IMG/VR virus record: IMGVR_UViG_2778261504_000002 | Location: 1-16,850 of that record | Length of the DNA stretch: 16,850 bases | Reading direction: 5' to 3' (one strand) | Source: a virus | Lineage: Duplodnaviria > Heunggongvirae > Uroviricota > Caudoviricetes | Part shown: in pieces, positions 1 through 16,850 of the stretch | Numbering within the stretch: position 1 is the first letter of the stretch | How the letters are laid out: each line of letters opens with the position of its first letter | Position numbers and translations under genes: made by a program | Notes under the pieces: generated by a model | The model's input: the letters and a program-made list of their open reading frames with translations, nothing else | What the model was told of the DNA's origin: nothing | Databases searched by the model: none

Positions 1-301
<301 letters not shown>

Positions 302-305
<4 letters not shown>

Positions 306-919
306 AAATCATCCACCTTAGGCGCAGCTGAGACAGCAACATTCCAGAACTCAGAAAACATATTGTATGCACCAGATAGATTGGAAGTAGCATACCCTCC
401 AAGCTCACTTCTAATCTGAACGGCTCTCATCATTTCCGGGGTTAACTCCTTCGGCACCATAACCCAACCATCCGGAGTTACCGGAGAGTTGCCACCGGGA
501 ATATTTTCCGGAATATTTTGTTGTGCGTTTTGTGGTTGTTCTGATTTACCCTGAAGCATGGCGGCGCGGCAGGCGTTCCAGCCAGCTGTTCGCCCAAGCG
601 CGTAAACTTCAGATGGATCAAGATAATCAATGTCATGCCCGTCCTCATCGTCGTTCTCAGGTAATGCAGCAGGTACTACCGGTACTGGCGGAGCGGCGTA
701 GACCTCAATAATTCCATTATCAATAGGCCATTCTCCATCCTTGAGGTAGTCACTTGTGCCGTCAACTTGCTGTTCTGCAATGTGGAATGCACCTATTGGT
801 TTTGCTTCCAGCGATGCCAGAGCAATCCGTGCCAGTTCCATTTGTTCGCCACTAGTAAGTCCGTTATCAAGCGGGGATTTAATGAACAATTCGATACGTT
901 CTTTAGTGATAGTGCTCAT
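302..919 (-). CDS. hypothetical phage protein
   Basis: Track ORF 302..1018 trimmed to the ATG at 919 (MSTITKERIELF...), which has an AAGGAG Shine-Dalgarno about 6 nt upstream and sits 2 nt from the stop of the upstream gene. No recognisable domain. Confidence 0.5.
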
Positions 920-920
920 A

Positions 921-1478
921 TCACTCTCCTTTGATGCGAATGCCAGCTGCGCTTGCTGATTCTTCATATGCGCGTTTAGCAGCGTTAAGGATTGCTGCCA
1001 GTGGCGTATAGCCGCCATCCATTCGGATTGTGTTGTGGATGCCAGCCATTGTGTCGCGCAATTTGCTGTGGCTAGCAGACAGTTCTGCTATGCACTTCTC
1101 TGCGGCATCGGCTCGATCTTTTTCACGCTGGAACATTTTGTGAGTGCGGTCTATAGCTTCGATTCGTGCCGCTGATGTCTTCTGCACGGCTTCAAGCTCA
1201 ACACGCAGCTTCCCAACCGTAAGAGCAATATCCTCGTTCTTCTGGTCGCGGCGTTTGATGTATTGCTGGTTTCTTTCCCGTTCATCCAGTAGTGCCAGCA
1301 CGGTTTCTGGCCCGGTCAGAAATTTGAAGGCGTTGAGCGCATCAATATCCACACCGTAATCCTTAAGTTCCTGTTCAGTTAACAAATCATCATCAACTGG
1401 CAACATTAACAGGCGTTCCATTGCCGGAATTGCACGCTCTGCCGCCTCACGCAGTGCCTGATAGTCAATCTTGCTCAT
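921..1478 (-). CDS. hypothetical protein, predicted coiled-coil
   Basis: 185-aa ORF in the leftward operon, translationally coupled to its neighbours (4-nt start/stop overlaps). Charged, heptad-like composition. Function unknown. Confidence 0.55.
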   Translation of the reverse strand: MSKIDYQALREAAERAIPAMERLLMLPVDDDLLTEQELKDYGVDIDALNAFKFLTGPETVLALLDERERNQQYIKRRDQKNEDIALTVGKLRVELEAVQKTSAARIEAIDRTHKMFQREKDRADAAEKCIAELSASHSKLRDTMAGIHNTIRMDGGYTPLAAILNAAKRAYEESASAAGIRIKGE

Positions 1479-2050
1479 TGGATGACTCCTTTACGAAGCT
1501 GTTCGGCGATATCTTCGAGAACGCCATCAGAGAATGAACGGTCAAAATCGCCTTCCGGCGCATTGGCCATAAACTCAGTAGAGGTAAGAATCATCCGGGC
1601 AATATCAGCGGCGTTCTTCGCAGTATCATCAATAAAACCAGCTTCCCAGGCAGCCAGCATTCTGTTCGCCACAAAGTAAGCGCCCTCCTTGCGTGCTTCA
1701 GTCTTCACTTCAGGCAGAAAAGCATCGGTGGCTGGGGTTTCAGTAATATCATCTTCCCATTCGCTAAACTCCTCACGACAAAAGTCATTAAATTCCTTCT
1801 CAGATTGCTTAAGCGAGGAATTTTCAGCAGCCATCTTCGCGCATTTAGCCTCAAGGTTATCAATCGTGATTCCAGCAGAACGACACTCCCGCAACGCCGT
1901 TTCTAGTTTTGATTCAAGTTCACCGAACTTACGGACAAGATATTCATCGTTTGTTTCGTCAACCTTTAAATCACTTGGGATGCATTTACCTTTCAGAAAA
2001 CCATCCATCTCAATTAGTGTCATTTGTTTCATTTCTTCCCACTCCGCCAC
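1475..2050 (-). CDS. hypothetical protein
   Basis: 191-aa ORF in the same polarity, overlapping both neighbours. Acidic with a coiled-coil-like central region. Function unknown. Confidence 0.55.
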
Positions 2051-2193
2051 ATCGCATTCAGATATTTGTTGTCATTAACAGAACCGAAACTCTTTCTCTT
2101 AAGCAATTCCTCTCTCGATGGCATTGGCTTTGCGCGTTGGCGAATAATCATTTCTGCCGGAAGAATGCCGGGATTGTATGCAAGTCCTCTCAT
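2029..2193 (-). CDS. small hypothetical protein (start uncertain)
   Basis: Track ORF 2029..2343 overlaps the upstream gene in another frame. An internal ATG at 2193 is preceded by GAGGAA; an alternative ATG lies at 2211. About 55 aa. Confidence 0.3.
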
Positions 2194-2203
2194 GGTAAAT
2201 TCC

Positions 2204-2497
2204 TCAGTCATTACTGATAGCGCCATAGCGTGAGCGGTAATTACGCAGGCGCGGGTCAATTTCAGGGAAGTGGGTATATGTGGCTTTGCGGAATGGTCGG
2301 ATTGATGTCTGGTAAATTCGCTCGCGTTCTTCTTTCTCTGCAAGCCATATACAATGGCGAAATTCCTTTTCCTCTTTCGTTTCCTGCGGTAGCGACATTA
2401 TCCGATCGTAGTTTTTTCTGAATTTATCCAGCACCTCCGATACGGAATTGCCGGAACAGCGGCGCGCGTCATCCGCACCATACAGAGGCGCTGGCAT
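2204..2497 (-). CDS. hypothetical protein
   Basis: 97-aa ORF starting 16 nt downstream of the exonuclease stop with a GGAG-type ribosome-binding site. No recognisable domain. Confidence 0.5.
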
Positions 2498-2513
2498 GGT
2501 TTTCTCCTGTTGA

Positions 2514-3062
2514 TTATTTAGCTAACTTTTTCCAGATCGCTGAAACGTATTTGGCTTGGTGAATGGCATCATCAAGCGCGTTGTGGCGAGTTCCTTTGAA
2601 TGGCATATCTCGCTTAGGGTCTAATCCTATTACCCTCCCAAGTTCGACGATTGTTCTTACGTCGCGGTCATTCCACCACTGCCACGGAACTGGCTGCCCT
2701 GTCAGCGAATAACTGTTTCGGAGAATAACGCAGTCAAATGATGCTCCATTCCCCCAAACCTGAACGAATTTGTGGTTAGCGTTCTTTATGATGAATTCAG
2801 ATAACCATGAAAGAGCCGTTGAAAGCTCCTGAGTGTTGCTGGTTAGCGATTTTCTGGCTTCTTCACTCTGTTCCAGCCACCATAAAATCGTTGAAGCGTC
2901 AGGACGCGCCCGATATCGCATTGATGACTCAAGCGAGATATTTACCGAGAACTCTTCTCCTGTTTCTCCGGTATTCGGGTCAAAGAATACCGCCCCAATA
3001 GAAATAACTGGCGCATATGGCCCGTTGCCCATTGTTTCAAGGTCAACCATTAAGTGATTCAT
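2514..3062 (-). CDS. DnaQ-like (DEDDh) 3'-5' exonuclease
   Basis: 182-aa ORF with N-terminal MVDLETMG (Exo I DxE motif) and C-terminal HNALDDA (Exo III H-x4-D motif). Sits directly downstream of ssb in the recombination module. Confidence 0.75.
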   Translation of the reverse strand: MNHLMVDLETMGNGPYAPVISIGAVFFDPNTGETGEEFSVNISLESSMRYRARPDASTILWWLEQSEEARKSLTSNTQELSTALSWLSEFIIKNANHKFVQVWGNGASFDCVILRNSYSLTGQPVPWQWWNDRDVRTIVELGRVIGLDPKRDMPFKGTRHNALDDAIHQAKYVSAIWKKLAK

Positions 3063-3070
3063 GTAAGTCC

Positions 3071-3577
3071 TTAAATTGCGTGAATAGCGTGACGAGGGAA
3101 GGGGAGAGTTACTGGTGCAAAGGGTATATCGTCGTCAAAATCCATCGGAGGTTCGTTGTGTTGTGCTGGTGATGATTGCTGCTGTGGCTTCTGTGATTGC
3201 CTGCTGGCTGCTTGTTGTTTGCTGTCGCCAATTCCGCCAAGCATTTGCATCACGCCATTAATTCCGACATGAACCTCGGTTGTGTAACGGTCTTGCCCTG
3301 ACTGGTCTTTCCACTTTCTGGTTCTCAGCATTCCCTCGAAATAAATCTGATCACCTTTTTTCACATACTGCCCCACGACCTCAGCCAGTTTCCCGGATAT
3401 AGCAACACGATGCCATTCAGTCAATTCCTTTTGCTCGCCAGTATTTTTATCTCGCCATTGTTCTGACGTGGCTATTGTCAGGTTAGCGAACGCTGTACCT
3501 GATGGTGAGTATCGAACTTCCGGGTCTTGTCCTACCCGACCAAGGATAATCACCTTATTTACGCCTCTGCTTGCCAT
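3071..3577 (-). CDS. ssb: single-stranded DNA-binding protein
   Basis: N-terminal OB-fold sequence closely resembles E. coli SSB ([21 protein letters not shown]...TEWHRV), followed by a Q/S/P-rich linker and the acidic [10 protein letters not shown] tail. The ORF unusually continues 15 codons past DDDIPF. Confidence 0.9.
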
Positions 3578-4285
3578 TTATGCCGCCTGTTTTAGTTCGT
3601 TAACTCTGATGTTCATTACCTGAACGCATTTAGCCTGCGCCTCCTCATTGCCAGCCATTAATTGCCAGTCACGCTGATAACGCTCGATGAGTTTTTTCTT
3701 GTCAGTTTCTGTTGACGCATAATCGCTGAAGTCTTTCAGGATTTGTTCGCAGTCAACCGATGGAGATTTCTGGTTGGTATTTTCTGGTGATGGTTTGTTA
3801 TCTGATGCTGGTATTGCCCATCCCGGCAGCGATGGAGGGAGCCAGTAAAATCCTGTTCCATCCTTGAGTTTTGCCCTGTGCCATCCCTGCTTTTTATCGA
3901 GAGATGTTTGTGCGAAACCTTCCTCAAGGTTATACAGATACCGACCGATTCCCCACTGAACGGCAGCGCGCTTCATTGCACCGGAACGACCACCTTTGAC
4001 GGCTTCTACCTGCGTGTTTTCAGCAGCATCCCATTTGGTTACCCATTCGGAATCAATCTTTATTGATATGCCGCATTCAACGCCGCCGTTGTTGGGAATA
4101 TCGCGGTATTCATTGCGCCATCCTGCTTTGCCGCAAACATCGTCCAGGCGTTTCATGATTGCCCGGTTCGTTACATAAGCCAGCACCATAGCCCACACTT
4201 TGCCATCGCGTGTTTTACCGCTTTGCTGTATTCGCCATTCGATATCTTCAGGGCTGAATGGCTCATCGAATTTATTCAAATCCAT
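3578..4285 (-). CDS. single-strand annealing recombinase, Rad52/Sak-like
   Basis: 235-aa ORF immediately upstream of ssb and abutting it. The motif AMKRAAVQWGIGRYLY resembles the conserved Rad52-fold region. Start has a GAGGTG ribosome-binding site. Confidence 0.65.
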   Translation of the reverse strand: MDLNKFDEPFSPEDIEWRIQQSGKTRDGKVWAMVLAYVTNRAIMKRLDDVCGKAGWRNEYRDIPNNGGVECGISIKIDSEWVTKWDAAENTQVEAVKGGRSGAMKRAAVQWGIGRYLYNLEEGFAQTSLDKKQGWHRAKLKDGTGFYWLPPSLPGWAIPASDNKPSPENTNQKSPSVDCEQILKDFSDYASTETDKKKLIERYQRDWQLMAGNEEAQAKCVQVMNIRVNELKQAA

Positions 4286-4293
4286 AATTCACC

Positions 4294-4464
4294 TCAGAAT
4301 GGACACGGCCCAAGGAAATAACGCTGATTTAATACTTCAACTCGGGACAAATTAAGGCATACCCGCATTCCTTCGCGGTCGCCATTATGGCGATACCAGA
4401 GAGCTTTCTGCGTGTACATGCGTCTCTGTAACTTGCTCTCCTTCACTGTGGTTGCAAGTGACAT
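4294..4464 (-). CDS. small hypothetical ORF (56 aa)
   Basis: Hand-translated ORF below the track threshold (MSLATTVKESKLQRRMYTQ...), with AAGGAG 7 nt upstream of the ATG. Overlaps another small ORF (4385..4543) in a different frame, so at most one is likely fully real. Confidence 0.25.
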   Translation of the reverse strand: MSLATTVKESKLQRRMYTQKALWYRHNGDREGMRVCLNLSRVEVLNQRYFLGPCPF

Positions 4465-4543
4465 GAATATCTCCTTCGTTACCGATTAATTCTTTCATCT
4501 GACGAATGAATTCTTCGTCTGACCAGTTATCTGTAAAACTCAT
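4385..4543 (-). CDS. small hypothetical acidic ORF (52 aa)
   Basis: Hand-translated (MSFTDNWSDEEFIRQMKELIGNEGDIHV...). ATG overlaps the stop of the Kil-like ORF; ribosome-binding site is weak. Competes with 4294..4464. Confidence 0.25.
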   Translation of the reverse strand: MSFTDNWSDEEFIRQMKELIGNEGDIHVTCNHSEGEQVTETHVHAESSLVSP

Positions 4544-4692
4544 TTCCTGCGATACCACGGATGGTTGATAGCTGATTTCATCGCTTTATTTGCTTCAAGC
4601 CACATTTTTGAATCACCAATAAATCTGGCTATTACTGCTTTGTTCTGTGCAGCACGAAGCATCTGGTGATTGATGGCTATTTCATTGCGCAT
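4540..4692 (-). CDS. kil: Kil-like small protein (host division inhibitor family)
   Basis: Hand-translated 50-aa ORF MRNEIAINHQMLRAAQNKAVIARFIGDSKMWLEANKAMKSAINHPWYRRK. The FIGDxKM..EA core resembles lambda Kil as I recall it. GGAGG sits 5 nt upstream of the ATG. Position between cIII-like and the recombination genes matches lambda gene order. Confidence 0.45.
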   Translation of the reverse strand: MRNEIAINHQMLRAAQNKAVIARFIGDSKMWLEANKAMKSAINHPWYRRK

Positions 4693-4811
4693 AACGCCTC
4701 CAGTTGTTTCTTTGCTGCTCTGATTAATTGTTTAACTCGGCGTGATAATTCAGATTCGTGCGGGTAGAAAGCGGACATGACGCCGCTACCCGCGAGCTGA
4801 AAGTGCATCAT
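4677..4811 (-). CDS. cIII: cIII-like small protein (FtsH inhibitor family)
   Basis: Hand-translated 44-aa ORF MMHFQLAGSGVMSAFYPHESELSRRVKQLIRAAKKQLEALCAMK. The pattern AG..V....P.ES.L.R..R.L resembles lambda CIII (IAGWPVAGCPSESLLERITRKL). AAGGAG 6 nt upstream. The 79-aa track ORF 4677..4916 contains it, but its N-terminal part looks non-coding. Confidence 0.5.
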   Translation of the reverse strand: MMHFQLAGSGVMSAFYPHESELSRRVKQLIRAAKKQLEALCAMK

Positions 4812-4994
4812 GGGTAACTCCTTATATTTGATTGCATAACGAAAACGCCTCGAGTGAAGCGTTATTGGTATGCATATAAAAAAGCCCTCACACTGGAGGG
4901 CAAAGAAGATTTCCAATAATCAGAACAAGTCGGCTCCTGTTTAGTTACGAGCGACATTGCTCACATAGCAGACTCGCAAATCTGCTATAGGTGC

Positions 4995-5153
4995 TTATTC
5001 GCATCGCATGACAACATCAAATTTTTCGAGATTACTTTGTCGCAACAATCCTTCTTCTACGCGGTCAGCTTTTCTATAATTATCAAATTCGAAATGTTTA
5101 ATTACTTCTTTCGTTTCTCGCTCTATAACTTCAACAATGTATTTCTTATTCAT
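4995..5153 (-). CDS. small hypothetical ORF (about 52 aa)
   Basis: Hand-translated ORF (MNKKYIVEVIERETKEVIKHFEF...) whose ATG overlaps the stop of the upstream 98-aa gene (ATGA arrangement). AT-rich, below the track threshold. Confidence 0.3.
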   Translation of the reverse strand: MNKKYIVEVIERETKEVIKHFEFDNYRKADRVEEGLLRQSNLEKFDVVMRCE

Positions 5154-5449
5154 CATTCTTCCCCAAGAGCTTTTCTGATTGCTGCAAGACCTTTATTAAC
5201 AGCTCCATACCATTCTGGATATGTTGTCTTTGTTCTATTTTTGGTTTGCTTAAGTAATAACTGAAGTGCTTCGAGAAGGTCAGGTGCTGCCGCTATTAGA
5301 TTGGCATCTTCAATGCATTGAACTTCCTCACAGATTGCAATATACGAACGCCAGCCTGCGCCATTTTCAAGTGAGTCTGCCTGGATGATTTTAATCTCAT
5401 CGCCATCCATCATTATTTCCCACTTACCTTCAGTACCTTTAAATTCCAT
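5153..5449 (-). CDS. hypothetical protein
   Basis: 98-aa ORF in pL-operon polarity, immediately downstream of a terminator-like hairpin. No recognisable domain. Confidence 0.5.
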   Translation of the reverse strand: MEFKGTEGKWEIMMDGDEIKIIQADSLENGAGWRSYIAICEEVQCIEDANLIAAAPDLLEALQLLLKQTKNRTKTTYPEWYGAVNKGLAAIRKALGEE

Positions 5450-5470
5450 GTTAGCCTCTGTTGTTTATGC

Positions 5471-5496
5471 CAAAAATAAAGGCCGACTATTCGGCC
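5471..5496 (-). terminator. intrinsic terminator-like hairpin within the pL operon
   Basis: GGCCGA-N4-TCGGCC stem at 5481..5496, followed on the minus strand by TTTATTTTTG. The hairpin overlaps the stop codon of the 107-aa gene. A candidate N-suppressible terminator. Confidence 0.5.
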
Positions 5497-5810
5497 TTAT
5501 CTACATTCCTGAACCAAACGCAGATCGGACCGTCTTCTGTATCGTGAATCGAACCGACAAACCATCCTTCTCCATCTGGCATGCTTGGCTCCCATCCACT
5601 GATGTTTTGATTCCCATCTTCAAAATACGCGTCAATTACCGTTTGATTGTTGTCGTTTTCCATTTCAACAATTGATGATTCAATGCCATGCTGCTTGCAG
5701 AAAGATCTGAACTCATCAGCTGAAATTACCTCTCTATCCCCAAACAGGTTGGCGTATTCTGGGTGCGTCCAGTAGCCATCCTCGCTTCGCTCTACTACTA
5801 ATGCTTCCAT
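5487..5810 (-). CDS. hypothetical, strongly acidic protein
   Basis: 107-aa ORF with a GAGGTG ribosome-binding site. About 24 Asp/Glu against about 6 basic residues. No recognisable domain. Confidence 0.55.
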   Translation of the reverse strand: MEALVVERSEDGYWTHPEYANLFGDREVISADEFRSFCKQHGIESSIVEMENDNNQTVIDAYFEDGNQNISGWEPSMPDGEGWFVGSIHDTEDGPICVWFRNVDKAE

Positions 5811-5990
5811 ATCTCACCTCAAATAAGTGGTTTGCTGCCTAATTTCATTTTCTGGCGACCAACACAAGTCACACCCATTTCACTGCGTGGCTTGCTGTAG
5901 TAAAGATTGTGCCTGTCTTTTAACCACATCAGGCTCGGTGGTTCTCGTGTACCCCTACAGCGAGAAAAATAGTAAAATCCTCTCACCCCC

Positions 5991-6353
5991 TTATTTTATC
6001 AGGGGGATATCTCCTTCAGTTCTGACCATTCGCCTTAATACTTTCCTTAAGTCGATGTAAAGTTGAAGGTCTCCATTTGCTGCGGCATCAGCCATTTTTT
6101 GCCTGACAAGCAGTAATGTTTCATACGGCTCAATAAGAATATCGTCATGAGTAATTAGGTGAAGCGTTGCCGCATCAACTATTCCTAGAGCTGCGCCAAG
6201 TATCAAAAATTCCCTGCTATTTTTGTCACATGAGGAGGTAAGCGTATTTAGCGCATACCTAATATTCTTTATAGCTGTTGTTAATGCTGCAATTTCTTCT
6301 ATGGCGTCTTCTTCAATGAGCTTTTTAAGCTCATATTTTTCTTCCTGACCCAT
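5991..6353 (-). CDS. hypothetical protein
   Basis: Track ORF 5991..6422 trimmed to the ATG at 6353 (MGQEEKYELKK...), which follows a GAGG ribosome-binding site and lies 2 nt downstream of the N stop. A hairpin CCCCCT-N9-AGGGGG overlaps its stop codon. Confidence 0.5.
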   Translation of the reverse strand: MGQEEKYELKKLIEEDAIEEIAALTTAIKNIRYALNTLTSSCDKNSREFLILGAALGIVDAATLHLITHDDILIEPYETLLLVRQKMADAAANGDLQLYIDLRKVLRRMVRTEGDIPLIK

Positions 6354-6355
6354 AA

Positions 6356-6739
6356 TTACCTCGCCGTCAGTTGTTTTGATTTCCGGTAGCCTGCCGCGTA
6401 AATGGCTACGTTTGGAAGACATACACCAGTTTCTGGTTGCTTATGTCCAAACTCATTCGCGTACACAATGGCCGCTCGCTCCAGATTGCGTCTGTATTCT
6501 TTCTGTTGCCAGATCACGTCCTGTGCCATGAACTTAATTGGCTTAGCGTCTTCTATGCGCTCAGGCGTTTCGTGAGTACCTTTAGCCTGAATCTGCGCTC
6601 TGCTTAGAGTAGGGCGGTGTAATACTTCTGAACTTATTGCTTCTTCGCGGGCCAGTACGCCGTTAGCTAATGCCTTTGCCTTTAAACGCTCACGACGACG
6701 AGAACGTGAATTGCCTTTGAACTGAGTTCTGCGTGTCAT
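6356..6739 (-). CDS. N: N-type transcription antitermination protein (P22 gp24 family)
   Basis: Track ORF 6356..6841 trimmed to the ATG at 6739, preceded by AGGAGG. The N-terminus has an arginine-rich motif (TRRTQFKGNSRSRRRERLKAKA). The C-terminus LPNVAIYAAGYRKSKQLTAR closely matches the end of P22 gp24 (LLPGVALYAAGHRKSKQITAR) as I recall it. Confidence 0.75.
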   Translation of the reverse strand: MTRRTQFKGNSRSRRRERLKAKALANGVLAREEAISSEVLHRPTLSRAQIQAKGTHETPERIEDAKPIKFMAQDVIWQQKEYRRNLERAAIVYANEFGHKQPETGVCLPNVAIYAAGYRKSKQLTAR

Positions 6740-6868
6740 ATAGACCTCCTGATGAACTTTGGTGGTGAATACAGCCGGGCGACTAACTCCGGTCGCGTAA
6801 TCATTGCAAAGCGCCTCCGCCGAGAAGGTTAGCTTCTGCATTCACCCCAAAGTTCACTTTGGTTATTG

Positions 6869-6883
6869 CGCTTTGTCAGCGCC
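6869..6883 (-). promoter_or_regulatory. nutL boxB hairpin (P22-type)
   Basis: Minus strand reads GCGCTGACAAAGCGC, a 5-bp stem with a GACAA loop, between pL and N. A convincing boxA was not found. Confidence 0.6.
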
Positions 6884-6950
6884 GTAGATTCATATTCGAA
6901 TCGTTGTATATTCACCGCCCTGGTGAGTAGTGCGTCCTGCTGATGGGTGA

Positions 6951-6998
6951 ACTTTATCGGAATGATAAATTAATGGCAATAGCAAAATGATAAATTCT
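6951..6998 (-). promoter_or_regulatory. pL promoter with OL operator repeats
   Basis: Minus strand reads TTGCCA-17 nt-TAAAGT (-35 at 6974..6979, -10 at 6951..6956). The 10-mer ATGATAAATT occurs at 6962..6971 and 6987..6996 and again in the cI-cro intergenic region. Confidence 0.55.
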
Positions 6999-7170
6999 CT
7001 TGGTTTTCAAATATCGTATTGATTCTTATGGTGTTTTATTTTGTTGTAGGAATTCGACAGGATAAATAAAGAGATTTGAGGGAGATCTGGATTGCGTTGT
7101 TTAGCAAGTTGTATCTATTTATTTTTCAACAAATACAATTGGTTATGTGTTTTTAGGTGTGGGGATCGTG

Positions 7171-7200
7171 AGGCAAAGAAAACCCGGCGCTGAGGCCGGG
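7171..7200 (-). terminator. intrinsic terminator downstream of the TAC module
   Basis: CCCGGC-N6-GCCGGG hairpin at 7183..7200, followed on the minus strand by TTTTCTTTG. Lies 10 nt after the stop of the chaperone gene. Confidence 0.55.
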
Positions 7201-7209
7201 TGGGGAATT

Positions 7210-7614
7210 TCACTTATTACTGTTCGTTTCCATGGGATTGGCCAAGAAATCAAAATAAGGCAGAGTGAACCTACCAAGGTTTGACATGAGGATAATTTGC
7301 TCGGCATATGTTTTTATATAGGGATATGCCATATTGGGAGCAATGGACCTTACCTCATATGATTTTGCCATTTCATGAGAAAAATCATCTTCTGACCGGA
7401 AGTCAAAGTCGTATGTGATGTCCATCTCAAGCCTGCCTTCAATAGTTACGGAGGCAAAATATCTCACTCTAAATAGCTTTGAATCCTTCACATTAGTGTA
7501 AAGTTCATTATTTAGATTAACGGTTGTTTTTATGGCTTTTTTTGCTGTTGAATCGCCTTCTAGCCGTGTCATAACCAAGCGTTCAACTTTTTTGCTAATG
7601 AGTTCAATTTTCAT
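7210..7614 (-). CDS. SecB-like chaperone of a toxin-antitoxin-chaperone (TAC) system
   Basis: 134-aa ORF whose start overlaps the antitoxin stop (ATGA). C-terminal region IAPNMAYPYIKTYAEQIILMSNLGRFTLPYFDF resembles SecB ([25 protein letters not shown]) and the M. tuberculosis TAC chaperone Rv1957 (YPYIREYVYDLTGRLALPPL). AT-rich compared with flanking phage DNA. Similarity judged from memory. Confidence 0.6.
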   Translation of the reverse strand: MKIELISKKVERLVMTRLEGDSTAKKAIKTTVNLNNELYTNVKDSKLFRVRYFASVTIEGRLEMDITYDFDFRSEDDFSHEMAKSYEVRSIAPNMAYPYIKTYAEQIILMSNLGRFTLPYFDFLANPMETNSNK

Positions 7615-8267
7615 GGTAATAATAAGTAATTTCCGTCAGAAGTCATTTCGTCATTCAGGTTGCTAGCCGCTGTGAAACTTGATGACAAGTTACTTATCAA
7701 AGAAAAAACATTCCGTTTTTCTTTGCATTTGCCATTACCCCTTACTGCGCTGAACAACATTTTTGAAAAGTAAGATTCTGTAGCCTTTTCAGCGAAATAA
7801 GCAGAAGGTGATGTGACGGCTGACTCACACCGAGCAATGACGCTAGTCATGGCTGTTTCTTCTTCCTCTGCGTCAACTAGGCTCCATTCAATTGCGCTCA
7901 TATCTTGAATTAAGATATCTGCAGGAATTCCAAGTCCGTCATGTAGTCTACGGATCATTGAAAGACTTAATGGACGCTTACGATTTAAGACCTCAGATAC
8001 TTTAGATGCTGAGCCAATGTATTGTTTCATATCGGCATAAGAGAGGCCTTGTTGATCCATACGGAACTTGATTGCTTCTATGGGATCTGGCTTGTCCATA
8101 GGGAACTCGCGTGACTCATAGTGCTCGATAAGCAAGCCTAGTAGTTCAAACTCATCAAAATCTTCAGTTCCAGGTTGTAAATCACTAGACGCAAGTTCAA
8201 TGAGCCTTTCCATAGCTGCAGCATGCTCTTCACTATTTTTAATGATGCGCCAGCTAGTTCGATTCAT
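7611..8267 (-). CDS. higA: HigA-like HTH antitoxin with a roughly 95-aa C-terminal extension
   Basis: Residues about 60-125 (IKFRMDQQGLSYADMKQYIGSASKVSEVLNRKRPLSLSMIRRLHDGLGIPADIL) resemble E. coli HigA. The ORF continues about 95 aa beyond the point where canonical HigA ends. Start overlaps the toxin stop. Confidence 0.7.
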   Translation of the reverse strand: MNRTSWRIIKNSEEHAAAMERLIELASSDLQPGTEDFDEFELLGLLIEHYESREFPMDKPDPIEAIKFRMDQQGLSYADMKQYIGSASKVSEVLNRKRPLSLSMIRRLHDGLGIPADILIQDMSAIEWSLVDAEEEETAMTSVIARCESAVTSPSAYFAEKATESYFSKMLFSAVRGNGKCKEKRNVFSLISNLSSSFTAASNLNDEMTSDGNYLLLP

Positions 8268-8551
8268 TTAAGCCTCCACTTGTCGTACTCTGCATGAGTT
8301 CCAACTCTTTCAACTATGACCATTCCTGCCTGGTAAACAACTTGGACAACGAGCCGATAGTTATTGCCTTTTATATTAAAAATTACCCTGTTGTTAGGAA
8401 GGAAGTCGGCAGAATTAAATCTATTCCGTATGTCTTGAGTCGTTTTCCAGTTTTCTCTTATCACTTCATCATACCAAGAGTCTAAAGCCCCCTTGGCCTG
8501 ATTGTGCTTCCGGCTAAAACTGTGAAGCTTCTCTACGTTTAAGACCTTCAT
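8264..8551 (-). CDS. higB: HigB-like toxin (RelE/ParE-fold mRNA interferase)
   Basis: 95-aa ORF. C-terminal RVIFNIKGNNYRLVVQVVYQAGMVIVERVGTHAEYDKW aligns with E. coli HigB (HYVFNVGGNELRVVAMVFFESQKCYIREVMTHKEYD) as I recall it. Toxin-first order and tight coupling to the antitoxin. Confidence 0.75.
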   Translation of the reverse strand: MKVLNVEKLHSFSRKHNQAKGALDSWYDEVIRENWKTTQDIRNRFNSADFLPNNRVIFNIKGNNYRLVVQVVYQAGMVIVERVGTHAEYDKWRLK

Positions 8552-8563
8552 AATCCGATTTTG

Positions 8564-8605
8564 TTCCCTCTTTGGGAATTATAGATTCATTTCCCATAAA
8601 GGGAA
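8564..8605 (-). promoter_or_regulatory. TAC promoter with paired inverted-repeat operators
   Basis: Perfect TATAAT on the minus strand (plus 8578..8583), flanked by two copies of TTCCC-N5-GGGAA (8564..8578 and 8591..8605), within 60 nt upstream of the higB ATG. The proximal repeat also covers the AGAGGGAA ribosome-binding site. Confidence 0.45.
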
Positions 8606-8687
8606 TCTGTATTTTTATCCAGAAATGCTATGTACATCACCCAAACGTCTCTTCAGGCCACTGGTTACCAGCTATGTGACGATGAAG

Positions 8688-9392
8688 TCACGAACTTTTC
8701 AGCCACTCCCTTGCCTCGATGTCATCCAGATGGCGAGATTGCTTCAGAATACCAGCCACATACTCCACCTTTGCTACTTGATGATAAGGCAACGTTATTG
8801 GCCTGTGGTCCTGGTTGATGCTTGTAAATTGGTATTCTCCGTCTCTGTCATAGCCAAGAACTTTGATCATGTTGTGTCCTTCAACAGTTCTGACAAACAC
8901 CTCATCACCCGGGAATACTTTGGTGTTAGGCTCAATGAGTACATATTCTCCTGATTTTATTCTGGGCCACATGCTGTCTCCTTTCACACGAAGACCAAAG
9001 GCATCTGGATCATCGCTATAAATTTTGAGCCACCCATCGCGCTCTTCGGTCATCTCGATGGCACCATCAACACCAAGAATTGCCTCACCAACCACGCGCA
9101 CTAACCCTTTTCTTACCTGACCGACAAAAGTTAAAGAATCTGAGCATGATGCAATTGGTGTTACATCATGTACCAAATCAAGCCACCCATTAGGTAACCC
9201 AAGCGCGGCTTCAAATTTTCTTGCTAGTTTATCCCCTATGTTTCGAGTGCTTTTTTCACCGGAGACTTGCGTGAGTTGAGAAGGGCTAACCCCAAGCTTA
9301 TCGGCAAAGCTTGCATTAGTGTTACCCGCGATTTTTTTATGCTCATCTAGCAAAAACGCCAGATTCGATTTGCGAATATCTTTGTTTTCCAT
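8688..9392 (-). CDS. cI: CI-like prophage repressor (HTH plus S24 LexA-like peptidase domain)
   Basis: 234-aa ORF transcribed away from cro. N-terminal HTH (NASFADKLGVSPSQLTQV) and a C-terminal region with the GDSMWP Ser-protease motif and a downstream Lys, as in autocleaving repressors. Sequence is unlike lambda, 434 or P22 repressors as far as I recall. Confidence 0.85.
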   Translation of the reverse strand: MENKDIRKSNLAFLLDEHKKIAGNTNASFADKLGVSPSQLTQVSGEKSTRNIGDKLARKFEAALGLPNGWLDLVHDVTPIASCSDSLTFVGQVRKGLVRVVGEAILGVDGAIEMTEERDGWLKIYSDDPDAFGLRVKGDSMWPRIKSGEYVLIEPNTKVFPGDEVFVRTVEGHNMIKVLGYDRDGEYQFTSINQDHRPITLPYHQVAKVEYVAGILKQSRHLDDIEAREWLKSS

Positions 9393-9419
9393 CTCACAAT
9401 TTTCCCTCTATTTAGCAAA

Positions 9420-9500
9420 TGGATAAATACGCAATATGATAAATTTACATTGCGGATGATTTATCAAAATGGTAAAGTTGTTCTGTGTGATAAACGGAGG
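9420..9500. promoter_or_regulatory. OR operator region with pR (and presumably pRM)
   Basis: Plus strand reads TTGCGG-17 nt-TAAAGT (-35 at 9450..9455, -10 at 9473..9478) upstream of cro. Operator-like repeats ATGATAAATT (9436..9445), ATGATTTATCA (9456..9466) and TGATAAAC (9488..9495). Architecture mirrors pL. Confidence 0.5.
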
Positions 9501-9505
9501 CACTA

Positions 9506-9739
9506 ATGAGTAATGAACTACTACGCTGGCGAAAAGAGGCTTCTAGTGAGGAATGGAAGCGACTCGCCGCATTAGCGAAAACTTCAGTTGGCTATCTTGA
9601 CCAGATTGCATATGGATTTCGAAGAGCTTCCCCTGATAAAGCGAATGCAATCGAAGAAGCTACTCGTAATTTCACGGGTTATAAACCTGTGAAAAAGGAA
9701 AACCTAGTGTTCGTATCGCGTAGAGCATCGGCTGCATAA
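9506..9739 (+). CDS. cro: Cro-like HTH regulator
   Basis: 77-aa ORF transcribed away from cI, with a GGAGG ribosome-binding site. First gene of the rightward operon. Family assignment is by position and size rather than strong sequence recall. Confidence 0.6.
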   Translation: MSNELLRWRKEASSEEWKRLAALAKTSVGYLDQIAYGFRRASPDKANAIEEATRNFTGYKPVKKENLVFVSRRASAA

Positions 9740-9777
9740 GTAACACCGCTATTTTCACAATGGACATTCGTCCTACG

Positions 9778-9792
9778 TCGCTGACAAAGCGA
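9778..9792 (+). promoter_or_regulatory. nutR boxB-like hairpin
   Basis: TCGCTGACAAAGCGA: 5-bp stem with the same GACAA loop as the nutL boxB. Located between cro and cII. Confidence 0.5.
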
Positions 9793-9877
9793 GTCCCAAT
9801 ATATCTGACCAACTAAGGCCACATGCGTTTCCACGCATACCTTTCAACTAACTATTCACTATTGGAAATCTTAAGAA

Positions 9878-10177
9878 ATGGAACAAACAAGTTACAGCAA
9901 ACTATCACAGCGAGAAATTGATCGCGCTGAAACTGATTTACTCATCAACCTGTCAACGCTTACCCAGCGCGGTCTGGCAAAGATGATTGGCTGTCATGAA
10001 TCGAAGATAAGCAGAACGGACTGGAGATTTATTGCTTCGGTCTTGTGTGCTTTCGGAATGGCATCAGACATCAGTCCGATTAGCAGAGCTTTTAAGTATG
10101 CGCTTGATGGACTCACCAATAAAAAACGCCCGGTGTGCAAGACCGAGCGTTCTGAACAAATCCAGATGGAATTCTGA
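9878..10177 (+). CDS. cII: CII transcriptional activator
   Basis: C-terminus LTNKKRPVCKTERSEQIQMEF matches lambda CII (ILTNKKRPAATERSEQIQMEF). The HTH region differs from lambda. Confidence 0.9.
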   Translation: MEQTSYSKLSQREIDRAETDLLINLSTLTQRGLAKMIGCHESKISRTDWRFIASVLCAFGMASDISPISRAFKYALDGLTNKKRPVCKTERSEQIQMEF

Positions 10178-10199
10178 GGGAATTACTGGATCAATCCAC
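10119..10199 (-). ncRNA. oop: oop-like antisense RNA
   Basis: The region over the cII 3' end and the cII-O junction matches lambda oop as I recall it. On the minus strand it ends in a hairpin (CGCTCGG...CCGGGCG) plus TTTTTTAT. Confidence 0.45.
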
Positions 10200-10209
10200 A
10201 GGAGTCATT

Positions 10210-11148
10210 ATGACAAATACAGCAAAAATACTCAACTTCGGCAGAGGTAACTTTGCCGAACAGGAGCGTAATGTGGCAGATCTCGATGATGGTTACGCCA
10301 GACTATCAAATATGCTGCTTGAGGCCTATTCAGGCGCAGATCTGACCAAGCGACAGTTTAAAGTGCTGCTTGCCATTCTGCGTAAAACCTATGGGTGGAA
10401 TAAACCAATGGACAGAATCACCGATTCTCAACTTAGCGAGATTACAAAGTTACCTGTCAAACGGTGCAATGAAGCCAAGTTAGAACTCGTCAGAATGAAT
10501 ATTATCAAGCAGCAAGGCGGCATGTTTGGACCAAATAAAAACATCTCAGAATGGTGCATCCCTCAAAACGAGGGAGGTTCCCCTAAAATGAGGGACATCC
10601 CTCAAAACGAGGGAAAATCCCCTAAAACGAGGGATAAAACATCCCTCAAATTAGGGGATTGCTATCCCTCAAAACAGGGGGACACAAAAGACACTATTAC
10701 AAAAGAAAAAAGAAAAGATTATTCGTCCGAGAATTCTGGCGAATCCTCTGACCAGCCAGAAAACGATCTTTCTGTGGTTAAACCGGATGCTGCAATTCAG
10801 AGCGGCAGCAAGTGGGGAACAGCAGAAGACCTGACCGCCGCAGAGTGGATGTTTGACATGGTGAAGACCATCGCACCATCAGCCAGAAAACCGAATTTTG
10901 CAGGGTGGGCTAACGATATCCGCCTGATGCGTGAACGTGACGGACGTAACCACCGCGATATGTGTGTGCTTTTCCGCTGGGCCTGCCAGGACAACTTCTG
11001 GTCCGGTAACGTGCTGAGTCCGGCCAAACTCCGCGACAAGTGGACCCAGCTCGAAATCAACCGTAACAAGCAACAGGCAGCCGTGACAGCCAGCAAACCA
11101 AAACTCGACCTGACAAACACAGACTGGATTTACGGGGTGGATCTATGA
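10210..11148 (+). CDS. O: replication initiator O
   Basis: Near-identical to lambda O along its length (MTNTAKILNFGRGNFA...TNTDWIYGVDL), with an extra 13 aa (GGSPKMRDIPQNE) in the iteron-encoded segment. Confidence 0.95.
   Translation: MTNTAKILNFGRGNFAEQERNVADLDDGYARLSNMLLEAYSGADLTKRQFKVLLAILRKTYGWNKPMDRITDSQLSEITKLPVKRCNEAKLELVRMNIIKQQGGMFGPNKNISEWCIPQNEGGSPKMRDIPQNEGKSPKTRDKTSLKLGDCYPSKQGDTKDTITKEKRKDYSSENSGESSDQPENDLSVVKPDAAIQSGSKWGTAEDLTAAEWMFDMVKTIAPSARKPNFAGWANDIRLMRERDGRNHRDMCVLFRWACQDNFWSGNVLSPAKLRDKWTQLEINRNKQQAAVTASKPKLDLTNTDWIYGVDL
10559..10682 (+). repeat. ori-lambda iterons (six copies) with adjacent AT-rich region
   Basis: Six tandem roughly 18-19 bp repeats of the TCCCTCAAAACGAGGGA type inside O, followed by the AT-rich stretch at 10683..10720. 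Canonical lambda has four as I recall. Confidence 0.85.
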
Positions 11149-11846
11149 AAAACATCGCCGCACAGATGGTTAACTTTGACCGTGAGCAGATGCGTCGGAT
11201 CGCCAACAACATGCCGGAACAGTACGACGAAAAGCCTCAGGTACAGCAGGTAGCGCAGATCATCAACGGTGTGTTCAGCCAGTTACTGGCAACTTTCCCG
11301 GCGAGCCTGGCTAACCGTGACCAGAACGAACTGAACGAAATCCGCCGCCAGTGGGTTCTGGCTTTCCGGGAAAACGGGATCACCACAATGGAACAGGTTA
11401 ACGCAGGAATGCGCGTAGCCCGTCGGCAGAATCGACCATTTCTGCCATCACCCGGGCAGTTTGTTGCATGGTGCCGGGAAGAAGCATCCGTTATCGCCGG
11501 ACTGCCAAACGTCAGCGAGCTGGTTGATATGGTTTACGAGTATTGCCGGAAGCGAGGCCTGTATCCGGATGCGGAGTCTTATCCGTGGAAATCAAACGCG
11601 CACTACTGGCTGGTTACCAACCTGTATCAGAACATGCGGGCCAATGCGCTTACTGATGCGGAATTACGCCGTAAGGCCGCAGATGAGCTTGTCCATATGA
11701 CTGCGAGAATTAACCGTGGTGAGGCGATCCCTGAACCAGTAAAACAACTTCCTGTCATGGGCGGTAGACCTCTAAATCGTGCACAGGCTCTGGCGAAGAT
11801 CGCAGAACTCAAAGCTAAGTTCGGACTGAAAGGAGCAAGTGTATGA
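11145..11846 (+). CDS. P: replication protein P (DnaB helicase loader)
   Basis: Essentially identical to lambda P (MKNIAAQMVNFDREQMRRIANNMPEQYDEK...KFGLKGASV). Start overlaps the O stop. Confidence 0.95.
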   Translation: MKNIAAQMVNFDREQMRRIANNMPEQYDEKPQVQQVAQIINGVFSQLLATFPASLANRDQNELNEIRRQWVLAFRENGITTMEQVNAGMRVARRQNRPFLPSPGQFVAWCREEASVIAGLPNVSELVDMVYEYCRKRGLYPDAESYPWKSNAHYWLVTNLYQNMRANALTDAELRRKAADELVHMTARINRGEAIPEPVKQLPVMGGRPLNRAQALAKIAELKAKFGLKGASV

Positions 11847-12133
11847 CGGGCAAAGAGGCAATTATTCATTACCTGGGGACGCATAATAGCTTCTGTGCGC
11901 CGGACGTTGCCGCGCTAACAGGCGCAACAGTAACCAGCATAAATCAGGCCGCAGCTAAAATGGCACGGGCAGGTCTTCTGGTTATCGAAGGTAAGGTCTG
12001 GCGAACGGTGTATTACCGGTTTGCTACCAGGGAAGAACGGGAAGGAAAGGTGAGCACGAACCTGATTTTTAAGGAGTGTCGCCAGAGTGCCGCGATGAAA
12101 CGGGTATTGGCGGTATATGGAGTTAAAAGATGA
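11843..12133 (+). CDS. ren: Ren
   Basis: 96-aa ORF matching lambda Ren (MTGKEAIIHYLGTHNSFCAPD...). Start overlaps the P stop. Confidence 0.9.
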   Translation: MTGKEAIIHYLGTHNSFCAPDVAALTGATVTSINQAAAKMARAGLLVIEGKVWRTVYYRFATREEREGKVSTNLIFKECRQSAAMKRVLAVYGVKR

Positions 12134-12158
12134 CCATCTACATCACTGAGCTAATGAC

Positions 12159-12190
12159 AGGCCTGCTGGTAATCGCAGGCCTTTTTATTT
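12159..12190 (+). terminator. tR2-like intrinsic terminator
   Basis: Perfect 8-bp stem AGGCCTGC / GCAGGCCT with an 8-nt loop, followed by TTTTATTT. Lies directly downstream of ren, as in lambda. Confidence 0.75.
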
Positions 12191-12203
12191 GGGGGAGAGG
12201 GAA

Positions 12204-12506
12204 GTGAACGATAGCTACCGACAGTTTGAAAACTGGTGGTCAAAAGACAAAAGCCAGTTCACGGGAGACGATGAATTAAAAGAGTTTGCCTGGGTGATAT
12301 GGCAGGCATCGCGCTCTGCTATTGAACTGGATATCGACTGGCCCGAATCGAATGACGACTTTTGGAAAGATGGTGAAGAAGGTGCTTATGCGATGGGTTA
12401 TGAGGATGGGCGTGACAAAACGGTAATTGCAGTAATGAAAGCTATCAGAGCCGCTGGAATTAAAGAGAAGAATTTCGATGAAGCAAACAATATTCCTCCG
12501 AACTAA
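12204..12506 (+). CDS. hypothetical acidic protein
   Basis: Track ORF 12189..12506. Probable GTG start at 12204 preceded by GGGGGAGAGGGAA. Lies between tR2 and ninB, where lambda has no gene. Confidence 0.45.
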   Translation: MNDSYRQFENWWSKDKSQFTGDDELKEFAWVIWQASRSAIELDIDWPESNDDFWKDGEEGAYAMGYEDGRDKTVIAVMKAIRAAGIKEKNFDEANNIPPN

Positions 12507-12888
12507 GCAACAACAGCAAGCCGCAATCAACGCCATCCTCGCAACACCACTCGATAAAGACAAGCCAGTCACCATCCGCATTACTGACTACAAGCGCAAC
12601 CTTGACCAGAACGCAAAATTTCACGCGATGCTGGCGGATATCGCACGTCAGGTTCAATGGTGCGATAAGTGGTTAAAACCAGAACAATGGAAGGTTTTGT
12701 TGATTAGCGGTCATGCAGTGGCAACAAAGCAGGAAGCTGATGTTTTGCCCGGCCTTGAAGGCGAATACGTCAACATTCGCGAAAGTAGCGCGCAGATGAG
12801 TGTGAAGCGTATGGCAAGTCTGATTGAGTACACGACAGCATGGGCTATTGGTCAGGGCGTCAGATTTACCGACAGGAGGTACGAATGA
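12478..12888 (+). CDS. ninB: NinB (recombination protein)
   Basis: 136-aa ORF with the NinB pattern (AAINAIL...[33 protein letters not shown]), comparable to lambda NinB. Confidence 0.85.
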
Positions 12889-13061
12889 GACGACAGCGAC
12901 GAAGTATCACCGACATAATCTGTGAAAACTGCAAATACCTTCCAACGAAACGCTCCAGAAATAAACGCAAGCCAATCCCAAAAGAATCTGACGTAAAAAC
13001 CTTCAACTACACGGCTCACCTGTGGGATATCCGGTGGCTAAGACATCGTGCGAGGAAATGA
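12885..13061 (+). CDS. ninE: NinE
   Basis: Track ORF 12840..13061 trimmed to the ATG at 12885 ([27 protein letters not shown]...), near-identical to lambda NinE. ATGA overlap with ninB. Confidence 0.85.
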
Positions 13062-13063
13062 CA

Positions 13064-13465
13064 ATGCTTTTAATTCAACCTGGATTTGGACTTAGCATCA
13101 AAAAAGGCCACATGTTTGGCGAGAAAGAGTCACAACGAAAAATGGTGTCTATCCGGTTGCCATTTATCAGTATTTATTGGCTAAACAGGGAGGCAACAAA
13201 TTATTGGTATACATGCGCCAGAGCAGCATTTAACGACCCTGACTGGTTTGTGAAAAACCACCACGCAGTTCGTCAGGCAAAGAGAAAGGCCAATATGACA
13301 TACATGAAGGCGTATCAAAAAGCATGGAAAGAACACCGCGATCGATACCAACAAGACATGGAAAAGCTTGAATCAGAAAACATGGAATTAAGACGAAAGC
13401 TCGGTGAAGCAAAACGAGACATTGATGCTTACAAGCGACTTTTTAATGGTGAAAGCCATGCTTAG
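13064..13465 (+). CDS. hypothetical protein (start uncertain)
   Basis: Track ORF 13022..13465. ATG at 13064 has GAGGAA 7 nt upstream. The C-terminal part is coiled-coil-like. Lies between ninE and ninF, which abut each other in lambda. Confidence 0.4.
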   Translation: MLLIQPGFGLSIKKGHMFGEKESQRKMVSIRLPFISIYWLNREATNYWYTCARAAFNDPDWFVKNHHAVRQAKRKANMTYMKAYQKAWKEHRDRYQQDMEKLESENMELRRKLGEAKRDIDAYKRLFNGESHA

Positions 13466-13634
13466 CCCATCCCAATCCCTTCAATACCAGAAAGAAAGCG
13501 TCGAGCGAGCTTTAACGTGCGCTAACTGCGGTCAGAAGCTGCATGTGCTGGAAGTTCACGTGTGTGAGCACTGCTGCGCAGAACTGATGAGCGATCCGAA
13601 TAGCTCAATGTACGAGGAAGAAGACGATGAGTGA
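13458..13634 (+). CDS. ninF: NinF
   Basis: Track ORF 13404..13634 trimmed to MLSPSQSLQYQKESVERALTCANCGQKLHVLEVHVCEHCCAELMSDPNSSM..., which matches lambda NinF. Confidence 0.85.
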   Translation: MLSPSQSLQYQKESVERALTCANCGQKLHVLEVHVCEHCCAELMSDPNSSMYEEEDDE

Positions 13635-14136
13635 TGTTAAAGAAAAAGATATCCCCGGCTTTGAGGGTATATATAAAGTAACTGAAAATGGAGACATCAT
13701 TTCATGCCGTAAATCAAAAAAATTATCTCATGGCATTAAACCAGGAGGATATGCATTTGTCGGTCTGTATCCAGGTGGCGGGAAAAGACCATCATATAAA
13801 ATGGTTCACAGAATTGTTGCAGAAGTATTTATTGATAACCCAGATGGCAAACCGGAAGTTAATCACAAGGATGGAAATAAACTTAATAATAAAGTTGAAA
13901 ATCTTGAGTGGGTAACGCGAACAGAAAATGCGAAACATGGATTTGATTCCGGATTGCTTGTTCATGGGTTTAATCATCACTTCTGCAAACTAACGCCAGA
14001 ACAAGTGAAATCAATATATAAATCAAAAGGCAAATACAGAGATATAGCCAAAGAATTTGGTGTTTGTGCGCAGACAGTGTGCAACATAAAAAACAAATCA
14101 GCGTACCGACGTTTTTTGGAGGGGATTGATGTTTAG
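13627..14136 (+). CDS. HNH homing-type endonuclease
   Basis: 169-aa ORF with a NUMOD4-like N-terminus (GFEGIYKVTENGDIIS) and an HNH motif (VNHKDGNKLNNKVENLEWVTRTENAKHG). Markedly AT-rich codon usage relative to neighbours. Confidence 0.75.
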   Translation: MSDVKEKDIPGFEGIYKVTENGDIISCRKSKKLSHGIKPGGYAFVGLYPGGGKRPSYKMVHRIVAEVFIDNPDGKPEVNHKDGNKLNNKVENLEWVTRTENAKHGFDSGLLVHGFNHHFCKLTPEQVKSIYKSKGKYRDIAKEFGVCAQTVCNIKNKSAYRRFLEGIDV

Positions 14137-14404
14137 AAGCAAAAAATGGCTTCAGGCAGTCAGGGATATTGAATTTTGCGTTCTTTGCGGAAGATACGGA
14201 GTTCAGGCCGCTCATAGAAATGAAGGGAAGGGGGTTGGGATTAAAGTAGATGATTGCCTTACTGCTGCGCTATGTGTTGATTGTCATTCAAGAATTGATA
14301 ATGGGAGAGATATGAGCAGGGAAGAGCGAAGGGCTGAAATGGATCGGGCCATTGTGCTTACCCTTAAAAAATTGGTTAACAATGGGAGGGTGTTTGTCCA
14401 ATGA
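14126..14404 (+). CDS. DUF1364/YbcO-like Cys-rich protein (putative nuclease)
   Basis: 92-aa ORF with CVLCG...AAH...CVDCH..ID, similar in layout to prophage YbcO-type proteins. Sits directly upstream of rusA, as in DLP12-like nin regions. Confidence 0.55.
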   Translation: MMFRSKKWLQAVRDIEFCVLCGRYGVQAAHRNEGKGVGIKVDDCLTAALCVDCHSRIDNGRDMSREERRAEMDRAIVLTLKKLVNNGRVFVQ

Positions 14405-14763
14405 ACGAATATCAGTTTGTGCTTCCATACCCGCCGTCGGTGAATACCTACTGGCGAAGACGGGGAAGCCAATACTACATCAGCGATAAAGGCCAGAAAT
14501 ACCGAAAAGACGTTCAGCAAATCATCCGCCAACTTAAGTTAGACATTTTCACCAAATCACGACTCCGCATCAAAGTCATCGCAGACGCTCCAGACTCCCG
14601 CCGCCGCGACCTCGACAACATCCTGAAAGGTTTACTCGACTCACTTATCCACGCCGGATTTGCGGAAGACGACGAGCAATTCGATGACATTCGCGTAATT
14701 CGTGGTGTGAAAGTACCAGGCGGACGGCTTGGAATAAAAATCACCGAACTGGAGAACGTATGA
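14401..14763 (+). CDS. rusA: RusA Holliday-junction resolvase
   Basis: 120-aa ORF. LPYPPSVNTYWRRRG...DRRRRDLDNILKGLLDSL...GGRLGIKITE matches E. coli RusA motifs (LPWPPSNNRYY...DRRRRDLDN...GGRLELTITE). Confidence 0.9.
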   Translation: MNEYQFVLPYPPSVNTYWRRRGSQYYISDKGQKYRKDVQQIIRQLKLDIFTKSRLRIKVIADAPDSRRRDLDNILKGLLDSLIHAGFAEDDEQFDDIRVIRGVKVPGGRLGIKITELENV

Positions 14764-14948
14764 ACGCCACAATTCAAACGATACCAGAACTGCTTATACA
14801 GGCACGAGGCAATCAGACCGAAGTGGCGAGGATGCTTTCCTGCGCAAGAGGAACAGTGCTCAAGTACAACCGAGACAGAAAAGGCGAGCGTCACGTAATA
14901 GTTAACGGCGTCCTGATGGTCACGCCAGGCAAAAAGGGAAGACGATGA
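14760..14948 (+). CDS. ninH: NinH
   Basis: 62-aa ORF with GNQTEVARMLSCARGTVLKY...HVIVNGVLMV, matching lambda NinH (GNQTEVARRLKCSRGTVRKY...HAIVNDVLMV). Confidence 0.8.
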   Translation: MNATIQTIPELLIQARGNQTEVARMLSCARGTVLKYNRDRKGERHVIVNGVLMVTPGKKGRR

Positions 14949-15433
14949 GCATAAGAGAGCTAAACCTCACCAAAGAACAGCACGATTGGCTGAATGGCTG
15001 GCTTGAACTGTGGGGCGCATGGGTTTATTCAGGTCGTCTGGAAAAGCGCATGAGCAGCGTAATAGCGAAGTTCATGGAGAGCGTAGAGCCGGGAAGAGTT
15101 ATGACAAGGCCAATGTGTAATGATGATGATGGAATGTTGATTTCTCAGGTCGTCGATTCCGTCATGTACATTGACAAGAAAGCCTTTGGCATCCTCCTCA
15201 GCTACTACGCCCACGGTTCTTCCAAGCACGCCATTGCATCTTACTATCATCGCGTCGCAAGACCTCGCAAGATGTTATGCCGGGGCGGCGGGCGCATTCA
15301 AAAACCATCGCTCGCAACCTGTCGTCGGGAAGTTGACGAAATCCTCAATGCCTCGTTGTTTATGATTTACCCGGTTCTGGATAGTGCGTTTAAAAACCGG
15401 AAACGTGTAGAGAAAATTAAACATGTAGCGTAG
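14945..15433 (+). CDS. Q: late-gene antiterminator Q (non-lambda type)
   Basis: 162-aa ORF with the WGAW...CNDDDG...YYAHGSS pattern of the QuuD/phage 21-82-type Q family. Unlike lambda Q. Directly upstream of the late promoter region. Confidence 0.8.
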   Translation: MSIRELNLTKEQHDWLNGWLELWGAWVYSGRLEKRMSSVIAKFMESVEPGRVMTRPMCNDDDGMLISQVVDSVMYIDKKAFGILLSYYAHGSSKHAIASYYHRVARPRKMLCRGGGRIQKPSLATCRREVDEILNASLFMIYPVLDSAFKNRKRVEKIKHVA

Positions 15434-15439
15434 AACGTG

Positions 15440-15468
15440 TTGACATCATTGAGCAAATGAGCAACACT
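15440..15468 (+). promoter_or_regulatory. candidate late promoter pR'
   Basis: Perfect TTGACA at 15440..15445, 7 nt after the Q stop. The -10 is not clear (AACACT or CACTAT candidates). Assigned mainly by position. Confidence 0.35.
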
Positions 15469-15478
15469 ATTCGCATAA

Positions 15479-15524
15479 GCTGCCGTTAGTGACTCTTAAG
15501 TTGCAACGGTGGCTTTTTTTATTT
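15479..15524 (+). terminator. tR'-like intrinsic terminator
   Basis: GCTGCCGTT...AACGGTGGC stem (two G-T wobbles, long loop) followed by TTTTTTT at 15514..15520. Sequence to its right resumes lambda-like identity. Confidence 0.5.
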
Positions 15525-15924
15525 GCACAACAGGTAAGAGCATTGAGTCGATAATCGTGAAGAGTCGGCGCGCCTGGTTAGCCAGTGCTCTTTCCGTTGT
15601 GCTGAATTAAGCGAATACCGGAAGCAGAACCGGATCACCAAATGCGTACAGGCGTCATCGCCGCCCAGCAACAGCACAACCCAAACTGAGCCGTAGCCAC
15701 TGGCTGTCCTGAATTCATCAGTGATAGTTACGCTGCGGCCTTCTACACATGACCTTCGTGAAAGCGGGTGGCAGGAGGTTGCGCTAACAACCTCACGCCG
15801 TTTTGCCCGTGCATATCGGTCACGAACAAATCTGATTACTAAACACAGTAGCCTGGATTTGTTCTATCAGTAATCGACCTTATTCCTAATTAAATAGAGC
15901 AAATCCCCTTATTGGGGGTAAGAC

Positions 15925-16248
15925 ATGAAGATGCCAGAAAAACATGACCTGTTAGCCGCCATTCTCGCGGCAAAGGAACAAGGCATCGGGGCAATCCTTG
16001 CGTTTGCAATGGCGTACCTTCGCGGCAGATATAATGGCGGTGCGTTTACAAAAACAGTAATCGACGCAACGATGTGCGCCATTATCGCCTGGTTCATTCG
16101 TGACCTTCTCGACTTCGCCGGACTAAGTAGCAATCTCGCTTATATAACGAGCGTGTTTATCGGCTACATCGGTACTGACTCGATTGGTTCGCTTATCAAA
16201 CGCTTCGCTGCTAAAAAAGCCGGAGTAGAAGATGGTGGAAATCAATAA
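15925..16248 (+). CDS. S: holin S (S107/S105 dual start)
   Basis: Near-identical to lambda S ([39 protein letters not shown]...), with the Met-Lys-Met dual-start motif. An upstream CCCC-TTATT-GGGG hairpin overlaps the ribosome-binding site. Confidence 0.95.
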
Positions 16249-16708
16249 TCAACGTAAGGCGTTCCTCGATATGCTGGCGTGGTCAGAGGGAACTGATAAC
16301 GGACGTCAGAAAACCAGAAATCATGGTTATGACGTCATTGTTGGCGGAGAGCTATTCACTGATTACTCCGATCACCCTCGCAAACTTGTCACGCTAAACC
16401 CCAAACTCAAATCAACAGCAGCCGGACGTTACCAGCTTCTTTCCCGTTGGTGGGATGCTTACCGTAAGCAGATTGGCCTGAAAGACTTCTCTCCCAAAAG
16501 CCAGGACGCTGTTGCGCTGCAGCAGATTAAGGAGCGTGGCGCTTTACCGATGATTGACCGCGGTGATATTCGTCAGGCTATCGACCGTTGCAGCAATATC
16601 TGGGCTTCACTGCCGGGCGCTGGTTATGGTCAGTTCGAGCATAAGGCTGACAGCCTGATTGCAAAATTCAAAGAGGCTGGCGGAACGGTCAGAGAGATTG
16701 AGGTATGA
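16232..16708 (+). CDS. R: endolysin R (lytic transglycosylase)
   Basis: 158-aa ORF near-identical to lambda R ([51 protein letters not shown]...). Confidence 0.95.
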
Positions 16709-16850
16709 GCAGAGTAACCGCGATTATCTCCGCTCTGGTTATCTGCATTATCGCCTGCCTGTCATGGGCTGTTAATCATTACCGTGATAACGCCATCGCC
16801 TACAAAGAGCAGCGCGATAAAGCCACATCCATCATCGCTGATATGCAGAA
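16705..16850 (+). CDS. Rz: Rz i-spanin (5' partial, runs off the window)
   Basis: ATG overlaps the R stop (ATGA). Translation [40 protein letters not shown]... matches the lambda Rz N-terminus. Rz1 would start beyond the window. Confidence 0.9.

Follow-up and report, generated by a model that had tools for sequence, protein, structure and literature searches.

A peptide extension behind the acidic C-terminal tip of a lambdoid prophage single-stranded DNA-binding protein

Described SSB tips and the prophage locus

The free C-terminal Phe of SSB (single-stranded DNA-binding protein) is the supposed universal handle for more than a dozen genome-maintenance proteins; it is a drug target and also the rule by which recombineering annealases are matched to hosts. 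Partner binding is likewise mediated by an acidic tail with an aromatic residue in gp2.5, the ssDNA-binding protein of phage T7. At the level of genes, free-standing homing endonucleases split or abut conserved phage genes, as known for the T4-type seg/mob enzymes and for mobE of Aeromonas phage Aeh1, which splits nrdA. In E. coli SSB, where the Phe is the last residue, partners contact the ring as well as the carboxylate of this Phe177 (PMC6393309), and fusion of GFP to the C-terminus abolishes ExoI binding, such fusions needing a wild-type copy (PMC7293020). In phage HK620, the last six residues of SSB, which form a free ...NDYPPF end, recruit the phage-encoded, family-specific partner Sak4, and the C-terminal residues are needed for stimulation of this cognate annealase (PMC5928155).

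The window analyzed here, i.e., the whole stretch of 16,850 nucleotides (positions 1 to 16,850 of IMG/VR record IMGVR_UViG_2778261504_000002), is the early region of a lambdoid prophage of the H-19B/Stx-phage-like kind. Four adjoining minus-strand genes encode an annealase, SSB, an exonuclease, and Abc2. The ssb gene combines an OB domain, a short disordered linker, an acidic tip, and a 15-residue extension. The features are listed in the direction of transcription, with the evidence in parentheses.

3578..4285, minus strand: Rad52/Rad22-type single-strand annealing protein, upstream of ssb (PF04098, 91.9 bits)
3071..3577, minus strand: ssb gene, 168 codons plus stop (open reading frame list; PF00436, 124.5 bits; phrog_44)
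3266..3562, minus strand: OB-fold ssDNA-binding and tetramerization domain, residues 6 to 104 (Pfam; AlphaFold2 pLDDT 70 to 89 with a beta-barrel pattern)
3152..3235, minus strand: Gln/Pro-rich disordered linker, about residues 115 to 142 (AlphaFold2 pLDDT of about 33; poorly conserved columns)
3119..3151, minus strand: canonical SSB-Ct acidic tip, residues 143 to 153, here internal (translation; aligns with the ends of solved SSBs)
3118..3119, minus strand: empty insertion site of an HNH-type endonuclease cassette, between TTT (Phe) and GCA (alignment with allele L007)
3074..3118, minus strand: 15-codon extension, residues 154 to 168 (translation; conserved in homologues)
3071..3073, minus strand: TAA stop of the extended ssb frame, which doubles as a boundary between mosaic modules (HK75 and ECP1 are similar up to exactly this point)
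3063..3070, minus strand: 8-nt spacer between ssb and the exonuclease gene (sequence TAAGGACTTACATG)
2514..3062, minus strand: Rv2179c-like 3'-5' exonuclease, downstream of ssb (PF16473, 245 bits)
2204..2497, minus strand: Abc2 anti-RecBCD protein, next in the recombination module (PF11043, 209.6 bits)

The preliminary description of this DNA had stated that the SSB frame runs 15 codons beyond DDDIPF, that GCA replaces the stop, and that a TAA follows 8 nt before the exonuclease start. All three statements are borne out: the open reading frame of 168 codons extends from 3577 to 3071, the DDDIPF codons at 3136..3119 are directly followed by GCA (3118..3116), and the exonuclease ATG (3062..3060) lies 8 nt past the ssb TAA. 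The annealase stop abuts the ssb ATG, and the Shine-Dalgarno sequence of the exonuclease gene (AAGGA) overlaps the ssb stop. The gene behind the TAA is the exonuclease gene in the window, mEp235, and epsilon34 and abc2 in HK75, ECP1, and Sf6. The ssb gene is 99.8% identical to that of mEp235 gp31, whose annotated ends coincide with those in the window.

By its domain and its tip, the window SSB is a member of the PF00436 family (E = 2e-36 for residues 6 to 104) that deviates in its nonterminal Phe. The linker (pLDDT of about 33) and the acidic SSB-Ct motif D-F-D-D-D-I-P-F are both present in the translation, whereas the usual terminal Phe with its free alpha-carboxylate is absent, since 15 codons precede the stop. 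Compared with solved SSBs (E = 1e-59), identity to the enterobacterial ones is about 70%; all SSBs in the PDB align to residues 1 to 153, ending at the position of F153, and none covers residues 154 to 168. The earlier statement that SSBs end at DDDIPF thus holds for solved and host SSBs, but its extension to most phage SSBs is too strong for this clade. With E. coli SSB, the window protein shares an OB fold of about 70% identity, the disordered linker, and an identical 11-residue tip, to which it adds 15 residues. T7 gp2.5 is unlike it in that the Phe is terminal and fold and partners are unrelated. The nearest characterized analogue is the HK620 SSB in context and Sf6 gp27/gp26 in sequence. 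The former also belongs to a lambdoid/P22-like early-left recombination module, but has no extension; the latter shares the locus, its flanks, and the 45-nt tail sequence, but Sf6 SSB stops behind ...DDSDIPF and the tail ends the endonuclease gp26, whereas the window allele is uninterrupted.

AlphaFold2 was used to model the monomer from a 109-sequence alignment. The OB fold was predicted confidently, whereas linker, tip, and extension had pLDDT values of about 33, which in such a model is the behavior of a short linear motif. No intramolecular docking signal for the extension was seen in this monomer, which carries no partner-docking information. The chance that 15 codons remain open is (61/64)^15, i.e., about 0.49; such a stretch is therefore unremarkable, and its significance rests on comparative data rather than on the window itself.

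Breadth of the composite motif and its proposed function

Among the 120 best SSB homologues (66 to 92% identity; genera Klebsiella, Citrobacter, Salmonella, Enterobacter, Kluyvera, Pluralibacter, and Phytobacter), 111 are extended by the same length with a co-diverging sequence. In their alignment, F147, P152, and F153 of the tip as well as P155 and L158 of the extension are invariant, and most other positions of the extension are at least 90% conserved, whereas the linker is variable. The extension is thus commonly conserved, which the preliminary description itself had named as a finding that would speak against its reading of an exceptional end. When the final 30 residues were searched with phmmer in a set of 1.84 billion representatives, only 13 matches were obtained, mostly fragments, the query being too short for mapping of the family. 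The range of the motif was covered by a degenerate DNA pattern for DDD[IV]PF[AS]P..L.[FY], which was run on one genome per species and yielded 28 loci. These lie in Proteus, Providencia, Pantoea, Sodalis, Trabulsiella, Buttiauxella, Kluyvera, Atlantibacter, and Enterobacter as well as in Vibrio (a plasmid included), Pseudoalteromonas, Glaciecola, Oceanisphaera, Oceanimonas, and Zobellella. From viral contigs, 114 further loci were obtained in a scan of a similar kind. The extension comprises 15 residues in 104 cases, 14 residues in 35, and 16 residues in 3. When the proteins were compared with tip and extension removed, three families unrelated by BLAST were found to carry both.

Body 1: PF00436 SSBs, including a divergent MAINTITISG... 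subtype
Body 2: a phrog_743/DUF669-type ssDNA-binding protein of 243 to 277 residues, with no Pfam hit
Body 3: a protein of 315 to 406 residues from contigs of roughly 147 kb

For the phrog_743/DUF669 family, 96 of the best 120 homologues end in ...FDDDIPF and 13 carry tip plus extension; since both forms occur within one family, the extension is optional and modular. Their coexistence in this unrelated family suggests a benefit that is conditional, as in an arms race, rather than universal.

A search for the extension only (P[VI]GLP[FY]PRH) gave 102 matches, 100 of which lie directly behind ...IPF[AS], whereas too little sequence is available upstream of the other two. In these matches the acidic part of the tip is relaxed (DWDDPIPF, DFEDDIPF, DFSDDIPF), which concerns the PIGLPYPRHAIYVI group of extended proteins. 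As the extension always follows IPF in the readable matches, it is not an independent module but part of a composite motif, acidic-IPF-AP.GL.[FY]P.... Judged from these alignments, the motif consists of an acidic stretch, IPF, AP, [IVL], [GT], L, [PQ], [FY], P, about six mostly hydrophobic residues, and the stop. The window extension fits the motif of its group, in which IPF is followed by [AS]P[IVL][GT]L[PQM][FY][PG], 6 to 8 further residues, and the stop (14 to 16 residues in total). The variable end reads ...[RS]H.I[HY].[ILV] in Enterobacterales (15 residues) and ...LQ[YF]P.LL..[MC] in Vibrio, Alteromonadales, and Aeromonadales (14 residues; an example of the marine type is APIGLQYPALLLAM), and it follows the host clade regardless of the protein body. 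By sequence, the motif is thereby shown to be widespread on ssDNA-binding proteins of phages and other mobile elements of Gammaproteobacteria, those of phages numbering in the hundreds. A full-text literature search with the motif strings retrieved no paper, the gene appears in the epsilon34 genome paper simply as 'a bacterial type SSB', with the extension left uncommented, and ETfinder 2026 covers extensions of RecT, not of SSB. The extension is apparently common in databases, where it is annotated plainly as 'SSB', undescribed, and functionally unexplored.

The best explanation, which we hold with moderate confidence, is that the extension is part of a native functional composite motif that re-programs the partner specificity of the SSB tip. 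An internal Phe would offer no free alpha-carboxylate to canonical SSB partners (ExoI, chi, RecQ, PriA, and others), so that the phage SSB could coat phage ssDNA without serving as the usual recruitment hub, while the added Pro/aromatic-rich stretch might provide a new docking surface for a partner. This specific mechanism of masking plus redocking is a possibility that we put forward with some reserve. Masking as such may be expected from bulky GFP fusions and from crystal-structure logic, rather than from data on a 15-residue extension. A pure mask is unlikely, since any residue would then suffice, yet a specific motif is conserved; moreover, DFDDDIPF stays perfectly conserved in many extended lineages, whereas decay would be expected under masking alone. 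The suggestion of the preliminary description that partner recruitment is altered thus remains plausible and is strengthened, at the sequence level, by purifying selection, fixed length, and host-clade variants. A large, selected class of SSBs with an internal Phe would mean either that some partners read the tip without the carboxylate or that phages uncouple ssDNA coating from recruitment. Either answer would bear on the design of recombineering (the choice of a phage SSB for co-expression), on the phage-host conflict over ssDNA intermediates, and on annotation.

The partner of the composite motif is most probably a host protein. The adjacent annealase varies between loci, being of the Rad52, Erf, RecT, or Sak4 type, and no universal phage neighbor was found, as no non-SSB family occurs in more than 27% of the 142 loci. 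With the neighboring genes variable and the tail in step with host taxonomy, the partner is most probably host-encoded. For the same reasons, it is unlikely that the extension is a dedicated docking site for a protein of the phage itself (e.g., the annealase or exonuclease encoded next to it), comparable to that of HK620 SSB for Sak4: although ssb sits between these two genes, tails of phage SSBs stimulate cognate annealases (PMC5928155), and Red-beta binds SSB-Ct (PMC6393309), the extension accompanies all four annealase types and is found at loci with or without the exonuclease, and the tail variant follows the host clade rather than the neighbor.

It is similarly improbable that the extension acts as a C-terminal degron whose hydrophobic end (…HAI, …YAL, …LAM) would deliver the phage protein to an AAA+ protease of the host and thereby limit or time its level. 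The C-termini are consistently nonpolar, the tail is disordered, and host-clade-specific endings would fit a host protease or adaptor; endings of a basic residue followed by A[ILV] loosely recall ClpX C-motifs, ClpX-type degrons being …LAA or the MuA-like …RRKKAI. However, conservation is highest in the proximal AP.GL.[FY]P and not in the last three residues, the motif is never seen apart from the IPF tip, for which a generic degron would have no need, and there is no match to LAA-type termini. An ssrA-like degron was rejected on inspection of the tail ends. The beta-clamp-binding consensus (QL[SD]LF/QLxLxL) opens with Gln and has Leu/Phe at positions 4 and 5; it was likewise rejected by inspection, as enteric tails lack Gln and the spacing in the marine LQYPALL is unfit.

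Even less probable is a pro-form, from which a protease would remove the extension behind Phe153 and unmask the canonical tip at a chosen time. Such processing would make sense of the perfect DFDDDIPF that persists upstream, and the canonical end is evidently functional in phages with the endonuclease cassette described below (HEG+). On the other hand, most loci have no protease gene nearby, we know of no bacterial system that makes SSB tips by cleavage, and the relaxed acidic part in one large extended group argues that a canonical tip after cleavage is not needed.

Selection on the peptide

Selection was assessed by pooled pairwise Nei-Gojobori comparison of 78 unique DNA tails. For sequences that were in part retrieved by pattern, dN/dS was 0.17 over all 15 codons of the extension, 0.24 for codons outside the search pattern, and 0.27 for codons 8 to 15, with synonymous sites near saturation (pS of about 0.65). 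When these nucleotides were read in the two remaining frames as a control, the values were 0.87 and 1.71. Scans for promoter-like and terminator-like sites and for Rfam matches at the extension were negative. The low in-frame dN/dS and the lack of a DNA or RNA element in these scans together indicate that the constraint acts on the peptide, and on these sequence comparisons the extension is almost certainly a native, selected peptide motif.

These data bear directly on the idea that what is conserved is a DNA or RNA element (a module boundary, a homing site, or a signal regulating the gene downstream), with the peptide as a by-product. It is true that the 45 nt are nearly invariant in the E. 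coli/Salmonella group, even between bodies only 74% identical, that the TAA is a mosaic boundary, and that the endonuclease inserts at the 5' edge of the tail. In the wider family, however, synonymous sites are near saturation while dN/dS is about 0.2 in frame, the scans found no element, and the downstream genes differ, which makes this explanation very unlikely.

Endonuclease cassette at the tip/extension boundary

In comparison with L007, an HEG+ type 2 allele of the same SSB lineage, nucleotides 1 to 459 of the window ssb match positions 1 to 459 with 96.7% identity, and nucleotides 460 to 507 match positions 898 to 945 with 47 of 48 nt identical. L007 thus carries an in-frame insertion of 438 nt directly behind the Phe codon (TTT|TAA-RBS-ATG...GAG|GAA CCA), and the cassette of Sf6 occupies the same site. 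The window, which has neither the insertion nor a stop directly behind IPF, represents the uninvaded (empty) allele; it encodes ...GACGACGATATACCCTTTGCACCAGTA..., whereas the occupied allele encodes ...GACGATTCGGATATTCCGTTCTAG.... In Sf6, SSB stops at ...NFDDSDIPF and is followed by the gp26 endonuclease, whose last 14 residues, together with their DNA, are identical to the extension. A stretch of 14 contiguous residues common to gp26 and an 'E. coli SSB' is already mentioned, though not interpreted, in the GenBank note for Sf6. The cassette is present in about a quarter of alleles, where it restores a canonical SSB stop and uses 14 codons of the tail to encode its own end. Occupied alleles have their eight tip codons recoded and read DDSDIPF, DDQDIPF, or DDEIPF instead of DDDIPF.

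The shared tail could in principle be native to the endonuclease, so that deletion of the cassette would have joined ssb, in frame, to the final 14 codons of the endonuclease gene. The identity of the gp26 end in residues and DNA and the exact in-frame block of 438 nt by which HEG+ and HEG- alleles differ would both fit such a scar, and extended alleles with HEG-like tips exist, so that cassette loss does regenerate the extended form. Several observations nevertheless leave this origin with hardly any likelihood. Endonuclease homologues of 35 to 85% identity end in ...WHKHNKPIY(P)(D/E) plus assorted short tails, never in PVTLPF..., and those outside this locus type are tailless, ending about 16 residues earlier. 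The phrog_2340 profile covers only residues 1 to 143 of the endonuclease, and in its AlphaFold2 model these residues have a pLDDT of about 98, whereas the tail is disordered (below 50). The endonuclease tails instead mirror the local variant of the SSB tail (e.g., ...HAIYAI in P0022, with P0027 as a second case). Tailless close homologues of the endonuclease also lie directly behind ssb genes of different body types, whose SSBs end in DDSDIPF or DDQDIPF followed by the stop, and the extension occurs in Vibrio, Pseudoalteromonas, Proteus, and others as well as on unrelated bodies that were not found together with this endonuclease. In a collection of 128 tail copies, taken from viral contigs and from reference phages, the tail closes an SSB in 97 cases and this endonuclease in 29. 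These comparisons agree in assigning the tail to the ssb locus, with the endonuclease as its borrower.

The cassette is present or absent at one site in at least three SSB lineages, always adjoining ssb, which suggests a putative homing endonuclease specialized in ssb 3' ends. As with known homing endonucleases, presence varies at a fixed site within a conserved coding sequence and occupied alleles carry recoded target codons; unlike them, the ssb cassette is in frame and takes the last 14 codons of its host gene. By its position directly behind the Phe codon and ahead of the extension, this HNH-type cassette gives the SSB a canonical stop. Canonical ends due to an interrupted allele are found in Sf6, IME10, N7, and about 109 E. 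coli prophages, and in some close relatives SSB ends canonically without any endonuclease. The extension is dispensable for phage viability, since phages with the interrupted allele and these relatives end canonically. More tentatively than the mechanism of masking and redocking, the findings could be combined in a scheme in which a host-clade-specific motif makes the hub tip selective, blocking host nucleases and helicases that need the carboxylate or evading a host sensor of foreign tips while recruiting one host factor, and in which the ssb-specific homing endonuclease toggles between capped and canonical SSB.

A 651-nt region is 99.8% identical to that of phages mEp235 and mEpX2, whose SSB annotation has the same ends, and the extended ssb frame is also annotated in epsilon34 (89% nucleotide identity), HK75, and ECP1 (body only 74% identical); overall, at least nine named phages carry the extension. 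The tip-extension junction, probed with 75 nt at a coverage of at least 80%, was found in 297 of 5,426 complete E. coli genomes, and the 45-nt tail in 401 E. coli genomes. Besides the 297 extended alleles, 99 E. coli genomes carry cassette type 1 and 10 carry type 2, the sum matching the roughly 405 tail-bearing genomes. The preliminary description had also considered a sequencing error or a stop-loss variant, and although a single base change could in principle open a frame and 15 open codons are not unlikely, an error or a stop-loss private to this prophage can be dismissed: a change from TAA or TGA to GCA needs more than one substitution, the identical junction occurs in these 297 separately assembled genomes and in independently sequenced phages (mEp235 having been sequenced twice), and the diverged homologues, 111 of the best 120 being extended, keep length and motif across many gammaproteobacterial genera. 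The open reading frame of the interrupting endonuclease is unannotated in about 100 E. coli RefSeq genomes.

Endonuclease cassette at the ssb tip

In about one quarter of the alleles, an HNH-type endonuclease cassette (phrog_2340) is present in-frame and exactly 3' of the SSB Phe codon. At least three cassette types were found, and the ssb gene adjoins the cassette in every case. The tip codons are recoded in all cassette-bearing alleles, the resulting tips being DDSDIPF, DDQDIPF, or DDEIPF. The positions of representative cassettes and of the empty site are as follows.

L005 (Sf6), 2007-2486: cassette, encoding Sf6 gp26
L006 (collected locus), about 1570-2045: cassette
L007 (type-2 cassette allele), 1578-2045: cassette
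Window, 3118/3119: empty cassette site

The cassette is probably an ssb-specific homing endonuclease. Chimeric open reading frames were found among the collected proteins P0011, P0014, P0024, P0053, P0060, and P0063, with either the endonuclease C-terminus joined onto the SSB N-terminus or the Rv2179c-like exonuclease joined onto the endonuclease N-terminus. These chimeras look like cassettes in decay or partly deleted, as expected from the cycle of gain and loss of homing endonucleases. PGAP has assigned no annotation to the type-1 cassette ORF ('none' beneath the match) in approximately 99 complete E. coli genomes.

Modular exchange on the 3' side of ssb

The Enterobacter loci L274-L276 encode a close relative with a body approximately 90% identical, which ends in ...MDFCDDIPF*, i.e., with a Cys within the acidic tip; the 3' flank, in which a GC-rich hairpin is present, is unrelated, and the gene upstream is Sak4-like (AAA_24). 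As this arrangement shows, ssb 3'-end modules undergo exchange at the tip-coding sequence.

The exonuclease gene (window 2514..3062) is also an insertion of mosaic type. The ssb TAA of HK75, ECP1, and Sf6 has TCAGGAGAAAA-ATG of abc2, the anti-RecBCD gene, directly after it; the exonuclease gene separates the ssb TAA from abc2 in the window, mEp235, and epsilon34. The similarity to HK75 stops at the final base of the ssb stop codon. Two sites bear on this insertion.

Window, 3071-3073: site bearing on the exonuclease insertion
Window, 2498-2513: site bearing on the exonuclease insertion

The tail on other bodies, doubtful loci, and further window ORFs

A 315- to 406-residue protein (MSVVNEYKDPMSGKVNHF...) encoded by L224 and L261, viral contigs of approximately 147 kb, has the tip and extension at its end and represents a third body type bearing them. 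The 120-residue protein P0199 combines the last 37 residues of the window SSB (linker end, tip, and extension) with an unrelated N-terminus (MTDITELAQRMKTAAEKLDADQW...), being either a deletion product or a further instance of transfer of the tail module to another body.

In L064, found on one viral contig, the residues preceding the tail (...PSPPARQPVPCSGIPF) correspond to the SSB linker in another reading frame; the probable explanation is either an error of assembly or a pseudogene with a frameshift. An enterobacterial-type extended SSB locus is present in L155, a contig labelled 'Chryseobacterium sp. 18061' (Bacteroidota), and a marine gammaproteobacterial-type one in L151, a Parasphingorhabdus MAG labelled Alphaproteobacteria; both host labels likely reflect contamination or mis-binning.

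The part of the window flanked by the recombination module and the immunity region contains a pair of ORFs that share 67 nt, each read in its own frame.

Window, 5991-6422, minus strand: ORF of 143 aa
Window, 6356-6841, minus strand: ORF of 161 aa

Follow-up and report, generated by a model that had tools for sequence, protein, structure and literature searches.

Overlapping cIII and kil homologues of the HK022/HK97 type in the predicted early leftward operon of a mosaic lambdoid phage

The DNA analyzed here, referred to below as the window, is a stretch of 16,850 nucleotides from a Caudoviricetes record (IMGVR_UViG_2778261504_000002, positions 1 to 16,850). When the minus strand of positions 4300-5100 was read, two short open reading frames were found, one of 44 codons encoding MMHFQLAGSGVMSAFYPHESELSRRVKQLIRAAKKQLEALCAMK and one of 50 codons encoding MRNEIAINHQMLRAAQNKAVIARFIGDSKMWLEANKAMKSAINHPWYRRK, which we assign to cIII and kil, respectively (Table 1). 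The cIII ORF begins with two consecutive ATG codons and overlaps the kil ORF, which lies in a different frame, by 16 nt (4677-4692). An AAGGAG sequence at -6 nt precedes cIII, and a GGAGG sequence at -4 nt precedes kil. A sequence-only reading made before this analysis had placed two overlapping minus-strand micro-ORFs of 44 and 50 aa within 4540-4811 and had credited both with Shine-Dalgarno sequences; its coordinates were exact and both ribosome-binding sites are present. Further, a third small ORF begins with an ATG that shares bases with the kil stop codon (ATGA, 4543-4540), so that the locus consists of a chain of three overlapping cistrons.

Neither ORF reaches 60 aa and both are therefore under the length threshold of the 60-aa ORF track, as had been pointed out in the same reading. 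In that track both ATG-start ORFs are absent, and only a 79-aa extension of the cIII frame starting at TTG is shown. In total, 16 ORFs of at least 20 aa, distributed over both strands, overlap positions 4300-5100. Because such short ORFs are frequent by chance, the existence of the two frames means little by itself, and it is homology that provides the evidence for the genes.

Table 1. Positions of cIII, kil and the surrounding genes and signals in the window.
Feature	Position	Strand	Basis and remarks
Abc2	2204-2497	-	PHROG 656
Exonuclease-like gene	2514-3062	-	PHROG 255
SSB	3071-3577	-	PHROG 44
Erf-like ssDNA-annealing protein, start of the recombination module	3578-4285	-	PHROG 1097
56-aa ORF, homologue of HK022 gp42	4294-4464	-	PHROG 1723, 9.4e-36; annotated in HK022
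52-aa ORF, homologue of HK022 gp42.1	4385-4543	-	PHROG 2123, 6.6e-42; annotated in HK022
kil, HK97/mEp235 type, 50 aa	4540-4692	-	Pfam PF06301, PHROG 2055; ATG at 4692, stop ends at 4540; predicted FtsZ-ring/cell-division inhibitor
kil Shine-Dalgarno sequence GGAGG	4697-4701	-	4 nt 5' of ATG, within the last cIII codons
cIII, HK022 class, 44 aa	4677-4811	-	Pfam PF08134, PHROG 550, identity to annotated CIII; ATG ATG at 4811, stop ends at 4677; predicted FtsH-inhibiting lysogeny factor
cIII Shine-Dalgarno sequence AAGGAG	4818-4823	-	6 nt 5' of ATG
Second hairpin AACGCTTCACTCGAGGCGTT, between the terminator and the cIII ribosome-binding site	4844-4863	-	Terminator scan
Intrinsic-terminator-like hairpin GCCCTC-CAGTGT-GAGGGC followed by TTTTTT, upstream of cIII	4876-4901	-	Terminator scan (4901-4884)
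N-like antiterminator gene, upstream of cIII	6356-6739	-	PHROG 271, 6.8e-40; corresponds to the H-19B N annotation
boxB-like hairpin GCGCTGACAAAGCGC, candidate nutL upstream of N	6868-6882	-	By eye
cI-like repressor	8688-9392		
cII homologue	9878-10177	+	PHROG 191, 4.6e-39

The terminator-like element upstream of cIII is annotated as "putative terminator" in HK97 and as "terminator" in HK106 and HK75, and the terminator scan reported other hairpins of this kind at 7201-7182 and 5498-5479. Downstream, kil is separated from erf by two more small ORFs. In lambda, too, kil comes after cIII, with which it overlaps, and before the recombination genes. The lambda gene order that had been claimed for the window thus holds for the succession of cIII, kil and recombination genes; the recombination genes themselves, however, form a P22/HK97-type module of Erf, SSB, exonuclease-like protein and Abc2 and not a gam-bet-exo module.

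In the opposite direction, the cI-like repressor gene is accompanied by cro, cII, O, P, ren and nin genes, and this rightward region matches H-19B at about 98.5%. The CII homologue is 42% identical to lambda CII and shares with it a near-identical C-terminal tail (TNKKRP..TERSEQIQMEF), ending in TNKKRPVCKTERSEQIQMEF where lambda CII ends in TNKKRPAATERSEQIQMEF. We take this tail to be a signal for rapid proteolysis (compare the title of Kobiler 2002).

The arrangement around cIII is retained in diverged relatives, in which CIII is 74-89% identical to that of the window. These keep the order cIII, kil, recombinase, although the recombinase may be Erf, Rad52 or RecT, and the overlap junction CTGGAGGnGTTATG was found in all of the diverged relatives with this order (six relatives). 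Frequent co-transfer of kil together with erf or recT has been reported (PMC9836094). One relative has an unrelated protein of the KilR family in the position of kil.

The 50-aa product belongs to the Kil family. It matched the Pfam profile PF06301 (Lambda_Kil) with 72.6 bits (cut-off 27.6) and an E-value of 1.7e-20 over profile positions 1-31 of 31, and it fell into PHROG family 2055 (Kil) with an E-value of 2.1e-35. Kil of mEp235 and of mEpX2 has exactly this sequence (100% identity), and Kil of HK97 differs from it at one residue (49/50, 98%), with Leu in place of His44 of the window; all three are of the same length and stand in the same context. When the peptide was compared with lambda Kil using BLASTP, 17 of 30 aligned residues were identical (57%; E = 3e-9). 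The alignment proposed as a check in the sequence-only reading was thus obtained, and the FIGDxKM core that had been recognized there by eye is matched exactly in lambda Kil.

Lambda Kil (47 aa, PF06301) is a ZipA-dependent inhibitor of FtsZ assembly, and Z rings are blocked in a ZipA-dependent way by the Kil proteins of lambda and HK629 (PMC3961180, PMC11762379). An AlphaFold 3 model of lambda Kil contains helices at residues 4-18 and 21-38 with a two-residue turn between them, and activity is lost on deletion of either helix or of the two turn residues (PMC11762379). The AlphaFold2 model of the window Kil, built from a shallow alignment, is a helix-turn-helix with helices at residues 2-25 and 28-42 and a turn at G26-D27 (mean pLDDT 83). 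The predicted fold therefore matches the published topology of lambda Kil, and the two proteins have in common a helix-turn-helix core whose turn region carries FIGDxKM. In a Foldseek search of the model against viral structures, no match was significant, the helical-hairpin fold being too generic; Kil of Serratia phage Eta ranked first (E = 0.049).

The two proteins differ at their ends. Compared with lambda Kil, the N-terminus of the window Kil is seven residues longer, and a basic PWYRRK terminus replaces the hydrophobic stretch and RSSK of lambda. The RSK/RSSK motif present at the C-terminus of nearly all lambda Kil homologues (PMC11762379) was not found in the window Kil, and PWYRR(K) is conserved within its subfamily. 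It is conceivable, accordingly, that the protein is a true member of the family that acts by another mechanism, either independently of ZipA or on a different target of the divisome or of the elongation machinery. The replacement of the C-terminal motif by one conserved in the subfamily points in this direction, as does the turn, in which G-D gives way to GN, GM or GL in relatives. Further, the KilR-family protein in the same slot of one relative indicates that the position tolerates different inhibitors, and KilR of the Rac prophage is described as inhibiting both division and elongation (PMC12482147). Against this, identity to lambda Kil is 57% in the helix-turn-helix core on which the lambda protein critically depends, the predicted topology is the same, and the C-terminus, although different, is still basic like RSSK. 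We consider a different mechanism unlikely; disruption of FtsZ-ring assembly, as in lambda, is the most likely activity predicted from the sequence. A literature search found no experiment on this exact Kil subtype.

The evidence for cIII is similar in kind. The 44-aa product matched Pfam PF08134 ("cIII protein family") with 104.7 bits (cut-off 25) and an E-value of 2e-30 over profile positions 1-37 of 37, and it was placed in PHROG family 550 (CIII; E = 2.6e-13). All 44 residues are identical to those of the annotated HK97 CIII, and identity is also 100% to CIII of HK022, H-19B and mEp235 (GenBank records for HK022, HK97 and H-19B: X16093, AF069529 and AF034975, respectively). The description of this ORF as CIII-like was therefore well founded. 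A tblastn search found the identical protein in 22 phage records, including X16093, the 1989 entry of HK022, which already lists a "cIII gene product (AA 1-44)" and a "kil gene product (AA 1-50)".

Kobiler et al. (2007) distinguished two classes of CIII, the lambda class and the HK022 class, and noted that CIII of HK022, HK97 and H-19B share one identical sequence (PMC1838920). By sequence, CIII of the window is an HK022-class protein and not a lambda-class protein. In all three of these phages the gene has the same place upstream of kil, the same overlap with kil and the same upstream terminator as in the window. There is no difference in the protein; the window differs as a mosaic, in which H-19B-type immunity is combined with an Sf6/HK97-type recombination region. 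In the diverged relatives, codons for conserved CIII residues have changed synonymously, for example at Ser20 (TCT, TCA, AGT or TCC) and at Leu22 and Leu29 (TTA or CTT).

The relationship to lambda CIII is more distant. When the 44-aa peptide was compared with lambda CIII using BLASTP, as had been suggested as a check, no alignment was obtained, nor was there one with the 933W-type CIII (P0059). In our local search, the Pfam profile PF02061.21 (Lambda_CIII) scored 12.4 bits, under its cut-off of 25.7 (E = 0.17). Precomputed Pfam labels in the protein database assign PF02061.22 (Lambda_CIII) to all 32 of 32 relatives of the window CIII. A Smith-Waterman alignment of the window CIII with lambda CIII scored 34 (z = 5.35, p = 8e-4; 20,000 shuffles), and cross-comparisons of CIII with Kil in the same shuffle test scored at background. 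When profiles of the HK022 class and the lambda class were compared using hhalign, the probability was 95.8% (E = 6.8e-9). The lambda-class set was found to hold natural chimeras that end in an HK022-type ...LLCAMK sequence. With the chimeric sequences removed, the hhalign probability was 90.9% (E = 1.2e-6, 36 columns). The hhalign and shuffle tests thus detect homology between the two classes over the region that is essential for activity, and the likeness of the window CIII to lambda CIII, as judged from sequence, is right at the level of the superfamily and at profile level only. To bring the CIII-like residue pattern that had been noted by eye into register with lambda, a two-residue gap is needed.

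Lambda CIII (54 aa, PF02061) is both a competitive inhibitor and a substrate of FtsH, and its residues 14-37 are essential and sufficient for activity (PMC1838920). This region aligns with an amphipathic basic helix in the window CIII, and the N-terminal AG motif and the (P)xES start of the helix are common to both proteins. The leader layout UAAGGAG-N6-AUG, the position in the pL operon and the overlap with kil are also the same. In contrast, CIII of the window is only about 30% identical to lambda CIII, carries a two-residue indel, is 10 aa shorter and has no counterpart of the C-terminal tail of lambda CIII. Five residues of lambda CIII (S17, R24, L26, R27 and R32) give a cIII-minus phenotype when replaced with Ala. 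At these positions the window CIII has two identical residues (S17 and L26), two conservative replacements of Arg by Lys and one unmatched residue; R24 aligns with Lys, and the unmatched residue is R27 or R32, depending on the alignment used. In an AlphaFold2 model based on a shallow alignment, the N-terminus was disordered and residues 21-43 formed a helix (pLDDT 94-96). The hydrophobic moment of this helix was 0.53-0.57 (0.53 for the part aligned with lambda residues 14-37), a value reached by about 0.6% of shuffled sequences; that of lambda was 0.67.

Translation of lambda cIII is governed by alternative mRNA structures, which are captured by the Rfam family RF01804 (Lambda_thermo). RF01804 was not detected in the window: an Rfam scan of the whole window at the gathering threshold and of positions 4400-5000 at E-values up to 10 returned chance-level matches only. 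As a positive control, lambda itself scored 88.5 bits; the leaders of HK97, HK022 and 933W-type phages were also missed, which indicates that the model is narrow. Since RF01804 was not detected, translational control of the lambda type cannot be assumed for cIII of the window. In the predicted fold, the cIII ribosome-binding site is mostly unpaired and a hairpin lies in codons 6-18, whereas the corresponding site of lambda is predicted to be sequestered. A lambda-like alternative, in which UUACCC before the AUG pairs with GGGUAG in codons 8-9, was considered but is not supported: the closed form, with a predicted energy of -18.1 kcal/mol, falls short of the open minimum-free-energy form (-23.2 kcal/mol) by about 5 kcal/mol in stability. 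The fold of this region is in itself unremarkable (z = -1.69).

The codon 6-18 hairpin showed no compensatory change in eight diverged sequences, and the score of the real alignment was equalled or exceeded in 500 of 500 column shuffles. A 26-nt block covering codons 7-14 is invariant at the nucleotide level in the eight diverged sequences, and the flanking codons have diverged. Within the block, six of seven degenerate codons are invariant, compared with three of nine elsewhere outside the kil ribosome-binding site. This excess of invariance at synonymous sites is only suggestive; the block might represent a separate signal acting at the RNA level, for instance a target of RNase III or of an sRNA, or an element that affects mRNA stability. 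Taken jointly, the possibility that translation of HK022-class cIII is controlled unlike that of lambda, or that the PWYRR-tailed, HK97-type Kil has a different target requirement, appears to us improbable.

The best coverage of the window by any single phage or complete E. coli genome record is about 53%. This makes the window a new mosaic, and such a mosaic could be part of a defective prophage in which cIII and kil are relics that are no longer expressed or functional. We regard this as very unlikely: both ORFs are intact and have identical counterparts in phages that form plaques, and no reading frame is interrupted among the neighboring genes N, cI, cro, cII, O, P, erf, ssb and abc2. That the two frames are open merely by chance, in non-coding or otherwise-coding DNA from which no peptides are made, deserves next to no credence despite the plentiful short ORFs counted above and is already refuted as far as sequence evidence goes, as the Pfam and PHROG matches have E-values between 1e-13 and 1e-35, viable phages have annotated genes identical to these two, relatives show synonymous substitutions at conserved residues together with a conserved Shine-Dalgarno/ATG overlap junction, and cIII and kil of lambda are experimentally established genes (PMC1838920, PMC3961180).

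The reading that we prefer, and hold with high confidence, takes the two ORFs as cIII and kil and places them in the leftward early operon, of the pL type, of a lambdoid phage or prophage that is a mosaic. With this reading goes, at the same high level of confidence for the two together, the identification of the window as the early region of such an element, with H-19B-type immunity and an HK97/P22-type recombination module.

Building on the reading frames, family membership, synteny and predicted folds described above, the following account borrows the biochemical activities and the dependence on N from lambda by homology. Once the phage infects or is induced, the N-like antiterminator would act on leftward transcription, which in its modified form would, by analogy with lambda, read through the terminator hairpins upstream of cIII. 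The cIII, kil and small downstream ORFs would then be expressed as overlapping cistrons that are probably translationally coupled. CIII is most likely both a substrate and a competitive inhibitor of FtsH (HflB), a membrane protease, judging from its relationship to lambda CIII, for which inhibition of FtsH has been described to protect CII and sigma-32 (PMC1838920). Inhibition of FtsH would slow the degradation of CII and thereby favor lysogeny; the presumed beneficiary is the product of the cII homologue in the rightward region. Kil would disrupt assembly of the FtsZ ring and impose a transient block on host division during lytic development. The cIII/kil pair would thus mark the window as a lambdoid early-left operon with an intact CII/CIII/FtsH lysogeny circuit and a division inhibitor.

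Neither gene is new: both have been described since 1989 and occur commonly in prophages of E. coli. When positions 4200-5200 were compared with phage genomes using megablast, 364 records were found, and cIII and kil are annotated at both ORFs in HK97, HK022, HK106, H-19B, mEp235 and others. Further, the 272-bp cIII-kil segment is present in about 790 of 5426 complete E. coli genomes. The importance of the locus beyond its correct annotation is therefore small.

What remains of practical use is an annotation gap for HK022-class CIII, which is widespread and trivial to fix. RefSeq/PGAP calls both genes and names kil, but lists the HK022-class cIII product as "hypothetical protein"; lambda-class CIII is named "protease FtsH-inhibitory lysogeny factor CIII". 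The earlier remark that ORFs of this size are easily missed by gene callers was thus borne out in part: cIII goes unnamed in RefSeq and several Stx-phage records carry no annotation whatever, but the RefSeq/PGAP pipeline itself calls both genes. No NCBIfam model matches either peptide or their lambda counterparts. In PHROGs, the family that contains CIII is labeled "anti-termination", which does not agree with the role as an FtsH inhibitor described in PMC1838920.

The sequence of the window forms a new mosaic. Among phage records, coverage of the window peaked at 52%, with a Stx1a-converting phage; among complete E. coli genomes, it peaked at 53%. The match to H-19B spanned 4293-13640, and that to Sf6 spanned 4200-4694 (99%).

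Chimeric cIII genes were found in approximately 30 of the 80 viral contigs that carry an HK97-type kil (L006, L054, L068, L078 and approximately 26 others; proteins P0094-P0100). Because the lambda- or 933W-type bodies of these genes end in the HK022-type sequence ...VEVLLCAMK, the comparison places a recurrent recombination joint near the cIII stop, within the 3'-terminal part of the gene where the ribosome-binding site of kil lies. In one diverged relative (L087), the slot after cIII was occupied by a 65-aa KilR-family protein (PF27398; L087 1620-1817), which has no relation to Lambda_Kil. This ORF overlaps cIII at the CTGGAGGGGTTATG junction that kil also uses, and Erf and SSB come next.

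Within cIII, codons 7-14 (4768-4793) comprise a 26-nt block, GCGGG(T/A)AGCGGCGTCATGTCCGCTT, that was nucleotide-invariant in eight relatives, and the flanking codons were diverged in the same relatives. Six of the seven degenerate codons inside the block were invariant, against three of nine elsewhere in the gene. When covariation was sought among these eight relatives for the hairpin predicted at the block, no support was obtained.

The two overlapping small ORFs after kil (52 and 56 aa) correspond to a single 83-aa "Gp42.1" in the GenBank record of HK97 (L001). This fusion results from two additional single bases in the HK97 record (L001 1502-1753) compared with the window (4294-4543) and HK022, and the extra bases represent either a genuine indel pair or old sequencing errors. 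The families matching these two ORFs (PHROGs 2123 and 1723) are labelled "recombinase" despite a length of just 52-58 aa. Further, the label of PHROG 550, "CIII anti-termination", is at odds with the role of CIII as an inhibitor of FtsH (PMC1838920). A search of NCBIfam for a model of CIII of either class or of Kil found none.

The interval that separates the gene of the N-like antiterminator (N) from that of the cI-like repressor contains the features listed below. In sequence, the boxB-like hairpin resembles boxB of P22.

Features in the interval from the cI-like repressor to N
Feature	Position	Strand	Remark
Three ORFs (95, 218 and 134 aa)	7210-8551	minus	between cI-like repressor and N gene
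Strong terminator-like hairpin	7201-7182	minus	after the three ORFs
Promoter-like site	6979-6951	minus	candidate pL
boxB-like hairpin GCGCTGACAAAGCGC	6868-6882	minus	candidate nutL; ~130 nt upstream of N start (6739)

The 95-, 218- and 134-aa ORFs matched PHROGs 5734, 11202 and 10298, which are function-unknown families, and the N-terminus of the 218-aa product matched a transcriptional-regulator family. The corresponding stretch of the H-19B record carries no annotation. In lambda, the slot taken by these ORFs is held by rexAB, and this shared position suggests that the three ORFs may form a cassette expressed in the lysogen.

Follow-up and report, generated by a model that had tools for sequence, protein, structure and literature searches.

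Repeats flanking pL and pR belong to the operators of what is very probably a phage H-19B immunity region

The sequence of the immunity region of Shiga-toxin lambdoid phage H-19B dates from 1998, and a paper of 2001 dealt with its operator-early promoter regions; a review cites Shi & Friedman 2001 for these regions and refers to four operators in OR, and Chen et al. 2005 credit the operator sequences to Neely & Friedman 1998. Characterisation of the HigBAC system of the rexAB slot followed in 2024: in E. coli NT1F31 it lies in a lambdoid prophage, "downstream of the cI repressor", and its chaperone-dependent neutralisation and anti-phage activity were shown experimentally (Mets et al., bioRxiv 10.1101/2024.02.24.581848). 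The data set of Fagerlund et al. 2022 includes the cI of the related phage BP-4795 (supplement), and that paper describes its Clade III as lacking an HTH domain.

Here we analyse a window of 16,850 nt from a caudoviricete virus record, of which positions 6951..9500 are, with high confidence, the immunity region of H-19B, acting as a lambda-type genetic switch. Nucleotide identity of this region to H-19B, BP-4795, ST2-8624 and Stx1a phages is 99.1-99.9%; the cI protein is that of H-19B (GenBank AF034975), with no difference, and the 113-nt cI-cro intergenic region, OL and all six operator 19-mers have exact copies in AF034975. Repressor, cro and operators thus place the region in imm H-19B by sequence comparison, an immunity type to which, as judged from their sequences, BP-4795, ST2-8624 and many Stx1a prophages also belong. 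On either side of the region the window derives from another mosaic prophage, and the best phage record spans only 52% of the window. The genes of the region and its neighbours, with their signals, are:

6356..6841, minus strand: antiterminator N gene (Pfam N_peptide 5.1e-16; PHROG anti-termination protein N-like 6.8e-40; H-19B annotation)
7182..7201, minus strand: intrinsic terminator from the scan, 7 pairs of which 6 are G-C, then TTTTCTTT
7210..7614, minus strand: higC, putative SecB-like TAC chaperone, 134 aa (PADLOC PD-T4-9_C, the CmdC chaperone model, 3.2e-11, residues 1-129)
7611..8267, minus strand: higA, antitoxin, 218 aa (PADLOC PD-Lambda-2_B 3.8e-50, residues 5-127; Pfam HTH_3 3.6e-4)
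8264..8551, minus strand: higB, RelE-like toxin, 95 aa (Pfam HigB_toxin 4.5e-30; PADLOC PD-Lambda-2_A 2.5e-42)
8564..8605, minus strand: candidate higBAC promoter with perfect TATAAT (8583..8578) and palindromes TTCCC-N5-GGGAA at 8564..8578 and 8591..8605
8688..9392, minus strand: cI repressor, 234 aa (Pfam Peptidase_S24 3.8e-16)
9506..9739, plus strand: cro, 77 aa, specific to the H-19B type (H-19B and BP-4795 annotation; PHROG transcriptional repressor 4.4e-7)

N is the first gene of the pL operon; the coordinates are those of the longest open reading frame, and the H-19B annotation starts shorter (127 aa). Cro has no similarity to the Cro of 933W.

The first-pass annotation held that the repressor does not resemble those of lambda, 434 or P22. 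As regards specificity relative to lambda this was borne out: BLASTP against lambda cI aligned no more than 45 aa surrounding the catalytic serine, at 36% identity, phmmer with the full repressor against all chains of the PDB copy used brought up none labelled as a lambda, 434 or P22 repressor at E<=1, and the region falls outside the lambda, 434 and P22 immunities, its operators also being unlike the lambda annotation. The statement is too broad for the protein as a whole, since residues 81-234 are of the 933W type (95% identity to 933W cI) and the HTH fold class is shared with 434 and lambda, whose chains appear in the fold search. From its sequence, CI reads as a mosaic of an H-19B-specific HTH N-terminal domain (1-80) and a 933W-type linker and S24 domain (81-234). 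The Ser/Lys dyad of an S24 autoprotease is present (GDSM with Ser140, and Lys177), and Leu105-Gly106 is the only candidate cleavage dipeptide. Against Pfam HTH_3 the N-terminal domain falls below the cut-off (E = 0.007); its profile matches SPC32H Rep (1e-13) and TP901-1 CI (3e-7) in the PDB, and its AlphaFold2 model (pLDDT 83) matches the N-terminal domains of SPC32H Rep, 434 repressor and lambda cI. Single-sequence AlphaFold of the full-length protein (pLDDT 38.6) was unusable.

The 10-mer ATGATAAATT, which had first drawn attention to the region as a possible operator motif, occurs exactly three times in the window (6962..6971, 6987..6996 and 9436..9445, all on the plus strand) against 0.09 expected, a count reached in 0 of 200 dinucleotide shuffles; with a single mismatch permitted, the only further hits are at 2192 and 2788, no more than chance would give. 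The concern that the motif might be equally frequent throughout the genome is answered by BP-4795, whose complete genome of 57,930 bp carries the same immunity region: there the 10-mer is found only at the three OL/OR positions and palindrome sites with at most one mismatch are likewise confined to OL/OR. The spacer of pL contains the reverse complement of the 10-mer and that of pR the inverted variant ATGATTTATCA; the exact pR-side copy lies 5 nt upstream of the pR -35, as previously described. The interpretation in the first-pass annotation is supported in part. Its reading of the repeats as lambdoid OL/OR operators is right; its proposal that the 10-mer is the operator core needs correction, the 10-mer comprising only the half-site TGATAAAT plus two flanking bases. 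In our sequence model, which also sets the site boundaries given here, the operator unit is a 19-bp imperfect palindrome, ATTTATCA-N3-TGATAAAT, and the 10-mer corresponds not to this unit but to the right half-site with one non-essential base on either side. Sites and promoters are:

6951..6979, minus strand: pL, with -35 TTGCCA (6979..6974), 17-nt spacer and -10 TAAAGT (6956..6951); 9 of 12 matches in the scan
6952..6970, no strand: OL1, CTTTATCGGAATGATAAAT; 14/16 matches; spans the pL spacer and -10; holds the first 10-mer copy
6977..6995, no strand: OL2, CAATAGCAAAATGATAAAT; 12/16 matches with a perfect right half-site; overlaps the pL -35; holds the second 10-mer copy
9410..9428, no strand: OR3, ATTTAGCAAATGGATAAAT; 14/16 matches; nearest cI, 18 nt from its start codon
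9426..9444, no strand: OR2, AATACGCAATATGATAAAT; 12/16 matches; holds the third 10-mer copy
9450..9478, plus strand: pR, with -35 TTGCGG (9450..9455), 17-nt spacer and extended -10 TGG-TAAAGT (9470..9478), from reading the sequence
9459..9477, no strand: OR1, ATTTATCAAAATGGTAAAG; 14/16 matches; spans the pR spacer and -10
9477..9495, no strand: candidate fourth OR site, GTTGTTCTGTGTGATAAAC; 11/16 matches, a weak score; two mismatches to the 17-bp core

Several dyad sites overlap the divergent promoters, with OL1, OR1 and OR3 each at 14/16, a score for which 0.015 sites would be expected. The core TTTATC-N5-GATAAA, matched at 12/12 positions by OL1, occurs with at most one mismatch at three sites (0.07 expected), all within OL/OR. 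Per window, about 1.8 sites are expected by chance at 12/16 (OL2, OR2) and about 10.6 at 11/16 (the fourth site); since such scores are reached elsewhere by chance, what argues for these three sites is their position and conservation. The palindrome-like sites at 5464, 5995 and 9900 do not exceed chance.

These counts bear on the idea that the repeats have no repressor role and reflect either a chance likeness of two A+T-rich promoters or a relic of promoter duplication. Both regions are indeed A+T-rich promoter regions, and TGATAAA by itself shows no significant excess: the window has 8 copies where 3.7 are expected, and 12 of 200 shuffles give at least as many. The exact 10-mer and the near-perfect palindromes of 17-19 bp nevertheless exceed chance by a wide margin and are restricted to OL/OR in 57.9 kb, allele substitutions avoid the sites (P = 1e-4), and the operators of this region are the subject of a dedicated 2001 paper; together these points leave the idea next to no probability and effectively refute it already.

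Since phage-collection records covering the N-terminal domain, OR and cro are all >=99% identical, E. coli chromosomal copies at ~96% identity served as alleles for a natural footprint; phage-collection matches at <=95% identity do not extend beyond the C-terminal, 933W-type half of cI. A word-indexed protein search with the cI N-terminal 96 aa yielded three fragments from E. coli and nothing more diverged, and the 1,134 relatives found by an exhaustive representative search, all at ~56% identity or less, fragments aside, were too distant for the purpose. Among four natural alleles, 16 of the 113 cI-cro intergenic positions vary, none of them falling within OR3, OR1 or the half-site of OR2, 46 nt in all (hypergeometric P = 1e-4). 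All 19 nt of OR3, all 19 nt of OR1 and the whole of OL2 are invariant, and in OL1 only the centre (6960) and the final base (6970) differ between alleles. Conservation in OR2 is limited to the right half-site (9437..9444); in the candidate fourth site the right half, TGATAAAC, is invariant and the left half variable.

The same alleles weigh on a reading implicit in the first-pass annotation, that the repressor recognises the 10-mer itself, as a non-palindromic element or a direct repeat. Three exact copies limited to OL/OR would fit such a unit, as would the arrangement of the two OL copies as direct repeats 25 bp apart, which is also the OL1-OL2 centre distance. Yet immunity regions ~96% identical change the outermost base on each side of the OR copy (to TTGATAAATC) while keeping TGATAAAT, the OL1 copy becomes ATGATAAACT in one allele, and the three statistically strongest sites are 19-bp palindromes, two of which (OR1 and OR3) do not contain the 10-mer. 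S24-type repressors carrying a single HTH in each subunit recognise sites of two-fold symmetry, as established for lambda, 434 and P22. We therefore consider recognition of the 10-mer as such highly improbable, and retain the 19-bp palindrome.

Both promoters read TTGC(C/G)(A/G)-17-TAAAGT, in agreement with the earlier description. The two pL hexamers are unchanged across the four natural alleles; at pR the -10 (TAAAGT at 9473..9478, extended by TG at 9470..9471) is invariant and the -35 is TTGCGG, TTGCAG or TTGCGT. Because this -35 matches at only 3 of 6 positions, pR went uncalled by the promoter scan. The identical look of pL and pR follows from the overlap of OL1 and OR1 with the -10 hexamers. 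A search for pRM on the minus strand between OR1 and OR3 gave no candidate with acceptable, allele-conserved hexamers and spacing. The start sites are predicted; the fourth site lies over that expected for pR, directly before the cro ribosome-binding site, and may be the fourth H-19B OR operator.

The layout of OR is annotated differently in the GenBank record of ST2-8624, KU238070, as three 17-bp operators at the 23-26 bp spacing of the classical lambda arrangement:

oR3 9409..9425; oR2 9432..9448 (centred on the 10-mer); oR1 9458..9474: lambda-like OR annotation, GenBank KU238070

Its register is unlike that of the 19-bp model, under which the centre-to-centre distances are 16, 33 and 18 bp and OR2 and OR3 overlap by 3 bp. 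The annotated spacing would permit lambda-like pairwise cooperativity and would set oR2 next to both -35 regions. However, the annotated 17-mers share no register (ATTTATCA starts at position 2 in oR1 and at position 5 in reversed oR2), show little internal dyad symmetry and cut the invariant 19-nt blocks two bases short; they number three against the four operators of the literature, and they mirror lambda's own annotation, so that they may have been placed by analogy. A lambda-like OR2 centred ~24 bp from OR1 (9434..9452) likewise gave no fit to the palindrome. The annotated layout thus appears unlikely, and the 19-bp model is followed below.

For CI itself we infer binding, cooperativity and cleavage site as follows. 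Dimers would presumably bind the imperfect 19-bp palindromes through the family-specific N-terminal HTH, with the 933W-type S24 C-terminal domain providing dimerisation and cooperativity. On OL1 and OR1, the sites of highest symmetry, the repressor would cover the spacer and the first four -10 bases of pL and pR and, the -10 TAAAGT being partly built from the half-site G(A/G)TAAA, would thereby occlude RNA polymerase. Of the other sites, OL2 overlaps the pL -35, OR2 keeps a single conserved half-site, OR3 is on the cI side and the weak fourth site falls over the pR start. Cro made from pR would be the counter-repressor matching CI, and RecA-stimulated self-cleavage of CI, probably at Leu105-Gly106, would induce the prophage. 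Koudelka and colleagues reportedly found in 2004 that the 933W repressor cleaves at Leu-Gly. There is a slim chance that CI forgoes lambda-style pairwise cooperativity and reads arrays of TGATAAAT half-sites in an unusual geometry, because the OR3/OR2 and OR1/fourth-site centres are 16 and 18 bp apart, making abutting or overlapping pairs, because OR2 is kept only as a single half-site, and because, among solved structures, the DNA-binding domain is nearest to SPC32H Rep, in which the DNA-binding domains adopt a non-canonical "trans" arrangement.

Between OL and cI lies the three-gene cassette, which the first-pass annotation placed in the repressor-controlled region. Its position is correct, but "repressor-controlled" misleads: the cassette is oriented with cI and pL fires away from it, and this direction, together with an apparent promoter of its own and a terminator before OL, indicates that it is not under pL repression. 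In sequence it matches the published prophage HigBAC type of toxin-antitoxin-chaperone defence system, combining a RelE/HigB-family toxin with an antitoxin whose HTH N-terminal part, the only stretch matched by the antitoxin model (residues 5-127), is followed by a long C-terminal chaperone-addiction tail. It appears to be transcribed from the candidate promoter listed above, where two exact TTCCC-N5-GGGAA palindromes (0.015 expected; two in 0 of 2000 simulated sequences) are putative sites of HigA autoregulation. The terminator directly after higC and upstream of OL ends the leftward cI-cargo transcription unit and, being kept in alleles with different cargo, is the left edge of a swappable cargo slot reaching to cI, here filled by the predicted HigBAC anti-phage system.

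In summary, the operator repeats are real but already known and ordinary, as each is one half of a repressor site in the well-studied H-19B switch. Modest additions are an explicit 19-bp palindrome model with a supporting natural-allele footprint, and the indication that the operators in an existing GenBank record are probably annotated out of register; a literature search with the operator sequences as literal strings gave unrelated matches only. The H-19B-type switch governs induction in many prophages with Shiga toxin 1 and in some with Shiga toxin 2, and the module is found in 216 of 5,426 complete E. coli genomes, which makes its operators relevant to toxin release.

Among described systems, Salmonella phage SPC32H Rep (PDB 5d50) is the closest solved relative of the CI N-terminal DNA-binding domain (profile E-value 1e-13; Foldseek TM 0.66, rmsd 2.4 A over 77 residues, 26% identity), whereas its C-terminal region does not align with CI; Rep has no S24 autoprotease domain, and an antirepressor inactivates it. 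The 933W repressor shares the linker and C-terminal domain (residues 81-234) with CI, but its N-terminal DNA-binding domain, operators and Cro are unrelated to those here, and its cargo downstream of cI is stk and others. Lambda has the same divergent cI/cro with multiple dyad operators overlapping pL/pR, a repressor likewise made of an S24 autoprotease and an HTH domain, and a cargo slot between cI and OL (rexAB) that also ends at a terminator. It differs in offering no useful repressor sequence similarity, in its half-site, which is not TGATAAAT, in its 23-24 bp operator spacing, in the number of operators (four OR sites according to the review, and two clear OL sites, here) and in the leaderless start of its cI, where the present cI has a Shine-Dalgarno leader. 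With NT1F31 HigBAC the cassette shares a 218-aa HigA with W128/F158/F188 at 30-aa steps and a Leu-Pro end, and N41, R49 and D71 of HigC, a likeness drawn from the landmarks published for that system rather than from full sequences; HigC here matches only the PADLOC CmdC-chaperone model, with no SecB or other match in Pfam. From H-19B the region differs essentially not at all (99.1% overall identity), HigA and HigC each departing from the H-19B record by at least one residue, and the gene order is the same, N-pL/OL-(3 ORFs)-cI-OR-cro-cII-O-P.

The 10-mer ATGATAAATT, which the first-pass annotation had read as an operator core lying twice near pL and once near pR, indeed occurs in exactly three copies in the 16,850-bp window (6962..6971, 6987..6996 and 9436..9445, all on the plus strand), against a mean of 0.09 in dinucleotide-preserving shuffles, 0 of 200 of which get to three. 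Permitting one mismatch adds copies at 2192 and 2788 only, which is chance level; moreover, OL and OR are the only places in the complete genome of BP-4795 where the 10-mer, or a palindrome with no more than one mismatch, is found, so that the equal genome-wide frequency named as grounds for refutation is not what is found. While its location in OL and OR thus stands, the 10-mer is not the predicted operator unit, which is a 19-bp dyad: the OR copy reads TTGATAAATC in two natural alleles and the outer bases of the 10-mer are therefore not essential. Alignment of all copies in a common orientation shows a conserved element, TGATAAAT, which is a half-site of the dyad ATTTATCA-N3-TGATAAAT, with four perfect copies mapped in OL and OR. 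Three sites in the window carry the 17-bp core TTTATC-N5-GATAAA with no more than one mismatch (0.07 expected), and three match 14 of 16 positions of the 19-bp form (0.015 expected).

Predicted CI operator sites, 19 bp each, scored against the dyad
6952..6970: OL1, 14/16; 17-bp core at 6953..6969 with zero mismatches
6977..6995: OL2, 12/16; one half perfect, the other poor; includes the second 10-mer
9410..9428: OR3, 14/16; 17-bp core at 9411..9427 within one mismatch
9426..9444: OR2, 12/16; one half perfect, the other poor; includes the third 10-mer
9459..9477: OR1, 14/16; 17-bp core at 9460..9476 within one mismatch
9477..9495: candidate fourth OR site (sixth overall), 11/16; after the pR -10 and before the cro ribosome-binding site

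Since a score of 12/16 arises by chance about 1.8 times per window, the assignment of OL2 and OR2 draws on position and conservation. Together with OR1-OR3, the candidate at 9477..9495 would make up the four OR sites that a review, citing Shi & Friedman (2001), gives for H-19B.

The shared architecture of the two promoters described at first reading is confirmed by their hexamers and 17-nt spacers.

Promoters
6979..6974 and 6956..6951, minus strand: pL, -35 TTGCCA, 17 nt, -10 TAAAGT (consensus promoter scan)
9450..9455 and 9473..9478, plus strand: pR, -35 TTGCGG, 17 nt, -10 TAAAGT (read directly from the sequence)

The consensus scan makes no call at pR because its -35 agrees at only 3/6 positions; this promoter has an extended -10 (TG at 9470..9471). 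No pRM was identified from the sequence. In OL1 as in OR1, the half-site proximal to the promoter, G(A/G)TAAA, provides the first four bases of the -10 TAAAGT and the other half-site fills the spacer, so that the identity of pL and pR architecture follows from the overlap of operators and promoters, an arrangement that would imply repression through RNA polymerase occlusion.

Natural variation offers a footprint of these sites. In alleles of the same module (about 96-98% identity) from chromosomal prophages of E. coli CFSAN018748, 2014C-3050 and Z1323CEC0010, 16 of the 113 intergenic positions at OR are variable, none of them within the 19-mers of OR3 and OR1 or the TGATAAAT half-site of OR2 (46 nt together; hypergeometric probability 1e-4). 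The left half of the fourth OR site differs between alleles (TTGTTC, TTGCTC, TCGCTC), and TGATAAAC is identical in all of them. At OL, there is no variation in OL2 or the -35, and OL1 changes only at its central and last bases. Next to these sites, the stretch of about 185 bp that separates OL2 from the terminator (6997..7180), with no evident ORF, is retained in every allele despite differing cargo; inside it, two haplotypes diverge over a block at 7055..7067, each retaining a single half-site of operator-like sequence (window: GGATAAAT; CFSAN018748 and 2014C-3050: ATTTATCA), which may be a weak, distal OL site or a coincidence.

The repressor itself is a mosaic. The 234-aa cI product (8688..9392) carries an S24 domain (Pfam 3.8e-16) with Ser140 and Lys177, and its residues 81-234 are 95% identical to 933W cI, whereas residues 1-80 have no similarity to that protein. 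Correspondingly, a recombination junction lies within cI at 9141/9142, near codon 80: the 454 nt on its 3' side share about 96% identity with the cI genes of 933W, Min27 and phi24B, while H-19B-type phages alone carry the 5' part, OR and cro. In the linker, the sole candidate cleavage dipeptide is Leu105-Gly106, Leu-Gly being, as Koudelka et al. reportedly described in 2004, the cleavage point of the 933W repressor. The 77-aa Cro is likewise unrelated to 933W Cro. The specificity module therefore comprises the N-terminal domain with OR, OL and cro, and is grafted onto a C-terminal domain in common with 933W.

The suggestion that this repressor does not resemble those of lambda, 434 or P22 holds for its sequence: similarity to lambda cI is restricted to 45 aa at the catalytic site, with 36% identity, and at E<=1 a phmmer search of the full protein against all PDB chains lists none that bears the name of a lambda, 434 or P22 repressor. 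It does not extend to the fold. Pfam calls Peptidase_S24 only, HTH_3 staying below threshold on the N-terminal domain (E = 0.007); however, a profile built from 1,134 distant relatives of this domain (all at most about 56% identical, except fragments) matches Salmonella phage SPC32H Rep (5d50, 1e-13) and TP901-1 CI. An AlphaFold model made with the relatives' alignment (pLDDT 83; helices 26-33 and 37-44) matches 5d50 at TM 0.66, followed by the N-terminal domains of 434 repressor and lambda cI. Profile and predicted structure thus clearly point to a standard HTH domain, and the 933W/H-19B mosaic repressor has an HTH fold of the ordinary kind. Fagerlund et al. (2022) describe a "Clade III" of CI proteins as lacking the HTH domain and sharing about 60% identity with Clade IV, a description that would fit this cI compared with 933W cI (146 identities over 234 aa).

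Allelic prophages retain the 53 nt that follow the stop codon of cI (8635..8687) as well as the terminator and the roughly 185 bp up to OL2; the stretch in between is a slot for exchangeable cargo, and its junctions are sharp. The conserved 53 nt include a short palindrome that reads CTGGTAACCAG on the minus strand and lacks a T-run; the terminator scan does not call it.

Cargo slot and contents
7202..8634 in the window; 1646..2993, 2252..2993 and about 1440..2993 in the allelic loci L005, L006 and L010: slot
Window: HigBAC
CFSAN018748: PDC-M24-like proteins
2014C-3050: two small ORFs
Z1323CEC0010: PDC-M63-like proteins

HigBAC cassette
higB: 95-aa ORF, HigB toxin (Pfam 4.5e-30; PADLOC PD-Lambda-2_A)
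higA: 218-aa ORF, antitoxin model matched over residues 5-127 only (PADLOC)
higC: 134-aa ORF, CmdC SecB-like chaperone model PD-T4-9_C (3.2e-11)
7201..7182, minus strand: intrinsic terminator 3' of higC (terminator scan)

The cassette lies between OL and cI, as noted at first reading, but the claim that it belongs to the repressor-controlled region does not follow: higBAC reads in the cI direction, has a candidate promoter of its own and ends at a terminator before OL, and is therefore inside the immunity region without being under pL repression. It is predicted to be lysogen-side cargo, not part of the repressed gene set. Upstream of higB, a perfect TATAAT (8583..8578, minus strand) sits between two exact TTCCC-N5-GGGAA palindromes 27 bp apart (two found, 0.015 expected), and this segment (8564..8605), where the promoter scan makes no call, probably represents the promoter of higBAC together with operators for HigA, the palindromes being putative HigA autoregulation sites. 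The window proteins share sequence landmarks with NT1F31 HigBAC, a toxin-antitoxin-chaperone defence system that occupies the rexAB slot of a lambdoid prophage and whose trigger is the lambda major tail protein gpV: like its counterpart, HigA has 218 aa, a Leu-Pro end and F188 (in NT1F31, within the chaperone-addiction tail 122-218), and HigC has N41, R49 and D71 (Mets et al., 10.1101/2024.02.24.581848).

The whole window is a different mosaic prophage, of which the best phage record spans only 52%; its 6300..9800 region is 99.1-99.9% identical to Stx phage H-19B (AF034975), BP-4795, ST2-8624, Stx2a_WGPS9 and many Stx1a-converting phages, H-19B-type relatives being annotated with N, three unnamed ORFs, cI, cro, cII, O and P. 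Of 5,426 complete E. coli genomes, 216 carry the immunity module (N-terminal half of cI, OR and cro), in every case on a chromosome. The GenBank record of ST2-8624 (KU238070) annotates oR3, oR2 and oR1 as 17-mers (window 9409..9425, 9432..9448 and 9458..9474; the stretch 13585..13650 of the record, L007 3351..3416, corresponds to window 9409..9474). Offset from the conserved dyads by 1-2 nt (oR3, oR1) and 6 nt (oR2), this annotation seems to be modelled on the lambda layout and is probably out of register. AF034975 contains exact matches to the cI protein, the entire 113-nt stretch between cI and cro, OL and all the operator sequences treated here, and Chen et al. (2005) credit the H-19B operator sequences to Neely & Friedman (1998). 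Both the immunity specificity and its operators are well established, and everything essential here is already in the literature.

Follow-up and report, generated by a model that had tools for sequence, protein, structure and literature searches.

The three-gene module analysed here, in a 16,850-nt stretch of DNA from a tailed phage of the Caudoviricetes (the window; positions 1 to 16,850 of IMG/VR record IMGVR_UViG_2778261504_000002), is very probably (probability about 0.93) an allele of the HigBAC toxin-antitoxin-chaperone (TAC) anti-phage system, which occupies the slot after cI (the 'rex' slot) in a lambdoid prophage of H-19B immunity type and works as does the HigBAC system of Escherichia coli NT1F31. 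The latter was characterised by Mets et al., who found it on a lambdoid prophage and placed it downstream of cI, at the site which RexAB takes up in lambda (bioRxiv 10.1101/2024.02.24.581848), and hence the module is already known at this position; an earlier note, made from the letters of this DNA, had known of no HigBA-SecB TAC described at the rex position, a claim which that report overturns. Since the system, its mechanism and its rex-slot placement are all published, the present analysis adds little, the small additions being a conserved promoter/operator block which travels with the cassette, carriers which lack gpV, and a gap in annotation. The work of Mets et al. is said to have appeared later in Cell Host & Microbe (2024).

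Table 1. Features of the module and its surroundings in the window (position 1 is the first letter of the window), with differences from the corresponding features of E. coli NT1F31.
Feature	Position	Strand	Description	Difference from NT1F31
N antiterminator	6356..6841	minus	Pfam N_peptide E 5.1e-16; longest ORF 161 aa	
oL/pL region	6951..7070	minus	repeated AATGATAAATT operator-like motifs; pL-like promoter at 6979..6951	
Intrinsic terminator of module	7172..7201	minus	hairpin ACCCGGC-loop-GCCGGGT, then TTTCTTT (terminator scan)	1 nt
higC	7210..7614	minus	134 aa; SecB-like TAC chaperone, putative phage sensor	2/405 nt; T27A
higA	7611..8267	minus	218 aa; stop codon 7611-7613	4/657 nt; Q185R
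higA, C-terminal part	7614..7904	minus	aa 122-218; ChAD (chaperone-addiction) extension	
higA, N-terminal part	7905..8267	minus	aa 1-121; predicted HigA-type antitoxin and HTH DNA-binding domain	
higB	8264..8551	minus	95 aa; predicted RelE-fold ribosome-dependent mRNA interferase toxin (family match)	1/288 nt; R31I
Candidate promoter/operator block	8564..8626	minus	TATAAT, two palindromes, A-rich stretch upstream	
cI-type repressor	8688..9392	minus	HTH and S24 peptidase, H-19B immunity type; Pfam Peptidase_S24 E 3.8e-16	9/705 nt; one aa change, residue 234
Cro	9506..9739	plus	diverges from cI	
CII	9878..10177	plus	diverges from cI	

The open reading frame list contained the three genes at exactly the coordinates in Table 1, all in one direction and with 4-nt ATGA start/stop overlaps at both the higB/higA and the higA/higC junctions, as the earlier note had described them, and the toxin-antitoxin-chaperone order which it had likened to the mycobacterial TAC was present as well. 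From the gene order cI, module, terminator, oL/pL and N it follows that the module occupies the slot of lambda rexAB, and the flanking cI, Cro, CII, oL/pL and N features confirm the proposed location between the repressor gene and pL. The oL/pL region would act as operator and promoter by analogy with lambda, and motifs related to those at oL are found at oR (9411-9476). The N product is 127 aa long in the annotation of the H-19B record, versus 161 aa for the longest ORF in the window; N is also annotated in phage BP-4795, and the corresponding repressor is annotated as cI in H-19B, BP-4795 and ST2-8624. The profile scores of the minus-strand genes (below) are not those of chance ORFs, and in view of this strong family support three plus-strand ORFs which overlap the module, at 7532..7666, 8294..8485 and 8625..8954, were set aside as spurious. 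Scans of the whole 16.85-kb window for tRNAs and Rfam families were empty, and coverage of the window stayed below 80% in every phage record and complete E. coli genome, so that it is a mosaic. The possibility that the window itself represents an Stx-converting phage was rejected, as there are only ~490 nt between Q and the holin gene, and the label 'Stx phage' thus belongs to other phages with the cassette and not to the window.

Direct comparison of the window with the NT1F31 chromosome (NZ_CP045190.1) gave 7 differences in the 1342 nt of the module (99.5% identity) and a single substitution in each protein, making all three proteins orthologous to NT1F31 HigB, HigA and HigC (1, 4 and 2 nt differences, respectively). 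The two loci share protein lengths (95/218/134 aa), gene order, overlaps, the cI gene upstream, the terminator and the location on a lambdoid prophage, and differ in the one substitution per protein and in the prophage backbone past the terminator, where similarity to the NT1F31 prophage collapses and the pL/N arms are different. Upstream of higB, 7/150 nt differ from NT1F31, most of them adjoining cI. Dataset S1 of Mets et al. lists the higB DNA with the 150 nt upstream of it, together with the construct primers, and 27 of the 30 construct-primer segments have an exact match in the window. The length of HigA (218 aa), its ChAD at residues 122-218 and its Leu-Pro end are the same as in the description by Mets et al., and all eight mapped residues are kept (W128, F158, F188 and Y214 in HigA; Y39, N41, R49 and D71 in HigC).

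The toxin was recognised by Pfam HigB_toxin (E 4.5e-30, 104.2 bits against a gathering cutoff of 27) and by the PADLOC profile PD-Lambda-2_A (E 2.5e-42), and the structures of E. coli K-12 HigB (5ycl/5ifg) matched it at E 1e-4 in an alignment which includes the C-terminal TH-x-EYD stretch. HigA matched the PADLOC profile PD-Lambda-2_B at E 3.8e-50, with residues 5-127 aligned to positions 3-125 only of the 402 in the profile; E. coli HigA structures (5ycl_A/5ifg_B) matched at E 5e-5, and Pfam HTH_3 gave a weak match under its gathering score to residues 67-118 (E 3.6e-4). Past residue ~127 there was no domain match in Pfam, PADLOC or PDB structures, leaving ~90-95 residues unmatched, and HigA accordingly has a C-terminal ChAD extension past the canonical antitoxin domain, as is expected of a TAC antitoxin. 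Residues 1-132 are nearly invariant among the Klebsiella, Salmonella and Serratia orthologues, whereas the tail diverges, except for the spaced aromatics W128, F158, F188 and Y/F214; the aromatics W128, F158, F188 and Y214 and the Leu-Pro C-terminus of the window protein sit at positions which were mutated or mapped in NT1F31 HigA.

The third protein was less readily placed. There was no match for the 134-aa HigC in Pfam (SecB included) or NCBIfam, and neither the single sequence nor a 20-sequence profile found anything but chance matches in the PDB; the one profile which recognised HigC by sequence was PADLOC PD-T4-9_C (CmdC; E 3.2e-11). Its homologues make up a small family (28 clusters), none with a Pfam annotation and all with source names from the Enterobacterales (Escherichia, Klebsiella, Citrobacter, Salmonella, Serratia and Pantoea). 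An AlphaFold model built from an alignment of these homologues (pLDDT 86.8, pTM 0.80) has four strands and a long helix, and its best Foldseek match is M. tuberculosis Rv1957 with ChAD peptide (5mtw, E 5e-7, TM 0.75), followed by SecB of E. coli and H. influenzae (1qyn/1fx3); the top 19 PDB matches are all Rv1957 or SecB, at E 5e-7 to 1e-4 and TM 0.66-0.77. By its model HigC has a SecB fold, as is expected of the third protein of a TAC, and the identification was made by the CmdC profile and the fold comparison only, since the other sequence searches gave nothing. The HigB-like RelE-fold toxin, the HigA-like HTH antitoxin and the SecB-like third protein of the earlier note were thus all recovered, and the profile HMM searches and structure prediction which it had proposed as checks found the 95-aa protein to be HigB-like and the 134-aa protein to be SecB-like, rather than devoid of such similarity.

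With three co-directional, translationally coupled genes for a toxin, an antitoxin and a SecB-like protein, the module has the composition of a TAC, and we compared it with the known systems it resembles. The M. tuberculosis HigB1-HigA1-Rv1957 TAC has the same gene order, a SecB-fold chaperone and an antitoxin with a C-terminal ChAD, and Rv1957 is only ~16% identical to HigC, yet is its best structural match. The ChAD tail in the window is more than twice as long as that of M. tuberculosis, and HigA ends in Leu-Pro, whereas the M. tuberculosis antitoxin ends in a ClpXP Val-Ala degron; in addition the M. tuberculosis TAC is chromosomal and described as stress-responsive, while the window module is prophage-borne. 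CmdTAC (PD-T4-9; Vassallo et al. 2022, PMC9519451) is likewise a prophage-borne anti-phage TAC, and its CmdC matches HigC, but its toxin is an mRNA ADP-ribosyltransferase, its antitoxin is unrelated to HigA, and it protects against T-even phages and not against lambda-like siphoviruses. The module is not a CmdTAC, as only PD-T4-9_C gave a match, the toxin is HigB, and there is no CmdT or CmdA.

The strong A and B profile matches come from PD-Lambda-2 (Vassallo et al. 2022), which has a HigB-like first gene and a HigA-like sequence in the N-terminal 125 residues of its second gene, and which also protects against lambda-vir. While the toxin/antitoxin core is common to both, in the window the HigA core continues into a ChAD tail and a SecB-like protein is encoded by the third gene; assignment to PD-Lambda-2 was rejected, since the module has neither the peptidase domain nor the P4-like third gene and gave no match to PD-Lambda-2_C. 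With lambda RexAB the module has only the slot between cI and oL/pL in common, which in lambda holds an exclusion function expressed in the lysogen, and none of the three proteins matched the Rex family (RexA, RexB) in Pfam or PADLOC. RexAB acts by membrane depolarisation, unlike the HigBAC mechanism.

Of the promoter and terminator of its own which the earlier note had given the module, the terminator was confirmed and the promoter held up in part. The terminator scan found a single terminator, 3' of higC at 7201..7182 on the minus strand, with a 7-bp stem containing six GC pairs and followed by a T-run, and its NT1F31 counterpart was cloned by Mets et al. as the 'native terminator' (bioRxiv 10.1101/2024.02.24.581848). 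A consensus σ70 scan found no promoter in the 136-nt gap between cI and higB, because of the poor -35 region, for which there was no match; a σ70 match within higA (7646..7619, minus strand) was rejected as due to chance, the number of sites being below the shuffle expectation. The gap does contain a perfect TATAAT -10 box (8583..8578, minus strand), flanked by two 15-nt palindromes of the form TTCCC-N5-GGGAA, which an inverted-repeat search placed at 8591-8605 and 8564-8578. A stretch of ~60 nt upstream of higB is shared by the cassettes of NT1F31, Klebsiella, Salmonella and Serratia, with the TATAAT and the palindrome arms invariant and the spacers variable, while the sequence further upstream is unrelated. 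Conservation of the block with the cassette, next to unrelated sequence beyond it, supports a HigA-operated promoter which belongs to the cassette, and we regard 8564..8626 as a candidate HigA-autoregulated promoter. In the lysogen, the operon would be expressed from this promoter and/or by read-through from pRM.

In the NT1F31 system, HigBA is toxic without HigC and HigC rescues, HigA lacking residues 122-218 is chaperone-independent, W128, F158 and Y214 are collectively needed for rescue by HigC, HigC R49A does not rescue, and the specific effect of HigB is a block of protein synthesis (Mets et al., bioRxiv 10.1101/2024.02.24.581848). The NT1F31 operon gives protection from lambda-vir and Bas25; phages which escape have the change S54P in gpV, and gpV both binds HigC and sets off toxicity. 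In the defence assays the operon was driven by the constitutive Ptet on a multicopy pBR322 plasmid and retained its 150 bp of native upstream sequence (bioRxiv 10.1101/2024.02.24.581848).

Applied to the window, this suggests the following mechanism. The operon would make HigB, HigA and HigC in the uninfected lysogen, with HigB an RNase capable of blocking translation and HigA by itself non-functional owing to its 97-residue disordered ChAD tail. HigC, as a tetrameric SecB-like holdase, would hold the four regularly spaced aromatics of the ChAD (W128, F158, F188 and Y214) in pockets including R49, and HigA bound in this way would stay competent to neutralise HigB. Upon expression of the major tail-tube protein gpV by an infecting lambda-like siphovirus, an aromatic/acidic loop of nascent gpV may compete with the ChAD tail for HigC, whereupon HigA would fail, HigB would stop protein synthesis, and the phage cycle would be aborted or restricted. 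Both the dependence of the antitoxin on the chaperone and the gpV-triggered defence against lambda-like siphoviruses are carried over from NT1F31, which differs by one residue per protein, and can be expected to apply here. We infer that the window allele (HigB I31, HigA R185, HigC A27) behaves as that of NT1F31, and the inference is strong, because the changes are at variable positions and the window allele is common.

The exclusion or abortive-infection role which the earlier note had foreseen is in agreement with the published experiments on the near-identical NT1F31 allele, and would apply to the window module by analogy. The module could instead be mainly a toxin-antitoxin system for prophage addiction or stabilisation, acting through post-segregational killing or stress-responsive growth arrest, with defence being incidental or an artefact of over-expression from a plasmid. 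Classical type II toxin-antitoxin loci do stabilise mobile elements, TACs were first described as stress-responsive (PMC3581621) and growth arrest was proposed for the M. tuberculosis TAC, while in the published defence assays the operon was under Ptet on pBR322 and not in a lysogen. However, such a role does not sit well with a specific trigger (gpV), escape through the single-residue change S54P and direct binding of gpV by HigC, all in a 99.5% identical allele, nor with a cassette placed in the slot where lambda has the RexAB exclusion system; other TACs, namely CmdTAC and MqsRAC, also defend against phages, CmdTAC doing so in its native strain. We therefore consider addiction as the main role very unlikely, and prefer defence as in NT1F31.

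The one amino acid difference in each protein also allows for a window allele which has decayed or shifted in specificity via HigB R31I, HigA Q185R or HigC T27A, to which the NT1F31 mechanism would not be transferable. HigA Q185R lies near F188 (three residues before it) in an aggregation-prone patch of the ChAD. Against this, all three ORFs are intact with the overlaps preserved, the mapped functional residues are all kept, and this is the majority allele, with 30 phage records and 88 genomes in which it is 100% conserved. At position 31 of HigB the orthologues have I, V, K or R and K-12 HigB has Ala, with Ile in the window allele; HigC position 27 is variable among homologues and falls in the only loop which was modelled with low confidence, and HigA position 185 belongs to the divergent tail. 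Loss or change of function to that extent is thus hardly credible, and the allele is best read as a working HigBAC, although a shift in trigger specificity or in ChAD affinity through HigC T27A and HigA Q185R is conceivable.

Exact copies of the window cassette (100% identity) occur in 30 phage records and in 88 of 5426 complete E. coli genomes (~1.6%). Among the 90 cassette-carrying E. coli genomes, 86 have the window allele, and the NT1F31 sequence was matched at at least 99% in only four. The window allele is present in the Stx1- or Stx2-converting phages H-19B, BP-4795 and ST2-8624 and in O26/O157 STEC genomes. BP-4795 is a long-tailed phage with a major tail subunit unrelated to gpV, and ST2-8624 belongs to the Sepvirinae (Traversvirus), its record being without an annotated major tail (tube) protein. 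Outside E. coli, the Klebsiella aerogenes and Salmonella cassettes also lie between an S24 repressor and N, beside different cro and other early genes, and the Serratia marcescens cassette has another location, with a DUF927 protein on one side and P22-type ejection genes on the other. A search of the cassette carriers BP-4795 and ST2-8624 for a homologue of lambda gpV found none, which fits with carriers not triggering their own system.

HigBAC in STEC lysogens may restrict incoming lambdoid phages and so shape the traffic of Stx phages. A more specific version is that the STEC-associated allele (HigB I31, HigA R185, HigC A27) needs no pRM for its expression in single copy but relies on its own HigA-operated promoter, senses different tail-tube proteins or a broader range of them, and controls lambdoid/Stx superinfection or co-residence in O26/O157, with the carriers spared from self-killing by their lack of a gpV-type tube protein. 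This combination we see as speculative and rather improbable; if true, it would make the STEC-associated allele a determinant of Stx-phage ecology.

Finally, the annotation of the module does not reflect its function. RefSeq labels HigC as 'hypothetical protein' and HigA as 'helix-turn-helix domain-containing protein', the phage records have the module genes as 'hypothetical' or 'transcriptional regulator', and in the H-19B record the whole interval between N and cI is unannotated. A name can now be given to the cassette in all of its carriers, including many Stx1- and Stx2-converting phages.

Upstream of higB, the toxin gene of the higBAC cassette, lies a block of about 60 nt which accompanies the cassette in E. 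coli, Klebsiella, Salmonella and Serratia (the window and five other cassette loci, L005, L006, L009, L011 and L012), while the upstream sequences beyond it are unrelated. It contains a perfect TATAAT with a TTCCC-N5-GGGAA palindrome on either side (n=2), and among the cassettes compared the palindrome arms and the -10 do not vary, with differences confined to the palindrome spacers. From this pattern, the block is likely to be a HigA-autoregulated promoter; no mention of it was found in the main-text sections covered of the preprint on HigBAC of E. coli NT1F31 (Mets et al., bioRxiv 10.1101/2024.02.24.581848).

The cassette may also be transcribed by read-through from pRM, since the inverted repeat following cI lacks a T-run and thus is not a canonical terminator; in lambda, pRM read-through reaches rexAB, the counterpart of which would here be higBAC. 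The Serratia marcescens orthologue does not occupy the post-cI slot but is flanked by genes for a DUF927 protein and P22 gp7/ejection proteins, a placement which shows HigBAC to be mobile between prophage hotspots.

Features discussed in the text (window coordinates, except for the Serratia loci)
Feature	Position	Strand	Remark
Left arm, P22-like	21-4285	-	
Promoter/operator-like block, ~60 nt, upstream of higB	8564-8626	-	conserved with cassette
Inverted repeat GTGAC-N6-GTCAC	8666-8681	-	immediately 3' of cI stop codon
HNH_3 + NUMOD4 homing-endonuclease-like ORF, 169 aa	13627-14136	+	nin region
Q antiterminator gene	14945..15433		
Holin gene	15925..16248		
HigBAC orthologue, Serratia marcescens L010-L012	~3055-4405		HigC 63% identical

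According to the same preprint, the trigger of HigBAC is lambda gpV. Phages BP-4795 and ST2-8624 (Sepvirinae, Traversvirus) both carry a cassette identical to that of the window, and no lambda gpV homologue was detectable in either of these two carriers: the major tail subunit of BP-4795 (L002, 36187-37032) is unrelated to gpV, and the ST2-8624 record has no annotated major tail (tube) protein. The absence of gpV would spare such carriers self-triggering upon induction.

The immunity region is of the same type as that of the Stx-phage H-19B, yet the Q-holin gap is only ~490 nt and the window contains no tRNAs, and therefore the usual stxAB site is too small for stxAB. In the H-19B reference record (AF034975.3) the entire N-cI interval (2625-4572) is unannotated, and is roughly as long as the higBAC-bearing interval of the window; RefSeq labels HigC 'hypothetical protein', as do phage records other than that of H-19B.

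The window is a mosaic: coverage of 80% or more was not reached by any one phage record, nor by any one complete E. coli genome. Its left arm resembles that of P22 and not that of lambda, with genes for a Lar restriction-alleviation protein, Ead/Ea22, the anti-RecBCD protein Abc2, an Rv2179c-like 3'-5' exonuclease, SSB and an Erf/Rad52-family recombinase. In the nin region, the homing-endonuclease-like ORF is flanked by NinB and RusA.

Follow-up and report, generated by a model that had tools for sequence, protein, structure and literature searches.

A prophage-borne HigBAC operon whose HigA antitoxin carries a chaperone-addiction tail, near-identical to the characterised operon of Escherichia coli NT1F31

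The window analyzed in the current study (the whole stretch of 16,850 nt, positions 1 to 16,850 of IMG/VR virus record IMGVR_UViG_2778261504_000002) corresponds to the early region of a lambdoid prophage whose immunity region is of the H-19B/BP-4795 type. It contains a co-directional operon in the order toxin, antitoxin, chaperone (table 1), in which both gene junctions are 4-nt ATGA start/stop overlaps. The product of the first gene, higB, matched Pfam family PF09907 (4.5e-30; 104 bits, the cut-off being 27) as well as PADLOC profile PD-Lambda-2_A (2.5e-42).

Table 1. Coordinates of the higBAC operon and its flanking signals in the window.
Feature	Position	Strand	Basis
higB toxin, 95 aa, RelE/HigB family	8551..8264	minus	Pfam PF09907; PADLOC PD-Lambda-2_A; match to NT1F31 'TOX' fragment
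higA, HigA-like ORF, 218 aa + stop	8267..7611	minus	Pfam HTH_3; PDB alignment
higA N-terminal domain, residues 1-121, canonical HigA/Xre HTH antitoxin domain	7905..8267	minus	HTH_3; 5ifg/5ycl; AF2; homologue identity
higA chaperone-addiction (ChAD) tail, residues 122-218, 97 residues	7614..7904	minus	AF2 disorder; no family match; published residue numbers; primers oKE85-92
higC, 134-aa SecB-like (SecB-TA) chaperone	7210..7614	minus	PADLOC PD-T4-9_C; AF2; Foldseek; primers oKE97-102
Intrinsic terminator directly 3' of higC	7182..7201	minus	7-bp stem with 6 GC pairs, then T-run
Two TTCCC-N5-GGGAA palindromes around TATAAT upstream of higB	8564..8605	minus	candidate HigA operators and candidate promoter

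Upstream of higB, the two inverted repeats (8591-8605 and 8564-8578) enclose a TATAAT sequence at 8583..8578, about 27 nt ahead of the higB ATG and with a poor -35 element. A scan for consensus promoters flagged none for higBAC and did not call this site. The palindromes are candidate HigA operators placed over a putative promoter. At the other end of the operon, the primer 'MT16_terminator_rev', used for cloning from strain NT1F31 (see below), anneals at 7171-7190, just past the higC terminator. An AT-rich non-coding gap of about 370 nt (6842-7209) reaches from this terminator (7201..7182) to an N-like ORF (6841..6356), and includes, at 6979..6951 of the minus strand, a sequence resembling a promoter. 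By analogy with phage lambda, pL/oL and nutL should lie in this gap.

In the HigA protein, the Pfam HTH_3 domain was detected at residues 67-118, and HigA of E. coli K-12 (PDB 5ifg/5ycl, 138 aa) aligned to residues 53-119, the alignment reaching residue 133-135 of the 138 in the K-12 chain. Since this nearly reaches the end of the chain, a canonical HigA would stop at about residue 120-122 of the protein studied here. The AF2 model, built with an alignment of 30 homologues, showed seven helices in the N-terminal domain with pLDDT above 90 for blocks in residues 11-120, and the helical HTH domain was modelled confidently up to about residue 125. The canonical two-gene HigBA of E. coli K-12 shares an alignable HTH domain, but has neither a C-terminal extension nor a chaperone gene.

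The HigA-like ORF was predicted from the raw sequence to run on past the HTH domain for about 95 residues, and an extension of 97 residues (122-218) was found. The interval originally assigned to it, 7611..7900, takes in the stop codon and residues 123-218, whereas the published deletion begins at residue 122 (window 7902-7904), which gives 7614..7904 for the tail. Its composition (16 Ser, 11 Ala, 10 Glu, 8 Leu, 6 Thr, 6 Asn and 5 Phe) is Ser/Ala/Glu-rich; the earlier description as Ser/Ala/Phe-rich holds for Ser and Ala, but Phe is only modestly raised (5 of 97 residues). The tail had also been described as lacking an obvious fold, in agreement with the AF2 model, in which residues 129-218 have pLDDT below 50 (33-43) and no secondary structure and are therefore predicted to be disordered. 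Searches of Pfam, NCBIfam and PADLOC found no family covering the tail.

The best 120 homologues of HigA were sorted by length into long (at least 185 aa) and short (less than 150 aa) proteins. A tail was present in 78 of the 120, all of them long, while 38 were short, most of these ending opposite query residues 124-134. In Klebsiella, Salmonella, Serratia, Citrobacter and Yersinia, homologues retained tails of 60-110 residues. In the long homologues the median identity was 72.5% in the N-terminal domain as compared with 19% in the tail, where indels were also numerous. Certain aromatic positions of the tail stood out from this variation: W128 was kept in 96% of the long homologues, and an aromatic residue was found at position 158 in 81% and at position 214 in 84%.

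These data bear on two alternative readings of the tail. According to the first, it would be a non-functional read-through or an annotation artefact of a two-gene higBA lying beside an unrelated gene, as the generic names in RefSeq ('helix-turn-helix domain-containing protein' and 'hypothetical protein') and the lack of annotation here in the H-19B record might suggest. At the local base composition, however, 97 codons in a row would stay open by chance with a probability of only about 0.0013, and the tail has a pN/pS of 0.48. Moreover, tails are retained across the five genera named above, the ATGA overlaps couple all three genes, the chaperone gene co-occurs, and deletion of the tail has a published phenotype. 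This reading is so improbable that it was given almost no weight; tail conservation together with the deletion phenotype refutes it.

According to the second, the tail would be an independently folded accessory domain with an enzymatic or sensory role, comparable to the C-terminal peptidase of PD-lambda-2B. Relatives with a folded C-terminal domain do exist, and the N-terminal 123 residues of HigA matched the PADLOC profile PD-Lambda-2_B (3.8e-50, 402 positions), but the match was confined to profile positions 3-125. Residues 128-218 belonged to no Pfam, NCBIfam or PADLOC family, and even with the 30-sequence alignment AF2 gave low confidence and no secondary structure across the tail. The low identity, the many indels and the retention of single aromatic positions only are SLiM-like, and the published deletion and point mutants fit a linear-motif region (bioRxiv 10.1101/2024.02.24.581848). 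A folded domain is very improbable on this evidence, and a peptidase fusion resembling PD-lambda-2 was rejected on the missing family match and the low AF2 confidence.

The third gene had been predicted to encode a SecB-like chaperone directly downstream of the antitoxin, and the results for HigC bear this out. Over its full length HigC matched PADLOC profile PD-T4-9_C (3.2e-11), which represents CmdC, the SecB-like chaperone of the CmdTAC system. The AF2 model (mean pLDDT 86.9) consists of four long strands and a long helix, and in a Foldseek search its best PDB match was 5mtw, M. tuberculosis Rv1957 with a ChAD peptide (E 5e-7, TM 0.73-0.75), followed by SecB of E. coli (1qyn) and of H. influenzae (1fx3); the top three matches ranged from E 5e-7 to 3e-6 and from TM 0.70 to 0.77. 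Searches with sequence only were negative: HigC had no match to Pfam SecB (PF02556) at E<=1 or in NCBIfam, and neither a single-sequence phmmer search nor an hmmsearch with a 20-sequence profile found a match in PDB sequences. The assignment of HigC as a chaperone with a predicted SecB fold is thus supported by the modelled structure, the PADLOC profile and the literature, where sequence-only searches fail. Among 20 homologues, pocket residues N41, R49 and D71 were invariant and Y39 was conserved in at least 90%. The possibility that HigC is a housekeeping export SecB was rejected, as no Pfam SecB match was found and the gene lies in a prophage immunity region, not in the context yibN-grxC-secB-gpsA.

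An operon of this type from E. coli NT1F31 has been characterized in the HigBAC preprint of Mets et al., which reportedly came out later in Cell Host & Microbe. The NT1F31 HigBAC described there is an anti-phage system of a lambdoid prophage, in which it lies downstream of cI (Mets et al. 2024, bioRxiv 10.1101/2024.02.24.581848). The ChAD of NT1F31 HigA is unstructured and comprises residues 122-218, the protein ending in Leu-Pro, and HigC has pockets composed of Y39, N41, R49 and D71 that take up W128, F158, F188 and Y214 of the tail (bioRxiv 10.1101/2024.02.24.581848). In ITC experiments, a peptide covering the first part of the ChAD (HigA 121-146 or 121-148) bound HigC with a KD of 1.3 uM, and the W128A substitution abolished binding (bioRxiv 10.1101/2024.02.24.581848). 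The lambda tail protein gpV triggers the system by competing for HigC, and the published experiments include aromatic substitutions, gpV escape mutants and competition (bioRxiv 10.1101/2024.02.24.581848).

The operon of the window was compared with that of NT1F31, whose chromosome is GenBank CP045190 (PMC8627205). The fragments and primers in the supplement of the preprint allowed a direct comparison of about 60% of the operon, and the rest of higA and higC was compared by residue numbering. For higB, 287 of 288 nt were identical to the NT1F31 'TOX' fragment, the single difference (window 8460) giving I31 here and R31 in NT1F31. The first 399 nt of the cloned NT1F31 TAC fragment agreed at 391 positions, and seven substitutions were found in the leader, within the roughly 150 nt upstream of higB. 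In higA, higC and the terminator, 24 primer segments mapped to the window with 0-1 mismatches each. The ChAD mutagenesis primers oKE85-92 (0-1 mismatch) fell on the expected codons of the tail and the HigC mutagenesis primers oKE97-102 (0 mismatches) on those of higC, while the ChAD-deletion primer places a stop right after Q121 (window 7905). One primer mismatch (window 7714) corresponds to R185 in HigA here and Q185 in NT1F31; this position lies three residues N-terminal to the F188 anchor.

All eight published residues (W128, F158, F188 and Y214 of HigA; Y39, N41, R49 and D71 of HigC) were found at the same positions in the window proteins, and HigA likewise has 218 aa and ends in LLLP. Judged from the fragments and primers, which match with 0-1 mismatches, the window carries what is evidently a near-identical allele of the characterized NT1F31 HigBAC. 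The two share the operon, the ChAD at residues 122-218, the 134-aa HigC, the Leu-Pro C-terminus and the site downstream of cI, and over the compared parts they differ in HigB I31/R31, HigA R185/Q185 and the seven leader substitutions. NT1F31 itself was not among the matches listed from the 88 E. coli genomes found to carry higBAC (see below).

Taken together, the data support the reading of the tail as a ChAD, and it was estimated with a probability of about 0.95 that 7614..7904 encodes the ChAD of HigA in a prophage-borne HigBAC toxin-antitoxin-chaperone anti-phage system near-identical to that of NT1F31; no observation contradicted it. The prediction that the tail makes HigA depend on the chaperone has been shown experimentally for the near-identical NT1F31 allele, in which HigA without residues 122-218 neutralizes HigB independently of the chaperone (bioRxiv 10.1101/2024.02.24.581848). 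This tail truncation, and also AlphaFold-Multimer modelling with a HigC tetramer, had both been proposed as checks and are both already published (bioRxiv 10.1101/2024.02.24.581848). Published work already covers not only the tail, with its boundaries and key residues, but also the chaperone and the phage trigger.

The mechanism has been shown in the literature for the NT1F31 allele, and we infer it for the allele of the window. By analogy, the disordered tail would make free HigA unstable, and the HigC tetramer would hold it through W128, F158, F188 and Y214, which are spaced by about 30 residues and would occupy equivalent Y39/N41/R49/D71 pockets. As long as the tail is held, HigA would persist and the HigB mRNA interferase would be neutralized. 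During infection by a lambda-like siphovirus, the nascent major tail protein gpV, which has a similar aromatic pattern (W36, W67), would compete for HigC; with HigC taken, HigA would be lost and HigB would shut down translation, restricting the infection. Since the operon occupies the slot between cI and pL/N, which holds rexAB in lambda, the lysogen would carry HigBAC as superinfection-exclusion cargo.

A different account of the dependence on HigC is that the tail acts mainly through aggregation of HigA and not through a degron, with HigC serving as an anti-aggregation holdase. In the original prediction the tail makes the antitoxin aggregation-prone, and antitoxins are so described in the M. 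tuberculosis TAC literature. CamSol also predicts an aggregation-prone patch around F188, and the toxicity of HigBA was slightly lower with F188A (bioRxiv 10.1101/2024.02.24.581848). Without HigC, however, HigA was undetectable by immunoblot, and ChAD-tagged mNeonGreen was diffuse and fivefold weaker, with no visible aggregates (bioRxiv 10.1101/2024.02.24.581848). The toxicity of HigBA persisted in clpP, clpX, lon and hslVU mutants, and the authors concluded that what HigC prevents is not aggregation but degradation of HigA, by some protease distinct from ClpXP, Lon and HslVU (bioRxiv 10.1101/2024.02.24.581848). For NT1F31, degradation is thus favoured, the term aggregation-prone is not borne out by the reporter, and an effect mainly through aggregation is unlikely.

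The preferred reading of the tail as a ChAD can be set against other systems. The M. tuberculosis TAC system (Rv1955 HigB1, Rv1956 HigA1 and Rv1957 SecB-TA; 5mtw) has the same three-part logic, the same toxin and antitoxin families and the same chaperone fold, but Rv1957 and HigC are only 16-17% identical, and the ChAD studied here is more than twice as long as that of M. tuberculosis and wraps four sites. Unlike M. tuberculosis HigA1, which has a C-terminal Val-Ala ClpXP degron, HigA here ends in Leu-Pro, and NT1F31 data indicate independence of ClpXP (bioRxiv 10.1101/2024.02.24.581848). Whereas HigBAC here is prophage-borne, the M. tuberculosis system lies on the chromosome, and studies have dealt with it as a stress-responsive system.

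CmdTAC (PD-T4-9) of E. coli ECOR22/O112ab:H26 is also a prophage-borne TAC system in phage defence, but only its chaperone is homologous. Its toxin is an mRNA ADP-ribosyltransferase and not HigB, its antitoxin is unrelated to HigA and ends in Ala-Ala, leading to ClpXP dependence, and it defends against T-even phages and not against lambda. The modules of the two systems are nevertheless interchangeable, since a hybrid of HigC and CmdTA reportedly works.

PD-lambda-2 (Vassallo et al. 2022, PMC9519451), which also acts against lambda, has a homologous HigB and a homologous HigA N-terminal domain. In PD-lambda-2B a C-terminal peptidase domain replaces the ChAD, and B, not A, is the toxic component (PMC9519451); the third gene is P4-antitoxin-like and not SecB-like (PMC9519451). 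The operon of the window is not a member of this system, as the match to PD-Lambda-2_B ends at position 125 of 402 and the third gene matches PD-T4-9_C. The end of the match at this position is explained by the peptidase that PD-lambda-2B carries instead of a ChAD. The comparison with these systems shows modular exchange, in which the HigBA core is shared while the C-terminal module and the third gene are swapped. In lambda, RexAB occupies the same slot between cI and pL/N and is likewise an exclusion system expressed in the lysogen, but its proteins and mechanism are unrelated.

The operon was present in 88 of 5,426 complete E. coli genomes, in 83 of the 88 at 99% identity or more, and the carriers included O26:H11 11368 and O157:H7 86-24. 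Phage BP-4795 (ORF20-22, annotated 'hypothetical'), ST2-8624 and numerous Stx1a- and Stx2a-converting phages carry it at 100% identity, and its position between N and cI is also seen in phages BP-4795 and H-19B. Many Stx1a- and Stx2a-converting phages of O26, O157 and O103 EHEC thus have a characterized anti-lambda abortive-infection system in their immunity region. Immunity regions of the H-19B/BP-4795 type, such as that of the carrier here, are typical of Stx-converting phages; the preprint on the NT1F31 operon makes no mention of such a region, and the word 'Shiga' is absent from its text. The location in Stx phages is relevant to phage-phage exclusion and to the spread of Stx phages, which are not discussed by Mets et al.

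Variation within the operon was examined by comparing window positions 7210-7904 and the HigA N-terminal domain with a 95%-identical allele from E. coli CUVM3 (NZ_CP116970.1). The N-terminal domain had 0 nonsynonymous and 8 synonymous changes, and the tail 14 nonsynonymous and 8 synonymous changes, so that all amino-acid changes of HigA fell in the tail. With a pN/pS of 0.48, which is below 1, the tail is, as far as this pair of alleles indicates, relaxed yet still constrained. HigC had also diverged (17.5 nonsynonymous changes, pN/pS 0.29), which suggests that the tail and HigC may diversify together.

In BP-4795 (AJ556162.1), a long-tailed Stx1 phage, the major tail subunit (ORF64, 20188-21033) gave one weak 25-residue HSP with lambda gpV. 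This HSP lay outside the trigger region, and no counterpart of the gpV trigger segment (W36, S54, DDED, W67) was found in ORF64. A carrier of the BP-4795 type may therefore not trigger its own HigBAC, although this comparison is suggestive only. The ChAD tail and HigC could be a pair of sensors that diversify rapidly and together, different alleles recognizing different phage structural proteins. In EHEC, the allele of the Stx-converting phages (H-19B/BP-4795-type immunity region) would then determine which lambdoid or Stx phages are able to superinfect a lysogen, while sparing the gpV-unlike tail tube of the carrier. This proposal is tentative and somewhat doubtful; it is hinted at by the low identity of the tail (19%) compared with the N-terminal domain (72.5%), the confinement of all 14 nonsynonymous changes to the tail, the divergence of HigC and the lack of the trigger in the BP-4795 subunit.

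As a discovery the ChAD adds little, having already been dissected experimentally in HigA, although it was deduced correctly from the raw sequence alone in the original prediction; the small additions are the Stx-phage context and a gap in annotation. Among the matches listed from RefSeq, higC was always named 'hypothetical protein', and the usual name of higA was 'helix-turn-helix domain-containing protein'. The annotation thus lags behind the literature, with generic names for both genes, a chaperone missed by Pfam SecB and, in the H-19B record (AF034975.3, 1963-3910), an operon falling within a 1.9-kb gap between N and cI that is left unannotated.

What the first reader, a model, noticed from the sequence alone, without database searches (positions are those of the whole stretch)
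8552..8687. Own promoter with paired inverted repeats upstream of the toxin gene
The 136-bp gap between the repressor stop and the higB start contains a perfect TATAAT (minus strand) bracketed by two copies of TTCCC-N5-GGGAA spaced 27 bp apart, one also overlapping the ribosome-binding site. This is the layout expected for antitoxin autoregulation, and it means the module can be expressed independently of pRM readthrough.
Basis: seen in the sequence. Interest (0 to 1): 0.45.

Follow-up and report, generated by a model that had tools for sequence, protein, structure and literature searches.

The report
Self-repressed promoter of HigBAC defence cassette
The short gap after the repressor gene of this Shiga-toxin phage holds the private promoter and two antitoxin-binding sites of a published three-gene anti-phage toxin-antitoxin-chaperone cassette, an ordinary self-regulating layout that had not been described for this cassette.

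Summary
Two exact TTCCC-N5-GGGAA palindromes lie at 8591..8605 and 8564..8578, 27 bp apart, around a perfect minus-strand TATAAT (8583..8578). Shuffled sequences of this size give about 0.002 such same-half-site pairs.

The window is the H-19B-type immunity region of Stx phages (ST2-8624, BP-4795). The genes below the gap are HigB, HigA and a SecB-like chaperone. Each differs by one residue from the published E. coli NT1F31 HigBAC anti-lambda defence system. That paper did not analyse the native promoter.

The promoter and operator block belongs to the mobile cassette. The cassette starts at about 8633 and travels behind unrelated cI genes. In Serratia it sits away from any cI.

Among 69 distant higBA loci, 62 have an exact nTCCC-N5-GGGAn site within 110 bp upstream of higB. 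This is about 465-fold the background rate. The outer half-site base changes together with the HigA recognition helix.

E. coli K-12 higBA has the same layout with TTGCC-N5-GGCAA sites, and its promoter is experimentally autorepressed by HigA.

The exception is the claimed overlap with the ribosome-binding site, which is doubtful. Readthrough from pRM probably also occurs. This is a new member of a known kind, of modest interest.

The parts
8688..9392 (-). cI-type repressor gene (234 aa, HTH plus S24 peptidase), H-19B / ST2-8624 immunity type. This is the upstream neighbour and is not part of the cassette.
   Evidence: Pfam Peptidase_S24, E 3.8e-16. Annotated as CI in GQ499358, KU238070 and AP012535.
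8634..8687 (-). 3' flank linked to cI. It contains GTGAC-N6-GTCAC across the cI stop codon. It is shared with prophages that have the same cI but different cargo. No intrinsic terminator was detected on this strand.
   Evidence: About 380 E. coli genomes match only window 8634/8639..8760. The alignment with L017 diverges after 8634. The terminator scan found nothing on the minus strand here.
8607..8633 (-). Upstream end of the HigBAC cassette. The conserved block CTGGATAAAAATACAG (8622..8607) has an A-tract at 8616..8612, which is -45..-41 from the predicted start. It may be an UP-element-like sequence.
   Evidence: Homology among cassettes from different genera starts here, while the DNA further upstream is unrelated. 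The UP-element reading is inference from position and composition only.
8591..8605 (-). Distal operator O1, TTCCC-TTTAT-GGGAA. Its left half, TTCCCT (8605..8600), sits where the -35 hexamer should be (3 of 6 matches, 16-bp spacer to the -10).
   Evidence: Exact palindrome. Conserved in 9 of 10 HigBAC cassettes. Present at -53..-55 in most two-site gammaproteobacterial relatives. K-12 O1 is TTGCCA, which is its -35 with the same 16-bp spacer.
8578..8583 (-). -10 hexamer TATAAT (6 of 6).
   Evidence: Invariant in all 10 HigBAC cassettes. Among 15 distinct two-site promoters the hexamer abutting the proximal operator is T13 A12 T11 A12 A10 T14 of 15.
8564..8578 (-). Proximal operator O2, TTCCC-AAAGA-GGGAA. 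It covers -7 to +8 relative to the predicted start. The predicted transcription start is near 8571.
   Evidence: Exact palindrome. Conserved in all 10 cassettes. A site at -26..-28 from the ATG is the commonest position in the whole family. The start site is inferred from the position of the -10.
8552..8563 (-). 12-nt leader between O2 and the higB ATG. It is variable among relatives and has only a weak GGA (8556..8554) as a Shine-Dalgarno.
   Evidence: Relatives carry AGGGG or AAGGG in this position.
8264..8551 (-). higB, a RelE-fold mRNA interferase toxin (95 aa).
   Evidence: Pfam HigB_toxin, E 4.5e-30. One residue different from WP_112844290.1 of E. coli NT1F31. PADLOC PD-Lambda-2_A, E 2.5e-42.
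7611..8267 (-). higA, the antitoxin (218 aa). It has an N-terminal helical plus HTH DNA-binding part (about residues 1-121) and a C-terminal chaperone-addiction (ChAD) tail (122-218). This is the predicted repressor of O1 and O2.
   Evidence: Matches PDB E. coli and Shigella HigA, E about 6e-5. One residue different from WP_112844289.1. W128, F158, F188 and Y214 are present. The recognition helix SKVSEVL is invariant in the cassettes.
7210..7614 (-). higC, a SecB-like chaperone (134 aa).
   Evidence: One residue different from WP_112844288.1. Y39, N41, R49 and D71 are present. The AlphaFold model has pLDDT 86.9. The best PDB matches are M. tuberculosis Rv1957 SecB-like chaperone and SecB, TM about 0.7-0.77.
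7182..7201 (-). Intrinsic terminator that closes the cI-higBAC transcription unit. It lies upstream of OL and PL (OL sites at 6953..7026).
   Evidence: 7-bp stem with 6 G-C pairs followed by TTTCTTT. OL coordinates come from GQ499358 mapped onto the window.

Best explanation
The segment 8552..8633 is the cassette's own sigma-70 promoter with two HigA operators. It drives the higB-higA-higC operon.

Anatomy:
- The -35 is TTCCCT at 8605..8600 (3 of 6 matches).
- A 16-bp spacer separates it from the -10, TATAAT at 8583..8578.
- The predicted start is near 8571, which gives a leader of about 20 nt.
- An A-tract at -45..-41 may compensate for the weak -35.
- The operators are two 15-bp palindromes, O1 (8605..8591) and O2 (8578..8564). 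O1 lies over the -35 (about -34 to -20). O2 lies over the end of the -10 and the start site (-7 to +8).
- The half-site centres of each palindrome are 10 bp apart, one helical turn. That fits a dimer of the HTH antitoxin HigA.

Mechanism:
- HigA, alone or in complex with HigB, occupies O1 and O2 and excludes RNA polymerase. The cassette therefore sets its own low steady-state expression, whichever prophage or cI gene lies upstream.
- HigA stability depends on the chaperone HigC. The published trigger, lambda major tail protein gpV, titrates HigC. Loss of HigA should then both free HigB and derepress the promoter.

What is shown and what is inferred:
- Shown here: the sequence anatomy, its conservation as part of the mobile cassette, the family-wide operator motif, its change together with the recognition helix, and the identity of the module.
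- Taken from the literature: autorepression of the K-12 homologue, and the TAC mechanism of the NT1F31 system.
- Inferred: the exact start site, HigA binding at this locus, the role of HigB in repression, derepression on infection, and the relative contributions of this promoter and pRM.
For: - Exact repeats and the TATAAT are at the stated coordinates and far exceed chance.
- The module is HigBAC. There is one amino-acid difference per protein from the NT1F31 proteins used by Mets et al., and the NT1F31 locus has the same promoter except for one leader base.
- The cassette boundary is at about 8633, so the promoter and operators move with the cassette.
- Ten cassettes from Escherichia, Klebsiella, Citrobacter, Salmonella, Serratia, Pantoea and metagenomes keep TATAAT and the half-sites. 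The repeat spacers, the inter-operator segment, the leader and all upstream DNA vary. The upstream neighbours are unrelated cI genes or, in Serratia, not a cI gene at all.
- 62 of 69 distant higBA loci have an exact nTCCC-N5-GGGAn site within 110 bp upstream of higB. The density is 9.6 per kb against 0.02 per kb elsewhere in the same loci.
- Two-site promoters keep a 27 to 28 bp spacing and a TATAAT-like hexamer abutting the proximal site.
- The recognition helix changes together with the half-site: SKVSE with TTCCC, NRVYE with GTCCC, GRVSE with CTCCC, and K-12 SMVSR with TTGCC.
- K-12 higBA has two TTGCC-N5-GGCAA-type sites. Its -35, TTGCCA, lies inside O1, with a 16-bp spacer to the -10 TATCAT just before O2.
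- The K-12 start site was mapped and the promoter is repressed by HigA (PMC2814082).
- The repeats do not resemble this phage's CI operators. There is no Rfam match in the region.
Against: - There is no direct evidence at this locus: no mapped start site, no binding assay and no reporter data.
- The -35 matches only 3 of 6, and the consensus scanner did not call a promoter.
- The helix and half-site groups are also clades, so the joint change is confounded with phylogeny.
- The centre-to-centre distance of 27 bp puts the two bound dimers on roughly opposite DNA faces. Cooperative binding is therefore not implied.
- No terminator lies between cI and higB. In a lysogen much of the higBAC mRNA could still come from pRM.
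- Mets et al. obtained defence with the cassette plus 150 bp of upstream DNA under a constitutive Ptet promoter. That says nothing about the activity of the native promoter.
Confidence: 0.85

Rival explanations
1. The repeats act mainly at the RNA level. In transcripts that read through from pRM and cI, O1 and O2 pair with each other to form a 14-bp hairpin 12 nt upstream of the higB start. This hairpin lowers HigB translation or creates a processing site. Protein binding would be secondary.
For: The minimum-free-energy fold of 8690..8540 pairs the two repeats, with z = -2.9 against shuffles. The repeats are 87% complementary to each other here and 100% in the Serratia-type cassettes. No terminator lies between cI and higB, so such transcripts should exist.
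Against: Any two palindromes with the same half-sites will pair, so the hairpin follows automatically from two operators. Outside the half-sites, complementarity of the spacers is not conserved: 0 to 5 of 5 among 15 distinct two-site promoters. Most family members have a single site, which cannot form this hairpin. A transcript from the cassette's own promoter would lack O1. K-12 higBA has the same layout without an upstream cI.
Confidence: 0.07
2. The TATAAT is not an active promoter. The cassette is expressed only by readthrough from pRM. HigA bound at the repeats works as a transcriptional roadblock that meters how much readthrough enters higBAC.
For: The -35 is weak, and the promoter scan did not call a promoter. 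There is no terminator in the gap. In lambda, rexAB in the same position is transcribed from pRM (established knowledge).
Against: The TATAAT-like hexamer, with conserved A2 and T6, is kept next to the proximal operator across genera and in non-phage higBA loci. The cassette also occurs where no cI precedes it. The K-12 homologue with the same geometry has a mapped start site and an active promoter.
Confidence: 0.06
3. The repeats are bound by a protein other than HigA, such as the phage CI or Cro or a host factor, or they are a chance feature.
For: No binding experiment exists for this locus.
Against: The CI operators of this phage are of the TTTATC-N5-TGATAAA type, and their best match in the gap is 12 of 17. 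The motif follows higBA, not cI, across many phyla and tracks the HigA recognition helix. The chance expectation is about 0.002 per window.
Confidence: 0.02

Closest known systems
E. coli K-12 higBA (ygjN-ygjM) promoter and operators (Christensen-Dalsgaard et al. 2010, PMC2814082)
   Same: The antitoxin is homologous (PDB 5ifg and 5ycl match the HTH). The gene order is toxin first. There are two 15-bp palindromes of 5-N5-5 format. The distal palindrome supplies the -35, a 16-bp spacer follows, and the -10 lies just before the proximal palindrome. For K-12 the start site was mapped and HigA was shown to repress the promoter.
   Different: The half-site is TTCCC here and TTGCC in K-12. The spacing is 27 bp here and 29 bp in K-12. 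The -35 is much weaker here (3 of 6 against 5 of 6) and the -10 is perfect. The recognition helix differs (SKVSE against SMVSR). Here the antitoxin carries a 97-aa ChAD tail and needs a third gene, a chaperone. The locus is a prophage cassette next to cI.
E. coli NT1F31 HigBAC toxin-antitoxin-chaperone defence system (Mets et al., bioRxiv 10.1101/2024.02.24.581848)
   Same: It is essentially the same system. HigB, HigA and HigC differ by one residue each. The position downstream of the same cI is the same, and the promoter region is identical except for one leader base. Published properties: HigC is needed for neutralisation, the system defends against lambda-vir and Bas25, and it is triggered by the tail protein gpV.
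   Different: The paper does not analyse the native promoter or operators. The word 'operator' does not occur in it, and the constructs used Ptet or PBAD. The host here is a Shiga-toxin-converting phage (ST2-8624, BP-4795 and many Stx1a phages).
Proteus vulgaris Rts1 hig promoter with O1 and O2 (PMC12266136)
   Same: Two inverted-repeat operators overlap the -35 and the -10 of a toxin-first hig operon. Each is bound by an HTH HigA dimer.
   Different: The HigA and HigB sequence families are unrelated, and the operator sequence is different. Operators of 21 bp are reported there, and binding was shown to be non-cooperative. None of this has been tested here.
Lambda rexAB in the cI-to-PL interval (established knowledge, and as noted by Mets et al.)
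   Same: Both are defence cargo placed directly downstream of cI, co-oriented with it, and ending at a terminator before OL and PL.
   Different: The proteins are unrelated. The regulation proposed here is an antitoxin-repressed cassette promoter rather than mainly pRM.
PD-Lambda-2 and PD-T4-9 (CmdTAC) models in PADLOC
   Same: HigB and the N-terminal part of HigA match PD-Lambda-2 A and B (E 2.5e-42 and 3.8e-50). HigC matches PD-T4-9_C (E 3.2e-11).
   Different: The PD-Lambda-2_B profile is 402 positions long, and only its first 125 match. The toxin of PD-T4-9 is an ADP-ribosyltransferase, not HigB. No promoter comparison was made.

Membership tests
Autoregulated type II toxin-antitoxin promoter (K-12 HigA type) | [quoted passage not shown] | tested here: met
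   O1 lies over the -35 position, and O2 lies over the end of the -10 and the predicted start.
Autoregulated type II toxin-antitoxin promoter (K-12 HigA type) | The operon encodes an antitoxin whose DNA-binding domain is homologous to a proven autorepressor | tested here: met
   The HigA HTH matches E. coli and Shigella HigA structures, E about 6e-5. The Pfam HTH_3 match is weak. K-12 HigA represses its promoter (PMC2814082).
Autoregulated type II toxin-antitoxin promoter (K-12 HigA type) | The operator motif is conserved at orthologous loci and tracks the recognition helix | tested here: met
   62 of 69 loci have the motif, a 465-fold enrichment. Helix and half-site groups agree. These groups are also clades, so this is supporting evidence, not proof.
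Autoregulated type II toxin-antitoxin promoter (K-12 HigA type) | The antitoxin binds the operators, and transcription is repressed by the antitoxin | not testable with these tools
   This needs EMSA or footprinting and reporter fusions.
Sigma-70 promoter | -10 hexamer close to TATAAT | tested here: met
   6 of 6 at 8583..8578. It is invariant in 10 cassettes, and the consensus over 15 relatives is TATAAT.
Sigma-70 promoter | -35 hexamer close to TTGACA at 16 to 18 bp | tested here: inconclusive
   TTCCCT matches 3 of 6 with a 16-bp spacer. The scanner needs at least 4 of 6 and did not call it. An A-tract at -45..-41 may compensate (inference).
Sigma-70 promoter | A transcript 5' end about 7 nt downstream of the -10 | not testable with these tools
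   No start-site data for this phage were found in the searchable literature.
HigBAC toxin-antitoxin-chaperone (TAC) system | HigB_toxin-family toxin as the first gene | tested here: met
   PF09907, E 4.5e-30.
HigBAC toxin-antitoxin-chaperone (TAC) system | The antitoxin has a C-terminal chaperone-addiction extension carrying the four aromatic residues | tested here: met
   Residues 122-218 are present, with W128, F158, F188 and Y214.
HigBAC toxin-antitoxin-chaperone (TAC) system | The third gene has a SecB fold | tested here: met
   The model has pLDDT 86.9. The top PDB matches are 5mtw (M. tuberculosis Rv1957) and SecB structures, TM about 0.7-0.77, probability 1.00. Sequence searches alone gave no SecB match.
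HigBAC toxin-antitoxin-chaperone (TAC) system | Near-identity to the experimentally validated NT1F31 proteins | tested here: met
   One substitution in each of HigB, HigA and HigC.
HigBAC toxin-antitoxin-chaperone (TAC) system | Chaperone-dependent neutralisation and anti-phage activity | not testable with these tools
   Published for the NT1F31 allele only.
CI operator of this phage (H-19B type) | 17-bp site of the TTTATC-N5-TGATAAA type | tested here: not met
   The best match of any annotated OL or OR site in the gap is 12 of 17.
Intrinsic terminator between cI and higB | A G+C-rich hairpin followed by a T-run on the coding (minus) strand | tested here: not met
   None was found on the minus strand in 8552..8687. 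The only hit is O1 read on the plus strand.
Known structured RNA (Rfam) | A match to any covariance model | tested here: not met
   No match with E up to 1 in 8300..8900.

The most novel reading that the evidence does not exclude
The operator pair may be more than housekeeping autoregulation. It could be the transcriptional arm of the defence trigger. When an infecting phage's tail protein titrates HigC, HigA is lost, and the cassette promoter, which has a perfect -10, fires. This would add a burst of new higB mRNA to the toxin already released. In uninfected lysogens, HigA bound at O1 and O2 would also insulate the cassette from pRM readthrough. That would make it a self-contained, plug-and-play unit that can be swapped behind any cI. 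A further step would be that the recognition-helix and half-site code (SKVSE/TTCCC, NRVYE/GTCCC, GRVSE/CTCCC, SMVSR/TTGCC) keeps co-resident HigA paralogues from cross-regulating each other.
Probability: 0.3. Interest if true: 0.5.

Novelty: new member of a known kind. Interest (0 to 1): 0.3.

Why it matters
HigBAC is an experimentally validated anti-phage system. This window shows it sits in the immunity region of clinically important Shiga-toxin phages, including the Stx2a phage of O157:H7 strain 86-24, BP-4795 and many Stx1a phages. In those phage records its genes are mostly annotated as hypothetical or not annotated at all.

Knowing its native promoter and operators tells experimenters three things: which 80 bp to keep for physiological expression, where to look for the transcription start, and which bases to mutate to uncouple autoregulation from defence.

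The family-wide TCCC-N5-GGGA operator, and its apparent pairing with the HigA recognition helix, gives a simple predictive rule for a very widespread class of higBA loci.

None of this overturns current understanding. It fills in a regulatory detail of a known kind.

Tried and rejected
- A single-protein scan of genome contigs with HigA found nothing. The repeat with an alignment gave 80 loci.
- Sequence-only searches for the third gene gave no SecB match: Pfam, NCBIfam and phmmer against the PDB. A structure model was needed to show the SecB fold.
- A literature search for the K-12 operator sequence strings found nothing relevant. A search for 'HigBAC' found no study of its promoter. One paper search failed because a search term was too short.
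- CI-operator identity for the repeats was rejected.
- A terminator between cI and higB was rejected.
- A known RNA family in the gap was rejected.
- Extra HigA sites elsewhere in the phage were rejected, at least for 50 of 56 kb of Stx2a_WGPS9.
- The O1:O2 RNA hairpin was kept only as a minor rival, because spacer complementarity is not conserved.
- The proximal repeat as the Shine-Dalgarno was judged unlikely, because of its distance from the ATG and because relatives carry a separate Shine-Dalgarno.
- I did not look for public start-site datasets covering strain 86-24 or NT1F31 beyond the text searches above.

Full report
**1. What is in the sequence**

The minus strand of the window reads, in order:
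- a cI-type repressor gene (9392..8688; S24 peptidase domain);
- a 136-bp gap (8687..8552);
- three translationally coupled ORFs: 8551..8264 (95 aa), 8267..7611 (218 aa) and 7614..7210 (134 aa);
- a strong intrinsic terminator (7201..7182);
- the OL operators (6953..7026) and gene N.

In the gap, read on the minus strand:
- TTCCC-TTTAT-GGGAA lies at 8605..8591.
- TATAAT lies at 8583..8578.
- TTCCC-AAAGA-GGGAA lies at 8578..8564.
- The higB ATG is at 8551.

The repeats are 27 bp apart start to start. They are the only two matches in the window, even with one mismatch allowed. They are also the only two exact matches in 50 kb of a complete Stx2a phage with the same region.

Simulated sequences of the same size and composition gave 0.01 exact sites per window. 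They gave 0.002 pairs of same-half-site palindromes within 60 bp.

**2. Where the window comes from and what the module is**

The stretch 7100..9500 is 100% identical to several Stx phages. These are ST2-8624 (the Stx2a phage of O157:H7 strain 86-24), BP-4795, Stx2a_WGPS9 and many Stx1a-converting phages. The region is annotated as the H-19B-type immunity region.

The first ORF after the gap is a HigB_toxin-family protein (E 4.5e-30). The second has an HTH that matches the E. coli and Shigella HigA crystal structures. It also has a 97-residue C-terminal tail.

The third ORF has no sequence-level family. Its AlphaFold model (pLDDT 86.9) matches the M. tuberculosis Rv1957 SecB-like chaperone and SecB itself (TM about 0.7-0.77).

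This is the HigBAC toxin-antitoxin-chaperone system described by Mets et al. (bioRxiv 10.1101/2024.02.24.581848):
- The NT1F31 chromosome carries the same locus behind the same cI.
- HigB, HigA and HigC differ from the published WP_112844290, WP_112844289 and WP_112844288 by one residue each.
- All functionally probed residues are present: HigA W128, F158, F188 and Y214, and HigC Y39, N41, R49 and D71.

The paper shows chaperone-dependent neutralisation, defence against lambda-vir and Bas25, and triggering by the tail protein gpV. It places the system in the variable locus downstream of cI that holds rexAB in lambda.

The paper does not analyse the native promoter. The word 'operator' is absent, and constructs used PBAD or Ptet with 150 bp of upstream DNA. 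No later paper in the searchable library does so either.

**3. The promoter and operator block belongs to the cassette**

About 380 complete E. coli genomes share the 3' end of this cI plus about 54 bp downstream, but then diverge. The breakpoint is after window position 8634. So 8634..8687 goes with cI, and everything from about 8633 downwards goes with HigBAC.

I retrieved homologous cassettes through the chaperone. They came from Klebsiella, Citrobacter, Salmonella, Serratia, Pantoea, an unclassified enterobacterium and metagenomes. Chaperone identity to the window ranges from 85% down to 50%.

These cassettes sit behind at least five different cI and cro types. In Serratia the cassette is not next to any cI.

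In all ten, homology begins at CTGGATAAAA (8622). TATAAT and the proximal repeat are invariant in their specified bases. The distal repeat is intact in nine. The repeat spacers, the inter-operator segment and the 12-nt leader all vary. This is the footprint expected of a -10 hexamer and two protein-binding sites.

**4. Family-wide test**

A scan of one genome per species with the HigA alignment returned 80 loci with 37-69% HigA identity. They span Gamma-, Beta- and Deltaproteobacteria, Verrucomicrobiota, Chlorobiota, Bacteroidota and others.

In 69 of these loci I could place a HigB ORF with at least 110 bp of DNA upstream:
- 62 have an exact nTCCC-N5-GGGAn palindrome within 110 bp upstream of higB (73 sites; 9.6 per kb).
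- Only 7 sites occur in the remaining 338 kb of the same loci (0.02 per kb).
- By eye, the seven loci without an exact site have a site with one mismatch.

The commonest position is 26 to 28 nt before the ATG, as here.

Fifteen distinct promoters have two sites. Twelve of them are spaced 27 to 28 bp apart. The hexamer abutting the proximal site has the consensus T13 A12 T11 A12 A10 T14 of 15.

The outer base of the half-site changes together with the recognition helix:

| Half-site | Recognition helix |
|---|---|
| TTCCC | SKVSE |
| GTCCC | NRVYE |
| CTCCC | GRVSE |
| TTGCC (K-12) | SMVSR |

These groups are also clades, so this is consistent with HigA reading the half-sites but does not prove it.

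**5. The closest characterised relative**

The E. coli K-12 higBA upstream region has:
- TTGCC-AATCT-GGCAA and TTGCC-AATTT-GTCAA, 29 bp apart;
- a -35 of TTGCCA formed by the left half of the distal site;
- a 16-bp spacer;
- a -10 of TATCAT ending one base before the proximal site.

The window has the same geometry: TTCCCT, a 16-bp spacer, and TATAAT overlapping the proximal site by one base.

For K-12, primer extension mapped a single start upstream of higB. lacZ fusions were active only without the TA locus and were shut off by HigA. The authors marked the inverted repeats as putative binding sites (PMC2814082).

The unrelated Rts1 hig system also has O1 and O2 over its -35 and -10 (PMC12266136).

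**6. Most likely mechanism**

The segment 8552..8633 is the cassette promoter.
- With the -10 at 8583..8578, the start should be near 8571. This is inference.
- O1 then covers about -34 to -20, and O2 covers -7 to +8.
- Each palindrome has half-site centres one helical turn apart, which fits one HTH dimer.
- Occupancy of either site should exclude RNA polymerase.
- The weak -35 (3 of 6) explains why the scanner missed the promoter. The conserved A-tract at -45..-41 may act as an UP-like element. This too is inference.

HigA needs HigC to stay functional, and gpV competes with the ChAD tail for HigC. Infection should therefore both release HigB and derepress the promoter. That last step is my inference and is untested.

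**7.

The proximal repeat is probably not the ribosome-binding site.
- Its GGGAA ends 12 nt before the ATG, and GAGG ends 15 nt before it.
- Relatives have a separate AGGGG or AAGGG in the variable leader.
- Here only a weak GGA remains. That would fit a toxin kept at low translation. Mets et al. cloned HigBA into pBAD33 with a weak Shine-Dalgarno, and cloned higB alone without one because it was the more toxic of the two toxins they studied.

'Independent of pRM' should be read as 'not dependent on pRM'. No terminator lies on the coding strand between cI and higB, so readthrough is likely as well.

**8. Rivals**

- RNA hairpin. In a readthrough RNA the two repeats pair as a 14-bp hairpin. Any two operators with the same half-sites would do this. 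Spacer complementarity is not conserved, and most relatives have a single site.
- CI operators. The phage's own operators are of the TTTATC-N5-TGATAAA type and do not match the gap.
- Known RNA. There is no Rfam match.
- Roadblock only. A model with no promoter is hard to square with the conserved -10, with the cassettes that lack an adjacent cI, and with the K-12 data.

**9. Verdict**

The finding is real and its interpretation is essentially right. It describes the autoregulatory promoter of an already published defence cassette, built like the promoter of its K-12 homologue. It is a new member of a known kind.

Three things add modest value:
- It places HigBAC in major Stx phages, where it is largely unannotated.
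- It defines the cassette boundary.
- It gives a family-wide operator rule.

Interest is 0.3.

Noticed in passing
window 7210..8551 (minus strand): The 'toxin module' is a three-gene toxin-antitoxin-chaperone system. It is HigBAC, one residue per protein different from the published E. coli NT1F31 system. It sits in Shiga-toxin phages. In KU238070.1 the higB CDS is not annotated at all, and in other records the three genes are 'hypothetical' or 'transcriptional regulator'.
   Followed up: yes
window 10558..10680 (inside the O gene, 10210..11148): Six direct copies of a 17-nt unit, ATCCCTCAAAACGAGGG, spaced 19 to 24 bp apart. They look like lambda-type origin iterons. From memory, lambda has four, not six.
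   Followed up: partly
window 8634..8687: The roughly 54 bp after the cI stop, including GTGAC-N6-GTCAC across the stop codon, are shared by about 380 E. coli genomes that carry other cargo after the same cI. One example is two small hypothetical genes in strain 2014C-3051 (locus L017). The recombination breakpoint is sharp, after 8634. Part of this flank (GGCCTGAAGAGACG) recurs at the 3' end of a different cI gene in locus L011.
   Followed up: partly
loci L019-L098, 110 bp upstream of higB: The HigA recognition helix and the operator half-site change together across the family: SKVSE with TTCCC, NRVYE with GTCCC, GRVSE with CTCCC, and K-12 SMVSR with TTGCC. This may be a specificity code, but it is confounded with phylogeny.
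   Followed up: partly
loci such as L043, L053, L059, L077 and L083 (betaproteobacterial higBA): These have a single GTCCC-N5-GGGAC operator between a TTGC-type -35 and a TAnnnT -10 that ends about 7 nt before the ATG. This suggests that higB mRNAs are leaderless in this clade.
   Followed up: no
window 9411..9494: GQ499358 annotates four repressor sites on the right side (OR3, OR2, OR1 and an extra OR0 at 9478..9494), against three on the left.
   Followed up: no
window 6356..6841 (minus strand): The longest N ORF is 161 aa. Database records annotate N as 127 aa (384 nt), starting further downstream, and NT1F31 has a different, shorter N.
   Followed up: no
window 7210..8551: PADLOC models match. 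HigB and the first 125 residues of HigA hit PD-Lambda-2 A and B. HigC hits PD-T4-9_C, the chaperone of CmdTAC. This hints that PD-Lambda-2 shares the HigB and HigA-N module with a different C-terminal partner.
   Followed up: no
locus L010 (Pantoea), about 54 nt upstream of higB: In the most divergent cassette (chaperone 50% identical) the distal operator has decayed to TTCAC-TTTTA-GGTGT. The proximal operator and the TATAAT are intact. This suggests the proximal site is the essential one.
   Followed up: no

Follow-up and report, generated by a model that had tools for sequence, protein, structure and literature searches.

The replication origin in a 16,850-nucleotide stretch of viral DNA (the window) is, with a probability of about 0.85, a lambda-type theta-replication origin in its six-iteron form, in which the two distal iterons are auxiliary sites. 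The six-iteron origin is real, was correctly interpreted in an initial annotation made from the sequence, and is already known: it has been published, characterised biochemically, and annotated from 1999 on, and E. coli prophages commonly carry it. Only two points are mildly new, namely the occurrence of this origin in a non-Stx element and a series of natural forms with four, six, and eight iterons. As replication of Stx-type prophages drives toxin gene dosage, this origin has been a subject of study.

The origin lies within the O gene (10210..11148, + strand), an open reading frame for a replication initiator of 312 amino acids that matches the Pfam family Phage_rep_O. Six 18-bp iterons of the form ATCCCTCAAAACGAGGGA are found inside this gene at 10558-10681, within one base of the block described in the initial annotation, and their start-to-start spacings are 20, 19, 20, 24, and 23 bp. 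All are on the + strand, and we use the names (1'', 1', 3*) of Kozlowska et al. (2020; PMC7466680). The two extra iterons are iteron 1'' (10558..10575, ATCCCTCAAAACGAGGGA), which equals lambda iteron 1 and corresponds to 'ori iteron 1' of the 933W record, and iteron 1' (10578..10595, TTCCCCTAAAATGAGGGA), which corresponds to 'ori iteron 2' of that record. Alignment to lambda identified the others as the equivalents of ITN1 (iteron 1, 10597..10614), ITN2 (iteron 2, 10617..10634), ITN3 (iteron 3*, 10641..10658, with the G-to-A change at 10653 that is the usual Stx-phage variant), and ITN4 (iteron 4, 10664..10681). The dyad arms are TCCCTC...GAGGGA, and four of the six copies match the annotated lambda iterons 1-4 position by position.

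The whole 16.8-kb window was searched with the pattern TCCCYHAAAWYRRGGGA, allowing up to two mismatches. This search returned six matches on the + strand, all in the array, and two reverse-strand re-hits of palindromic sites. By chance 0.14 matches are expected, and none of 200 shuffled sequences reached eight. No Rfam family reached its gathering score in a scan of the whole window.

The iterons are bordered on their right by an AT-rich region (10682..10724, + strand) that is identical to the lambda sequence in the alignment and is the predicted site of unwinding. The unwinding role is the one established for lambda and follows Kozlowska et al. (2020; PMC7466680). The P gene (11145..11846, + strand; phrog_109, E=5e-99), which encodes the helicase loader, overlaps the O stop codon. 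[quoted passage not shown]

We compared the region with the lambda reference (NC_001416), in which 'ori iteron 1-4' are annotated at 39034-39118 and O has 299 amino acids; six iterons are not already present there. Aligning positions 10500-10760 with lambda gave a single 39-bp gap, and the other 222 aligned columns differed at two positions, the G-to-A substitution in iteron 3 and another beyond the AT-rich tract. Since the first and third iterons are identical, placement of the gap is ambiguous, at either 10557-10595 or 10576-10614. In the first placement, the unit missing from lambda (10557..10595, + strand) is a tandem copy of 10596-10634 and encodes 13 extra O residues. Tandem Repeats Finder likewise reported a 39-bp period with 2.0 copies at 10557-10634 (89% matches). 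The extra unit is a diverged copy of the 39 bp that follow it, as 35 of 39 positions are identical. Three of the four differences are in the inter-iteron spacer or adjoin it (GGT versus AAA, K to G), and the remaining one is at the iteron centre (ATG versus ACG, T to M). The iteron positions, together with the alignment, bear out the view that the 39 bp amount to two additional iterons.

The initial annotation also described O as otherwise lambda-like and longer by 13 residues, and both statements held. O has 312 amino acids compared to 299 in lambda, and 297 of the 299 lambda residues are identical, with G17E and G278A the only amino acid differences outside the insertion. The insertion is written GSPKMRDIPQNEG by BLAST, which is equivalent to the GGSPKMRDIPQNE given initially. 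At the nucleotide level the O gene has 17 mismatches and the 39-bp gap relative to lambda, being otherwise 98% identical, while P has 7 mismatches in 702 nt. The Phage_rep_O domain (PF04492) covers residues 22-115 (E=6e-36, above the curated cut-off) and ends at residue 115; the insertion, at about residues 121-134, is therefore outside the DNA-binding domain. The stretch in which it lies is rich in K, S, P, D, E, and G. A PDB sequence search with O found no solved relative.

The statement in the initial annotation that iteron number affects origin activity is reasonable, as experiments published on an identical origin sequence show the extra iterons to be important for its function. Kozlowska et al. 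(2020) (PMC7466680) described Stx-phage replication regions with six iterons, rather than the four of lambda, and 13 additional O residues; they noted the one-nucleotide difference from lambda in iteron 3 and discussed the same alignment ambiguity. Earlier descriptions of the six-iteron origin are cited there (Nejman et al., 2009, 2011; Kozlowska et al., 2017). Their binding data on the P27/933W origin come from EMSA, footprinting, and plasmid assays. With each of lambda O, P27 O, and 933W O, DMS footprinting showed efficient binding of the four AT-proximal iterons only, and at high protein concentration iteron 1' was weakly and iteron 1'' very weakly occupied. Mutation of iteron 1 or 1' cut transformation by a P27-derived plasmid from about 5e4 to <10 per microgram, although a protein effect may also be involved. 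The authors proposed that the extra sites act by increasing the concentration of O nearby or by making the O-some more stable, and that they compensate for the lower affinity of the Stx-phage O proteins. This compensation argument may be weaker for the window origin, since the window O is closer to lambda O than the proteins tested. The abstract suggests in addition that the 13 residues may act as a 'space barrier', and the paper cites lambda as replicating normally with three iterons (Moore, 1981).

A model that accommodates these data is that an in-frame tandem duplication of the 39-bp unit comprising iterons 1 and 2 would have created two more O-binding sites at the end of the array farthest from the AT-rich region, and would have added 13 residues to O just past its N-terminal DNA-binding domain. 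O dimers would bind the iterons and wrap the DNA into an O-some, after which the adjacent AT-rich tract would unwind and O would recruit the P-DnaB complex. If the window origin behaves like the identical P27/933W origin, the core O-some would form on the four AT-proximal iterons, and the two distal iterons would be weaker auxiliary sites that raise the local concentration of O or stabilise the complex. Binding of the iterons by O and firing of the window origin in vivo are likewise probable by transfer from that origin, and the binding hierarchy and the need for the extra sites are expected to carry over from the same literature.

Sequence comparisons revealed that this is a widespread origin. 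Stx1a phage LC744179 has the same O gene (100% identity), and the identity of the window gene is 99.6% with that of H-19B (AF034975, deposited 1998), about 99% with those of BP-4795 and P27, and 98.4% with that of 933W. Six binding sites for protein O, named 'ori iteron 1' to 'ori iteron 6', are explicitly marked in the 933W record (AF125520; Plunkett et al., 1999), at positions homologous to the six of the window. Using a 41-bp probe that spans only the insertion junctions, we found 100% identical matches in 72 phage records, including 933W, H-19B, P27, and VT1-Sakai; all 72 are Stx or EHEC-associated E. coli phages. Thus, the six-iteron variants looked for in other lambdoid origins exist in the H-19B, 933W, and P27 types, of which this is the standard annotated origin and not a peculiarity of the window. 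Of 5,426 complete E. coli genomes, 362 also had matches to the probe, at 570 places in all, with up to four copies per STEC genome, and any lambda-type origin occurred in 1,259 of the 5,426; these two figures give no split between four and six iterons, since a 68-bp query intended to be four-iteron-specific was non-discriminating, with blastn extending it through the six-iteron mismatches.

In GTDB species-representative genomes, the six-iteron junction had no matches, and no six-iteron form was found outside E. coli in the collections searched. The exact iteron-1 18-mer identified 27 true lambda-type origins in these representatives, all with four iterons; a further 22 hits were single chance matches. 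About 22 of the 27 were 100% identical to lambda and came from assemblies of unrelated taxa, including Bradyrhizobium, Pseudoxanthomonas, Lactobacillus, Mycobacterium, Helicobacter, and Anaerococcus (among them loci L126, L130, L134, L137, L142, L143, L152, L158, L161, L172, and L175). As the contigs that carry them are often tiny and of low coverage, these origins are almost certainly lambda DNA contamination.

Iteron number varies in nature. Among 119 IMG/VR loci with an upstream anchor, about 67 had four iterons (O of 299 amino acids) and about 50 had six (O of 312 amino acids). Eight-, five-, and three-iteron forms occurred once each, and in the five-iteron locus (L097; the three-iteron locus is L018) O was frameshifted. 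Three complete E. coli genomes contain a match of 100% identity to a 48-mer specific for eight iterons. In E. coli 03_3013 (NZ_CP074958.1, WP_111305069.1; L125:1477-1639), the eight-iteron O coding sequence is intact (978 bp, 325 amino acids) and has 0 mismatches to the window O outside the repeat. Another eight-iteron version is at L079:10125-10287. Two further loci, L124 and L123, belong with these. The array of O157:H7 strain 2571 is interrupted by IS1203 within the first iteron, and in strain 13E0780 an iteron-to-iteron deletion has left five iterons and a frameshifted O. We found no paper on eight iterons in lambdoid phages, which is weak evidence of novelty given incomplete coverage of the literature.

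The exact number of iterons may be loosely constrained, since lambda manages with three and natural forms have three, four, five, six, or eight. A broader proposal, which we consider unlikely, is that the two-iteron 39-bp module is a cassette that recurrently expands and contracts in frame (four, six, eight, with occasional out-of-frame three- and five-iteron wrecks) and so tunes initiator-origin stoichiometry, and hence how vigorously the phage replicates or how it decides between lysis and lysogeny, across E. coli prophages at large and not just in Stx phages; the window would then hold the immediate six-iteron parent of the eight-iteron allele. The 4/6/8 series could serve as a set of natural alleles with which to ask how the number of auxiliary sites affects O-some assembly, an incremental question in a system that has already been explored thoroughly.

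The same variation bears on whether the extra iterons matter at all. Slippage or unequal recombination among iterons could yield a near-neutral length polymorphism, in which in-frame gains and losses of 39 bp hitch-hike with successful prophages and the added iterons do nothing essential. The natural spread of copy number in the IMG/VR sample would fit this, as would an eight-iteron O gene otherwise identical to that of the window, strong in vitro binding of just four iterons, and the tolerance of lambda for three. However, the P27 plasmid failed to establish when iteron 1 or 1' was mutated (PMC7466680). Moreover, although 4 of 39 positions differ between the two copies of the unit, the extra unit hardly varies among the 72 phage records and 362 genomes, which argues that it has been retained. 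We therefore regard neutrality as improbable and favor auxiliary O-binding sites.

Variation within the extra unit is consistent with that preference. In 47 six-iteron IMG/VR loci the unit varies at only three sites; the spacer bases 10576 and 10596 account for 15 of 16 occurrences of a variant, and the third site is one iteron base, altered in a single locus. By a simple hypergeometric count of sites, the probability that two of three variable sites lie in spacers, which make up 3 of the 39 positions, is about 0.012, although the sequences are closely related. This concentration in the spacers is suggestive of constraint on the iteron arms, where coding and binding-site constraint are inseparable.

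Alternatively, selection could act on the protein: the 13 residues would lengthen a flexible linker that joins the DNA-binding part of O to the part that interacts with P, altering O-some geometry or O turnover, with the iterons a by-product. The location of the insertion, just past the Pfam DNA-binding domain in the K/S/P/D/E/G-rich stretch, and the 'space barrier' suggested in the abstract of PMC7466680 are compatible with such a role. Because the same bases encode both, selection on protein and on DNA are inseparable by sequence. Nevertheless, the published iteron mutants point to a need at the DNA level (PMC7466680), and the variation, including non-synonymous changes (G to S, D to E), is concentrated in spacer bases rather than iteron arms. 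We consider this explanation highly improbable and retain the auxiliary-site model. Finally, the extra unit could be an artefact of sequencing or assembly, since tandem repeats can be mis-assembled and a contig ends about 240 bp from the eight-iteron locus L079. This is hardly credible and was rejected, as the same junction sequence recurs in many independently sequenced phages from 1998 on and at 570 places in complete genomes, and the O reading frame is preserved.

We also examined the genes around the origin. The Q antiterminator gene occupies 14945-15433; next come a holin gene (15925-16248) and an endolysin gene. In the 490-bp gap between Q and holin there are no stx genes, no open reading frame of at least 70 amino acids, and no tRNA. 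The Q and lysis (late) module is closest to those of the non-Stx phages Dewey, HK75, and CUS-3. Within the window, then, the element is not an Stx phage, despite its H-19B-type immunity and replication region. Since there is no stx between Q and the holin gene, the six-iteron origin type is not confined to Stx phages, which is to be expected when one STEC genome can have as many as four copies. The window is mosaic: it combines P22-like recombination genes (abc2, SSB, and erf) with N, cI, cro, and cII of the H-19B type, the six-iteron O-P-ren module, and a nin region that includes HNH and RusA genes. Any one phage record or complete E. coli genome covers at most about 53% of it.

Other features of the window were also recorded. 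Between the N-like gene and cI, at the position of lambda's rexAB, three abutting open reading frames occupy 7210-8551 (- strand). The first encodes a HigB-like toxin (95 amino acids; PF09907, 4.5e-30; PADLOC PD-Lambda-2_A, 2.5e-42), the second an HTH protein of 218 amino acids that matches only the first 125 of 402 PD-Lambda-2_B positions, and the third a protein of 134 amino acids with a weak PD-T4-9_C match. By these matches, the region looks like a shortened PD-Lambda-2-like toxin-antitoxin or defence cassette. The region 10115-10235 has on its - strand a site that resembles a promoter (10235..10207) and a hairpin that, with its T-run, resembles a terminator (10153..10123); they overlap the 3' end of cII, at the position of the lambda pO/oop antisense RNA. 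In the nin region just upstream of RusA, 13627-14404 holds two adjoining HNH-endonuclease-like open reading frames (169 amino acids, phrog_59; 92 amino acids, phrog_131).

Compared with known systems, the window origin resembles that of lambda in its position inside O, its identical AT-rich region, and its four AT-proximal iterons, which are the same bar one base in iteron 3; it differs in having two extra iterons (39 bp) and an O protein 13 amino acids longer. It resembles the origins of H-19B, 933W, P27, VT1-Sakai, and BP-4795 in having six iterons, identical spacing and AT-rich tract, and an O of 312 amino acids, and it shares with Stx phages the single-base iteron 3* variant (A at 10653, G in lambda) reported in PMC7466680. 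The likeness to H-19B extends to the type of cI, cro, and cII. Unlike 933W O, the window O lacks L37I and S295G (window numbering) and keeps the L37 and S295 of lambda. The eight-iteron derivative (E. coli 03_3013; IMG/VR contig 2695420596_000008) differs by one further exact 39-bp copy. In contrast to Stx phages of the H-19B and 933W type, the window has neither an stx operon nor tRNA genes in the interval from Q to the holin gene.

Follow-up and report, generated by a model that had tools for sequence, protein, structure and literature searches.

What does an AT-rich HNH gene do among the early genes (the "nin" region) of a lambda-like Escherichia coli prophage, and how did it come to lie between ninF and the genes for a YbcO-like protein and RusA? 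An earlier note on this DNA had placed the gene there, at the point where lambda has ninG, and Pfam matches and coordinates confirm the position; the lambda order at the equivalent place is ninF-ninG-ninH. Lambda ninG is the functional counterpart of the ybcO-like and rusA pair, and the HNH gene is an extra. We propose, with a probability of roughly 0.6, that the ORF encodes a free-standing I-HmuI-like homing endonuclease that spreads a cassette by ybcO-directed cutting and repair. Positions below refer to the window, the whole stretch of 16,850 nucleotides that was analysed. Its relevant features are:

13458-13634, + strand: ninF (58 aa; Pfam NinF, 3.1e-12), left homology arm common to endonuclease-lacking phages
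13627-14136, + strand: HNH gene, NUMOD4-HNH_3, I-HmuI-like, free-standing, 169 aa (Pfam, PHROG, PADLOC, PDB, AF2)
13636-14400, + strand: exchanged cassette (HNH gene and 91-aa gene), relative to HK97/mEp235/ECP1-type nin regions
13645-13770, + strand: NUMOD4 N-terminal beta-strand DNA-binding module, aa 7-48 (Pfam PF07463, model)
13798-13938, + strand: HNH (beta-beta-alpha-metal) catalytic core, aa 58-104 (Pfam HNH_3, I-HmuI alignment)
13861-13866, 13900-13902, 13927-13929 and 13936-13938, + strand: catalytic-core residues N79-H80, N92, N101 and H104, respectively
14029-14097, + strand: putative C-terminal helix-turn-helix DNA-binding module, aa ~135-157 (sub-threshold Pfam, model)
14129-14404, + strand: 91-aa YbcO-like His-Me-finger gene (phrog_131, 6e-31), second gene of the cassette
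14401-14763, + strand: rusA, Holliday-junction resolvase (Pfam RusA, 1.9e-16), right homology arm common to endonuclease-lacking phages

Domains, fold and catalytic residues of the HNH protein

The HNH gene is an intact ORF with its ATG at 13627 and its TAG at 14134-14136. NUMOD4-like and HNH motifs had been claimed for it, and an HMM search places both Pfam domains above their cut-offs: NUMOD4 (PF07463) scores 29.2 bits (cut-off 23.4) over aa 7-48 and HNH_3 (PF13392) 42.2 bits (cut-off 24.8) over aa 58-102, and the catalytic His and Asn residues are preserved. The protein also matches phrog_59 'HNH endonuclease' (7.6e-51) and the PADLOC 'HEase' model PDLC03687 (9.7e-25); NCBIfam gave no model match for it or for the 91-aa protein. 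Its only significant relative of solved structure, by sequence and by fold, is I-HmuI of Bacillus phage SPO1. PDB entry 1U3E is matched in sequence over aa 6-121 (E = 8.9e-19), and a Foldseek search of the PDB with the AF2 model (pLDDT 94.1) gave a single significant match, 1u3e_M, with E = 5.8e-10 and 165 aligned columns for a protein of 169 aa.

I-HmuI and the HNH protein are nearly equal in length (174 versus 169 aa) and have the same module order, namely a beta DNA-binding module, the HNH core, a helical linker and a C-terminal helix-turn-helix. The NUMOD4 module, whose strands are modelled at aa 6-8, 16-19, 24-26 and 43-47, aligns with I-HmuI residues 3-50. At the C-terminus, HTH_23 and CENP-B_N match aa 135-157 below the Pfam threshold; the helix-turn-helix sits inside a helical region (aa 124-166) whose model helices (aa 124-132, 137-144, 148-155 and 161-166) are all contained in the alignment to 1u3e_M. 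H80, N92 and N101 align with H75, N87 and N96 of I-HmuI, and V78, N79, H80, N92, N101 and H104 are unchanged across 52 relatives. H80 is predicted to act as the general base and N101 as a metal ligand, with N92 completing the predicted core. The H-N-N pattern, NUMOD4 above its cut-off and the C-terminal helices in the structural alignment assign the protein to the HNH_3/I-HmuI-like His-Me fingers (group 2 of PMC5714182); HNH_3, NUMOD and HTH architectures have been placed in the homing-endonuclease group of I-HmuI (PMC5714182).

The Asp-His dyad of I-HmuI (D74-H75) is Asn79-His80 in the HNH protein. Loss of the Asp could mark an inactive endonuclease gene that persists by hitch-hiking, as could the E. 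coli EA7 copy, which a premature stop cuts to 94 aa (one of the 34 copies found in 5426 complete E. coli genomes). However, Asn precedes the catalytic His in 111 of 113 family members with a readable motif (120 scanned), so N79 is the norm of the subfamily, and the other catalytic positions are invariant. All but one of the 34 genomes have a match that covers 80% or more of the gene. Relatives of the protein show dN of 0.13-0.35 with saturated dS; dN is thus far below dS, the protein is therefore under purifying selection, and the model is confident throughout (pLDDT 94). We regard a decaying relic as highly improbable.

Gene overlaps, base composition and the 91-aa neighbour

The HNH gene overlaps both neighbours, with an 8-nt start/stop overlap at each end. 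The last 8 nt of ninF, ATGAGTGA, include the HNH start codon, and a Shine-Dalgarno-like GAGGAA motif lies 7 nt upstream of the ATG. At the other end, the ATG and the GGAGGGG ribosome-binding site of the 91-aa gene fall within the 3' end of the HNH gene. Because Rfam yielded no match above threshold in the window and the ORF is co-linear with both neighbours and overlaps them, the gene is free-standing and not intron- or intein-borne; an intron-borne endonuclease was dropped as a candidate on the same Rfam result. Together with the whole-length I-HmuI fold, this bears out the earlier suggestion of a free-standing gene of homing-endonuclease type. Searches returned three promoter-like sites, versus 4.5 expected by chance, and no terminator-like sites, and neither a promoter nor a terminator of its own was seen for the HNH gene.

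Promoterless and embedded in a repressed operon, the gene should be silent in a lysogen. This bears on the idea that the nuclease cuts competing phages or satellites as a means of exclusion or interference, instead of or besides homing. The 'HEase' models of PADLOC were built from candidate defence loci, and cutting relatives that lack the endonuclease would automatically penalise co-infecting competitors, as in T2/T4 marker exclusion (PMC2790892). We nevertheless consider a weapon quite unlikely for a promoterless gene with overlapping codons in a repressed delayed-early operon, where adjacent partner defence genes are absent.

The GC content of the HNH gene (36.7%; GC3 27.6%) is, as had been claimed, below that of its neighbours (43.5-50.8%): ninF has 48.5%, the 91-aa gene 43.5%, rusA 49.3% and ninH 50.8%. 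Just 0.38% of 510-bp windows across the 16.85-kb stretch are as AT-rich.

The 91-aa protein matches Pfam YbcO and DUF968 below threshold, and a PDB sequence search with it gave chance-level matches only, so that its relationship to YbcO had to be established from a structure model. The best PDB match of the AF2 model (pLDDT 91.5) is 3g27, YbcO, with a probability of 0.99 and TM scores of 0.60/0.66; as modelled, the protein has the YbcO fold. It shares the pattern CxxC...H...CxxCH with YbcO/DUF1364 of the DLP12 prophage (PDB 3G27) and with HK97 gp66, and like theirs its gene is placed directly upstream of rusA, but it belongs to a separate allele family in Enterobacterales. Identity to mEp235 gp52, an HK97-type allele, is 27% over 55 aa, and DNA homology of the gene to mEp235 or ECP1 is absent. 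The 91-aa gene is a diverged allele of HK97 gp66/DUF1364.

The exchanged cassette and its association with ybcO

Comparison with insert-free relatives, proposed in the earlier note as a way to find the insertion site, defined an exchanged unit at 13636-14400 but yielded no otherwise identical locus that lacks only the HNH gene (an isogenic empty site). Homology to the nin regions L003 and L004 stops at 13635 and restarts at 14401. Up to 13635, ninF has 95-98% identity to its mEp235 and ECP1 counterparts, and rusA-ninH has 95-97% identity to those of the same two phages. Among 13 carriers, pairwise diversity (pi) is 0.003 for the HNH gene, 0.004 for the 91-aa gene, 0.022 for rusA and 0.031 for ninH; ten loci were chosen for an identical HNH protein, which lowers the HNH value by construction and leaves that of the 91-aa gene unaffected. 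Diversity thus steps up at about 14400, the cassette lying 6-10 times below rusA/ninH. Pairwise diversity among all carriers was used in place of identity to the window, whose ninH is an outlier and exaggerates the 'gradient'. Some ninF and rusA polymorphisms are common to carriers and non-carriers at ~60 bp or less from the cassette ends; on the rusA side some such sites appear from 14440-14445 on. A near-clonal cassette with polymorphic flanks and shared flank polymorphisms is consistent with unidirectional gene conversion that takes flanking DNA along, and ordinary recombination could also produce it.

In the 5426 complete E. coli genomes, HK97-type ninF was never found joined directly to the same 91-aa allele. 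Three genomes (RM8082, DETEC-S565 and NCTC9104) carry this allele without the HNH gene, and their homology to the carrier locus begins only at 14138. Since all three have a different ninF allele, a clean insertion event is undocumented for this HNH copy.

In the 34 E. coli genomes the HNH gene (31 copies at ≥ 99% identity) always follows ninF, in otherwise very different lambdoid prophages; the ten prophages with an identical HNH protein have different modules for immunity, replication, Q and packaging. In 957 genomes this locus is occupied by the common DUF1364/ybcO allele, whose diversity is much greater. Conservation at this position with host-like composition, which the earlier note named as evidence against an insert, does not describe an AT-rich gene found in 34 of 5426 genomes. 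Phages Louie and Dewey have the same HNH protein among their annotated products, and the gene is absent from mEp235, ECP1, HK97 and others. The exact protein is listed in roughly 2270 index blocks, each a set of assemblies, of a protein index. Relatives of the protein are found in ~2700 phage records. The gene is already annotated in public genomes and belongs to a very large family; it is probably an ordinary, if neat, selfish phage gene.

In all 12 clade neighbourhoods that were read (50-75% identity; not independent events), the HNH gene adjoins a gene of ybcO type or one for a related small His-Me protein, whereas the remaining neighbours vary. They come from E. coli, Salmonella, Citrobacter, Klebsiella, Morganella, Superficieibacter, an uncultured enterobacterial phage contig, a metagenomic phage, Aggregatibacter and Neisseria. 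In ten, an HNH gene and a 91-aa-type gene adjoin; in the remaining two, the HNH gene is next to a gene either for an upstream YbcO of DUF1364 type or for a protein of RecA_dep_nuc/DUF968 type. Adjacency to ybcO is less surprising than the count suggests, because nin regions are small and nearly always have a ybcO-type gene. Farther out in the family, 79 members in viral contigs were scanned, and not one lies within 2.5 kb of a YbcO-type gene.

In most close relatives the first ~15 codons are a copy of the 5' end of a resident ybcO allele, of the HK97 type in P0003 and of the DLP12 type in P0008; 178-aa relatives carry 15 ybcO/gp66 codons at their start. The window copy has lost this ybcO-derived leader and begins at the ninF overlap. 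The P0003-type (178-aa) cassette is absent from complete E. coli genomes.

These observations bear on whether the cassette is passive mosaic cargo, moved only by general homologous or illegitimate recombination, with the HNH protein active or inactive. Lambdoid mosaicism is usually attributed to general recombination. The breakpoints at 13635 and 14401 fall exactly at gene boundaries, as is typical of such mosaicism, and unrelated genes fill the same slot after ninF elsewhere (roi in HK97; a 270-bp ORF in mEp235 and ECP1). Nin regions are mosaic anyway, the conserved ninF/rusA flanks could move the cassette without a nuclease, and the missing isogenic empty site fits this view too. Linkage of the HNH and 91-aa genes could be neutral, since the 91-aa allele is too diverged to recombine with DUF1364 alleles. 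Still, we judge passive transfer unlikely. The protein keeps every module of I-HmuI and the catalytic residues, selection on it is purifying, and a near-clonal, AT-rich cassette recurs in many different backgrounds. Moreover, the clade keeps to ybcO-type genes across genera and has ybcO-derived leaders, the pattern that a site-specific element would be expected to leave.

The constant pairing could also mean that the HNH nickase and the 91-aa protein, perhaps with RusA, form a functional two-protein nuclease system in recombination or replication restart, and are kept together as partners instead of as parasite and target. The pair adjoins in 10 of the 12 clade contexts, its members show similar divergence (60-75% identity for HNH, 63-81% for the 91-aa protein), and the start and ribosome-binding site of the 91-aa gene lie inside the HNH gene. 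However, YbcO-type genes occur without HNH in ~960 of the 5426 E. coli genomes, the same 91-aa family is also found without it, and elsewhere the HNH family acts alone, as the 79 distant members illustrate. One carrier has a truncated HNH gene and an intact 91-aa gene. We consider a functional pair very unlikely.

In Morganella, the 91-aa form that starts M-F/Y-R-S is preceded by an endonuclease in four of four contexts. That a length of 91 aa always implies an upstream endonuclease is false, as P0148 has an unrelated 77-aa ORF upstream; a similarity search with this ORF was empty, and its interpretation as a decayed endonuclease was dropped.

A proposed model for ybcO-directed homing

On our preferred reading, the HNH gene is promoterless and free-standing, and its product is a homing endonuclease, probably a nicking one, with the ybcO locus as its special target. 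I-HmuI nicks one strand. For the HNH protein we infer cleavage as such, nicking as opposed to double-strand cutting, the target site and homing. Transcription would reach the gene by read-through of the early rightward (pR/nin) transcript, its translation would be coupled to the upstream ninF, and it would in turn provide the ribosome-binding site for the 91-aa gene. As the gene is promoterless and read from this transcript, the enzyme should be made only in lytic growth or on induction, when phage genomes would be replicating and recombining. It would then nick or break related lambdoid genomes that lack the HNH gene, likeliest in or beside ybcO/DUF1364. There are two candidate targets: one lies around codon 15, at the 5' end of DUF1364/ybcO, and the other is the junction between ninF' and the 91-aa gene in RM8082-type prophages. 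Recombinational repair templated by the carrier genome, with ninF as left and rusA as right arm, would copy in the HNH gene together with the linked, diverged and presumably uncleavable 91-aa allele, which would take over the function of the resident ybcO, in line with the YbcO fold of its modelled product.

A more specific version of the homing model is possible but doubtful. In it the cassette replaces its own target: the common DUF1364/ybcO allele would be cut near codon 15, and repair would install the nuclease gene along with a diverged, uncleavable isofunctional substitute. The ybcO-derived leader of most relatives would then be the left arm, re-copied from each new resident allele. If this were true, an endonuclease lineage would actively drive nin-region mosaicism and temperate-phage competition across Enterobacterales.

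Known systems resemble parts of this model. [quoted passage not shown] T4 MobE is closer in setting, being promoterless and intergenic beside nrdB; its nick falls in the 5' portion of the neighbouring gene of a related phage that lacks MobE, and it spreads with co-conversion of its flanks, carrying neighbouring sequence in trans (PMC2790892). This parallels the proposed spread of the HNH gene and 91-aa gene as a cassette between ninF and rusA arms. MobE, however, belongs to a different HNH subgroup (PF01844-type, PMC5714182) and to a virulent phage, and its homing has been shown experimentally, whereas that of the HNH gene is predicted. In the P22-like lambdoid Salmonella phage epsilon34, gene 31 joins the opening codons of a resident gene, in frame, to an HNH homing-endonuclease ORF (PMC2629481). 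The 178-aa relatives of the HNH gene are built likewise and open with ybcO/gp66 codons. In contrast to the HNH gene, epsilon34 gene 31 lies in the early left operon (eaE) and is of another endonuclease lineage.

Virulent phages, T4 and SPO1 among them, have well-studied free-standing homing endonucleases. Literature searches turned up neither a study of the HNH gene, nor one on homing in the nin regions of lambdoid phages, nor experimental work on free-standing homing endonucleases in temperate lambdoid phages. If the HNH gene homes, it would offer a tractable system, with Louie and Dewey as carriers and mEp235, HK97 and ECP1 as non-carriers, all plating on E. coli K-12. Such crosses could test whether nucleases of this selfish kind mould the nin region and determine the winning prophage alleles in co-infection or polylysogeny.

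The HNH gene was also compared with the terminase-associated HNH type of HK97 gp74, a PF01844-type gene beside the terminase genes and cos site, which was ruled out: the HNH gene is of HNH_3 type and lies in the nin region. At the locus L009 a separate PF01844/HNH_5 gene adjoins the terminase. That genes of this class are mobile in this region is supported by L017, where an unrelated HNH_3 gene lies within ninF, and by L014, which represents its isogenic empty site.

The HNH gene and its product

The window is a lambdoid prophage with genes for a cI-type repressor, N, the O and P replication proteins, a nin region, Q, a holin and a lysozyme. The AT-rich gene highlighted in the earlier note (hereafter the HNH gene) lies exactly where it was placed, with its ATG at 13627 and its TAG at 14134-14136.

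Gene order in the nin region, and domains of the HNH protein
ninB, then ninE
13022-13465, NinX-like ORF (147 aa, phrog_1511, start codon uncertain), between ninE and ninF
13458-13634, ninF
13627-14136, + strand, HNH gene, 169 aa
aa 7-48 of the HNH protein, NUMOD4 (Pfam; 29.2 bits, cut-off 23.4)
aa 58-102, HNH_3 (Pfam; 42.2 bits, cut-off 24.8)
aa 135-157, helix-turn-helix matches (Pfam, sub-threshold)
14129-14404, YbcO-like gene of 91 aa (the 91-aa gene)
14401-14763, rusA
ninH, then Q

Both motifs read from the sequence thus exceed their Pfam cut-offs. The protein is assigned to phrog_59 'HNH endonuclease' (7.6e-51) and matches the PADLOC 'HEase' model (9.7e-25); no NCBIfam model matched it. 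Its gene is indeed poorer in GC (36.7%, GC3 27.6%) than ninF (48.5%), rusA (49.3%), ninH (50.8%) and Q (48.7%), and 0.38% of 510-bp segments across the 16.85 kb are as AT-rich. Lambda reads ninF-ninG-ninH at the equivalent place, so the earlier note was right to set the HNH gene between ninF and the YbcO-like/rusA genes, where lambda has ninG. However, the functional counterpart of ninG (Rap) is the ybcO-like and rusA pair, and the HNH gene is extra relative to lambda.

Among solved structures, the sole significant sequence match is the homing endonuclease I-HmuI of Bacillus phage SPO1 (PDB 1U3E; E=8.9e-19, residues 6-121). An AlphaFold model (52 relatives in the alignment, pLDDT 94.1) was compared with the PDB by Foldseek, and again 1u3e_M alone was significant (165 columns, E=5.8e-10). 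The entire architecture is therefore common to both proteins: an N-terminal beta module, a beta-beta-alpha-metal core, a linker helix and a C-terminal three-helix module. H80, N92 and N101 are the counterparts of H75, N87 and N96 of I-HmuI and do not vary among the 52 relatives; D74 of I-HmuI is replaced by N79. Since 111 of the 113 family members with a readable motif (120 scanned) have Asn here, N79 is the subfamily norm and no lesion. HNH_3 proteins with NUMOD and HTH modules have been classed as group 2 homing endonucleases (PMC5714182). Relatives 60-75% identical to the HNH protein show dN of 0.13-0.35 against saturated dS, from which we conclude that it is maintained by selection. Conservation and selection contradict a decaying relic, which we regard as extremely improbable.

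The ATG is embedded in the 3' end of ninF (ATGAGTGA), with GAGGAA 7 nt before it, and the stop codon overlaps the beginning of the 91-aa gene (ATGTTTAG); the GGAGGGG ribosome-binding site of the latter falls within the HNH gene. Between 12400 and 15600 no terminator-like sites were found and promoter-like sites did not exceed the number expected by chance; RNA-family models gave no match in the window, and so no sign of a group I intron. On these grounds the gene is free-standing and promoterless within the delayed-early rightward operon, presumably silent in the lysogen and produced in lytic growth. Domains, I-HmuI fold and position in the operon together bear out the identification as a free-standing homing-type endonuclease. 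An interference or exclusion nuclease is quite unlikely, because the promoterless operon context argues against expression in a lysogen.

A two-gene cassette in many prophage backgrounds

RefSeq and GenBank already annotate the gene, which is part of a very large family in phages: relatives occur in about 2739 phage records. Phages Louie and Dewey encode the identical protein, annotated 'HNH endonuclease'. The gene is found in 34 of 5426 complete E. coli genomes, annotated beside ninF in every case and mostly labelled 'NUMOD4 motif-containing HNH endonuclease'; 31 of these copies are at least 99% identical. The exact protein occurs in about 2270 blocks (sets of assemblies) of a protein index. 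New here are the cassette of two genes and its near-clonal spread, together with the leaders derived from ybcO and the fidelity of the clade to that locus.

Comparison with prophages lacking the insert, proposed in the earlier note, did define boundaries, but of two genes and not of the HNH gene alone. DNA homology to mEp235 and ECP1 ends at 13635, one base past the ninF stop, and begins again at 14401, where rusA starts, so that the segment exchanged consists of the HNH gene plus the 91-aa gene. In its place mEp235 and ECP1 have a 270-bp ORF and a DUF1364/ybcO gene of the HK97 gp66 type, and HK97, HK022 and HK620 have roi in that slot. No isogenic empty site for the HNH gene alone was found among the genomes searched. 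Three genomes carry the 91-aa allele (98.5% identical) without the HNH gene, but behind a ninF allele that differs from the window's, and their homology to the window starts at 14138.

Identity between the 91-aa protein and gp66 is only 27%, and the protein is sub-threshold for Pfam YbcO and DUF968. The best match of its model (pLDDT 91.5) is YbcO (PDB 3g27, prob 0.99, TM 0.60/0.66), followed by HNH nucleases. The protein belongs, as a diverged member, to the YbcO/gp66 His-Me finger group and has its own family across Enterobacterales.

Across the window and 12 carriers, nucleotide diversity is 0.004 in the 91-aa gene and 0.003 in the HNH gene (the latter biased low because ten loci were chosen for identical protein, the former free of such bias) versus 0.022 in rusA and 0.031 in ninH. 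The step falls at about 14400 and supports the cassette boundary. The alternative DUF1364 allele, in 957 genomes, is far more diverse than the cassette. Ten sampled carriers are very dissimilar prophages, with several immunity regions, three Q types, O/P, DnaB- or DnaC-type replication modules and HK97-, P22-, Sf6- and other types of packaging modules; common to all is the block ninF-HNH-91aa-rusA-ninH. Some polymorphic sites in ninF and rusA near the cassette are common to carriers and non-carriers. From these patterns the cassette looks like a young AT-rich unit that entered many backgrounds via crossovers in ninF and rusA. That general recombination moves the cassette as passive mosaic cargo is an unlikely, though not negligible, account of this mobility.

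Two further polymorphisms were seen. The 147-aa NinX-like ORF occurs in the window, in Louie and in ECP1 and is missing from Dewey, mEp235 and several carriers, a patchy occurrence that marks it as a separate presence/absence polymorphism beside the cassette. The HNH gene of E. coli EA7 (NZ_CP069709.1, locus L034, 1201-1485), one of the 34 genome copies, has a single-base difference and carries the annotation 'NUMOD4 domain-containing protein' with a length of 94 aa, so that its product ends before the catalytic core; the 91-aa gene 3' of it is intact.

Association with ybcO and a model for spread

We read the neighbourhoods of clade members (50-75% identity) from E. coli (two), Salmonella, Citrobacter, Klebsiella aerogenes, Morganella, Superficieibacter, an uncultured enterobacterial phage contig, a metagenomic phage, Aggregatibacter and Neisseria. 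The upstream gene varies (ninF, an 81-aa ORF, a DNA methylase, DUF1367 or NinB), as does the gene past the endonuclease/His-Me pair (rusA or different Q types), and a small His-Me nuclease gene adjoins the endonuclease gene in every one. In ten contexts this gene lies downstream and is of the 91-aa type or encodes YbcO proper; in Aggregatibacter YbcO, and in Neisseria a RecA_dep_nuc/DUF968-type protein, is encoded upstream. In a Pseudomonas relative (44% identity) the distance to a gene of this kind is about 440 bp. As a control, 0 of 79 more distant family members on viral contigs had a YbcO-type gene within 2.5 kb. These neighbourhoods point to the ybcO locus as the probable home of the element. 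That the HNH protein and the YbcO-like protein form a functional nuclease pair we consider very unlikely, since most YbcO-type genes are found with no HNH gene.

Most close relatives are 178-180 aa long because of about 15 additional codons at the start. The leader of relative P0003 is MANLRKEARGRECQV; at the DNA level its 45 nt share 87-91% identity with the opening 45 nt of mEp235 gp52 (HK97 gp66 type), beyond which the sequences diverge. That of P0008, MADLRKAARGREC, agrees with DLP12 YbcO, so the leader differs between relatives according to the ybcO allele.

ybcO-derived leaders (proteins P0002-P0024; L-numbers are the loci compared)
L019/L020, 4001-4045
L196, 1972-2016
L116, 1465-1509

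These relatives are therefore in-frame chimeras with the resident ybcO start, and resemble phage epsilon34, in which an HNH homing endonuclease is fused in frame to the N-terminus of a resident gene (PMC2629481). The window copy is without a leader and begins at the ninF overlap. Contexts of P0148 (L200-L202) have a 91-aa 'MYRS...' ybcO-like allele but no endonuclease; before the allele comes an unrelated ORF of 77 aa, and the two overlap by 35 nt at the allele's start. A short N-terminus thus cannot be relied on as a sign that an endonuclease gene lies upstream.

The best parallel is with MobE of phage T4. This free-standing HNH endonuclease, whose gene has no promoter, attacks phages without MobE by nicking a neighbouring gene in its 5' portion, and spreads by recombinational repair with co-conversion of flanks, its home copy being protected by polymorphisms (PMC2790892). 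By this analogy we favour a homing endonuclease spreading by a MobE-like mechanism (probability about 0.6). The architecture, its conservation, the place in the operon, the limits of the cassette, the pattern of diversity and the link to the ybcO locus are observed, and activity, target and homing are inferred. During lytic growth or induction the enzyme would nick or cut related genomes, tentatively in or beside the ybcO gene; repair templated by the carrier, with ninF and rusA as arms, would copy in the endonuclease gene together with the diverged 91-aa ybcO substitute.

Other HNH genes and low-GC blocks

A second, unrelated HNH_3 (+AP2-like) gene (168 aa, GC 35.7%) lies inside ninF in L017 (GCA_036663335.1, 5405-5947). 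It divides ninF at ...HVCE(H/R)C / CAELMS..., leaving a 27-codon 3' remnant directly 5' of a window-type HNH gene; L014 (5790-5943), identical across 154 bp upstream and without the insert, is its empty site. Lambdoid prophages with the window's HNH gene hold further free-standing HNH_3 genes (L013 8266-8787; L016 3918-4505 and 8031-8543), one NUMOD4-HNH_3 between Q and the holin gene and two AP2-HNH_3. A 376-aa ORF of a Morganella phage (L198, 3325-4455) has both an HNH_3 and an antiterminator-Q domain and appears to be a further in-frame fusion.

In the window itself, 4793-5530 on the early-left side has GC of at most 39%, and a low-GC block of three genes occupies the interval between N and the gene for the cI-type repressor, where lambda has rexAB. 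This block is possibly toxin-antitoxin or defence cargo.

Three-gene block, 7210-8551, - strand
7210-7614, 134-aa ORF
7611-8267, HTH protein
8264-8551, HigB/RelE-like toxin (Pfam 4e-30)
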